Assembly (NCBI GenBank): GCA_030704615.1
Contig: CM060731.1
Coordinates: forward strand, 45,880,001 to 45,944,000
Source of the DNA: Takakia lepidozioides
Taxonomy: Eukaryota; Plantae; Bryophyta
Length of the DNA: 64,000 nucleotides
Direction of reading: 5' to 3'
Shown: positions 1 through 64,000 of the stretch, piece after piece
Layout: every line of letters starts with the position of its first letter
Numbering within the stretch: the first letter of the stretch is position 1
Notes under the pieces: generated by a model
Databases searched by the model: none
What the model was told of the DNA's origin: nothing
The model's input: only the letters and a program-made list of their open reading frames with translations
Position numbers and translations under genes: made by a program

Positions 1-640
1 TAAAATCATCTGTGATGATCAAACCGGTTTCATGAAAGGTTGGATGATCTTGACAAGCGCTCTTTTTGCTCATGAAGCCTTGCACGTAGCCGAAACTTCT
101 CATCAACATCCCCCTCTAGCATTTCTTATGTTAGATTTTGGAAGGCCTTCGATTCGATTGACTGGGAATTCCTGCCTTGCATGGTCCCTTCTTGGGTCAA
201 AATCTCACTCTCCTCAGTTTCTAGCAAGATGAATCTGGTCAATGGATTAATCTCCTCGTTCTTCCCTCTCTCCCGCTCTTTTAGGCAGGGTTGCCCCCTC
301 ACTCCCAATTTGTTTTTCATTGCTGCATACAGTCTAGGCCACCTAATAGACTACAAACTAGATATCAGCGGTGTTCAACCCCCCTCATTTTGGTCAGCCC
401 TCTTATTTAAAGCTTTCTGTATGCGGACGATGCTGTCATGACTTATGGATAATTCTGATCAAAGTAATATCGGCAGGACATTCAATTGATTTCTTTTTGC
501 TTAGATTCGGGTCTCAAGATTAACTGGGCTAAATCACTTTGTTTGCTCCCAAAGCTGCAGGCTAATGCACCTTTGGCTCATTGCCCACCCTTCGGATTGG
601 GATTTGGACTCCAGTGGCTGCCTGAAGATGCCTCATACGC
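1..640 (+). mobile_element. Degenerate L1-type LINE reverse transcriptase fragment
   Basis: Frameshifted RT motifs across frames: DQTGFMKG, LDFG/KAFDSIDWEFL, LSRSFRQGCPLTPNLF, YADD, SGLKINWAKS. Runs off the window start; the 3' boundary is approximate. Confidence 0.8.
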
Positions 641-2484
641 TCACTAAAGACCAAAGGTTTCAAAGTGTGATTGTTATCAACATATCATTGTTACTTTGAC
701 ACCCCTGTAAGCACCAATTGAGTTGAACTCTGGTACACTGAAAAAAAACTACTGACTAAGCTGATTTCCATTCTCCCACTGTCAGCGCTTCCTAAAGGTG
801 GAGCCAGCTTGAATAGACCCTTGAGCGCATCTGGACTTCCAGATTTGCCAAAGAGTGTGCGCTCTCAAACATGCCCACACTGGATATGCTCTTGCATAAA
901 CAAATGTGAGGGACATTGTTCCAGTTAGCAAGATGTGGGCCTAAACCTACAGATACTCCTCAGGCGAAACATGTAAGGCTTAACAAAAAAACTATTAGAA
1001 GAAACAGACAAAGGACCAGATCTTGGATGCTCCGTGGACTCCATAGAGCCAGTGCACAAAGAGCAGATCATCGTGTCAAAGAGTGATTTCGTTATCTAAC
1101 ATGGTATCATAGCCACCAATTCTATCTAGACTCTGGTAGACACAAGACAAGAGTTCATGGGAAAAATTCGTTGACATGAGGATTCCAAAAAGGATAAGAT
1201 AAGGCAAACTTCGTACATCTAGAATCTTCAAAAAGTAGATGGGCAGATTTCAAGATGTCAACTGAGCAGGTTAGATATATTGAGGGGCTAGTTTCCTTGA
1301 AATGGAACAAAGTGGAAGCTGACATCAACTCCTTGTTAGTAGGGATGTGTGTCGAGCTTTTTTTACCTTGAGGCCGAGAGGTTGAGACACGATAGGAGCT
1401 ACACATGTGGTGAGGTGGGGGTAGCAACGGGAGTGGGGGTGGACAGTCCTTAATGGGTTGATGTGAAGTGGGAATAGATTGGTAACTTATTACTTCTCCT
1501 GTCAACCACAACCCTTTCTCGACAGCCTTGAATTCATGAAGGGTAGCATCCTTGATTACGAGGCCGAAAGCTTTGTAGAAGGTGCGATCATGGAGCTATC
1601 AGGAAAAAGCTTGATTGGTTGTGGGTACAACTATTTCCAAGATTGATGGCGCGGGCAACTTTTCAAAGACTTTGATCTCTCATGGGGGCAAGGGCATCGT
1701 CCGCCAACCCGGCATGTGCTTTCACTGGAAAAACTCTCCCCCAAGGTTGGGGGCTTGCAAATTGAGAGAATGTCAATTGGAGGCACTGCCGAGCCCGAGA
1801 TTCAAAACTCACCTTTTGACTGTATAGTCTTTGAGGCCTCCAGCCTTCTCCCTCATTTTGTCTTTGTTCCCCTTTGGAATGTCTCATTCTTCTCTACTGT
1901 CCCCCGGCCTCTCTTGGCCTTCGTTTTTTCCTTGTGCAACTGTTGCCAGTTCACCACCTTTCGTCCTTGTGACCCTGGTCTCAGTGTTTGTGGCTTCTCA
2001 CTTCTTTCTTGCTGACTGTTGGCTACCCTCTCTAAGCCTCTAAGCCCCCCAAGTGACTTATTTTTCCACTTTTCAATTCATTTGTGGGCTTCATCCCCTT
2101 TAATCAAAATAAATAAACAAATTGTTGCTAGGAGATCTCCTGTGTCCAACACGTAGCTTTCAGATAGTTGATATGTGTCAACTCTCTGCAAAGCTGGCCA
2201 AACTGGAACATGCTGACTATCATGATTATCAGGCTATGATCTCCCTCAGCTGGCCCTTTCAGGATTCCATGTTTTGCCTGACTATGCATGGCAAAATTAC
2301 TTGTGCCAGGATCCAATCTAAAGCAATAGAATGCCCATTCTATTCGGATTCTAGACCCTTTCTTTCAGTTTATCTGCGAGGGTTTTCTACTGGTGATAGA
2401 TTTTCCTGCAGATGACAACTGAGATGTAAATAATGCTCCGTGCTGCCATTTATAAATGCACCAATAACTATGTTTCCTAGTGGT

Positions 2485-5400
2485 TTACTCCCATTCAACT
2501 GTAGAGGGTGGCTTTGATGTGATATCGTACACCACTCTATTGATACCCCTCACGCTGTTGCAAATCTTGGCAGACACATTGGACAAAAACTTTGAATCAA
2601 AGTGATACCTGCAAAAAAACCACAATAAATCAGGAGCTACTCCCCTCCTATACTTTTGTTCAATACTATTTTCTCTTGCCGGCAGAGACTCAGCCCATAC
2701 ACCATTTTTGTCAACTCCATGCAACCATTCTCCTCTGCAGGACCGAGTGACTTGTCTCAGGAGCGAGGATAAAAGAATCCCCTAACGCACATGTAATTCA
2801 ACATGTCGATTATGCAAATGACATTCAACGAGCATAGCCACTGCCTGTAATATTCGTTTTCTTTCGGACCCAGCTACCCAGAAACAGAGTTTACACTGAC
2901 TAAAGCAAATTATGCTTAACCACTCCAGAACACTGAATGGATCCCCCTTATCCTCCCTCTAATAAGGGAAATGAGGGGAGGAGACAATACCAATCAGCAG
3001 TCATGCCATCTTCACTTGTGATCGCACGCAAAGCAACGGCATGAGAATGGGTGCGTTGGTCCCCTTGCACACCCACAGTTTTTACTGGCAGATACACAGC
3101 AAATGCTTGCCAGATTTCGTCATATAGACCTGCCTCCCTTATGCAGTTGACGAATATCTCATCCGCCTGTCCCACCCCACCTACATCTTCAAGATACAGC
3201 TCACACAAACTCATACCAATGGTGAACATAACACATCTGGACATGGATTATATTCGCGTGTGTTATGGAAGTCTCCATATACTTGAGTCCTGGCATGGGT
3301 GGGTAGTCCCCATCCATGACTACAAACCCTTACTGAGTGACACGGACTGTGGAAGGCAAAACACAACTGCAGGAAGACAGTCATGAAGACGGGCACCTTG
3401 CAAGTCATACCAGACGAATGGCTTCAAGGGCATTGCCTTGTGTGACATCCCCCAGAATGCGCACGGCCAAGCCAGGTCCAGGGAAAGGGTGCCGCTTCAG
3501 GAATGATTGTGGCACTTCCAGCAGAGCCCCTAACTTTCGCACCTACACATACCAAAACTTTCTTTGTCAGCCCACTGCATGGTATTGCCTATCTGTCAAC
3601 CCTTATACTCTATCTGGTGTCCAATCAAAATTAAAAAATATATTTCCCCGCAGATTGGTAGCACAGCCAACTGCTATACTGAGCTCCGGCACTTTGAAGG
3701 ACGACCTCAGATTCTCTGTAATTTGACCCCTGAGCAAGTGTGTTATTTGTGACAGTGGCAAGAACATCACATAAGTTTCCAACACATCACTACCAATGTT
3801 GTAGAATTTACCCCCAAAAATCATCCAGTCAATTTCTTGGTCCTGATTATGCCTGCAGCCTAGTGCCAGGGACAGCATCTTGTCATACAAATGAGAGGAT
3901 GTAGAAAAATAGACACTCTCTAAAAATGCAGGCAGAATAGTAAATACATTTATACATGATTGGATGCGCATATGTGACAAGTTTTTGCTCAGAATGGGAC
4001 CTCATCTTTGAAAAGCCACTTGAGAGGTTCGACCAGCTTAAGTTTCATCTCTGGGGGCAGCCCGCCAACATTATGATGGCTTTTGATAGTGTGAGAGTGT
4101 GACTTCCCACTTCCTGGAGGTGGGCACGATTCAATGACATCAGGATACAACGTGCCCTGCACCAAAAAAGCTGGCCTCTTCCCTAGTTGTCTCTCCATCT
4201 TAGATGAGAACTCATCAAAAACAGTAATGAATTCGGCTCCAATTATCTTGCGCTTTTGCTCGGGGTCCACCACCCCTTTCAGTTTGTTGAGAAACTGTTC
4301 GGTGGCATCCACAATTGTCACTGGCAAATGCAGGTCCTTCTCAAATGTGTTTGAGACCCGTTCCTTTTCCTTGTACCTGCAACCAGCACACCTGTGTGAA
4401 CAAAACGAGTCCTTGCCAGCTGCTGACTGGACTTTCCTCCCAAAGACCTGAATTCCCACGTTTCAGCCTCTTCTATCAGCAAGGATGTGCAATGTTTTCT
4501 ATTTTTTGCTTGTACTTTTTGGAGGGGGTGTTTGTGTATGGTGCGGGGTCGTCATATTTGAGAACATCATAACTAAACCTAACACATGACACTCTGACGA
4601 GTTCTGCCCAACCTGCCCAGCTCAAAATCAAGCTCCACACCAGTGTTGCTCACCGCCCAAGACCATTGTCGACATACACACAGTGTAGTCGGTCCCCAAT
4701 TGCACGGTGCACCAGTGTGGCAGCCACCGTGGAATCAACACCCCCTGACAGAGCACAAATTGCATGGTCATCAGGCCCCACTGCAGCTTTCACCAGTTCT
4801 ATCTGCTCCATCAGCACGTCCTGCAATTTCCAGTCGGCTGTAATTCCCCCAACCTCCAGCAGGAAGCGGCGCAACGTCTCCGTTCCCCGCACTGAGTGTG
4901 TCACCTATCAGTTTACAACCTTGCTTTGAGCACTGTGCTCTAATATTCTGTAAGTGACCCTGCACAAATGCCTAAAGGACAAACATTTGCTATTCTGCTA
5001 CACTAAGTTTGCTGGGAAACTCCACTGCTCTCATGCCTCCACAACTTGATAGCATACAGATTGGCTGGCGTCTTTCAAAGGACACAGAAAACAAAAAAGA
5101 TGGACTCCTGCCAAACATGCCTAAACTATGTTATCTTTTCACCCCGAAATGCTAATGCCTTCTGCATGAAAGGTGGACACCTTCTAACAGCCATAACCAG
5201 GGAAACCAGATTGCCAAACCCTCCCCCAAAAGGACTCACAAGCCCCCACATAACACATTAACGAGTTGATCTAGCCACCCTCCATTTGTAGTAAACTCCT
5301 TTTAAAGCTGGGAAGGACGCTGAGATTGGACTCATGAAGTCCCAAGATAACATCATTCACTGAGCAACTCACCTAAATTGAATCCCCGAACCACAGCTCC

Positions 5401-6205
5401 TGAAAAAACTTTCTCTAGGTGACTTGCAAGGTACAATTATCTCCTGGTCACTATCAAGTCATCAATTTGCAGAACAATGTCTCACAGAGGTTTGAATTTA
5501 TAGACCGAATGCACTTCTACGGTACACAGTATGGCCCATGGTGTCAAAATCTTCAGAAAATGCATGAATCAGATTCTACCTACAAACTGTACACGTGTTC
5601 GGACCTAGAGCACTCAAAGGACTGCGTAGGGGACGGTCAGAATAAAACAGAACCTCGGGATGATATTGAAGAGCATAAATTCCAGCAGCGCTGTTCTCAA
5701 TGGCAGCAATGTTGCCCTGCAAACTGGTGGCTACGACGTCAAAGCCTGGGGGAAGCTTAATTGCCTCATCACCATGACTCATCCACACGACCTGGTTTGA
5801 GAAGCTTTCTGCATCACCATACAGTTTACTGTCCTTCACAGCAGCTATTTCCATGCGCCCATACTCTTGGCTCTCCGCCTGCTTGACCTCTCCTCCCAGC
5901 ACTTTGACAATAAGGTGCAGCCCGTAACAAACGCCAAGCACCGCGATCCCATGGTCCCTTGTGTACTCGAAGAAGCCATCAGGCACAGTTGGGGAGCCCT
6001 CTTCATGGACAGAATGGGGTCCACCTGAGAGAATTATAACGGAGGGATTGAGCCCCTGAATGGCTTCCAGGGGGGTACCAGCAGGTAAGCAAAAGGAGCA
6101 AATAGAGAACTGTCGGACACGACGGGTGATAAGATGCGTATACTGCGATCCGAAGTCCAGCACCAGCACCACATTCCCTCGATGCCTACCCGCTGCCTTC
6201 TCCAT
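2485..6205 (-). CDS. GMPS: GMP synthase (glutamine-hydrolysing), 6 exons, 536 aa
   Basis: Exons 6205-5654, 4904-4654, 4376-4001, 3542-3411, 3166-2991, 2608-2485; all GT-AG, phases consistent, total 1611 nt. GATase motifs [13 protein letters not shown] (catalytic Cys) and QYHPEV; ATP-PPase SGGVDS; [11 protein letters not shown]; IKSHHNVGG; [11 protein letters not shown]; C-terminal [14 protein letters not shown]. Confidence 0.97.
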
Positions 6206-6264
6206 CTCTGCAACCTTCTCCTTCTCCCTCTCTCGCAATTCCACCCAAGCTCCAGGTTTGGGGT

Positions 6265-6273
6265 TTAGGGTTT
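6265..6273 (-). promoter_or_regulatory. Telo-box (AAACCCTAA) in the GMPS 5' region
   Basis: TTAGGGTTT on the plus strand, 60 bp upstream of the ATG. Telo-boxes are typical of plant growth and biosynthesis gene 5' regions. Confidence 0.5.
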
Positions 6274-6647
6274 GTGGCCTCACGGATGAAAACTCATTCA
6301 GTCATCGTGTTTCGGTGAAGTCCATAAATGGCTGTTGACGTTTTCTTTTTCCCTATTTGTGAGGGGTTAAAAGGTTGACAGCAATGAGGCTTACAAAGGG
6401 GATAACCACCTTGTGGAAAGGTGAGCAGCTCAGGGATAAATGTTTGTTGGCCTATCATTGTCCTGATCCTTTGGCTCTTACTTATGTCGTTGTGTGACTC
6501 ATGCATTACATGATTTATTCCGAGATATACTCATTTAGGAGAGCCACTGTCAAAAGAGCACTATGAAACGTTACCCACAGACATATTGTTGGTGATAAAT
6601 CACCCTCAGCGATACTGTGGCCTCATGGAATGTAACGATCACAGGAT

Positions 6648-6791
6648 ATGCTAAGCACGTGTGCAAAGGTGTGAAAAAAGTGTAAAGTGTCACCAATGCT
6701 AAGCACATGTGCAAAGGTGTGAAAAAAGTGTAAAGTGTCACCAATGCTAAGCACATGTGCAAAGGTGTGAAAAAAGTGTAAAGTGTCACCA
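6648..6791. repeat. Tandem repeat, 3 x 48 bp
   Basis: Unit ATGCTAAGCACATGTGCAAAGGTGTGAAAAAAGTGTAAAGTGTCACCA, three near-identical copies. Confidence 0.95.
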
Positions 6792-6913
6792 GCTGTACAT
6801 ATATAGGGTCGAAAATTTTACACCATTAAAAGCAATTGTTCCCTGAGTGGCTGGAGCTAAGATCTCAACACACTTTTTGAGAAATACTTCTGAAGACCTG
6901 CAGCGCCGCCAAG

Positions 6914-9900
6914 TTGGTGGAGGTGTGTGGAGGTGTTGGCAGTAGCGACAGCGGTAGCAGCGCTAAGCGAGCAGCGGACGCTGTGCAACAGTGGGCCCCA
7001 CGCCGGTCAGGTGGCCTTGATCGGCTCGTCCCCCAGCTCGTTCAGCCCCGACGTCGTACTGTCGTACTGGCACCCAGCTCCAACCCTCACCACAATCCCT
7101 TTACGGCTTACTCCACCATCCTGACAGTTCGCTCCCCAGAGCAACGAGAGGTGCTGAACACAGCCGCAACTGCTCCTGCTGGAAGACCTGCTCCTCTTGG
7201 AAGACCCCATCGCCAACGTACCCCTACCCCTAGCTCACATGTTCCTGATGCGCACCTGAGTCCAAGCTCCAGACACCAAGTTCAAGAAGAGTCGTCCTCT
7301 TCACAACGGTCTTCTCCACCGCTGATTCCAGGTTCTTCCATTGGCGCCCCACCGACCGAAGAACTCCCACAGTGTCTGTTGAGCCCTCCTCCACTGCACC
7401 TCTCAGGTAGGGTTCGAGGTCCCATGCCAGTCACTTCTCCTCCAGGTTCTCCATCCCATTCTCGGCAGCGGCTTCAAGGCAGCCCAACTCCTCGTGGTCA
7501 TGAGCCTCTCCACGTGCCTTCTTCTCCAGTTGTGCAGCCTGCATTGCCGACCCCATCACTCTTACCCCAACAGCAGGCGCCTTTCCCATTAGACCGTACC
7601 CCATGCCCAGCTTGCGGTCGTCTTTTTGCGCGCATCAGAGGGCTTGCACGACACCAGCGCACGTGTGCGGCTCTTCATCAGTCCCACACAAATGGTACTT
7701 CTCCATTTCAGCCTAGTGTCTTGCATGCACCACCTCCTGCCTCTGCATGGCATTGGCTTTCAGCACTAGATGTTCTGGGCGCATTTCAGCTAGGCCTGCC
7801 AAGGCCTCGTCTTTATACAAGAATTCTGGTGGCACTGCGTCATGAGGTCCAACTGGCACTCCGTCTGCCCTTAGACAGGCTGGCTCGTGATCCTGATGAT
7901 ATACCAGCATGGTATCTTTTCTTGTTATTTCCTTGGTGGTGTTTGGTTTTGTCCCCTCGTGGCGGTCAGTCAGGGCACCGAGAGACACGCATCCGTCTTC
8001 GCCGTTTTTTATCCGGAGATTGGGAGAGTCTGCAAGATGAGCATCAATTACGGGCACTAGCCCTTGCGGCACGCGCCCCTCCTGCTTCCTCCACGCAGCC
8101 ACCCTCATCGGCCCACAGGTGACTTCGTCATAGTCTCATGTTAGGCCGCGTTGGCGAGTACTCACGTGCGGCCAAGGCTTTAGCACCTTCCTCACCAGCG
8201 CCTCCATCACCGGATACTGTCATTGCCCTCGAAGCCCTTCACCCATCAGCTCAGGATATTCTGCCGCTTTTTGTCGAGGACTTCGAGCCAGACCAGGATC
8301 TCAAGCTAGATCGGGAGGTCTTTACTCAGGCCTTCACGCGCAGTCCCCATCTTGCAGCGACAGGTCCTTCCGGGCCCCTGTATGAGCACTTACGCGACTA
8401 TTTCTCTCCACAGGACTCTGCTAGTGGCTTCTCTCAGCTATTTCAGATTTGCTCATTTATTGCTGCTGGCCGTATCCCTGCCCCAGTGGCCCACCTCCTT
8501 GGGGCCTCCAGATTGTTGGCTATGAGCAAACCCTCAGGTACTGGTATCCACCCTATCGCAGTTGGAGAGGTTCTTTACCGCCTTGTCAGCCGCTCACTTT
8601 GTCTTCAGTTTCGAGATGCCTTCTCCGGACACCTCTTTCCGCACCAATTCGGGGTCGCCACTCCAGAAGGTTGCGAGGCAGTGGTTCAGGGGATTCGTGC
8701 AGCTCTTGATCTTTATCCGGATTGGGTGGTTCTCCAGGTCGACATCACCATCGCTTTCAACACTGTGTCACGAGCGGCTATCTTTCAAGAGCTCCGTTCA
8801 GTCGGAGGAGATTTCCACCAGCTCATTCTGTTTGTTTGATTATTCTATGCATCCACCACTCCCCTATACTACAGTCATCATTCTCGCCTAGGTGAGTGCT
8901 CCATCATTCAGTCCGAGGTTAGGACCCGCCAAGGCGACCCTTTAGGAGGACCTTTGTTTGCCATAGCTCATGTCCGCGCCCTCACGACTTCTGCACAAGT
9001 ACACTCATCTTTGTCTTTTTCCGTCGGTGGCAGACGACACGCACATTGTAGGCCCTGCCTCACAGGTACTTTCAGCTTATCATCATTTTGTCACCCAACT
9101 CTCTGCCGTGGGCCTTTCAGTGCAACCTCGCAAGTGTGCGGTGTGGTCTCCGTCCGGTCTCCCTACCGATTTTGTCCTCCTTGCTCACTTCATTGCTCCG
9201 CCCAATGGCATCAAAATCCTGGGAGTCCCTTTTGGCACCACCCAGTTCACAACGTCCTTCTTGGAAGATGCACTCCACCAGGATGCCACCCACGCTGATC
9301 TCCTTCCTAGGCTCGGAGATGTACAGGTAGCATATGGAATCTTGACCAAATGTTTCCTTCAGCGTCCCTCATATCTCTTGCGCACTCCCAGCCCAGATTT
9401 CCTACACCTCTTATCTGGGTTTGATACTACCATGATGACTATCTTCGGGAGATTGTTAGGACCAGGAGCTCTGGAGGGTGCTCAGGGACATTTGCCACGA
9501 CAGCAAGTCACCCTGCCCGTCTCTTCCGATGGTGTGGGTCTTTTGTCCACTGTCACTACCGCCCCGTCAGCTTTCCTCGGCAGTTGGGCGTTGGTGGCGC
9601 CAGCCCTCCCTTCACGATTTCTCTGTGACCATCGTCCCATCCTTATGGACGCCGTTGCACATGTCGACAGTGGCATTTTACCCTTCCAGCAGCATCTCCG
9701 CTCTGCACAAGATCTTCTTCCGGCACCGGCACAAGCATGTCTACCACCATTTGAGCAGTTGGTTCCTCAAGGCCTCGACCATCTTCAGGAGTCCATTTCC
9801 GAGCGCGTGCACCGTCATTCCTTTTCCAGCATGCTCTCAAGTGCTTCTTCTGAGTTGCATCGAGCCCGACTTCTATCATGCGCAGGACCCGAAGCAAGGG

Positions 9901-10830
9901 CATGGTTGGTAGCACGACCCGCTATCGCACCTTTTCCTATTTTCACTACTGCGCTCCGCCTTCGACTCGGTTTGCCTCATCCTTTGGCATTGGGCCTTCA
10001 GTACTGCATTTGTCTTCAGCCCATCGATGACCTTGTCATCCATCTCCTCCGCTGTCCATGTGGTGGTGAGCGCACTGCGTCTCATGATATGATTCGCGAT
10101 GCGGTGACATCTATTGCTCGGGAGGCAGGGTATCATGTACTGTGTGAGCAACCACATCTACGACCCACGCTCACGTCCCACTCTACACGCCGCCGTGTTG
10201 ACATCATCCTATCTAGAGATGGTTTGCGTACCCTAGCAGATGTCGTTCACGCCGACCCCACTCGAGCGGATCTGCTATCTCGCGCAGCTACCACACCAGG
10301 CATGGCAACCACTGTAGCAGCTCAGGCCAAGGAGCGCGACTACATCGATTATCACCCCACCGACACATTTCTTCCACTGGCGGTCGAGATATTTGGTTCA
10401 TTGCACCGGCACTTCGACGATTTCTTACGGACATGTGCACATCATGCAGCCAAGAGCGGGTCCACTGGCATCCCACATGTCTCCATCCTTATCGCCTATT
10501 ATCGACAATGTGTTTCAGTTGCTTTGCAGAGAGCACAAGCCATATCTATTTTGCATCGGGCTGATGTGGCTAGCTCCGCGTCATCTCATCTTCCGCCTCT
10601 GCCTGACACTTTGCCTATCTCCTTGCCTGATCTCCTCCAGGCTGTTGGCTGGGAGGGTCGTTATGCTTGAGTAGCTTACTATAGCTTCTGTTTTCATCGC
10701 TGGTTGAGTAGCTTACTATAGCTTTTGTTTTCTTCTCTAGTTGAGTAGCATACTATAGCTTTTTGTTTTCCTCTCTTGTTTCTTGTTCCTCCCCACCTTT
10801 TTGGGAACTTCTCATCATATGCGCGTTCAC
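6914..10830 (+). mobile_element. CRE/R2-type non-LTR retrotransposon (RLE endonuclease), near full length, inactivated
   Basis: One ancestral ORF 6914-10670 broken by TGA at 8120 and 8837 and a frameshift near 8990. N-terminal Zn finger CPACGRLF..GLARHQRTC; RT motifs HPIAVGEVLYRL, QFGVATPEGCE, RQGDPLGGPLF, ADD; CCHC motif CIC..HLLRC; RLE motifs SHDMIRD, RVDIIL, ADV, KERDY. No APE domain. Ends approximate. Confidence 0.85.
10667..10772. repeat. 3 x 37-bp tandem repeat in the 3' UTR of the RLE element
   Basis: TTGAGTAGCTTACTATAGCTT(C/T)TGTTTTC starting at 10667, 10704 and 10741. Confidence 0.9.
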
Positions 10831-11370
10831 CCATTGTACATGTTGTAAATAAAGTCTTAGAGGGTTCCACCAATGATCAAGTGTTGCAGTCACAATTAAT
10901 TAGACTTGGGTTCAAGTAAGTGGGTGAGGTGAGCATTAGAGAGGTTCTTGACTTTTTTCACAAAAATATGCAAAACCTAAATCTCATGCCACCTTTTTCT
11001 TATATTTAAGACAAAGTTTGCTTATTTCATTTGATTAAAGGTTCTCCGTCCCCTTTCGGTTTTAAAAAAAAGTTTGCTCAGATCTACTAGTAATGAATCT
11101 GAGAGCCAGCTTCTTGTGAAGTCACAATTTTTGTAGATGGAAGAGCACAGAGAGATGAAACGAAATGAAATGAAATGGTGCTTTATAACGTCCGCGGAAA
11201 GCTCAAAGAGCTTATGGGACAAAAGGGAGGAACAAAGCCAAGAATAAGAGCTATTGCTCGAGTGATTGTCTTCTGGTGAAGGCCTCGTGCAGGTAAGCTG
11301 CCAAGCATTTCTGATCCTCATATGAAAGACTTCAGTGAGATTGATTGAGTTCCACTTTACTAGAGTTAGC

Positions 11371-13015
11371 TTAGATATCAGACGCAGGAGCTTCGGGGGC
11401 TACCCATAGAAAGATGACGCCCATCAGTCCAGAATGGGGACCCCCGACCTTGCTATATTTTACTTGAAACCGCAGGGCCTCACCCGCACGTATCTTCGCC
11501 GTCGAGCTCCCCAAAGTCGGGTAACATGTCACAATTCCAACGACGTAACCCTTCTCATTCCCGGCGGTGGAGCCACTGCCGTAAATGGGTGGAGAGTTGC
11601 AGATAACCCGCCCATCTTCTCCGTAGATAGTTGCATTCAGGCTTGAAGCATGGAGGTGAGAGGAAACAAGGATGACGTCGGCTCCATGAGGAAACACCTT
11701 CACCACTTCTTGTGTGTCTACACATTCTTCTAAGAATACATTCGCACTGTTGCAACCCTCTACATCAAATTCGACCGTCACTGTCCCGTCACCTGCCTTG
11801 TCGGTCACATCCATTGATTCTTGCACTAAAGGTACTACGCACTCATCCCAGGCTACGTAGTCCCAGGTATACTGCCAAACAAACATCCACCAGTGGTGCA
11901 GGCATTAACAAATTATCAACTCAGTAACTAACATCGAGACATCTAGACATCCTAACTCTAAGAAGGACGCCAGTGTACAGGACGATCACAGAACTAGTAA
12001 GGTGAGATGATTACCTGCAAGTAGATAGTCCTCTCCAAAATCTCTGTATTGAAACCTTCCTTCAAAGTGCAGCGAGATTCGTCAACACAACACTGGCGGC
12101 CCCCGAGGTAATGCTCGGGCAAGGAACTATGTATGCTATCTCCATCCTTGGTGAACAGATCACATCTGCATTTCCCATCTGTTGGATTATACCCGAGTCC
12201 TCATTGCCGAGCATTGATGCTTCGTATGAAAAGATTCGTCTTATAAAAGCAGTCAAAGGGTAGCTACGGTTAATTAGAACTGAAGGGGTGCACGGACAGA
12301 ATGCAAGAAGCACGCTAAGCCTTCAAATTCAGAGCCCCTATTTACAATCCACTCCGACTACGGAAAAGTATCAAGTTCAGCTGTGGCTCGGTGCAAACCT
12401 GCATTCAGTGCACCCCATTCTGTCTACAGCGCCCCTCGTGTCGATGCCATGCACGTTCAGAACCCACTCAGATTTATAACCAGCCGGAGGGTTACCTCCC
12501 TCCAATCCGTATGGAGCAGGAAACTTCGTGATCAGACGCCGGGTCTCTGCACCCTTCGCCCAATATTGAAGCACCACTGGTGGCTTGCGGCCAAACATTC
12601 CATCGGGAGACGTTCCAGCGCTTGAGGCCGTTGGATACATATGACCCGGCTCCCTCTCCACCGTCTCTTTGAACTCCATGTCTGTGAGTATATCATCCTC
12701 AGCCCTGCCATACTCATACATAATCCAGTGGTGGAGATACACATCGTAAAGTGGCACAGATTCACCGTTCTCGTACACAAGCTCTGCAGTGAAGTCCCGA
12801 GTGGCGAATCGACCAGGGGGCGACTCCACTATAAAATATTTGTTTTTCACGTCCCCTGGACGGAACACCAGGGGCGGAGACCTGAAGGTGAGGCTCTTGC
12901 TAGCTTCATGCAGAGACGGGCAACCTGCTTCACTGTTTTGAACATTGTGTGCGCCGCTTGTCACTCCACCCAACCAGAGCAAGGCTACCGCCACGACAAG
13001 GGCTTTCAATGCCAT
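11371..13015 (-). CDS. Stress up-regulated Nod19 (SURNod19)-family secreted protein, 3 exons, 422 aa
   Basis: Exons 13015-12399, 12165-12015, 11871-11371 (GT-AG, 1269 nt, phases consistent). Hydrophobic signal peptide; family motifs FRSPPLVFRPG, SVPLYDVYLHHW, GAETRR, LNVHGIDTRG..DRMGCTECRCDL, GRVICNSPPIYG, GNEKGYVVG, HSGLMG. Confidence 0.9.
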
Positions 13016-13025
13016 AGCTGCCTGA

Positions 13026-13217
13026 GCAGCTCTGGCCACGCCTCAGCTAAGCTCTCCAGCTGATCCCAGCCTTGTACCGCAACAAGCACCCGTTCACTTG
13101 CAAGGCACAAATCTGCAGCTCTGGCCACACCGCAGCTAAGCTCTCCAGCTGATCCCAACCTTGTACCGCAACAAGCACCCGTACACTTGCAAGGTACAAA
13201 TCTGCAGCTCTGGCACC
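13026..13217. repeat. ~89-bp tandem duplication in the SURNod19 5' leader
   Basis: CAGCTAAGCTCTCCAGCTGATCCC...CTGCAGCTCTGGC starting at 13044 and 13133. Confidence 0.9.
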
Positions 13218-15931
13218 TCCTGGTATATGCAGGAGAAATCAGCTACGATATTGTCCCTCCAGTCGCCTGCACTATCTCCACTACCGTGCATTAAGGCACA
13301 TGCAACGATCCACTGATGAGCGCTTTCAACAGCGATAACGAGACACGAGAACTGTGCTGACAAGTGTGAGACACGAGAACTCTGTTTGGCTCCTCTTTAG
13401 GACAAGCGGCTGGTCGTGTAATGCCCCCAGCTATTGTGAGAAATTTATTGGCCCTGCCACCACGCAAAAGGTCCAATCGCACCTGGGGTTAAAGGAGGGT
13501 GTAAATCAAAGTAAATATAGTCCAACTTAAGTTATGCGGTGTTCCGACGAGGGATCAAGTTAGCCCACCAGATTCCAAAAATTGCTGATGGGGCAGTGGG
13601 GCTAGAGCAGGGGTAGAGGGGGATTCCATGTGTGCACGTGTGGTTGTGGCGGGGCCCGCGGGTGGCACAGGGGTCGCGCAGGTAATGAGGCCGCAGGGTG
13701 CAGAGGGGACAGGACATGACAGCAGCCCCGCTACATTAAAAGGATCCCTATTCCCCTGTTTCTCTTATATATGGAAAAAACGTCCAATTATTTGCACGAG
13801 GGACGTTGTCGTCTGGTGATAGGTTGATGGCGATGTGGCGGTGCAGGTCTCGGGTTCCATTTCTTGAACGTGGTTCCGGTGGTTGGTGGGTTGGCTCTTC
13901 CTGCAACTAGCTCCACGGAGGTGGTATTTAACTACTCTCATGCAGGTAACTCAGCTTGGTTTTGCAACTACCTTCATGTAGAAAATCCTAAAACTACCTG
14001 CATGGAGGTAGTTGTAAAATTCAAATGCCAAAAAAATTCTAAGTCCTTGACGCATGGAGGTAGTTTGCTCCTATATTAATGAGATGGCCTGACGGTCGTC
14101 TGACCAGCCTCATAACGACGAGGCCACACAAAATTCTGAGCCGAGCTACCCCTACCCGCGCAAGGGAAGCGCTAGGGGGAGCGAGTCTGTTGGGCCCACA
14201 AAACACCTGCAGATATGTAGATAAATAAAGGGTTGTAGATAGTAGTGGCTAGTGTGCATGAACGTGAAGTTTGCTGATCAAATCCTGGCAGGGTGACATT
14301 GTGGCGGTAATATGTGTTAATTAAAATATGTATTTTGTTTGAGGAGGGTCCCAAGGTTGGAGTTAGGCGCTTGCCAGTTGGAATCCGTTGTTGGTTAGTC
14401 CACTCGTCAATTGCCAGTATGCTAGTGAGTCTGCTCGCCAGTCCGCCGAACTGAGTCAGTCTGCTGGTCAATCCGTTGGTCAGTCCGCTCGCCAGTTGGA
14501 GTCGGTTTGTTGAGGGTTTGGCCGATCCGCTAGAAGGTCCGCCGCCGTTAAAGAACTAGGACTTAGAAAAAATTCCGAATCTACACCCGGTGAAAGGGGG
14601 GTGGGTTCATGAGCTCACCCCGGGCAGTACTGGCAGGGCCCATAGGTGCACTCAAATCCCAATTATTAAAAAATGAGAGTCATTCCACATGACCCTTTTG
14701 CCGTGTCATAAATTTGAGATATTGAAGGTGAATATGAGAGAAGTACGTGGGATACTTTGACCCCCTGCAGTGCATTTCCAGGGGTTACACTCGGTCCTGC
14801 TTTAATGTTAGGCCTCTAGAGTATGAAATTTCTAACAGATAGCCAGGTATCACATATAACCGGAAAGCACGGAGAATTTCATAAATTATCAGTTACAAGA
14901 GGCAAAGTAAACCACGTCCTGCCAATGAAAGGTAATATTTAACTATTGAGTAGGTTGAAAATATAAAAGAATGTCGGTTTGTCGACAAGTAGAATGCCTA
15001 GCTAAGATCATTTCCTTTTAGATTGCTAAACACTTCACACGGGACAAGCACTAGTATCGGTGTTTTGTTGCGCAAGATATAAATGTAAAGTGTCAGTGGC
15101 AGCTTGAACCTCATGAATGGATGAATGGATGCTCTATTTTGGGGATGACTCTCTATGGAATCTAACTACTAAGGAGGTGCGTTAACACTATGAAGAGTAG
15201 GATAAACTAACAATTAACCACTTAACACTCTTGATATGGTTTCTAGTGTATTTCTTTGTAGAGTATGTCAAGTTAAATAAACAGAGTGTGAAACTAACTA
15301 GAATAAAACTAGTTATTTATATTTAACCCTTGGATTTAGTTCAAGTGTTAAGTCAGGTGTCAAGTTTGAGCTTGACACCTGAACCATCTTATCTTCACGA
15401 GAGCGTCAATCGCGCAGCTCATCTCTCTCGAGGTGAGCCTGCGCGACCGAGCTCCTTCATGCTTTAGAATCTGAGTGTGCTTATGTAGGGGTATAGGTTG
15501 TTGTGGGGTGGAGTCCCCATAGCTTGGGGTGCCCCTGGCTCGACTATTATATTAAAGAGTGATGTTGAGGGATTTCATGTTTCTTGTGTGAACAGTGTGT
15601 CCTTTAGCTTTCGTATCACTCGAGAGAGATGAGCTTGTTTCTGTGAGTGCCAGAGGTGAGTTTAGTTTTAGCACTTGTGGTTTTTGTTTTGAAAGTGAGA
15701 GAAGTGATTATCTGTGTTCAGGTAATTTTTAGTTAAAAAGATGTAAGTTTGGCCACTTGAGCGATGGTTGGAAAGCGCGGTGAAGCCTTCTACTGTCTAT
15801 CAGCGTTGTCATCGTGGTTGCCATCATAAGGCTGACGGTGTGACAATGGCGGCGCCTTCCAGTGCCTAGGTTGAACGTATATGCCCGGAGCATACTGGTC
15901 ACCGCCAACCTGTGCATTACGCGCCACCGCC

Positions 15932-16100
15932 GGTGCGGAAGCCGATGACGAAAGAATATCCTTCTTGCTGAAGGAGTTGGATGGTAAAGATATTACGGAG
16001 GTGATTGCTTCCGGCAGGGAAAAGTTTGCATCTGTGCCATCAGGCGGAGGCAGCGGCGGTGGTGTTGTGGTGGCTTCCGCTGGTGGAGGTGGAGGTGCTG
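15932..16100 (+). pseudogene. RPP2: Isolated fragment of 60S acidic ribosomal protein P2
   Basis: [40 protein letters not shown] matches the P2 core. The N-terminal exon and the acidic C-terminus (EESDDDMGFSLFD type) are absent. Confidence 0.85.
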
Positions 16101-17889
16101 GCTCCATTGCACACAGTCTGCATTTTTTGGCCCTGGAGAGCCGACATCCTCAACTGCCCATTCTTTTCCCTGATGCTAGATGATGTGACCGCCGGAGCTG
16201 CCACTGCTACAGCCGCTGCTGAAGTCGCTGCTAGAGCCGCCATTGTGGCTTGACAGGATGCAAAGGTGGTGGATGTGAGTTCATCATCTAGTGGAGACGT
16301 GGTAGCAAAGAAGACAAAGAAAAGAAACGGAGAGATGAAGCAGAACTTCAGATCTGCAGATGTTTAGATCTTCACTGAACCGCAACATAGATAGATGAAC
16401 TTGCTGCGGTTCAACCATGTTGACTAAGATCACTCCTTGAGCGGCCACCATGGCCAGCGAAAATGGCAACATATGTCACGGTCTGTTTTCAGTTGCACGT
16501 TTCGGTGGTGGTCAGCAGTGCACAAAAAAAATATATAGTCATTGCGGCTGGTGCTATAAGGCAGACCAAGATGTATATGGTGCACAGAGGTTGATGAATG
16601 AGGCCTAAGACAACAATCCGGGCCTGAAGTTTAAAGACCCCGAAACCTGTGATTACACCTACAGGGACTTACTATTTGTCCTAGCATTGAACGTTGTGGA
16701 ACTGGTCAGCCAATCCACATCCGAGTCACTGGTGGTTACTAGCAATGGGTAGGAAGCTGGTGTGCGACTATAGCCAGCCACTATGAAGGAGTAGTTGTGG
16801 GCTGGTTGATGTGAGGTTGTCTAGCTGCACATTGCGAGGAAGCAAGCAAATGGATGGACAAGGTCAGGCTAGATTTTCTAGCAAGTGCGTAAGCTGTTGT
16901 CCAACAAGGAAAAGCTGATCAGCAGTAGAAGCATGAGATGCGACGTGTGTGACTTAAGATAGATGTGCACAGGGAAGGACCAGCCGCGTAGCCTGCTTTG
17001 CGATCAGGTCTTGCATCAGGTCTAGGCGACAGTGGCGGCATTAATGTTTGTGAGACGGGGTGATCTCATATATTATCATTGCGGCCTAGTGAAGGAAGAC
17101 CAGGTGAGGCTCTACATACATGACCAGCGGTGCTTTGATCCGGAGTTGCAGTTAGAAATTGTGAGACAAAAAAAAAAACAAAACATTGTAGTACATTTGG
17201 CATTTCGGCCACCAACAGGTGCAGGTCCAATTATATCACTTGGTCCTTGAAGTGGTACACCAGGCCGAGCTTCTCCCTTTTGATTTTGCGTTCAGTTGGA
17301 AGCCCGCTATCAGTTCTCAAGATGGGACAGCTTCATCCCATCGCCTTGGCTCTGTGCATGTCCCTGGTCATGGGGACGTAATAATCACCCTAAGCCAGTT
17401 TAGAGTGGTGTTTGAGGTCCTGGAGAGCTTGAGCGTTTACAGCACCAGCGTATACTGTAACCCTCTCGGCTATGGCGATCTTCAGGCTGCTCTTGGGGTA
17501 TATGCCAATGGTCGATAAAGGTATTAGCACCACCTTGGAAATCACAAATTGAACGTGATGGTCTTATTGTTGTGGTTGATATGTATTTGCCCAGTACATG
17601 AATGGTTGCGGAAAGCCATCCTGGTTGTGGTCACTCTGACAGGGCAGTAGACATGGGCTCTCATATAACAACAATAAGATGGCATTGATAGCAGCAGCTT
17701 CAACAAGGTGTTCTCGTTCTGAAAATCTGGCATACCAATGAGGACATTACCTTTATCATGGTAATTCCACTGTGGAGAGATTGAGTTAAGAATCCAAGGA
17801 ATTCTTAGGGAACCAGGGAACAGGGAACCAAGACAAGTATTGAAAAAAAAAAAAGAGGGGGACTTTTCCTTGTATTTGTTTTGTCTTGT

Positions 17890-17920
<31 letters not shown>

Positions 17921-18149
17921 GTTATGTTTAAAGAGCCTGGTTGGTCATATCTTTGTCAAATGAGCTCCGTTTGACTCAGTTTTCGAGGGGATAGTTGCAG
18001 AAAGGGGAAATCTGGTTTTTGTTTTTTTGAACTCTGCTAAAAATCTATGGAATTTTTAGAGTGTGAGTGTGCCATGAAAGATCCACAATTCTGTTTCTAG
18101 AACCTGTTCTGGTCTATATGAGAGACAAATTTGTGGATGTCCTCCTTGT

Positions 18150-18899
18150 ATGGCTGGGGGAAATGAGGACGTAATTGAAGGGCAGGTCTCGTCTCTTAGC
18201 CTGTGCACACAAGGGGACAAGATTTATGTTTCCCAAGGAACTCAGACTGATTTGAGTGGAGAACAGTTGGACGAGTTGATTGCATACTGGGAGTCGGGCA
18301 TTAGCAGTAGACAACAAACTGCTGTAGTTGGCGTTGAGGGCCTCAATATTGCTTTGGACAGTCAGAACTCTGTTGGAGCCAGCAGTTCTGCAGCTGTAGG
18401 TGAAATACCAAAGTGGGTGAAAACTAGGCTTGGAACACAGCCAAAGACAGCCCCGGGGACCAAGGTGTTCAGCCACAAGGCCGTGGTGTACTGGAGTAGA
18501 AGAGCAGAAGCTACACAAGTTTGTGCAATCAGACAGCGTTGCAGCCGGACACGCTCTGCACAAGGCAACCACGAGCGGGGGTTCATTAGCAAGGACAAGT
18601 TTGTTCTGTTTGAAGGAGATGCAGTCATTCGCAATGAGGACACCCGCAACCGTCTCAAAGCTTTCGAGTTGAGAGACTATCAGACCCTACCTTTGTTTTC
18701 TTTAGTGTTCAGTGAGCGGGAGATAGCAGAGTGTTGCTTTGTCTCTACCTGGCAGAAAGAGGAGGAGGGTTGGTTAGAGCGAGCTACTGTAGCTTGGGAC
18801 AAGGTTAGTGGCAAGTTTCTGGACATAGATATACCTCCTACACCTTACTATCATGCAGAGCAAGGCACTTTGAGAGAAGTCTGGCAGTTGATAGCATAG
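18150..18899 (+). CDS. Unknown 249-aa ORF upstream of a Gypsy gag (probably element-encoded)
   Basis: ATG-initiated open frame with no recognisable motif, ~500 bp 5' of gag on the same strand. Confidence 0.35.
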   Translation: MAGGNEDVIEGQVSSLSLCTQGDKIYVSQGTQTDLSGEQLDELIAYWESGISSRQQTAVVGVEGLNIALDSQNSVGASSSAAVGEIPKWVKTRLGTQPKTAPGTKVFSHKAVVYWSRRAEATQVCAIRQRCSRTRSAQGNHERGFISKDKFVLFEGDAVIRNEDTRNRLKAFELRDYQTLPLFSLVFSEREIAECCFVSTWQKEEEGWLERATVAWDKVSGKFLDIDIPPTPYYHAEQGTLREVWQLIA

Positions 18900-19418
18900 A
18901 TCAGGATTAGATCTTGCTGGGTCGGGCTTCTATTCTTCCCCTCCATCTCTGTACTATTTTCATTATCTTGTACTTGTAGTTGCCAAAGCCTCTCTTGGTG
19001 GAGGCCAGTCAGTCCGGGGTTTTGGGCTGGGATATTCTGCAGGTCAGCACTACAGATGGATTTTGGTGTGCGGGTGTTGATGTTTTGATTTCTTGTGGTT
19101 GGATCCCCCCCAACACCGGCATGCTTGACTGTGCGCCATGTTGGTTTTGTGTGGGCGCTTGCTTTCATAGGGATTAGGCCGGATTTGATCACCGGTCAAT
19201 CCTAGAGTATGCTGTCGGTGGTGAGGCTGGAGTGATGACCAGCAAGACCACCAGTGTTTCTTCTATGGTGAGGCTGGGTTGATGACCAGCCAACCATAGG
19301 AGTTCTTGCGGTGGATGCAGGTGCAGGTGCCCTGAGCCACTGGGATATGACCCTTAAACTGCAACAGGTGCCCACCCGTGTCACTATTAGAATTAGTACT
19401 AGAGCATTATAGTGTCAC

Positions 19419-20994
19419 GTGGGGGAGGTGCACATTGTGAGTGTCATCACGGAGTTACCCAGGGGTTCTGAGGGGAGTACGGCTACAGGCAGTAGCAGTG
19501 AGAGTGGGTTCACTAGACGAGGTATTCATTTCAGACCACCTTCACCTCCACCCTCAACTAGTGCAGAGTCAGACACAGACTCGGAGGCTTCATCAACAGG
19601 TGTGCAGTTTCATTCGCCATTATTGTGGGACGACATGGAGGAGATGTATGGAGCTACCAAGGGGCCTCGTAGGTACTCTGGAGCTGTGGGCACAATCGAG
19701 TTGGATGACTTTATCCAGGAGTTCGACAGCTGGTGTGATTTGCAGCAGATGCGCAATCCACAGCTATTCACCCCATTCATGGCGTGGAAGCGGCTGTTCC
19801 AGCATTTGGAAGGCCCGCCTATGGACGATTACCACGAGTTCAGGCGAGGACATGAAGCAGAGATTGAGGAGTGGAGGATGTATTGGTCACCTGACTATGT
19901 CTCCATTACTCGAGGCACGACGCGACTAGTAGCTGCATCAGTACCAATATCTCCCACTGCCAGCATTAGTAGTGGAACAAGTAGTGCCGGTACTTCTGCA
20001 GGTGGTACCAGTTCAAAATGTGCTACTACTCCTCCTGCCACGACTACAACACATGTGCCTAGATTCAACCCGGTGGTGGAGTTCTTTCAGGAGTTGCGGA
20101 GGAACTACCAAGGTGTACGGACAGAGAAGCTGCGAAGTTTGCAAGACTTCCAGCGCAAACCCAGTGAGAGCTTGCGAGAGGCCTACACTCGTATGAGGCG
20201 CTTGATAAGTGTGACCCAAGGGGTTACTGAAGCTCAGGCAATCCAGTTCTGGTATGGAATTTTGGACAAGGAGCTCAGGAGAAGGGTGCGGGATGCACCC
20301 TGTTACAAGCAGCCCAACCCACATTAGCAGATGTGTTTCTGCTGGCTGAGCGGATTGAGCTCAACATGGTGGAGGAGCGAGTTGTTACCATTGGATTTGG
20401 CAAAGACATGCCTGCACGAGGCACAGCTGCCAGCCCACAGGCATAAGGGACTGCCCAACAGCGTGGTCAGGGGGGCAAGGTTTCCCAACCCAAGTTCCAT
20501 GGAGTTTACAGGGGACCTCAGGTGCAGAGGCCCGTGGCATCTTTTGCAGGCCAACAGCAACCAGGGGTGATATGTTGGACATGTGGAGGACCCCATGTCA
20601 AGAGAGATTGCCCAGAGAGTGGCAGAAGGCCGGCACAAGCACAGCCTGCACAGTTGCAGTGTAGGCATTATGGCAAGTATAGGCATGGAGATGCCCAGTG
20701 TTATGACTTGCATCCTGAGTTGCGCCCAGGCCAGTTCCAAGGGAACAATGGTGGCCGGGGGCGAGGTGGACCAGCCCAGAGAGGACGAGGTGGTTGGGCA
20801 TGAGGTGCAGGCCAAGGGCAAGCTCAACATGGCCAAGGACGCGGAGGTCAGGGTGTTGACCAAGGCATGGCCAACCGGCTTCAGCAGCTAGAGCAGAGGC
20901 TCGCTGCCATGGCTACAGCTCAGACGGTACCGGCTCCCAGGCGGGATGGTCCACCTCCTGCGCCTGAGGGAGGAGATATGGGAGGCATGGGATT
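19419..20994 (+). mobile_element. Ty3/Gypsy gag region (frameshifted), cut by a nested chromovirus
   Basis: Capsid-like LDDFIQEFDSWC and FQRKPSESLREAYTRM; Zn knuckles CWTCGGPHVKRDC and a degenerate CRHYGKYRHGDAQC; RG-rich tract. Ends abruptly at the LTR TG at 20995. Confidence 0.8.
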
Positions 20995-22134
20995 TGTCGC
21001 GCACCTCCCTTCAGTAAGCTCCCCTTCACGTCATAGCTACTCGCTTTGATGCGCGCGCCTGACTCCCAACCTGGCCGCCGGGCCAACTTGGAGCTTCGGC
21101 TGCTCACCGGGACATAACGGTCCCCCTTCGCTTCCCACTAAATCCTCCACCTATTTGGGACTAGTGGAATTCCCTTTGGTAGATGGCAGTCCGGAACAGC
21201 TCCCCACTCTTTGGTCGCTTTGTGGCTCGCTCGCTTACTAACTAATTTTTGGTCACCAACGGGCTTGCACCGTTCTCGGGGTTACTACTCCTTATATATA
21301 CTTCTGTAGCTGTCCGCGGGGGTTTCGTTCTCGGGGTTACTACTCCCTATATATACTTCTGTAGCTGTTCGCGTCCCATGGTAAAGAACCAAACCCCACA
21401 CTTGACTCTACTCTCCACTAGCTAGTTCGGCCGACTTCCTCCAAGTCCCGGCCAAGGGTGGAGCCTCTCCAGCTCCTCCCAGTGCACTCTTCTTGGCCTA
21501 CTTCAAGGCCAAAGGAACGATCCTCCCCGAGGATCGAATCGCCTTACTGCAACAACATTGCTTGCGATCGCTCATGATGCTGCTTTTGGCATCACCTTGA
21601 GCAAGGGTTCCCTGGAACCCTCTTTGACTAGGAAGATAACCTTGAACCAACCGTGCGCCCCAATCACTACAATTGGGTCCGCCTTGGAATGCTGGCCTGA
21701 GGTACGGGAACACGCCGAAGCCGCACTACGACTTCGTCCCGAGGCTACACGATTATAGTACGTGAACGGAAGCACGTAGCTTCCGCGTTAGCCCGCACTA
21801 CAAGGCAACCCCCTCGGTAGCGCAGTTATAGTACGCGCACGCGCCAGGTGCGCACTAGCACGTGAACTCCCAAAGAAGTCGCAAGTTTCCTTGCCCCTTG
21901 GATGGGGGTCACCCGATTTCGGCACTACGCAAACACACGATTAACCCAATTTACCTCTCCCACTTTTATAAGCTAGCATGCATTCTACATACTAGCCAAC
22001 GATACCATGCATCACCATTCCAAACAAAATAGGACGCACAACATTTGGAACCCATTTCCTTTATAACAAATTTTTGTAGAATACAAGTTTTTGTAATCGG
22101 ATTCCTAAGCTAGCTAAGCCGGGCTAAGCATGCA
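20995..22134 (-). repeat. 3' LTR of the chromovirus (~1.1 kb) preceded by a PPT
   Basis: On the minus strand the PPT GTGGGGGAGGAAA follows the pol stop and is followed by TG at 22134; the LTR ends GCGCGACA at 20995. An alternative start TGTTGTGC at 22043 is possible. Confidence 0.65.
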
Positions 22135-25100
22135 TTTCCTCCCCCACGCTCCAAGGTTGATGTCCCCATCAACTCTTCTTCCGCTTTTGAGGTCGCCCTT
22201 CGAAAACTGCGACCGCCTCGGATGCGTTTCCCATTTCTGAGGCACGCACCCAAGATGCCTCCACCTGATGATAGCCCTTCCATTTGACGAGATACTCCAT
22301 TTCTCGGTTCCTGAACCTCCTCGACTTAAGTATTGCCTCCATCTCGTACTCAGGTTCATTCTCATGATCCAACAGCATAGGTGGCGGACGCAACACTTGG
22401 TGCCGATTCGGACGCGCTTCATCTTTGAAGTAAGGCTTCAAAAGGGAGACATGGAATACTGGGTGCACCTTGCTGTTTGCCGGCAGCTCCAATTCATACA
22501 CATCCTCATTCATAACCTTCCGAATGCGAAAGGGTCCCGCATACGGAGGTACGAACTTCGGACTGACTTCCGGAGGTAGTCGGAAATTCTTGATGTTCAA
22601 CCAGACCTCTGTGCCTGCCTCAAATTTCACTTCCCTCCGCTTCCGATTCGCCTGCCTTTCATACCGTTTCCTGGCTTTGGCAATGTTGTACTTTGCGAGC
22701 TTCAACAAACGCTCGCGTTTTTCCAGTACCGCCGCTACTGCCGGTTCTTCGACGTCCTGGGCGGCCCAACTTGTCGGCACCAGAGGTGCTTTTCCATAGA
22801 CCAATACGAAAGGGGAAACTCCCGTTGCGGAGTGTTCTGTGTTATTATAACAGAACTCTGCCGCGTCTAAGTGTTCCACCCAGTCTATTTGGTCTGCCGA
22901 CACGTAATTCCGCAAGATCTGCTTCACTACGGAATTCACTCTTTCTGTTTGGCCGTCGGTCGTAGGTCGGAAGGCGGTGCTCATCTTTAGCCTCGTCCCC
23001 ATCTTCTTCCAGAGTGCCCTCCAAAATTTACTCGTAAACTTTGGATCGCGGTCCGAGACAATATCCTTCGGGACTCCATGATGCTTTAAGACGTGGGCGA
23101 AGTAAAGTCGCCCTGTCTCCTGCGCCGTTGCCGTCTCCTTGGTGGGGATGAAATGGCCTATTTTACTGAACCTATCCACCACCACCATGATTGCATCGAA
23201 TCCTTTTGACAGCGGCATAGCAGTCATGAAATCCATCGAGACGCTTTCCCAAGTCCCCTCTGGAATCGGCAAGGGTTGAAACAGCCCCGCTTGCTTTTTG
23301 TACTCGCTCCGGTTTTGTTGGCATGTGGTGCATGTCTTGACATACTCCTCTGCCTCCTCCCTCAGTTTGGGCCAGAAATGCCGCAGTGCGCTTGGCTCCG
23401 CCGTGGCCCGCAAGCGGGCTATCATGGCATTCTCTCAAGAGGCTATCTCTGATCCCTCCCTTCGGCACGTAGAGACGTTTTTGCTTATACCGGAGCAGTC
23501 CATTTTGCAAGTGGAACTGCGATTTAACCCCCATCCTCAAGTCCTGCATCACGGACTTCGCCAGCTCATCCTTCCGGCAAGCCTTCCGGATCTTCCTTTG
23601 GAGCGTCGTCTCGCCCTTGTACACCAACAAGAGCTGTTGCTTTCTACGTAAAGCATCGGCCACCACGTTGTCTCGTCCCGGTTTGTCCTGGATATCCACA
23701 TCGAACACCGCCAAAGTATCTTGCCACCTAAGTTGTTTTGGGGACAACTTGGGCTGCGTGGCAAAATACTTCACCGTGACATTGTCCGTGAACACCTTCA
23801 CTGGGTTGGAACCAACATAGTGGCGCCAAAGCTCAAGACAATGCACCACCGCCTTCATCTCGTTTTCGTGTGTCGGCCACCGTTGCTCCACTTCATTCAG
23901 TTTCTTACTTTCGTAAGCCACTGGACGTCCATCTTGCATCAGTACACCCCCAATCGCGAAGTCCGACGCATCTGTATGTATCTCGAACGGACGATCGAAC
24001 TCCGGGATTTTCAAGACTGGAGCTTCCGCCATCCGCTGCTTCAATTCAGCAAAAGCTTGGCCACAAAAAGTGTTCCATGCCCAGACTTTAGATTTACACA
24101 GAAGGTCTGACAGCGGCCCCGCAATCTTGGCGAAATTTCTCACATACTTCCGGTAATAGGAGGCGAGTCCTAGGGAGGATCGCACTCCCGAGACCGAAGT
24201 CGGAGGCTCCCAGTACAAGATCGCCCTCACCTTTCTGTCATCCATTTTGATCCCATCCTGTGTAATCACATGCCCCAAGAACTCCACTTTCGTGACCCCG
24301 AATTCGCATTTTGAAGCTTTGGCGTACAGCTTCCCTTCCCGCAACTTTTGGAACACCCTTTTGAGGTGCTCCAGGTGTTCCTCCTTTGTTTTCGAGTACA
24401 CCAAGATGTCGTCGATGTACACGATCACAAAGTCATCCAACCACTCATGAAAAAGGTTGTTCATCAGCGTGCTAAAGGTCGCCGGTGCATTAGTGAGCCC
24501 AAAAGGCATCACCAAGAACTCATAAGAACCATACCTTGTCCTGCACGCGGTCTTCTCCTCATCTCCTTCCGCCACCTGAATTTGATGATAGCCGGAGCGC
24601 AAGTCGATCCGGCTGAAATACTTCGCTCCTGCCAACCGGTCGAAAAGGTCGTCGATCCTTGGCAAAGGGTACCGGTTTTTAATAGTCACCTTATTCAAAG
24701 CCCTATAATCGACACACATCCGCAGCGTCCCATCCTTCTTGTCTGCGAATAGCACCGGGGCTCCGTAAGGTGACTTACTCGGCCGGATATACCCCTTTGA
24801 CATTAGATCCTTGAGCTGAGTTTTCAGCTCGACCAACTCCCTGTGGCTCAACCGGTAGGGTGCCTTGGCAGGCGGTTCCGATCCCGGTATCACCTCAATC
24901 TTGTGGTCAACTCCTCTTCGCGGTGGCAAGCCGCTTGGTAAATCCTCCGGCATCACATCCTGGTATTTCTCCAAGATCCCCTTGATGCTCGGCTCCCCAT
25001 CGCCTTCTCCCTTCACTTCTCTAATGTAAAGCAAAAACTGGGGCTCGTGTGCCTCCTCCACGGCCCACTCCCTTGCTGACAGAAGGTTTATTTGCCCTCC

Positions 25101-26201
25101 CACGGATTTGGGCGTTTCCGACACTCGTAAGGCCTCGCCACCATTCCCACATGGCAGCGTGACTACTCTCCTGCGGCCATCTATGACCGCTCCGGATTTG
25201 CTCAAAAAGGTCATCCCCAAAATGAGATCCACTCCATCGATCTCGCAGATGGTGAAGTTCTCACGTCCCTCCCAACTCCCCAGTTGAAGAGGAACATCAA
25301 ACGCCAACCTTGTCGCCAACTGTGGTTCTCCTTTGGCAGAACACACCTCAATAGAGGCCCCCACATCACTCGTCGGGAGTCCCAACTTTCGCGCCGCCGC
25401 CGGCGTCATGAAGGAGTGCGACGCTCCTGTGTCCACCAACAACGACACGTTAGTTCCGGATATTATCCCATCCACGAACAATAACTGACTCCCTTTACGC
25501 AGGGCGCCAGTTTCCTGATACAACTCACAAGAATAGTTGCCCACCTTGCAAGTCCTGGCGACCACCGCTTCCACCAAGCGACTGATGGTATCTTCCGACA
25601 GCTCCGTGGTTGCCCGAGTCATGTTCAATTGTCGAGGTTTTGTGCACTTCTTGGCCATGTGCCCGGGCTCCCCGCAATTGAAACACACTCCATCAAAGGT
25701 TGCCTTCTGTCCGCCATAAGCCGCTCCACCCGCTTTTCCTTTCGAAGCACCGGGTGCCGCCTTGACGTGTGAAGGCCCTCCCTTCGATTTCCACGTGCCA
25801 TTGTCGCCACGTGGCCTATCCCACTTCTTTTCCGGTCGGAAGGAGTCACCTTCCCGTCGGGTCTTCTTGTGGTTCAGCTCCGTACGGCCTTGTCTCTCAC
25901 CCCTAGGGACATCCGAGAAACATTCAGCCCTCTCAATTGCCTCGTTCAAAGTCTTGGGTGGCTTCTCCTCCAACTTCCGCCTGGCCCATGGGGCCAGTCC
26001 CACCACAAAGTTGAAGACCATTTTCTGGTTCTGCCATGTCCGCGACTTCGAGCAACAGCACATTGAAAGCCTAGACATACCCCCGAATGTCATCTTTTGC
26101 TTCAAATTCCTCATCTTGTCCCGGGCAAGCCAGGACGCGTTGAGGGGCACAAACTGTCTCTTCATCAATTCCTTGAACCCACTCCAGTTCAAGGTTTCCG
26201 G
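20995..26201 (-). mobile_element. Ty3/Gypsy chromovirus (Galadriel-like) gag-pol plus 3' LTR; 5' end lost in the gap
   Basis: Zn knuckle [14 protein letters not shown]; protease [10 protein letters not shown]; [11 protein letters not shown] and YIDDILVYS; RNase [10 protein letters not shown] and [23 protein letters not shown]; integrase (frameshift near 23390) MDFMT, SDRDPKF, DGQTER; GPF; chromodomain EYEMEAILKSR..YLVKWKGY..ASW. ORFs 23172-26192 and 22169-23425. Confidence 0.95.
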
Positions 26202-26701
26202 NNNNNNNNNNNNNNNNNNNNNNNNNNNNNNNNNNNNNNNNNNNNNNNNNNNNNNNNNNNNNNNNNNNNNNNNNNNNNNNNNNNNNNNNNNNNNNNNNNN
26301 NNNNNNNNNNNNNNNNNNNNNNNNNNNNNNNNNNNNNNNNNNNNNNNNNNNNNNNNNNNNNNNNNNNNNNNNNNNNNNNNNNNNNNNNNNNNNNNNNNNN
26401 NNNNNNNNNNNNNNNNNNNNNNNNNNNNNNNNNNNNNNNNNNNNNNNNNNNNNNNNNNNNNNNNNNNNNNNNNNNNNNNNNNNNNNNNNNNNNNNNNNNN
26501 NNNNNNNNNNNNNNNNNNNNNNNNNNNNNNNNNNNNNNNNNNNNNNNNNNNNNNNNNNNNNNNNNNNNNNNNNNNNNNNNNNNNNNNNNNNNNNNNNNNN
26601 NNNNNNNNNNNNNNNNNNNNNNNNNNNNNNNNNNNNNNNNNNNNNNNNNNNNNNNNNNNNNNNNNNNNNNNNNNNNNNNNNNNNNNNNNNNNNNNNNNNN
26701 N
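26202..26701. other. Assembly gap (500 N)
   Basis: Run of N. Confidence 1.
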
Positions 26702-28149
26702 TTCAGGAGTGGGCCCCATCAGATTAGATCTGCCAAATTAGGAGGTCCAAACTGCAAATTCAAAGTGACCCGATTCAGGTCGCTTGGAACTTAGGGTTTA
26801 AGAAACCACGGAAGGGCCCCCCAAATTATAAGAGAAACCAGTGAATGAAGTTTAGCATGTAACTTATAGAGAGGCAAGAGTTTGAGCTGCTTGCCTCACC
26901 CAAGTTGCATGAATTGAATGTTCATACTGCGGATGCCACCCAAGCTTTTCTAGCCTCGTTACTTAGATCGAAGAATAATTTGAGATAGCAAATTGAGATT
27001 TGGCTGCATCTAACCTTGACGGCGCGTTCTCATCATAGTTGTCAAAACGCCAGCTCCACTCATTGGGGGTCAAATTGAAAGGGACCAGACGACCATACCA
27101 TGGTGGGATTAAGGCAAGGGTGTGACTCTCCTCCCCACTGTGAAGGTGGGGAGCGCTCCACTTTTCCCGCCCGCCCCTACGGCTTGAGGAGGGGAGCGGG
27201 ACTGGAACGATGAGGGGGAGTGGGAACAAGTGAGCTCAATGGGGATCTAGGACTTCCAATTATTTTTGGAGATGAAAAAAATATATTAAATCTGTAGACT
27301 CGTCAGTCGTACAACTTGCCAGACGTGTGGAGAGTTGAACCGGACACATCATTGGCACCAGGCCACCACCACCTACCGCTTTCTGCCACCCTCCAATTTT
27401 TCTTAAGCAGTTTACTAGTTTTAAGAAAATAGTTTAACGTGTAATGGACCACATGGTTTGAATTTTTTTTCCCCGAAATAAACTTAATAGAAATTATCCA
27501 GGGCCTCTGTCCCTACAATTTTATAAAAAAAAAATTAAAAAAAAACCCCGAGGCTCAGCCGCGCACACTCAAAAACAAATGCATGGAATGCATTCAAGCC
27601 CTGCCGTATAGTAATTATGAATAGGTAGTAAAAAAAAAAAATCTGGAAAAACACATAATTAGTCTAAATATCAAGGTAACAGGATTTGAGCCCTAAATCA
27701 CCCGGGTGGCACGCACGGTAATATCCAATGGACTTTCATTTATGGCATGCACAAGAAGTTGAACGGATGTCATTCATTAAAAGACCGAATATTCTCTTGA
27801 AAACTGTCTCGATCGAATTGGAAGTCTAATCGAAAGTATCGGTGCTAAAGCAGCTGAAACCCATTGGGTAGTCTGCCTTAGGAAGGCAGGGCCAATAAAC
27901 TCATTGGGTAACCGAGTCTCTTCGCTAGAAACATCCTTAAAACAACCAAATGTGAACTCTGAAAGGCCCTTTCCTTGTCAGTGGTCCGGATTAGGTCACG
28001 TGGTGGGCCGAATGTAACTAGCTGCAGTAAACCTTTTTACCTCACATATGAGCATGAATATGAGAGCACTTAGTGGATAACTTAATAATTACCGGGGTCC
28101 ACATTTCAAATCATATTGCGCAGTTCGAGAGAAATACTACTCAGACTCG

Positions 28150-30052
28150 CTTACTAGGGAGGCAAACATCTCTCTATCACTGGCACAGGTCTCAGCTGCC
28201 AACCAAGTCCTTTCTGTTGGAATTTGGTACTTTGCCGCGGTCTAGCGTCCCAACTCTTCCCAGATTCAGGAAAGTAGAAGGCTTATCAGAGACTTTATTT
28301 GGGGTGCAGGAAGCTCTGCAGAATCCAAATGGCCACAGGTGGCTTGGAACCAAATTTGCAGTCCGAAAAAAGAAGCGTGGACTCGGCCTCATAGATCCAG
28401 AAATCCAAACTATTGCCTTGCTGGCCAAGTGGATCCCAAGATTTTTGGGCCCAGAGGGAGGCCTCTGGAAATTTCTGGTGTACGAAAACATAACCCGCTC
28501 TTCACCTCTGAAGCTCTCTACGTTGTTTCCCTCTCTTCTTTGGATCACTCATGGATTCAAGCACAAATCGGTTGGTTCCACTCTATGGTCCAACATAAGG
28601 CAGGCCTGGGGGAAATTTAGGCAGTTTCTAATGAAGAATCCTACCACTTCATTCTATGAGGTTCTTCGTCAACAGCTATACCTGAATACAAATACCCCTT
28701 CTCCCCAGCAGCAAAAACATGCAAAACGTTGGTCCGTCTTGGCATCTACCAGATATATAACATTTGGAAGAACAATGGCTTCAAATCTGCAAAAACCTTA
28801 GCTCTGTCTGTTGGATTGACTAAGGCAGCAAAAGGGCACCAGGAGATAATCCAATCCTTACCTCCCCTATGTACTGCAGCACTTCGTTCTAGTCCCTTAC
28901 TCCGCTTTTCTTTGGCAGGTGGCTAATAGAATGCTAAAAAGTGGGGGAATGGCTTCAATTCCAGGGAGTTCTACTCTGTAACTGTTGCACTGCTAGTATC
29001 TTGGAATCCTTGCAAGAGCACTGTCTCTTTTCTTGCCAAGCTCCAGGTAAAGTTTGGCCCCTAGTGAAGGTCTTCTACAGATGCTGGAACAACAAAGCCC
29101 TAACCCCGTTAGATCTTCTTATCAACTATGACCAGGTCACTAAGCAGAGATCTATTACCTGTCCAGTTTTTGAGAGCCTCATAAGCTCCACTCTTTGGCA
29201 TGTATGGAAAGCCCAATGCAAGAAAACATTCTCTGGAGAGACCTCCATTATCTCAGCACTGCTTTCCAATGTATTCTATGATCTAGGGGTTGAGTCTAGG
29301 AAAGCTTGGTCCAAAACATGTACAGATATCGAACGGAACTCGAGGAACGCGGTTGCCATTCACTCTGCCTTCCAAGACTCTTGGGATATCTGCAGCTCCC
29401 CAGCGATGGACACCTGTGTCTGGACCGAGCTCCCTCCCGTGCTCCTCCACAATATCTCCTGAGTTTGAGCGGGACATCAACAGGAAACACTTGAAACCCT
29501 CTAATACGGCTTCGAGGCTTCATTACAGATAGTGTCTTTAGGGAAGGTTCTTATCAGTCTCTGTGCCAAGACCTTCTTCTTGTTTCCAACTATGGCCACT
29601 GCTTTACTTGTTGTTCTCCCCCGTAGGGTCTTTTTATTAGAGCTAGCCTGTAGTGGCTTCCTCGTTCTTTTTAGGAAGCATCAGAGTCTTGTTATCAGAT
29701 GTTAGTCAGGATCTTATGAGCCAATTCTTAGATGTGTCAACAACCTGGTTAGAGCCACCTACACTTCTTGATCTTCTCTCCATCGGAGAGGTAGGGTTCC
29801 GACATTCACTGCTCACGGTGTGTGTGCCTTATGGCGTATCAGGGGTTTTATTTGTTTTTCCCGATTAAACCAAATAATTTGTAAGGGCTTTTCGGCCACC
29901 AAAAATATTTTAGATTTGTTTTTTTTGTTTTTTGTTTTGTTTTGTTTTCTTTTCTTTTTTGGAAAGGGACAGAGACATTTTTAGAATAAAGCTAGTCAGG
30001 GCTACAATCCCCCTGTTCATCCATAAAACAAAAACAAAAAACAAAACAAAAC
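28150..30052 (+). mobile_element. 5'-truncated L1-type LINE (ORF2 C-terminal part, 3' UTR, A-rich tail)
   Basis: KRGLGLIDPEIQTIALLAKWIPRFL and LWHVWKAQCKKTF are typical post-RT L1 motifs; frameshifted; ends in an (A)nC tail at 30025-30052. Confidence 0.7.
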
Positions 30053-31406
30053 ATATTTCGCCTCAAAATAGTTAAGAGTACATGCGTCGATGATCCATCT
30101 GTTTTACAAACATGCCACCATTACTTATTGCATGAAAGTGGGTTGGTTATAGATTTAATTCTGATCATATTTGAATTTTCAAACGAAGCATTATAACCAC
30201 GGTGGCGGGCCACTTTAGAAATGGAAATCTCGAGGAGGGAAGTATTACTGATTGCTTTCACTTTCAGATGGTTGCAAAATGGCTTCCAAATTCCATGCGT
30301 CCCAGGCTTTTTGAAATTGTTACCAGACAGTGAATTAGGAGGAGATTATGATAATGTTGAGTTAGTGATTAGTGAGTCTGATTGGGACTGCAATGGGATG
30401 GGACTTGAAAATCAGTATAGACGGCGATTGAGATTGAGGAGGAGTGATTAGAGGAATGGCAAGAGTAGGGATTCAGGAGTCAATCAAAACTATGCGTGGG
30501 CCCAAAATCCATACGAGAGCGTTGAGATCCAATGTGGGCAAGGTAGAGGTTTCAAAAGTGAGGGCGATGGCACACATGCATCTCACGGTGGGCTCAATGA
30601 GCCACCACTGCCTGAGCCCGTGTCAACTCCCATTCTGAACTCAAGCACACAAAATGCAAACATGGCTGAAAATGCAAACACGCCTAACTCGCCTAATGCA
30701 GCTGCTGCCAGGGATGCCTCGGCGTGAGCCTGGTTACGTGAGCGCGTGAGCGCAACTGCGCTCACGCCACGTCACCTTGTGCAAATGCCACGTCACGGGG
30801 CTCACTCCACGTCATCACACGTGAAGGCCGCGTCACCACGCGCCCAGAAAGAAGTGGAGTGTATTCCTGCGGATTGGCACCCTTTACCGCGGAAACAAGC
30901 TGGACGACATAATAAAAGGCATTGAATAAAGGATGGATGAATGTACAGTTGGATGATAAACAGATGGATGAGTGTGAAAAATGAATGTAGATGGATGAAT
31001 GAGGGATGGATAAGAGTCAAATGGATGAATGTATAATGGATGTTGAGCAATGACAAAAATTCATGACAGGAAGATGCATGACCAAAACTTTTGACGAATG
31101 CACAACGTATATGAAATGAGTGTGGAAGGTTTGTGGGGTGGATTAAAGAGTACAGAGGATGAATGTACAATGGATGTTGAACAAAAGAAAAAATTCATGA
31201 ATGGAGCACGCATGAATACACTGTAGATGAATGCACAATGGATATGAGAAGAGTCAGGGAGGTTTGTGAGATGGATTCATACATATTGCAATTTAAATGA
31301 AAGTTGATTTTGTGATTATTATTTGTTATAAAGGAACAACTACGGTGGAGGAAGGGGATTCAACGTTTTCCAGATAGTATGAAAATAAATATTAAAAGAA
31401 TACAGT

Positions 31407-32810
31407 TCAGTCTGACTCAGAGTCAGTACAATGTATCCCCGCTTCCTCTTCATCTAAGTCTAAGTATTTTAGAACACCGGATCCACGCTGGATACACCTA
31501 CGGCTGGCCACTAAAAAGTCAGGGGATAGGGACTCGGCCGCGTGAAGTGCCATTGCTTCGGCATAAACAGGAAGCAGAAAATTGGAAAGGGGGCTGTCGA
31601 AAACAGACTCGCCAGAACGTTCTTTCACCTTGTCAAGGTAGTGCACTTCAGATTCATCTGCTTCATCTGTATTCTCTGAGTTTTTGCGGATTCGTCCCCA
31701 TCTCCAGATCCTTTCCCCTCTGATCCTGTAGGCTTCGACCTCACAGTTTTCTGCACGATGTCATTCAGTTCTGACTGAGTAATTTGCAAATAGTGAATGG
31801 CGGTAACGACCATCACTCTGTCTCAAAGAAACTCACTACGAATGGTGTGAAACAATTCAGCACAATCTACACAAGCAAAGCTGATACTGCCGTATTCAAA
31901 ACAAAAGCGAGAACGATAGCGAACGGCGTTACGACAATCACAAAAGATAACGACCTGCCGGATCGGTGTTGTGTAATGACATCTATGTGCAAGTGATTGG
32001 CGGCAACGACATTCAGTATAGTTTAGGGCGGACAGTAAGTGCAGATTATTCAGATTGACTCCACTGTGATTACCGTCGCAAGCATGGGAAGAGGAAGGAC
32101 TGCTTGAAAGGCAATCAGACAGACTGTATGGTCTGAACAACGATGATTGACGGTATGTCGACCCTCACTCTCTCTTCAAACACATAGGTACATAAATCTC
32201 ATGAGGAGAATCGAATGGCGTTAACGACGCTCGCAATTCAGTAGTTCTTGCTAAAGAAGGGAAGAGGAAGGACTCCTTGAAAGGCAATCAGACAGACTGT
32301 ATGATCTGAACAACAGTGAATGACTGTGCCGATAGTCACCACACTCATTGTGCGGTAACCCTTAGCAGATGAGTAGAAAGCAAATCACCTTTGTGATGGT
32401 CGGTAGCGACAATCCCTGTCTGGGACATTCCACTCAATCTCTACGCATATCTTCAACAATGAAATGTAAGTTAGATAAACTTACTGGCGCCTTCCTAGGT
32501 TTTGAAATTGGATCCCCTCTGCAACTTTCCTCTTCCCTCTCACATCTGCTGGAATTTCTGTCTGCTCTAGGGTTTCTGGACTTCTTCTCCCGTTCGGCGT
32601 TCCGCGTGCTTCCACCTCCTTCAGTGTCCCTGCGAATCATCTCTGCCTCCACAGGCTGGCGCACTCTTATCGCCGATTGTGTCACAGCCGCTGCCTCAGT
32701 CTCCGTCTGCTCTTCTGAATCAGTCTCCGCGTTCACCTGCTGCTTGGCCCTGTGTTCTCCAACAAACGACGCCTTGTCATTTGCTCTCTTGCTCTGCGTC
32801 TCTCTCTAAG
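31407..32810 (-). CDS. Putative divergent passenger gene inside the MULE (fragmented, Cys-rich segment)
   Basis: Series of same-strand ORFs (32434-32736 charged; 31823-32140 with CRC, CDC and CVDC; 31407-31646 with an acidic end). Exon structure not resolved. Confidence 0.3.
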
Positions 32811-34063
32811 GGAAGTAAAATAAAGAGACTTTCTTCTCTTTGTATTGTAGAAGGAACCCTCTCCAGCTTGACTACCACTCTCTCTCTAAGCGCGAAAAGT
32901 AGAAAAACGCAGTGACTCCCGCTTTCTTGCGGGATTGCCTGCGTTCTTGCGTGTCTCTAGAAGCATCGGATTCCCTCTCGCCTGACCGTTACACATAGTC
33001 ATTCCCTTATTAGTGCACATGCCAACAATTGGTGTACAGCTGTTCGTATTCAGTTATGGATGTCTGACGTGTGTCGCCCAAAATAAACGGCGTGTTCTTT
33101 ATTAGAACGGTTTCAATATTTAAAAATACAGCGAATCCCAGAAATCTTGGCGCAGAGTCTTACACAAATAAATGTAAATGAACGAGAGTTTGATGACAAA
33201 TCTTGGAATATCATACACGGTCATCCTTGTTAGCCAAACCCCACATTCGTTTCACATTTGGAACTTTCCAGGTGCGCATGATCATTGGTAGTAGTATAAA
33301 GATACATTTACTTAATCTGCAATCCCATCCTCAGATCCTGTGGTATGCTTCCAGGAAGTCGGCTTTGTTATTGGGTTTATGATGAGGTTCTGGTTAACGG
33401 TTTAACAGCTGCCGACACTGCTCCTAGGGATACTCTGACCACTGGGCCCACAAGAAAAGTATAAAATGGACGGCTGCATATCTGGAAAGAATAACATAAT
33501 ATGCACAGTCGTTGTCTGAGCTTCCTCCGCCATATTCTCTGCTCATTCTTCAACTGTGTTCTGGAGACATCAGTAAACCGATTTACACTAGATCTGTGAT
33601 AGCAAGGTACAAACGTACGCGAGGAAGGAAGATGGCTTCCTCTGAAGCGGAGTTCTTCTCTGACGACAAATCAGTGTCGTTCTCCCAGGAAGTCCTTGAC
33701 AATGGATTTGCAATTGTTCTGGAATATGTCTTGGCTACCCGTTTTCAGCTGCAGAATGGCTCCATCTTTTTGGAGAAAGAGGTGTACGATCTTAAAGGGA
33801 AGTTGTTGAAATACTCTTTCCAAACCGTGATGAGACGGCTCATATCAGCCAGTGGAGAGTGCGTCCTGGTCGATACAGAGTACTTGGAGAGCCTCAGCGA
33901 AAGTCTCTTGGGTCATATGTGACGCCCGGGACTGCTGCTTCGGTCGTTGAAGACAAGAGGGAGGTGGTGGTGAAAAAAGAACAGACATCCTCCACTCCAA
34001 TCGTTGAGCTTTCGGATTCTTCGATGATGACATAAGTGAAATTCCAAATCCAGTCCTTCTACT

Positions 34064-37000
34064 GTGGTTGGAGAAGCTGATGAAGAAGAGATTTGTAGTG
34101 TCATTCCAAAATTGCGGGCAATGGGAGGAATGGTTGGATTCAAAAGTGAGTTGCAGGGAATTGATTGGGAAACTTTGAAGCAGGTGCCTGTGAAGTTTTT
34201 GCCGGAGACTTTTGATGGCGATATTCTATTCGAGTTGCCTCCTCCTCCGCGAGTTGGAGGTGTAACAATCATGATGCATGGAATGGACAAGAAACACGAC
34301 GGGCACCCGTGGTGCAGAACAAAAACATCCAATATTCAGAATGATGACAAGCTTGTTTCAGGAGGACAGTTTGCAATGGACACCTTAGGTGTGATAATTT
34401 GAATTGCAGACACTTTCTTCAGTCTGGGGTTCATAATCAAAGCGAATGGGAGGGTCTGGCGGAAAATCCATTTCAGCCTGGGACTGCCCTTCCACCGGCA
34501 AACACTTTCGTCTGCAAATTCTGCAAACTTGTGCCATCCTGCTTGGCGCTCTGCGGAGCAAGAATGTACTATGTTGTCCACCGTTTGAAAACAATGACAA
34601 GAGCTCGTGTGCATTTCGGATTCCATAACCATCCTGTCTCGAAGGGGGATTACAGGGAGAGTGTTGAGACAGTATCGAGGTTGATTAAACAGGAGTTCGG
34701 GAGAAACCCATCCGCAACAACATCTGCAATTGCTCTTGGCGCAAGCAAGTCCTTCTTGGAAAGCCATATTTTGAGTGAAGGGGATTCTGTGGGGACTAAA
34801 CTTGACGGTGCAGCATTGGACCTGGTCATGGATTATTTCTCCACTTTAAGTTCACCGAACATTCGGCATCAGATCAATGCATTGAGAATGGGCTCTGGGA
34901 TCAGAGGCTACATAGACAATATTTTGGAATTGAAACGAGTGAGCAAGTACGATTACATCCAGGACAATGTATTCCCAGGTCAAGGTGTCATCAAAGTTTT
35001 TCTTTTCAAAATGTCGACTGTTGGGGAGGGCAGTGGGGTTAGCCTCGTGAAGCGGATGCAGAAGACTGGGGACTTGCAGAACTGTTTTCTTATGTTTGAT
35101 CATGTGAAACGAGTGAAGGATTGGACGACAATGGTTTGTCATGTCTACGATCCAGTGTACCAACGAGCTATGACAATTGCAGTTTGTGACACGCAATCCG
35201 AGGATACGGAATCCCAGAAGCTCATGTGGAATTCCCTGATACGTGTCATGGGCTGCCATCTCCAAATTTTGCAGGTTTCATGGCGGATAATGCTCAAGCA
35301 AATTTCAATGCTGTTTGTATTGTCTTCGGATCGGGCGACCCAAAAGTGCCTATGCCAGGAAGAGAGTGTACATGTCTATGCCATTGGACACAATCTCTGG
35401 AAAAATATACAAAGTCGGACATCAAACGAGAGATGCAGACTCAACACCGTAAATTGTGCAAAGAGTACAAAGATGCTAGAACAATGAAGGAGGCGGACAC
35501 TTTGTTCCAGACAATTCGTGCATGGTGGTTCTCTTTTGGAGCTGCATCACTTGAGAGTATGAGAGCATTGGAAGATTGGCTGGCGTTTTGGCACTTCCGG
35601 TATAGACAGTGGGGAGCAGCCATGACAATGGTACGAGGCTTCTATTTCATGCTTTATTCATACATTTGCTTTCCATATTTTTGACTCATTGCTTTCTTTA
35701 TGTTGTTTCCTGTGCACTGTTCTGAAGTGTGGTTATCCTCTTTGCAGAACATGTCCATTGAGGAAATGGCGGACATGCCATCTTGCAATTTGGCAGAAAC
35801 TGTGCACAACGCATGGTTGCAGCAGTCTGGGAAACGAGGTCGGGATTTGTATGTGGCAACAACAGATGATTTGATACGTGCCTTGCAACAACAAACCCGA
35901 TACCGTGATTTCTTACGAGATGGGGTTGGTGGCAAGGGTCCGGACAAATGGGAGTTGATGTTGCGTGCTGCAAACAGATCTGGGGATCCAATCAAGATAG
36001 CACGGGCGGTGAGCATGTATGCCCAGGGAACGCCACTTGTTTCTAGAGTTCCACATCTTGAAGGGGAGGAGAGATTCGGCTCCTGTAAGAGGAAATTGAA
36101 CACTCCACCTGGTTCGGATTCAGATTCCCACAAGGCAGACCGTGATAACTTCTCGAAGCCTCGTGTTCCCCTGCATGACAGCTCCATGTCCGGAACCTCC
36201 ATTGTGGAGGAACCTCCAACACGACGGCAAGCTCCAGCATCAAACAGTGCCACTGAAATGGTGCAGGAGAGAAACAACCCCCTTGATGTGCTTGAGTCCG
36301 CATGCCTCGACCACGTTTGGCACATAGAACGCACAAGTGTAGGGTCTCGTGTGAAATGTACAGCGATCAGGGCAACTAATTTCGAGAAGTGCACTTCATC
36401 TATATCCAGAGGTGGTGCCCGAACTCCTGCTCCGACTTTCACGGGCTTGATGCGTCCATACGGTCAACCAGAAGCCAAGAACCACAAGTTCTGGTTTTGC
36501 GCAGATGATTGTGCCAGATGTGTGCATGGAACTGTGCGTCCTTCCGTAGTGATGAAGCCATCTCCTCCACCCGTTTGGCCCGTGAAGGTGGGAACACATC
36601 TCAGCTTTCACGAGATTGAAATGCTGGAGGAGGCAGGTTTTTCCCTTGCGAGACAACCCCAACTCCATGCATGTGCTACTACTTCTGCGTCCTCCCGGGT
36701 CCCCCCGGCAAATCCTGACTTGTGGCCAACCAAACGAGATGGAAAGCTCGTTCGGCGTTTCCCTCCAACCGCTGAACATTTTGGCAAAGTGGAGTCCACA
36801 AGAATGCTCCAAGCTCGTGTTGGAAGCACCACGGAAGTACCCGATCCAGGATATGGTCGGGTATTCACAATCATCACTTCCACATCTGCTGTTCATGACA
36901 GGACCTACGACATCACGGTTTCCAATTTCCCCAATTGCACATGTCCTGATTTTGTGAATATGCTATCAACCAGTTTGGGCAAGAGAGGTAAATTCATACC

Positions 37001-37133
37001 CTGCAAACATTTGTATTTCATATTTTTGAGGAGGATGGTTTGCGATCCCAAACGTGACAACTTCATTCACCAGGCCACTATGAGTTTCAACGAGGTCGAT
37101 ACTCTTTTGCAGCGGGATACAACACATGGGTAG
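34064..37133 (+). pseudogene. MULE-type DDE transposase with GCM-like Zn domain and C-terminal SWIM finger
   Basis: Frameshifts near 34355 and 35250; phase-0 intron 35631-35747. Putative DDE residues in MFDHV, FMADNAQA and CNLAETVHN; CxxH motif CLCHW; SWIM CTCPDF...PCKHLY. May start further upstream (ATG 33631). Confidence 0.8.
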
Positions 37134-37741
37134 CATGAACTATGTAATGTGGTATGTGGATGACCATGATTTGAAATGTGTAATTCACATCAATTCGTCG
37201 GCTGTGCAATGATATGGCCTCCAACTATACGGAGTGAGCTCTGAGTGACAACTTTTAGGTAGTGCACATTTGTCATTGCACCGTTCGAAGTCTACATGTC
37301 TTGCTGTCGCTATGCACTACAATCATCTTTTGAAGATGATCCTAACTCTCATTGTTATTTGAGGAGGGAGGAAGGTCTTCCCGTGGCAGCCTTTATGGCG
37401 CACACTTTGTGAGGATATTTTGTCGTCCTCGTAATTGTAAAAGTGAAACAAACATTTGTAATTACACAATGTTGGATGCTGCAATTGTAGGCCTCAACGC
37501 TCGTCTTGATTCTATTTAGGCAAGATTCCCTGCATTAATTCCACGGTCATAGGACCATCCACGGTTATAGGCGGCGCATGTTAATGCTGACGTGGCAGAT
37601 GACGGACAGTGCCACGTCATCATTTACCGCCACATCAGCATGCTGACATGACGCTCACGCCACGTCAGCGTGTGTGCAGGCTCACGCCACGTCACTCCTG
37701 CGTGAGCGTACGCTCACGCCATTGCGTCGTTGAGCTGCTGC

Positions 37742-38510
37742 AGACCGCAAAGACGATCGTGTGGAGCCCCTCGTCCAAAGAAGATCGGGAACTGGTCAGA
37801 TAATTCCTTGAGGTTACCGATGAATGTTGTGGGGACAAGAATGACAATTTGTGGGAGTGGGGTGTCCCTGTGACAAGGCTGCGAAACCATTGATACGAAG
37901 TGACAACAACCAGAAAGCGAGGAATCAAGGGGACATTGACAAGTGAGGAGGAAGGTGGACTGCTACATCATGTTATAAAAATGCAGGAGTATGGATACAT
38001 GCTGACGTTAATATAGTTGCGCTTGAAGGTCGCTGAAATTTGTCAGGAACACAACACACCATTTAGAAACAGTATCCCAGGGTGGGACTGGATCAGATGG
38101 TGCAGACGGAGGCACTCCTTGAGGCATTTCATAGGGCTTGGAAACCGGACGTGCAAAGGGACTTTGCCTAGCCAATTAACGTCCAATCGTTTTATGATGA
38201 CCTAGCTGAAGTATACATGAAACACAACCATTCACCGGTCCAACGGATTTGGAATTGTGATGGATCACGGGCCCCTTGGCAGGGAGGACGAGGGAGATCT
38301 AGTCATTGCCAAGAAAGGTTCCAAAACAAACCATTCAATTATTTCAGACGAGAGAGAATGGCTCTAAGTACTCTCTTGTATGAATACAAGTGGCGGGAAG
38401 GTTCCAAACTTCTATGTTTTTCAAATGTAAAATGCTCAGACGTAATTACATAACTCGTTGCGAGAATGGTGCAACAATGGCGATGCAATCAAAGGCTTGG
38501 ATGACCTCCT
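37742..38510 (+). mobile_element. Degenerate pogo/Tigger (CENP-B HTH + DDE_1) transposase
   Basis: GNWSDNSL (psq-like HTH start), LRLKVAEICQEHNTPFRNSIPGWDWIRWCRRRH (CENP-B HTH), RIWNCD, REWLSTLxCMNTSG, AMQSKAWMT; many stops and frameshifts. Confidence 0.75.
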
Positions 38511-41500
38511 TTTCAATATCGTGTTTGAAGTGAAAGCAGGCCTCGACAACCTTTGTTTACAATATTATATTGAAATACGATTTTTGTATTTATAAATTAA
38601 AACAATATGCAAGTAGCTAATATTAATAGATTAACAAAAACATGTATATAACAAAAATTAGGAATAATGTAAGTACCAAGGGCTTAATTCAGGTGTGCAA
38701 TCTGATGGTACTTTCCTCGGATGCCGGTGGGCCTCTGTAGGTCCTCCCCACCCTCTAATTTTGGACACACTAACTTATCTGAATATTTTAGAGTCGAAAT
38801 GGATGTTGTATAGCTAAGTAGACTACTGGCAAGGCGATAGCGGTAACTTTGAGGTAGGTTTGATTCTGGATGGACGGTTGTGTCATCCCAATCCATGTGG
38901 TTTGTGTCACCCCAATGTTTGGTATAACTTCCTCTTAGTACAATTTATACTTAAGTCAGATTTCGTGACACCAAGTGAACAACACACCGATTGGAGTGAC
39001 ACTTCATTCCATATCACTCCGGTGTATGCTGTCATCTCGTTCCATGTCACTCCAATTTGTGTCACTCTCGAGAAGGGGTGGGGAAGATTTGACATGTCAA
39101 AACCAATGCACCTTGAAAGATCGCACTCGTGCATCCAGTTTTTATATTATATCTATTTATTTCATAAATAATGATTAAAATATATTATATATTATTAATA
39201 TAATATAAAAGTGGGACTGATGCCTAGTTAATCAAATTAATTTAAACCAATTGTATTTTTAAACCTCATTTAATCTCTATTTGAAAACATACATGTTATT
39301 TGAAAGTGCATGGTAGCACTGATCAAACTGTTTTTTATATTATAGATAAAATAACCATCAATCCTCTCACAATCTCTATTTGAACTTTTTCAGAATATAA
39401 CAAAAAACCTGAATGAACATCTTCTGTAAAATTTAAATACTAATTTATGATACAATAAAATTACGGATTTGCTGAATTACTGAAATATTGACTGAATATT
39501 GAAATATTTGTTGTAATACTTGCTGAAATATTTCAACATTACAACAAATATACTTGCTGAAGAACTTGGTTCGAATACTGAAATGTTGGCTGAAGTACTG
39601 AAATACCTACACTGCCAGACGTCAGCCCAAGTGTACTATTCTACGTGATGATGCACATCTAAGAGCATCCAATGCTCATCATACTTTGTGATCATCACAT
39701 TCCAACACACCGGCTTGGTGAAGCTTCCTTTTTGTTAGTAGATGACAAAGACAACCTAAATCTTGCAGCAAACACCACAATCCCACTTGCCACACACTAG
39801 TTCATATGTTGAATCACTCCCATGATTCTAGTAATGTGTTGGGGTAAAGAGCCCCTACTTTGAGAACCCTTTTAGCTACTTGCCATAGAAAAGCGGCAAT
39901 CTTAGCTTCCCCATATTACATGCCAGTTTTGATTACGAAAGCCATGATTTTCCAACATGTTTGCCACGGATTGTGCGCACTTAGAAAAACTCCTACTTGT
40001 GTTTTCCCTTCCGCTGCAGCACGGGTAGGAGATGAGCACTCTCTGATAAGGTATAGGTGTTACTGAGGGGAAGTATTGCAGCCCCTTCTTCTACACAACA
40101 CAGAAAGGTTCTTGTCGTTCCACTGTCTCTAGAAGGCTTTGATGAAGGGCCATATCTTAGCTAGGGCCTAAGTGGGGTATAGCAAACAATGTTCTTTGGA
40201 CTCAATGATCCCAGAGGAGCAACATGTACAAATGAGGGCGACATGATATTGTAAAATTTCCAGTAAAAACTCTGCAATGCATCTCTTTGTATCTTTTCTC
40301 TTTAACATAAGAACTTCACATTTTTATCCACAATATTTACCTCTTGTTTGGATCCATCAACCCAAAGGACCGCTTATGAGCACTAATTGTGTCCGTTGTC
40401 ATATGATCTCATATTGGTTTGTGAGAACCACCATGGTGCAACTTAGCAGCCATGGATCAAATACACGTTCTAAGACCAAGTTAACCCTTCACAGTACCTT
40501 GTAGATTAAAAAAAAATGTGGACACAACCACAATATCTCATTAGCACTGGGCTAAATATTGTTGCACGTTGTCCAGACATTAATTGGTGGGGCTATACTA
40601 AGATCAAACTTGGTTTTGGCACCAATGCCGTGTAGTCATTCCTAAGGGAGGGCCAATAAAAACTTGATAAGACTTTGTATTTGTCAATGAGTTATACCTT
40701 GACAACATTCTCAACATGTATGGGTATTGACTCCAAGGGATAAATTAGGTGTTTGTATACGCCGTATGCTTTAGGCTGTTACTGCTTTTCAAATTCTATG
40801 GTGGAGTTGGTTTGTCCATATGTTCTAGATACATGTTGTGAAGCCTACCGATAGCTCTAATACTCGATTATAGATATGTGTGTTATTTTTTCAGTTTTTG
40901 TCACCGTTGCGCATTATTATTTTTTGACCACGCGTTGTTTCAATGTCTGTTTTTCACATCCGGTCCCCAGCTTTTGGCATAATATCAGCATGAACTTTCT
41001 TACATTTTTTCCAGGGCTGCCAAATGCACACAAATTTGACCTATTTGGTCCAGCATCACCCTTCATTTACTGTTAGGTCTCTAAAGCCCTGGGGCATATA
41101 TATACCATACAACCGAAACGACAATTTTTGTGTTTTGTTGGCTCTGCCCAAGGCTGGATGACACATGAAAGGTTGTGAGAATTTCACGAATCAAAGTTTC
41201 ACAGAGCAATTAGCATTAAGCAAATTGTTTAGTAGACCAAACTTTTAAGGAGCCAATAGGTTGTGCTCGGGATGTTGGGATGAATGAAATTTATCTCAAT
41301 ATGTTGGATAAATTAATAAGAACATCCATGTTGGCATATTTTTTAGCTGTTTGTCCGTAAGACTAGGTACACCATCTTAGGCCCAACGGACAATTGAAGG
41401 AATATGTTTAATGACCACCCAGGTTATGCTACAACCATTGATAGGAACAAGGACACATCTCAAAGCCTAAACCAGTCGCTGGGAAGAAAGGTTTTTCGCC

Positions 41501-44500
41501 AATATCTCAAGGGGTTGCACATAGCCAGCCACAAGTGCCAAGTGACCCAATCTTTGGCCAACGTCATCCATGTCGGCGAAAGGGTCACATGGAACGAGGT
41601 CCTTAAGCGCCACAATTTTGGGGTTTCAAATGAGGTTGGTAAGAAGAGCTGTTGTTCCCCATGGTGGCAACCACATAGGCTGCATGACACACCAGTCGGG
41701 TTGGTACCCTTGCACATACCCCGGCCGACTAGCACATACCAGTACAACACTGTTTTGCACCTATCACAACGCATTTGAAAGGCAACAAAAGACAAAACAG
41801 AAAAATAAATAAATAAATAAAACTATCTTTCAAAACAAAGGCAATGACAAAAAAATGTCTGTCATGGTAAAAGGCAAAAAACAAATTGTCAAAAGAAAGG
41901 CACACATTACAAAACAAATATACAAATTACTGGTAATTATTAGTCAGCCTACTAGTAAGTCCAATTGGGGGAGACTCATCGAGTCATTGCTAGCTACCCT
42001 TCTTTTTCTTTCAAACCCTAAACCTCTCCTTCGTTCCTCTAATATTGGGTACACAAAAACAAAGACACGATCAACATTTTTGTGGCGAATTTTTGCCAAA
42101 AGGCTCCCCTTTTTTGGGGGCTCTTACCTCACTAAAGGAAAATGGAGGCATTTTTTTCTAGAGAGATGAACGAGAGGTCGTCGCCAGAAAACCCATATGA
42201 CTGCCATCGTGAACATGTTAAAATGTGCCACATCATTTAGCAATCTTTGTAGTGGTTCCAGCTCGTTTGTTTCACCATCTGGGGCGCTGGATGCATAGGT
42301 GGCCGCCGACACTACTTTTGAAAAATGAGAAAAAACACGTTGGACACGAATACATTAATATGACTGAATCTGAAGTTGGAGGAGTGGATAATGTATGGCT
42401 TCTAGAAGTAATTGAAGGGTGGGAAAGGAAAGATCCATGTCAACTTTCAATCAATTCTTTCTTTCTTTGGTTCAAAAAAAATCGTAGACTCGAGATGACA
42501 CCCAAAAGGTACAAGTGCTTAACTTAAGCTTGTGGCATTCTCCCAACCTTCGCAATGGGGAAGGAGATTTGACTGGCAGTCTGCCGGAGCTCCGGCAAGG
42601 GTCGTTGGGTAAGCGCAGTTTCTGTATAGGAAACTTCTAAAAGGCCTACTGAGTACCAAAGCTTGCACCCTTTTTTTATCTTTGTTTTCCACCCATAGTA
42701 TCTCTGGATTCTTGTCGGATTGACCTTTACCACACAACAATATTTTAGCTAATGGCAAGGGCTGCATCGGTAGCTCCCTCCAAGGGCTCCATTAGTGCCG
42801 CACCTCAATTGCCACGATGGAGCCCGCCCAAAAGGTCAGGTGGTTTCGAGATTTGGGATTCACACCGGAGTTGCGGCCAAAATGGGGACATGCCGGCATC
42901 ATGCCTTGGATGCCTCGCCCATTGCCCCAATCTTTGGTGGGGAACGGCGCTTCTGCACGGCCTGCAATGAATGCAGGCCGTGCAGGGTGGGTACCCCTTG
43001 GGCGGACCAATCGTCAAAGGGTGGCAACAAGCCATCTACAAAGGGTGGGAAGCAATCTTAGGGCACTGCAGAATTAGAGGTCTTGTAAGGAAAACCCTCT
43101 CCCAGGGCGTTTCCGTAGATGAATTCAATGGAAAAAAATGACGGACCTCCCAACTTGATTGACAACATTGGCACCATCGAGTTTTCACAACATTGAGAAG
43201 TGTTGATCAGACTGGTGTTTTTTTTCTGGCAAAAAATTACCAAATTTCGACCTTGGAAAATGGGTCAGCTACTTATATTTATGGGATAAAATCCAAAATT
43301 TCGCCAAAAAGCGCCAGTAGTTGAATATCAGGAGCTTAATTTTGCCAACATGGACCAGTTGTAACGTGCCACCTGGTATATAGCCACTTTTCTAGACATG
43401 TCATCTCGTCATTCTCCCCATATGGGCACCGGGTAAAATTCACATGTGGCCCCGCCCGCGATTTTGGAAAATGAAAAGAAAACACTGGATCACAGAGTAG
43501 AAGGTCAATCCTATACCTAGTTTAGGCCTACACTTTACACGCTAAAAGGTAAAAGAGAACAACTCTTCAATAAACAATTCCGTACATGATAAGACGTAAT
43601 GCAATATATCTCGTCTAGTACTTTTTGCCGAAACAAAAAGTGCTACCCAGATCTTTGTGGGTTCAAATCTGGCTACCACATTAGTAACATGGTGGATCCT
43701 TTTGCCCTGACACGCCTCCATTTCGGAGTTCTCCCAATTTTTTATGGAAAGATTACACACTCAATATTCCCCAACAAATCTTAAAGTCTTGGGAGTGTGC
43801 CACCTCTGGCAAATCCTGGCTGTCCAGTTTGGTGTGCTTATTATACATAAATGGTGATGAGGTGGCTTTTCGTGCCAGGGTTGAAACCAGTTTGGGGCCA
43901 ATTGCATAACAGCCGTACGACCCGTACATTCTCCCTCGCCACATTCCGGCCGGACCCACAATGGGCTATAATTCATAATAATCAAGTGGCGCCCATACCG
44001 GCGTGGTCATCACGCCACCTCCCATGCGCCTGCGCGCCAACTTGATTCTGTGTCCCCACGCCAAAAAGGGGCCAAAACGGTGGCCACATCCAACTAAAAA
44101 CAAGTGTGCGAACTCATCACAGCAGAGTTTGCAGAGAATTGTTGAGAGTTGAGGACCTCACACGTGTCCACCTCACACACCCACCGTAATCTAGTAGCAT
44201 GTCTCTTCTTCATGTCATCCATTTTGTCTTTTATAATGATAATGAAAATAATAATAAATTATCTGGAAGAAAGCACATTCAACTTAGGATGGGATAGTAC
44301 TTACAAAATTTGATAATGGTAATAGCTAATGAAATGTCAAAACTTTTGATGAATGGAATGTGGGTATGTGTCTTATAGTTGAAATGTTTGGAAGATGATT
44401 GTATTGTTTGGAGGGTGATAGATGATGGTGAGGCCGATAGATATACCGTAGTACCTTGGCAAGCTCAACAATCATATGTCGAATATTTGTTTTATTTTGA

Positions 44501-46519
44501 GAATTTCATTTCAACATATGGAATATTCTCAAAGATGCTTTATTATCATTCACAAAGTTACTCGATTTCAAAAAATCAATTTTCAAAATTTTCAACAATC
44601 TTTGAAATATTAAAATTTGTGTTGAAGTTGCCAAGGTACTAAGAAATGCGCTGGCAGCTCATGTAATTTCCAATATATTTTGTTTCTAGGAATTATTGGA
44701 ATCCATGAAGACCTTCATTTCAAGATTCAATTTTTTGTTGAAATTAGATGGGTCCTTCCGGCTTAGGCGCCCATATTGACTTTTCCTAATTTTAACCCCT
44801 AAACGATGAGGCGACCTGAATCAGGTCGATCCAGTTTTTCATCCATTCGTAGCGGGTGCAGATGATGTCGGATGAAGGCGAGCTCTGATGAAAAATCAAG
44901 CCCCCAAAATTCTCTACACAATGGGCTTTATAGCGCCCCCAAAGAGTAAAATATGTAGAGTAGTTTCATTCGGCCCAGTTAATTCTAGAGTGGTCCAGGA
45001 ATTAGCGTGGTCCAGGAATAAAAGAGGGGGCAATGTATTAAGGCCACTTGTATTATTTAATGAAATGAACGGTCCAAAAATTAAGGATGACTTTTTAGCG
45101 TGGGCTTTCTAGATAGTTCTAGTTCTAGCTGACTTTTTTAGATAGCTCTAGTTTCTAGATTCTTCTTCTAAAATGTCGGTCCGGTGAGAAGCAACTGACT
45201 AGTTGCTTGTAACTTGTGTCTTCAACATGCTGGCACATGCACTAGTAGCGTGTCTCACTAGTGGTTTGAGAGTCAGCTATTTTTGCAAGCATTGGGGTCC
45301 AGGATTTTGGGTGGTTTGCCGGCAGGTTGACCAGGTACATGGCAGGCACTGGCGGATTTAGCCTGCACATATTTGCAGCATGGGCGTTCTAGGAAAGGGT
45401 GGGGGGGGGGATTTGGGGGGGTGAGGAGGCGGGGTCTGCATGCCAACCCATCCATTTTCATCCATGTGCAAAATCAAACATCCAAAATGTAATTTTGGGA
45501 ATTTTTGGGAAATTCTTGGGCAGGGTAGTGTAGTTCTTGGCCTATGAGGGAAGACCATTGGAATTCCCAATTGGAGGTAAATTTGGGGTCCTTATGCGAC
45601 CTCAACCATTTCCTTTGCAAATTCACTCTTTTGACCCCCATTCCATTCACATACAAAGCACCTCCCCCTAGTTTTTGGCAGATTGGGGTGAAATTTGGTG
45701 TGAGGGTTTGGGATGATCTATTACATTAGTATATGGCTCAGATTCTCCCATGAAAATCTAGCAACATGGGTTTTTTGCTTGGTCAAATGTGAAGTTTCGG
45801 TTTGTTTTTTACATTTTGCATAACGTTGACCATGTTCAATTCTTATAATCTCCCAAACAAAACGGTGAAATCTCCCAAAATTTGGGGTGATTGTGCATCT
45901 GGTAGGTAGGGATGACTTCGAATGGTTCATCCACATGGATGAACAGGGGTAAGGCAGCTACAGGCTGACGAGTGAGGGTGGGTCCTGGTTGAGTGAAAAA
46001 AATCCAAAAACAGTCTCGTGGTTTAGGGGTTAAGAAGAGAAATGACACAATTAATCCTGGAAAGGGCTTCAGACACTTCAGTTGGATGTGCCTGGGAACA
46101 CGTCTGGGCTCTAATCTTTGGCTGTTTATTTGATGTGAAGAGGGAGGTGTATTTGTGTGCAAGGAGTGAAGACACATTTGGGCCAATCGTACAATACCCT
46201 ACAAATTCTTAGATTTGTTACCATGACCTTTGAGACATCGGACCCACCTAAATGTCGCTTTGTAATATTAATAATCCATATCAGGGTTTTTGTATGGCCG
46301 ACAATATCTGTCGTGTCATGAGCCTTTTAAGACGAATACACATGGACTAAGTTAGCTTGACTATGCAAATACTTAGTTTGTGTATCCACACGTAAAAGAG
46401 GTGACCAATCAACATCAAATATCACATAAAAGTGGTGAGAGTTGATCCCAATTCTTGGGGCTCCTTTGCATAGTTGACTAGTATACACTTGGCCACTCTG
46501 TAGATCATAGTCTTCCTAA

Positions 46520-46540
46520 TGTGTGTGTGTGTGTGTGTGT
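46520..46540. repeat. (TG)10 microsatellite
   Basis: Direct observation. Confidence 0.95.
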
Positions 46541-47308
46541 ATATTTATATTTATTTCGGAGGGTATATATAGATAAAAGAAGGGCATATTTTATATTATA
46601 AAGTAAGTGAAAGAAGTGAGCGTACGAATCATATCAAATACAATAATAACACATATTCATTGGACACCCAATACTACAATGTCAACCATAAATAAAATCT
46701 GATTTTTTCTACAGAATAAAAGCTTGGATAAAATGCTCTTGACAAACTTTAGGACCACTTTGTTGAATATTTACTTTGTAGAACAGAAATAAAACTGCAA
46801 AGACCTAGAGGGATCTTGACTCATGGAAGAAGAACATGGAAATCATATGTGGAAAATCTCCGGTATTGTGGGTAACAATAAAAATTCTGGAAAGGCGTTT
46901 TATAGCAAGTTATGGCAAAGTCTGGAAATGGTGGTATACTAGGCTTTGTGCTCATAAATCATGCATATCTTGTAGTAGAAAATTTCCTAAAAAGGGGTAT
47001 TGTCAGATTTTTATTTTTATTCTTAAAGAAAGGGGAGGTAGCCCTTGAGAACTTTATTAATAATTATCGAAGGGAAAAAATTAAACCCTTACATGGTCGC
47101 AGGCCGCCATAAGGCAAAGACTCACAAGAACCGTGACAGATGCGCCAAAGGATTTTGTGTTGTTTCTGATTATATCTTTTTCATATGAGTGCACCATGCA
47201 TATTAAAAACAAAACCTAACGTCTTTTTTGGCTTCTTGGAGTGTATTTTGACCTTTTTTTATTTTACTATCTTCAATATAGATATGTGGCCCCTTGTTCT
47301 CCCCAAGG

Positions 47309-47919
47309 GTCACCTCATCTCTTTGCTTACTTCCATGATGTGCCTTCTCCAAGTAACACCTCCCTCATGTAATGTACAATTTATGAAAAATAAATGGATA
47401 AATTCTCAAGGTTTATTATGGATGAAAGAGATTTCACTATTCACAAAGAAGAGCCATACGCGACTAGCCGCTTGTTTTTATCCTCTTGTGTGCTTGTGTG
47501 TGATCAAATTCCAAATACAAAATTATTTGAAAATTCGGTATTGTGTACAATTAATACTTTCAACTTTGTTCATTTACTGGTCGAGAAAGAAGGTTGCTAC
47601 AGTGAAGATGGTATAATTTGAGCTCTGGGTTTATTGTTGGTTTCATGAAGATAATTAGTACCATGTTTTGAAACGAAAAGAATTACTTTTCCTAAGTTGA
47701 AATTGCAACTGAAGATGGTCCTAGAAAGCTCTTATAAACAAGCGGCTAGTCGCATATGGCCCCTCTTTGTGAATAGTGGAATATACTTTCATCCATAATG
47801 AACCCTAAAAATTCACCCATTTATTTTTTCATAAGTTGTTCAATAACATAGATATAACATGAGGGAGGTCTTACCTAGAGAAGGCACATCGTGGAGGTAG
47901 TTTTCAGAGAAGAGGTGAC
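47309..47919. mobile_element. MITE/foldback-like long inverted repeat
   Basis: Arms 47309-47477 and 47736-47919 are diverged reverse complements (e.g. GCGACTAGCCGCTTGTTT / AAACAAGCGGCTAGTCGC and CACTATTCACAAAGA / TCTTTGTGAATAGTG), with a ~260-bp spacer. Confidence 0.75.
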
Positions 47920-49055
47920 ACCCGCACAACATAGGGTTAGCAATTTTGGACAATGAAGCCTGGTCACCTCTTTAGAATAAGAGGAGCCAGTAAATAAGTA
48001 TAACCTCATTATCTCGTAGTGTTGGTAGTCTCTGAGGTTCGGAGTACGACAATGACGTGCGATTGGGGCTGCTCATGAATGATGATAATACCTCCATCAC
48101 TAACCCCTCAACCTCGTCTAGCTACTGTAACTCCTAAATTACACAATTTGCTAATAATGAACTCCGTTTTTTGCAAATAAAATGTGAGTATGTGTCTAGA
48201 ATTGAAGTGTTTGGAAGCTGATTGTACTGTTTGGAAGGTCATAGATGGGCAAGCCTACCTTCATTTCTATAATTGTTTAAAACAAGAAATTTTGTTGGTT
48301 ATTGTAGATTCAGTATAGAATATCAACTTCCTAGGGCTGTACGGTTCAACATACTAAGAATGGGGGTGAAAATTTAAGAAAAAGATATAAAGAAAGAGAG
48401 TAAAGTTTGTTTAACGTCCAATGAGTTTTTACAAAGCCTACTGCTCAACACACAGCCCATCGAGGGGCCAATGGACGGTTGAAGGCACCTGTTGAAGGGT
48501 TGAACCCAGGATCACCAGGTTATACACAGGCAAGGCACAATTACCCGACCATTGGGCTTATGAAGAGTCAAAGGCACACCTAGCTTGACCTCCATGTCGA
48601 TGCACTTTAGACTAGGCACAATTAAATTCTGACACTTGTGTGATTATAATAAGCCCTACCCATAGTAAAGTTCCACGCAATCCGAATTCCAACCAATGGT
48701 GGACCTCCAACACAGCGGCTTCATGTGCATTCCAGGACCTTCTTGGCCTCAAAAACTCAAAAAGGTCTAGATGCACTTTACATACCGCAGTGAAAAAGGA
48801 GTAGGGGCATTTAATAACCTATTCCCCAGAGTGGTAGGCCACTGAGAGGCAGGGCTGTGTAGACTGTTCAATAGGTGGCGCTGATTATTGGACAATTTTC
48901 AATTTAGTTGTCAGGCCCCTCTGTCGAGTCTAAAAATACGTCACCCCAGCCGGCCCTAAGTGCCAATGGAAACTAGACAGCTGGCACAATTCCGGTGGTG
49001 CAAAGTAGTGGGCAGTCGATCACATGATCCTTCCTTCGGGAACTTTCCTGTGTGC

Positions 49056-49381
49056 TACGTGTAAAGATCTCATAGGGAGTAAAGTATTTCGGAGAAAGAT
49101 TAGGTCAGACGAGTTGGCGCTAGAATACAAAGAGTCGGGATTAGGGCAGTGATGAGGGCTCATGGGCCGGCTGCTGGTTCAACGCTGATGGGCCTTGTCT
49201 GACGTGTTTGGATACTTTGAGATATTCTTGGAAGAGGCCAAGAGCGATGAGGGCGTGGCGAGACGAATGAGGAGGTGACGACCACGACGCGTCGGGGAGA
49301 GTTGACGAGGAGGTGACAAGCCAGGGAGGCTGTTCGGCTGCGCATTGCGATGGCGCTCGGCAATGCGCAGGGGGCACGTGG
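49056..49381 (+). promoter_or_regulatory. ABRE/G-box-like motifs upstream of ABI3
   Basis: TACGTGT at 49056, GACGTGT at 49201 and CACGTGG at 49375 in a GC-rich proximal region. Short motifs, function untested. Confidence 0.35.
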
Positions 49382-49829
49382 TGCAGGATTCGGGCTGGCG
49401 ACAACGGAGAACCCATAACTTGGTTGCACAGTGTGCGGATTCCTGCCTGTGCTGCACTCACTGCAGAGACGATGTGCAGACATGGTTCCGAGTATGGAAG
49501 GAAAAAGTTTCTATAAACTGCGGATGTATGTATAGTGAAAAGGGCGAGTGTCTATCAGTGGGGCAGCGACAGGTGGTAGTGTTGTCAGGCACGGGTTTCT
49601 GACATGGAAGCTGAGGTCTGCGCTGCAGTTGCCGGTTTGTAGAGGGGGAGGGAGAGGGGGTACGGAGGGTCTGATGGATTGTAGAGAACTTACAATTGTA
49701 GGAGTGGGGGAGAGGGATGACAGCTGGGTGTGCTCGAGATGATGGGTGTTCACCTAGCAGTCTGGATCTGATCTCCGTTGGGGTGTGATTGAAGTGTGTG
49801 TGTCTGGGCGTTGATTGTGGTAGGGGAAG

Positions 49830-52154
49830 ATGTCGAGGATGGAGGTGCTGCAGCAGCATGGCGGAGGTGTAGGTGTAGGGAAGCTGGATTCACCGCGGGC
49901 TGTATTGGCAGGACCGAGTTGGACAGATCTGGCGTGTGCACTGGAGGATCTGAAGGAGTGTCAATCGCCATCGCTGGGGATGGACGGGGAGGAAGCTGGG
50001 GACTGGCTTCGAGATGATCCCATGGATGCGATGCTGCCTAGCTTGCCTTTCCCGGAGCCGATGCTGGAGGATGCAAGCAGTGGGGAGCTGTGTGCGCAGC
50101 TGGGGTCGTCAGGATCGCCTTCAGCTGGAGAATCTTCTGGGGAGGCACCTGCAGATCCCGCCTTGTCTTGCTTGCTGGATGGGAACATGCGTGCCATGTT
50201 CAAGAAAGTGATGGTGAATGAGGCCACTCTCAATCAAGCAGTTGAACGGCTAGGGGGTGGCGATAGAGGCCTCAAGTCTCTGTTGGGATACATTATGTTG
50301 TGGTTCAAGGAACGCAATGCCACAGATTGCTCAATGGCACAGTGTATGGAGCAGCTGCGCCCAAAGTTACCAACCGGTGACTTTTCTCCGGCTGCAGGCT
50401 ACAACAGCAGCTTTCCTGCGCTGTATGACGGAGGGCCAGGACACGTTTGCGATAGATATAATGGAGTCAGTCGGTTGAAGCGGCCCTTCTCGGCAGAGAT
50501 GGTGCACCAAGGCCCGGATGAGTTGCAGCACCACCGTTTCAAAAGCCGTCGGGTGTCTACGGGCGTGGATGCAGATAGTGTGGGTGCTTTTACTGCAAGA
50601 AACCTTTTGAACGCCGGGGCAGGGGGTGTGTGCCACCAATATTCTTCCCAGATTGAGTTGTCTGCCCTGAACTCGCTTGCGCATAATAGCAGCATGAACT
50701 GCGAGGAGGGGCGGCGGCACCAGCTCTCTTGCTTGCAGCCAGGATTAGGGTGTGGTCTAGGTGGTGCAAAGGTGTCCCCAGCTGCCACGACGCGGGCAGC
50801 ACGCAAGAGCCGCATGGCACGGCAACGGCAGTCCATGGCGCACCACCATGGGCGAAGCACCCCTCATGGTGGAGTGGGTTGCGGGGGATGGACTGTCCTG
50901 CCAAGTGGAGGAGACCTCAAGAATATGTCTCCATGCAACTCGCAGATGCAGCCTGCGACCAAAGGACAGGTATCAATCCTGGCATTATACATGAATGTGA
51001 TTGCCGGGGTTGTGGTGGTTGTTAGGCATGGCTAACGGGGTAAATGGTGATGCAGGGGCGGACTTTGGATACTCTGCTCTTTCTGCTGCAAAAAGAGCTG
51101 CGACCCAGTGATGTCGGCAATTTGGGCCGCATAGTTCTCCCCAAGGTCAGTGACCAGTGTCTGCAATCATTGGACAGAGATACTATGGGAGGGAATGAGG
51201 TTGAGTGTTTGACAGAAAATATGCTCTGCGTGGTGCAGAAAGAGGCAGAGAATCACTTGCCATATCTAGCAATGAGAGAAGGACTTTCCATTGCAATGGA
51301 GGATTTTGACACCAGCAGGGTCTGGAATTTTCGATACAGGTATGTTCTAGACCTGGTTCCTGTTTTTCCTGTTGCAAAGTATTGAAGATGGTGAAATGTG
51401 TTGCTGACATGGGAAAGAGCGGATGGTGGCAGGTTCTGGCCTAACAACAAGAGCCGTATGTATTTGTTGGAGGATACTGGTGAGCTGACTGCCTCACTGT
51501 TAGTGCTTGAGGCATGCATTAGAGCAGCAGGATTACCTCAGTTGCTCTGCTTGTGGAGGTTGGGCTGACGACAAATGGTCATGTGATTGCAGGAGAGTTT
51601 GTAAAAATGCACCATCTGGAAGAAGGCGACCTGCTCATCCTGTATAGAGATTTTCAGGGGAATTATGTAAGCATTCATAGTTTTGTCTTTACCTTCTTGT
51701 ATGACGGGCTGATTGTGGCTTTCCATGCTTTTCAGAAGAAACTAATGGGGGGAAATGAGGGGCACAGGTCCTGAGAGGCAAGAAGAATGTTCAACTGGAT
51801 GTAGCAAGCACTGGGGCTGGAACGGTACCCACCGACTCCCAAACTGGGACTGGAAGGGTGATTCAAGAGGGCAGTGTAAAAATGGAAGAAGTACAGGAAG
51901 AGGGATTCCAAGTATGTGCACCGGGAGTAGAGGTATGTCGGAAGGTAGAGCTAGAAGAAGCCGGGGAGGATCCATTTCTCAAGGATGTCATGCAGGGACT
52001 CGAGGATGAGACAAGCTTTGGGGGAGTAGGTTTGCAACCCTTGGAGCGCTTTCCAAGCCTGGAATCAGGTGACGTTTCTATAGATGAGATTTTGGGGTTG
52101 GCTGATGTGGGGCTTGTTGCTACTACGGTGCCTAAAGGTGAACCGGTTAGTTGA
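49830..52154 (+). CDS. ABI3: ABI3/VP1-like B3 transcription factor, 6 exons, 612 aa
   Basis: Exons 49830-50969, 51056-51145, 51239-51339, 51433-51479, 51593-51666, 51768-52154 (GT-AG, 1839 nt). B1-like [16 protein letters not shown]; B2 [18 protein letters not shown]; B3 [26 protein letters not shown]...[22 protein letters not shown]. The intron layout matches the ABI3 pattern. Confidence 0.95.
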
Positions 52155-53807
52155 AGAGAGGAACCAAGGAGGCGGTCAGCATCATTTTGATTGGGTACCG
52201 CACCCATGGATGTTGTGCCCAGGGCATGGTTTTATTCTGCTGTCACACCCTTTACTACTGTCCATTAGTGTGTCAGCAACTTAAAACCAAGCCCTGGAGC
52301 ACATTAAAGATGGTATGCTTTGGATCTCGAGGACAATCCTGTTTTAAGTCGCGAGAAAAATTTCCCCGACGTGTAGCACGTCTGCAAATTTTCTACTCTT
52401 CTACCGGTATGCAGCTTCAGCACCAACCAACATGATGGCACAACCCATTTCAGCAGCAACTGAAAATGTGGGGTCTGTTGCTGCGATCAAGTACCGAGGA
52501 GAGGGTGGCAGGGTGGATGAGTGGGCAGGTTGTACTCAATATGTAAGGTGGAATATAGGCAGACAAGTTTTGGCTGATAGATAGGCTGGGTGCCAATTTC
52601 AGACTGTATATGCCATGCCTGGATGTTTGCATCTTCGGACATCTATCTAGTAGCTTAGAATATCTGGGGTATTCCACTCTTGCTAGAGAGAGATATCATG
52701 ATGTTGATGATGAGCAATATCAACGTGCGCTACTTTGATTGCTTCAATTTGAGAGGCTGTGAAATACTCTTTCAACAAATCATGCAGATCCTATAACCTA
52801 GTAAAATATTAACAGTTAATGTAGAACACCCAACAGATATATTTCACCGGGATTTAAAAACTGTTCAACCATTCCATCAAGTTTTGAACTTATGTAGTAA
52901 CTATTTTTTTTCTAATGCCTACTCTAATCATTGAAACAATGAACCGGCAAATACTAGACCCCTAGGATATATATGTGGAAATCTTGAAGTTCATTTGAAA
53001 GATGAAACAGATTTTGAGTATTTGGCGGGTGTGTGGGGTATGTTTTTGAAAAGAATGGAGTCCAAAGAAATGTGGGAAAAATAACAACTCAAAAGCGCGA
53101 AGGCTTTCAAAGGGGACACAATCCCATCCTTGTTGGGCGGCTATTTCATTTTTTTCATAACTAGTTGTGTCAAATTTTGGGAGAGTAATATTGCGCTTGG
53201 GTGATGGTTCTCTTACTTATGGTGGTGTTGAGAACCAAGTTGTGTCATTGGCACATAGCACCACGGAAGTGGAGGTTAGGTGGCGCGAGTATGAGCACAA
53301 GGGCATATTCCTCGATTTTCATGAAATTTTCAAAGCAAAACGGAATTGGCAAAACTAACAATTTTGCGAAACTAACACATAAAGAACAAGTAGCCCCTAT
53401 ACATGATGAACGTGCTACCCTATAAGCGTGGTTTTATCTCACGTTGTACTCACTCGATACCAAGCCCTTTTCATAACATGCACGAGAACAGGCGGTGAGG
53501 CCTAACCTTAAATTTAAGATCATCACCCATAGATAATTTCGCATGGCGAAACTCTGTACCAACCAGCCTAAGAAAAACTCACATTGTAGCTGAAATGATG
53601 AATATGTCACTTTTAAAGGCCCTACCCATGTATAGTTTTACAGAGCGAAACTTTCATCCCTAACAACTAGTACAATTACATATTGAGATGTGCAATTGCA
53701 GTGCAAAACTCTGATCCATAAAGATAGATTGGATAGCGTGCAGTTAGGATGCTCAAAAACATGAAAAAATATGAAAAATATTATTGAGATGCCCACAGAA
53801 TATCGCA

Positions 53808-55195
53808 CATGTTTTTTAACAAATACACAGTCAGACAAGAGGTTGAAAAACTCTTTTGTTACGACGAAGCAGTTCAACTCCCTCAGTTGATATCTCTCAA
53901 TATTGGTTCAACAGCATGCAAGTTTCTTAACAAGAACAATGTCACACATGAGTTTCTTGTTGAAAAACTCTTTTGTATAGAAAAACAGTTCAATTCCCTC
54001 GATTCATATCCCTCCATATTGTCTCAAAAGCATGTTGGTTTTTGAACAAATACACTGTCAGACAAGAATTTCGTGTTAAAATATTCTTTTGTTACGGCCA
54101 AGCAGTTCAAATCCCTCATTCATATCCCTCCAAAAACACTTTCAGACGAGAGTTTCATGTTGAGGAAATGATGCAGATTTTCGAACAAAACCCATTTCAG
54201 ACAAGAATTTAGTGTTGAGAAACTCTTGTGCTACGGCAAAAGGAGTTCAAATCCTTTAGTTCATATCCCTCCATATTTGTTTAAAAAACATGAAGGTTTT
54301 TGAACAAAATCATTGTCATCCTAGAGTTTTGTGTTGAGAAACTTTTTTGTCACGGCAAAGAGTTCAAATCCCTCGGTTCATATTCCTCCATATTGGTTAA
54401 AAAACATGCAGGTTTTCGAACAAAAACACTGTCAGAGAAGAGTTTCGTGTTGAGAAACTCTTTTGTTATGGCGAAGCAATTCAAATCCCTCAGTCCATGT
54501 CCCTTCATATTGGTTCAAAAACCTACAGGGTTTTGAACAAAAACACTGTCAGATAAGAGTTTCGTGTTGATAAACTCTTTTGTTATGACGAAGCAATTCA
54601 ACTCCCTCAGTCCATGTCCCTCCATGTTAGTTCAAAAGCGTGCAGGTTTTTGAACAAAAACACTGTCAGATAAGAGTTTCGTGTTGTTGAAAAACTCTTT
54701 TGCTATGGTGAAGCAATTCAACTCCCTCAGTCCATCTCCCTCTATATTGGTTCAAAAAAATTGTCAGATAAGAGTTTCGTGTTGAGAAATTCTTTTGTTA
54801 TGGCGAAGCAATTCAACTCCCTCAGTCCATCTTCTTCTATATTGGTTTAAAAACACTGCCAGAGAAGAATTTCGTGTTGAAAAACTCTTTTGATATGGTG
54901 AAGCAATTCAAATCCCTCAATCTATGTCCCTCCATATTGGTTCAAAAGCGTGCAGGTTTTTGAACAAAAACAATGTCAGAGAAGAGTTTCGTGTTGAGAA
55001 ACTCTTTTGTTATGGAGAAGCAATTCAACTCCCTTAGTCCATATCCCTCTATATTGGTTCCAAAACATGCAGGTGTTTGAACAAAAACACTATTAGAGAA
55101 GAGTTTCATGTTGAGAACTCAATATTTGTTTAAAAGCATGTACTGTTTTGAACAAATTCACTGACAAACAAGAGTTTCGTGTTGAGAAACGTTTT
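53808..55195. repeat. Tandem array of a ~117-bp unit, about 13-14 copies (some partial)
   Basis: Consensus TTTTGAACAAAAACACTGTCAGATAAGAGTTTCGTGTTGAGAAACTCTTTTGTTATGGCGAAGCAATTCAA.TCCCTCAGTCCAT.TCCCTCCATATTGGTTCAAAA.CATGCAGG. Confidence 0.92.
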
Positions 55196-56179
55196 TCAAT
55201 CTTTGAATTCATTACTAAAAATTGTCGACATTTGATATTATCAAAGCGAAACAATCTCAGTCCTTCTCAGATTCTATGCTAAAATTCACGGCACAAGAAG
55301 GAATATCCTGGTTTTATTGATGATCTAAATGACAGATGTACATGTCAACTCCGTTCCTAAAGGAAATTTCAGTAAGCGAAAGTATCCTCATTTGTTATTC
55401 TGTCTATATTGTCCTGTAACTCATTTTAATCAATATCGCTATATTTTCTGCTTACTGTGTGTTTGGTGTTATTTTCGGACGAGGGAACAAATTTATTTTT
55501 CGAGTTCTATTTAGCATCACATTTCAATAACATTAAAAGTATATTTGTATCAACTACAACTATTTTGTTTCCATTGCATGGTAGAAGCTAACGCCAAGGA
55601 GTGGATTGAATTGAAGAGAGCTCGTGAGTTCAAGGTCTTAAAGGATCAATTGTGAAGGGAGATAGAGAAGAAATGCCAAGCAGCAAGTCAACCCAGCCCA
55701 CCAGTTCAGCCCCAACCTATGACAAAGCCTCAAGTTCCATTGGATAATTTGAACTATGGACCGAGGGCCACTCGCACAAATGTGCTTGAGGGCGAGTTCT
55801 CTCCTCCAAGATGAACTTGGAATTCTCCAACCTTTGTGCAAGGAAACATGGTTGATGATGACTATTCGCACCTGCAGTTGCACCAAAATTCGGTTCCCTT
55901 CACAACTCAAATGGATTATGCACCAAAAAGTTGCCCAAGTAGCATATGGTTCCAATTTATTTAGGGTCCACTTTGGTAGCATGAGGTAGTTCAGGCTATT
56001 ACTACAATTCAGATAGGGATGGAAAGACATTCTTCAGTCTTAACCAAAATAAAGTATGTCCCTGATTACTTCACCTTGCATAATAAGAATAGAGATGGAG
56101 AGGTTAGAGGTGTCCAAATCCTACATGCTATATGTCGTTGGAACCAGGTTGGAACCACACATACCTGCTCTTGCTGATC

Positions 56180-56734
56180 CGAGCGGAGCAATAGCTTTTC
56201 AAACACTCAATAGCTGTAGATTTCCCTCGCTTGCAATATTCTTCAAGTGAGTCGCCACTTGCTCCATATGCCAACATTCTTAAAGCAGCCGTTGTTTTTT
56301 GATAGGGACTCAATCCCGGTTTGCCACATGCATCATACCTTTGTGTAAAACATGATCATAGTTTGCAACAACATCTTGAATTTAGAGGAAAAGCTCCCTT
56401 CTCATCCGATATCGTCTTCCGAAGATTTTTCCGTCATACATAGGATTCTCTGCACAGAAGTAATCTCTGTAGATTCTTCGGTGTCCTTCAGCATGGTCTC
56501 TTGCAAGGTTGGGCCTCATACCTGCCTCCTACTAGGCTTACTGCCGCCCCTAATAGTAGGTTCAGGTTCGAGTTGGTGAAGAGCAGCCCCTTGAAGCAAC
56601 ATATGGATATCGTAATCGGCCAGGTTAGCAGGGTCATCAGTGAGCTCTCTCATCAACTGTGCTTGCCTCTGCCTCCAAATTAGGTCCATGTTCTCTCCCC
56701 CAATGAAATTCAGCACGATCCTATCCAATTCCAC
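56180..56734 (-). mobile_element. PIF/Harbinger transposase N-terminal remnant
   Basis: HRRIYRDYFCAENPMY..FGRRYRMRRELF..TQRYDACGKPGLSPYQKTTAALRMLAYGASGDSLEEY is the classic plant Harbinger transposase N-terminus. The catalytic core is missing. Confidence 0.85.
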
Positions 56735-57384
56735 TATGGGTGTGAAACTTCTGAAGTATTTTCTGAAGAGTTCAATATCCTTGTAAGAATCGAAAGAATC
56801 AAAGCTTACAAATAAAGGTAACCATGATAATCATTCCACGGACAATAGAGACCAAAAATGAGTAAAAAAAACAGATACGAACAAGAAGAAAGTTCACTAA
56901 CAACTTTCAAGAACCAAATGTTCTGAAGAGAATCAAGTGGGAAAAGAATCAAAGCTTACAAATAAAGGTAACCATGAAGACCTAAGATTCTCGTTCCAAG
57001 GAGAAGAGAGACCAAATAGGAATTAAAAAAATAGAAACGAAGAGACGAAGAAGAAGAAAGTTTACGAAGAGCTTTCAAGAACGAGATATTTTGGAGAGAA
57101 TCAAGTGGGGATTGGAATAACAGGTGTGGCGCAGCCTAGAGCTTTTTCTACTTATAGTCAGCTCAGCCAAGATTTGGCGGTTCGCTGGAAAGGATCCAAT
57201 CATCTTGCCTATGTTCTAGATGTTGAAGTATTTCCATAAAAGTATTCTACCAACATCTAAGACATAGGCACGACTGAAGGCGCGGCTCCCAAAACCTTTC
57301 TTAATCCTACAGACAAAACTCTAGTAGGAGACCAGTGTTGGACTGGTATATAGGTTTGGGGCGGGTATCAACTAGGGTAAGGGT

Positions 57385-60234
57385 AATGGTGGCTTTATCA
57401 CACAAAGCCTGAAACTCCCCCAAGAACTCTCTCTCTTGATCCGTGAGTACCTCAGCTGGAGCACCGAATCGGCTCAACACACGATCCAAGAATGCATACG
57501 CAGCCTCCTCACTAGCCTTGTCAGGCAATGGAACCAACTCAATCCACTTGGAGAAGTGCTCCACATCACCAACACATATCTGTGGTGGCGCATAGTCAGT
57601 GGCAACGGTCCTGCGAAGTCAAGACTCCACCTGTAGCCCAATCCCATGATTGGTAAATGATGCAACAATGGTCTAAGGGCGTTGAATGAAGCACGCACCC
57701 TGTCACACACCATGCACATATCCATGAACTATTGCACCTCTGTATGTATACCACGCCACCAATACTGCCCCTGAAGTAAACTGTGAGTGCGTCGCACTCC
57801 AAAAATGCCCCAACTCCTCATGGGCATGCCGCACCAACTGTGCACGCTGTGTGGGGTGAGGCACAATCCTCACCCGACCATCCTCCCATACTCGGAGCAG
57901 GTGTTTCCCCTTCCACTTGAACCTCTTGGCTTGTTGTAGGATCCGATCCCTCTCCTTGGCAGTCATAGTGGTTGTCGTGTCTCTAGTACGGAGGTAGTCC
58001 AACACAGTCGAATCCTCATGTATATCTCTGGTACCACCTGGCTCATCACTAGCCTCAGGGTCCTCAGACACTTCGTCTACAGTCATCCATGTTGTAGGTC
58101 CAACCTGACCTCCCGATGCCAAGATACACAAAAAGGCAGATGCATGTCATCCCGGCACCATCTCCTCGTCCGTCTCACCATGCCACCGAGCTCCAGTGTC
58201 ATCGTGCTGGCTCGTGCATGGATTGCGACTCAATCCATCCGCATCCCGATTGACCAAACCCGGTCGATGCACAACCTGAAAGTCATACTCCTGGAGTATG
58301 AGTGCCCACCGTGCAAGCTTCTCCGTAAGCTTGTTTGACTACATCAACCACTTGAATGGCTGGTGATCCATGACAAGGGTGAAGAGATTGTCGTATAGAT
58401 AGCACCTGAAGTGTGCCACGGCCCACACTGCAGCTAAGCACTCTCCCTCATATGAACTATATTTAGCCTCTGCAGCGTTGTTCGAGCGGCTAGCATAAGC
58501 CACTACGAACTCTCTTCCCTCATCATCCACATGTGTGAGCACCGCTCCAAACCCCAGCATGCTCCAATCCGTATGCAGCTGAAAGGGACGCCCCCTGATA
58601 GGTCGTCTCAGGATAGGCGCCGAAGTCAACCTCGCCTTGAGCTCTTGGAAAGTTCGTTCCTGCTCATCTTCCCACTGCTACTCCTGGTCCACCTTGGTCA
58701 ACTTGGTTAGAGCCTTTGCAATGGCACTAAATCCCTTGACAAACCGTCTATTGTTTGTCAACCCCATGAAAGCTCGAACTCGGCTTACATCTGTGGGGCG
58801 TGGAATTTGTGCAATGGCCTCTACCTTAGTCTGCTATACCCCCAATCCTCCAGGATATATCATGTGACCCAGATACTCAATCTGGTTGTGGAAAAACTTG
58901 CACTTCCCTGGATGCAACTTCAATCTGTGCGCTCTCAAGCGCTCAAATACCACCTGAAGGTGTTTCTCATGCTCCTCCACCGTAGCACTAAAGATGATGA
59001 TGTCATCTATGTAGCACCGAGCAAAGTCCACCCCTGCTAGAATCCTATCCATGACTTTCTGAAACTCTGCAGGAGCGTTCTTAAGCCTAAATGGTAAGAA
59101 CCGCCACTGATATAGGCACTCTTTGCCGTGCTCATTGATCCCCCATAATGTCGTCTTCTGCTTGTCCACCTCCTTGATCGGCAACTGATGATATCCGGAT
59201 CATAAATCCAAAGGGCTAAAGACCTTAGTATACCCGATGGCATCAAAGATCTCCTCTGGTGTTGGCATGGCATACTTATTGGACTTGGTCTGACGATTTA
59301 TAGGCCGGTAATTACCGCACATACGTCTCTCCGTCCAATTGCCATAAACATCCTTCTTGGCTAGCATCACTGTGGCTGAAGCATACTCTCCACCAGAGAG
59401 CTCCACCAAACCTGCCTTCCAGAGATCTTGAGTCCTCATCTGAATCAAAGACCTCTCCATATCACTGTATCTATAGGGTCTCCGAAAGATTGGCGTGTCA
59501 GTGGCCAACTCAATACGGATCTCTTGACACTTCAGTGCTCCCAAGTCCTTCAAACTGAAGGCAAAGCAATTCCTGTAAGCCCTTAGGAGCCGCGGTATAC
59601 GTCGTCTATCTCCTCCAGTGACAATGGGTCCAATGTCAGGCTCCCAATTGTCCTCCGTAACTGCAACCTTAAGTCGAGTGGACGCGTCCAGTGGTTACTA
59701 TGTTTCAACCTCTTGAGCAGTACTCCCTACCAGCTTAGTCAATGACAAGGCCTCATCCTGCCCCATCATCTCATCCTCGAGGACTTCCTCCACCCGAGAA
59801 AAATCCCCAACCTCATCCATCACCGCCACTTTGGCTGCCAACTCCCTCTGAACCTCGAGCACCTCCCACGTGTGCCATGGATGCCTGCACCCCGTGGTCC
59901 TCACATGTTCGCCCCCACTCACTGCCTGTACCGTCTCGGTAGGCAGAGAGACCATCGAGGGAAGTGTACTCCGCACTCTGCGTTGCTCAGCCATAGCCAA
60001 GCTGATAATCCAGGTCAAGCAATTGAGATCCATTGCTTGCCCCAACACCTGACAACGTGATGCCTTAGAAAGAGACGACACCGCCATGGTACCAGAGGTA
60101 AAACCCATCGCCCGCTCACGCTCGTCTGCATTAGGCTCCACTCACTGCTGCAACTAAGCATCCCACAGGAGGCCAGGTCCACTATCCCGGAAAGCATGCG
60201 ATCCTGGGAAGCTGAGCAGTGTAGGTAGTGCTGC
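57385..60234 (-). mobile_element. Decayed Ty3/Gypsy pol: DNMT C-terminus, RT, RNase H, integrase
   Basis: RT PIFRRPYR, YAMPTPEEIF, LKNAPAEFQ, YIDDII; RNase H HTDWS and YSSYEGECLAAVWAV; integrase HEELGHF, WSLDFAGPL, VLTDQ. The upstream in-frame segment ALPTL...EPNADERERAMGF...RCQVLGQAMDLNCL resembles C5-MTase motifs IX-X. No LTRs seen. Confidence 0.88.
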
Positions 60235-63200
60235 TACCCACCGAACATTCAACTGGGTACTACGCTGTATTCGCCCATTATGGCCCACTCCAAACACGCC
60301 AGCAAGCACTGGACTGGCATCTTCAAGGTCAAGTTGCTACATCCAGCCAGGGACGGCATCGCTCTCTTGAAAGGTGACCGAGCCTTCCTCATAGAGATGT
60401 CCTCTGGCATACCAATGCAGGGTAAGGTGGAAAAAGCATTCGATTTACAATCGACAATGGAACATCTCTCTTTATACATGACAAGCGAAAGCCTACACGG
60501 AACTATCAGCCACAAGCTTACAATGAATCTCATCATGGAAGCTCACGTTCATGGTGATGAGTACGAGATCCTCTACACTCACAAGACTGGGCCAGAGTCC
60601 AAGTTCTGCTTCATATACGTCACTTCCGAGGACACCAAACAAAGGATGCTGACACAGGGCATCCGATTCGGGCGCACGCTGATCAGACCACAACTGCAAT
60701 TTTGGCAAACTAGCATGACGAGTTTAGCATCTACCCCACAGGAAATCGTGGCAGAGAGAAACGCGCTTACACTCATTGTGAAAAATCTCAACCAACTGCA
60801 TCCACAGGCAGCTATCGAGGACGCCCTACACTCTATCTTTGGAAAAGACAACATCACACAAATCTATTTTTGTTCGGTTGTTCCTGAAGAAAAGATCAAG
60901 CGCACTGGCATGATCTTGATTACGTGCAAAAACCCCAGTGTCTACACACAGTGGGTCAACAAACCGCATGTGTTGGTCATCGACCGCTACATCAACTTCG
61001 AGCCACATAACAATAGTCTGAACGGAGCTGTACCACCGGTAAAGGAAATTTCTCGACAAGCTCCGGGTGGCGAACATCAACCAGGCGCTAGCCGACACGG
61101 TGAACTCAATTGCAATCAAACCAAACTCGGGATCTTCTCGTGGTCACGAAGCTATGATGTCTGAGATAGACAAAAAACTAGCTACTCATGCCATATCGAT
61201 AAGAAAGGATATTCATGGAGAACTTTCTGCAATGGAATCGCGGGTGGCCACCACCTTGACAAAGCAACAGGAGGAACACCATGCGTATATGTTGTCTCTG
61301 AAGGAATCGATCACCAAGAATCTTGGAGCGAATCTGGCGAATTTCTTTCACCATGCAAAGTGGGTGTTGGCCAAGTTAGGCATCACTAACTCCTCAACTG
61401 CAGAGGGTGACGGCAACAACGCGCTTGATGTACAGACTGGTCAATACCGCCAGTTAGCGCGGAGCGAAGAGGAGCAGGCCGACACAAACCCCAGAAGGCC
61501 CCCCCCCCCGCGACACGGGTGACAGCCACATGGCCATGGCCTAGATCACGGCAGCACCTGATAATCAGGGTTAGCAGGTCGGGAGCTTCCCTGTTCTCTC
61601 AACCGCGCTCGTCAATCCCGCCAATGTATAATCACCCTGTGCGATCATGGACCACCGCCGCCAAAAGACAACTTCACCCTCATCTGCAGCTACAGTTTAG
61701 CCGCTAGATACCAATTTCTCTTTTTCTAGTTCTGCTCCTTTCAGTCTGTGTTGTTTGCCCCGCGATCTCTCCTACATCAATAAAAAATCTTAGTCCTCTT
61801 TCTACTGATCTACGTGCCTCTACAAACCTGCTAAGCGCCCCAGGGTGGTACGATCCCACAAGACTCCTCATTATGTCCACTCGCATGCTCTGCACATAGA
61901 GATGTTACGACAACTTCCACGCCAACGACCGAACGGTACGCCTCTCCACCCACATAGATCCCACGCTACATGAAATACTAACACCGCCGTGCCCACACTC
62001 TTCACTCACTTCTGCTCGAATCACACCTTCCTGCAGCAATATAAACATTCTCCAATAACTACTAGTCACTGCTCGATCTCTCTGATGTCCTGGCCAACGA
62101 ACTCCTGCGATCTGTTGCGCCTCTACAAACACCCTGCCGCAGCTTACCACCTTCCACAACAACCTTGTCCCGCAATTTACCACCTTCCTTCACCCGATGG
62201 ATCACGGACTAGCCCCGTCTCCAACGCTTCAAAATTCAAAACATGCACGTCTACCTAACTACTGGCGACGTATTGCCCTTGCAATTCCCTTCTCAATTCC
62301 CCCAATCACAATCATCCATCCACCGTACCCTCTTCCGTTTTTCTAAGCCACCCACATCCATCCACCCAAATGATATCTCATGTACCACTGACACTGTTAT
62401 ATACCGCCTCTATGATACTATACTACCCCTAATACGATGCCCATTATTCATTCCGTATACTCTGCCTCCATACCACAATAATACCCCCTAGTCACATCTA
62501 CATACGTCCACCATACCACTAGTTACTTGCACCCACTATTATGGGTAGAGCCCCTTATTAACGGATGGATGAAACGAACTTCATCCAAAACCCCTACCCC
62601 ACAATCCGCATCATCTCCCCTATGGGCACCCATATACATATACATCCCCATCCAAGGTATACTCAATATACCCTTCCTATTCTCTCCACCATGCAAGTTA
62701 CTCTACCCCGTTCTTACCCATGAATCATATGAACACATAACCCCGCTACCTCCAACTACCCTCACACTCTTACAAGTTTTTGCCCTACCCATTAACCATC
62801 TCATTACCCATAGCCCACACGGGGATACCCACTACACCTAGGAAGGTCCACAACACACACCATCATCCCCCCTCCCATGATACCTCCTACATAGATTACC
62901 TGCTCTGACTCATCCTATTACGATGCGGAGACCTAAACCAAACCCGGGCCCTACCACATTAACGAATTTTCAGAGAACTCCCCATAGACGCACAAGACAG
63001 ATACGCTACTATACTTCCAACCAGACACTGTGTCGCCAGGCACAATATCGAACACATTGTTGACCATTTCACCCCATTTTTCCATGCCGACAAAACCTAT
63101 AACCATACGCAATACATCACAAAATTTGGACTACCGTTCAAATGCTACCCGACACTCTCAAAACCCTCTTAAGACTAAAAATCCTTCCCCGCGCCACAGC

Positions 63201-64000
63201 TACTCTTCTCACCTTATCATCCTCATTTCCCCTCCAACAGAGACCTGAATGGATACCTATCTCCCACTCAGCCCCCCCCAGAGATCGCTCCCTCCGTCCA
63301 CGAGATTACAAAGATTACCTCCGCGTTCCCACAACTACCTGCCCGCCTCCACACTCCCTATCCGCAATCCACACGCCCTTAACCTTTTGAACTCCAAACC
63401 CGGAGTAGTGCATAAAAGTCCTCGGGGACCACCCTCGCCTCAGTAGCCACCGCCCGACCTAGACAAAACGTCACATCACAAATCAATTCCCCTTCATCTC
63501 CAATGATATCCCGTTGCCCGTACACTTTCAGCAGTTGCACCCCGAAATACCCGGATACGATCCCCCAACCACGCCGTTACTGAGGACCCCTCATTGCCCC
63601 TCTCCCAACCGCGCCCTCCCCTATTCTCGGCGAACTGCCCAACACAAAAACGATCACCTCTTGGAACGTGGGTCACTAGCCACTAGCATTACAAGCCTAC
63701 TCCCTCTCTTCACCACTCTCGCAACCAAATCTCCTACTACAAAGAAGAAACCAAACTACATACTCACAATACTAGCAGCTCCTACATAAATAAATTGCTA
63801 CCGATTACTTCCTCTTATATGGCACCCCCCTAATGGCCCAGCAGTGTCTCTCGCCGCCGCTCTGCCCATTACAAACCGACTAGGGGTGGAGTAGCACTTG
63901 AATTCTTAAGACACATCACTCCCCTAGTACCACCACCAAAATTGCCATACCTATCCCCTTCGTTAACACCTTCAAATTATCAACATACACCCACCAGCAT
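60235..64000 (+). mobile_element. Non-LTR element 5' region: ORF1-like protein (RRM-like + coiled coil) and a degenerate C/A-rich downstream region
   Basis: ORF 60280-61164 frameshifting into 61067-61522; RRM-like segments FCFIYVTSE and TLIVKNL...ITQIYF...GMILITC; helical heptad-like tail; strong C/A strand bias downstream. No RT inside the window. Confidence 0.5.

Follow-up and report, generated by a model that had tools for sequence, protein, structure and literature searches.

Retrotransposons that carry a DNA methyltransferase (DNMT) have been described from Symbiodinium and Klebsormidium nitens (de Mendoza et al. 2018, PMC5890265), and a later paper (PMC12344493) refers, in the part available, to DNMT retrotransposons of 'streptophytes and dinoflagellates'. 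According to the sections of PMC5890265 used here, SymbioDIRS-Dnmt3 was found to have de novo CG activity, and the isolated KnitGypsy-Dnmt3 domain was inactive in yeast, a result that its authors deem inconclusive. The hosts in which that study examined transposon-borne DNMTs are hard to manipulate. By the same account, KnitGypsy-Dnmt3 resembles the element reported here in its Gypsy domains, its Dnmt3-related DNMT under purifying selection and its DIRS-like A-coding-B-A-B repeats. It differs in its host (an alga, as opposed to the land plants of the lineage described here) and in having the DNMT within the ORF of reverse transcriptase (RT) and RNase H (RH), whereas here a conserved stop lies between them in 50 of 54 loci. 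A partial K. nitens protein (GAQ93235.1) has the same zf-CCHC-protease-DNMT order as the bryophyte element and, like two of its close relatives, ends right after the DNMT at the protein level; a stop may be present in Klebsormidium-type elements too.

The motif UAG-CARYYA is known as the type I (tobamovirus) readthrough signal (PMC5382211, PMC2194720). In the parts of the literature consulted on tobamovirus type I readthrough, MuLV gag-pol and soybean SIRE1 pol-env (PMC5382211, PMC2194720, PMC5009743), a single in-frame UAG followed by CAR-YY(A) stands at a structural/polymerase boundary, as it does here; the stop described below differs in following the protease and a captured methyltransferase rather than the end of gag or pol, and its readthrough is predicted. 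The Ty3/Gypsy clades of REXdb (Chlamyvir, Tcn1, Phygy, Selgy and OTA; PMC6317226, in part) share with the element the GAG-PROT-RT-RH-INT order and 4-bp target site duplications, and some have GAG-PROT first ORFs. Neither 'PHD' nor 'methyltransferase' was found in the available text of Neumann et al. 2019 (PMC6317226), which also states that the REXdb pipeline required two terminal LTRs with a target site duplication; elements with split repeats would likely fail it. DNMT-bearing elements in land plants go unmentioned in the accessible portions of 10.1101/363937, PMC10952607, PMC9033089, PMC6317226 and PMC5009743, and no report of a land-plant DNMT-Gypsy element or of a DNMT-RT readthrough site was found in the literature covered, which lay mostly outside subscription journals.

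A doubly truncated element copy in Takakia lepidozioides

The window is the whole 64,000-nt stretch of Takakia lepidozioides DNA that was analyzed. In it, a DNMT tail, the triplets TAG TAA, RT, RNase H and the start of an integrase lie in a single minus-strand frame from 60234. Re-reading of the sequence bore out the original prediction as to the peptide, the frame shared with RT and the position of TAG TAA (59700-59695). The absence of a protease between the DNMT segment and RT was also correctly noted; in relatives, the protease sits upstream of the DNMT. The features are as follows.

59977..60234, minus strand: C-terminal third of a DNMT3-like C5 methyltransferase (end of the target recognition domain, TRD, and motifs IX and X), cut upstream at 60235
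60156 and 60144, minus strand: in-frame decay stops within the DNMT tail
60138-60100, minus strand: motif IX of the DNMT tail
60042-60028, minus strand: motif X (GQAMD) of the DNMT tail
59701..59976, minus strand: C-terminal tail of ORF1 (Gag-PR-DNMT) with an HPW..W motif common to Marchantia, Calypogeia and Sphagnum-type relatives
59692..59700, minus strand: TAG TAA CCA, most likely the family-conserved ORF1 stop and a decayed readthrough context (relatives have TAG CAR YYA/YYC)
59647..59691, minus strand: post-stop linker in the frame of RT, without ATG, 15 nt shorter than in two read-derived copies (runs X5 and X9)
58858..59646, minus strand: reverse transcriptase (PF00078), YIDD at 59013-59002, one stop at 59202
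58836, 58680 and 58341, minus strand: decay stops in the RNase H region
58285..58674, minus strand: RNase H (Pfam match, PF17917/PF17919)
57391..58026, minus strand: integrase H2C2 and start of the core, frameshifts near 57801 and 57563, cut at 57391
19635..20920, plus strand: frameshifted fragment of a Gag of this family, sharing 62% identity with the Marchantia P0020 N-terminus

The minus-strand frame holds nine in-frame stops in all, so this copy is dead. The PHD finger and the 3' repeats are absent and both element ends are lost. Past 60235, 47 contigs assembled from host-species reads of run X1 and 33 of run X2 continue in a shared, different sequence, and at both ends (57391 and 60235) dozens of host-read contigs continue in other sequence; since the contigs of other copies run on, both cuts are peculiar to the window copy. 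The host paralogues are known solely from short read contigs. The interval 57391-60235 is highly repeated, with a summed depth of ~10^5-10^6 against ~200 just beyond 60278 (run X1), a depth that does not equal copy number. CpG depletion was uninformative: the observed/expected ratio was 0.5-0.6 for the fragment and 0.9 for another Gypsy element, yet 0.6 for a host gene. Sphagnum proteins (32-33%) are the closest named relatives of a host gene, which points to a land plant, likely a moss, as the host. Overall, the window holds a doubly truncated, dead copy of a high-copy bryophyte Ty3/Gypsy-type element.

The Gag fragment lies 39 kb away in the opposite orientation and is probably a separate insertion. 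The possibility that it and the DNMT-RT fragment are halves of one insertion was considered and is unlikely in view of the opposite strands and this distance.

The methyltransferase is DNMT3-like

Searched on its own, the segment matched no Pfam family (P0001) or at least not PF00145 (P0002), and no PDB sequence below E 0.5. The PF00145 check suggested in the original prediction thus failed for the segment itself; in its relatives, the Pfam match falls largely on motifs IV-VI, a part that the window copy has lost. Its identity as a C5 methyltransferase, which had been claimed from the sequence, was recovered through those relatives: residues 1-180 match 37 database proteins (5 longer and 32 of similar length, best E 7e-43), 31 of them with a precomputed PF00145 hit. 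The best match is Marchantia Mp_4g09160 (64% identity, E 7e-43), the Marchantia matches being Gag-protease-DNMT proteins; other best matches come from Calypogeia, further Marchantia models and Sphagnum fallax, and the interval 60234-59977 is 79% identical to Calypogeia P0021 over 84 columns.

Alignment with relatives identifies the segment as the end of the TRD followed by motifs IX and X. Motifs I, IV (PC), VI (ENV), VIII, IX and X occur in this order in the open copies L020, L048 and L054, and the window copy keeps IX and X only. The missing catalytic motifs had been attributed to a cut near 60234, and that explanation holds: the cut is specific to this copy, and the search for motifs I, IV and VI in full-length relatives found them, with VIII, in the intact copies. 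A profile of 19 relatives matched, among solved structures, DNMT3A with E 1e-21, DRM-type enzymes with 3e-10 to 7e-7, HhaI with 3e-6 and DNMT2 with 0.007. A structure model of the L054 DNMT domain (pLDDT 89) gave DNMT3B/3A as the top Foldseek matches (E 1e-19, target TM ~0.8). By profile and modeled fold, the methyltransferase is DNMT3-like rather than DNMT2-like.

The dN/dS ratio of the DNMT was 0.14-0.22 in five unsaturated pairs and 0.41 in one pair of decayed copies within one subfamily; nine other pairs were saturated. For the DNMT tail of the window against five relatives, pN was 0.16-0.29 and pS 0.76-0.83. These ratios indicate that the DNMT of the family is under purifying selection.

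Family architecture and phylogeny

A metagenome scan yielded at least 79 loci (80 of 353 candidates confirmed), among which the commonest order is Gag-PR-DNMT-RT-RH-INT-PHD. The best-preserved picture of this order comes from L054, whose 2,328 codons, spanning Gag to PHD, are interrupted by one stop alone (TAG CAG TTA); Pfam places PR and DNMT before that stop and RT, RH, INT and PHD after it. A second copy, L020, has only two stops from Gag to PHD. As expected of Gypsy elements, RT, RH and INT stand in this order with a DDE integrase, and the proposal of a Gypsy lineage ordered DNMT-RT-RH-INT with land-plant members is upheld by Marchantia, Calypogeia and Sphagnum. An alternative order, RT-RH-DNMT-INT-PHD without stops, was found in L068, L069, L071, P0006, P0007 and Scenedesmus P0103, and continuous PR-DNMT-RT ORFs occur in the algal-type relatives P0215, P0220 and Closterium P0221. 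A profile search returned 640 DNMT representatives at E <=1e-30; among the best 150 of these, RT precedes the DNMT in 53, PR-DNMT occurs without RT in 10, and the DNMT precedes RT within a single protein in 3. The architectures of these 150 are given without RH, as the RNase H probe matched nothing.

The DNMT and RT trees suggested in the original prediction proved broadly congruent: the DNMT and RT-RH trees both separate the RH-DNMT-INT group from a land-plant-type group (RT support 99/98; midpoint root for drawing only), and within the latter the window copy lies near L020 and the Calypogeia, Marchantia and Sphagnum-type rows. In a FastTree phylogeny of 144 DNMTs (midpoint root), Closterium and a K. 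nitens protein adjoin the land-plant-type group with modest support; GAQ93235.1 falls in the same broad DNMT clade with support 0.88, a placement that depends on this one partial K. nitens DNMT and on the midpoint root. DNMT acquisition is lineage-specific according to the available part of PMC5890265, whereas related DNMTs are found here in Closterium and Scenedesmus elements as well.

A conserved stop between DNMT and RT

The junction was surveyed in 54 loci in which the end of the DNMT and the start of RT are both present; many of them are near-duplicates, and they comprise about six divergent subfamilies sharing descent. In 50 of the 54, a stop (35 TAG, 15 TAA) precedes YAR-YYN and lies 17-28 codons before a conserved WEP/WPL motif. 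The stop contexts of these 50 loci are TAGCAACCC (25), TAACAACCC (10), TAGCAATCA (4), TAACAATCA (3), TAGCAGTTA (2) and six single forms, and the first codon after the stop is CAA or CAG in 48 of them. The exact CARYYA follows the stop in 10 of the 54 loci (7 TAG, 3 TAA), which belong to three divergent subfamilies and include the open copy L054. Another 40 loci are one base off, 38 with CARYYC/T (mostly from one Sphagnum-type subfamily) and two with T at the first position after the stop. The four loci without the pattern are L023 (TAC) and L040 (GAG), both frameshifted, L050, in which the junction was not located, and L072 (TAG GGG TGC). Two aspects of these contexts weigh against readthrough as observations in their own right, namely that the commonest form departs by one base from the consensus, ending in C or T, and that TAA makes up 15 of the 50 stops.

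The codon at position +2 changes between subfamilies (Pro, Leu or Ser) yet stays YYN. The codons flanking the nine conserved bases cannot be aligned, and comparison between subfamilies shows synonymous sites close to saturation (pS 0.68-0.88); the persistence of YYN against this background suggests a signal at the nucleotide level. Among the in-frame codon pairs of two open copies, the frequency of CARYYN is 1.1-1.3% and that of CARYYA 0.2-0.3%. Single-sequence folds of seven CARYY representatives (z -0.8 to -2.2) gave no support for a common RNA structure 3' of the stop.

In the original prediction, DNMT and RT formed one continuous ORF, with both TAG and TAA arising from deamination. The state of the window copy, with its nine in-frame stops and low CpG (observed/expected 0.5-0.6), and the unbroken PR-DNMT-RT of P0215, P0220 and Closterium P0221 would be in keeping with this; a fused form thus does exist in other branches of the lineage. 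On the other hand, a homologous stop is kept in 50 of 54 loci, among them L054, whose frame is otherwise open; this argues for a programmed TAG rather than decay. In addition, the intact proteins from Marchantia, Calypogeia and JGI reach their C-terminus 93-99 residues past motif X. For the land-plant clade, a continuous ORF is largely refuted and, as an account of the junction, very improbable. The window TAG TAA CCA aligns stop-to-stop with TAG CAA CCA of L020. Most likely, the first TAG is the original, programmed stop and decay at the junction is confined to the TAA, once a CAR codon, so that the deamination proposed earlier may hold for the second triplet and not for the first.

Judging by these contexts, we consider it likely that ribosomes read through the conserved stop at a low rate. 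Two other routes past the stop were weighed. Removal of a stop by splicing has been proposed for Ogre elements, and a spliced RNA could in principle encode Gag-PR-DNMT-RT-RH-INT here. Four annotated proteins do join DNMT to RT (Marchantia P0022, P0027 and P0041; Sphagnum P0030), and in a crude scan, 4 of 8 representatives had donor-like sites that precede the stop by 37-43 nt. These four gene models, however, join at four different places, as stop-skipping models do, and no donor/acceptor pair is common to all 8 representatives; an intron would moreover need neither frame 0 nor the six conserved post-stop bases. A 2,173-nt contig of run X9, which is RNA only by guess, is collinear across the junction and adds weak evidence in the same direction. 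Altogether, splicing appears unlikely.

Separate translation of a second ORF from an ATG past the stop, whether through reinitiation or through internal initiation, is less probable still. An ATG does lie 3-5 codons past the stop in 4 of 8 representatives (L012, L047, L048 and L056), and the gag stop of Tca2 is bypassed by other routes (PMC2194720, in the part available). The open copy L054, however, lacks an ATG over the 110 codons that follow its stop, and L020, L066 and the window copy have none before the conserved RT N-terminus: the first post-stop ATG is codon 48 in L020 and about codon 80 in the window, in both cases past the conserved WEP motif.

Split terminal repeats

Two identical terminal LTRs are absent in the relatives whose ends were seen. 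Instead, L043, L060 and L057 have an A-internal-B-(GC or AT)-A-B layout, with a G-run before B, and L019 and L023 an A-internal-B layout. A 4-bp target duplication was found in all five loci with both ends (exact in L043, L060 and L019; 3 of 4 bases in L057 and L023). TG...CA ends, a target duplication and a polypurine tract, all typical of Gypsy elements, are thus present, with the exception that L057 ends in TA; no TGG start of a tRNA primer-binding site was seen by eye after repeat A.

The B-A junction is a palindrome, ACA-GC-TGT, also found in L069, which has the RH-DNMT-INT architecture. The A...B-GC-A-B layout is what a two-LTR circle (LTR = B-GC-A) would give if it were opened at this palindrome. 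Modeling the ends in this way, we tentatively propose that the integrating form may be a cDNA circle that is cut at its CA-GC-TG palindrome, a possibility that we rate somewhat below even. As described in the available part of PMC1180852, the integrase of foamy virus cuts palindromic 2-LTR circle junctions, providing a DDE integrase precedent for the cleavage that CA-GC-TG would need; the foamy virus palindrome is the LTR-LTR junction, whereas that of the bryophyte element lies inside the repeat unit. The A...B forms with a target site duplication (L019 and L023) fit the circle model and, equally, recombination between two B repeats.

Possible role of the methyltransferase

Intact relatives of the element are organized as Gag-PR-DNMT3-like, a conserved UAG in CAR-YY(A), and RT-RH-INT-PHD; the overall explanation, in which the stop is leaky and the DNMT would act on the element's own cDNA, we regard as likely. 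Most ribosomes would stop after Gag-PR-DNMT and a few would read through to RT-RH-INT-PHD; the methyltransferase would then be made at the level of Gag, and RT and integrase by readthrough alone. The DNMT could be packaged with Gag and freed by the protease in the particle, a step that we judge somewhat more probable than its contrary, and it would there methylate newly made element cDNA, the substrate to which we give an even chance.

With the same architecture and readthrough, the DNMT might alternatively act on host chromatin at the target site or on RNA, or dampen the element itself. Alternatives of this kind are raised in the Discussion of PMC5890265, as far as it was available, and the PHD finger after the integrase suggests chromatin targeting. 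They are rather unlikely in our estimate, given a fold that is DNMT3-like and not DNMT2-like (DNMT2 E 0.007 versus DNMT3A 1e-21) and a place in the Gag polyprotein that would put the DNMT where cDNA forms.

Implications for bryophyte genomes

The annotation of Marchantia polymorpha includes copies whose catalytic motifs are intact (e.g. Mp_4g09160); as this species is a genetic model with methylation mutants, the function of a transposon-borne DNMT becomes directly testable. In one such mutant, met1, derepression affects many TEs (10.1101/363937). The conserved leaky stop predicts an enzyme made at the level of Gag rather than of Pol and thereby constrains the role of the DNMT. Several Marchantia genes labeled 'hypothetical' or as DNMT are ORF1s of the element, which matters for counts of host methyltransferases, and the split repeats offer an explanation of how the lineage would escape LTR finders.

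A broader scenario, speculative and as a whole doubtful, would have an old green-plant lineage, extending from chlorophytes to mosses and liverworts, in which a captured DNMT3 left its place among the Pol domains (RH-DNMT-INT) and came to lie on the Gag side of a programmed readthrough stop, so that each particle would hold many enzyme copies, the cDNA would be pre-methylated, and the circle would be opened by the DDE integrase at the CA-GC-TG palindrome. If this is true, de novo methylation in bryophytes could also stem from this high-copy element, a source so far overlooked.

Surroundings of the damaged copy

Besides the damaged copy of the DNMT-Gypsy family, the window holds a second piece of this family and, at the edge of the copy, two ORFs in sequence standing where the 5' part of the element would be:

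19635-20920, plus strand: Gag fragment of the DNMT-Gypsy family, frameshifted and ending before the protease
60229-61522, plus strand: two ORFs of 311 and 159 aa

Short direct repeats (21271-21373) lie downstream of the Gag fragment. Read depth is low across 60229-61522, and a Pfam search with the 311-aa ORF gave no match.

The other mobile elements and repeats include a second, unrelated Gypsy without DNMT, which adjoins an assembly gap (26202-26701):

6881-10670, plus strand: non-LTR-type reverse transcriptase element with several stops, recognized by eye
22169-26200, minus strand: second Gypsy, its C-terminus chromodomain-like by eye
34348-37133, plus strand: transposase-like ORFs with a SWIM-type zinc finger at the end, by eye
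47328-47899: long imperfect inverted repeat, MITE-like, with arms of ~150 nt
53842-55230: tandem array of 117-bp period with internal inverted symmetry
56100-56700, minus strand: Harbinger-like transposase remnant, by eye

Two host genes were named by eye, the second of them by family; the nearest named matches of the latter are from Sphagnum (32-33%, E 4e-27), followed by lycophytes (E 7e-8):

3989-6301, minus strand: exons of a GMP synthase-like gene
49824-51035, plus strand: 5' part of an ABI3/VP1-like B3 gene

Further copies and element ends

One contig of the metagenome scan carries two family copies, inverted relative to each other (L050, 6423-11539). The database protein P0044, a family member close in sequence to locus L048, comes from a 2.4-kb contig that NCBI assigns to a Candidatus Obscuribacterales bacterium, and its label there is methyltransferase; it is probably plant retrotransposon DNA placed in a bacterial bin.

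At five loci the terminal repeat units A and B are split, in the layout A...B-GC-A-B or A...B, and are accompanied by a 4-bp TSD and a palindromic ACA-GC-TGT junction:

L043, 1679-10805
L060, 1326-12352
L057, 1925-15980
L019
L023

In a model, this layout would correspond to a 2-LTR circle (LTR = B-GC-A) cut open at the ACA-GC-TGT palindrome.

Stops after DNMT and domain order

At locus L072 (848-960), which belongs to a distinct clade, TAG GGG TGC directly follows the DNMT on its 3' side, succeeded by a stable stem-loop (z -3.85) and then by an open RT-RH-INT-PHD frame. This junction, known from a single locus, resembles type III readthrough. The Klebsormidium-type Gag-PR-DNMT proteins P0186 (K. 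nitens GAQ93235.1), P0232 and P0233 share a common last residue just past the DNMT, which suggests that these elements, too, may have a stop or frameshift at that point.

A second domain order, RT-RH-DNMT-INT-PHD within a single open frame, occurs at loci L068, L069 and L071 and in the Scenedesmus protein P0103 (KAF8056149.1); RT precedes DNMT in 53 of the 150 top representatives. Since L069, which is of this second type, has the same ACAGCTGT junction, both orders probably represent one lineage, within which the DNMT changed place.
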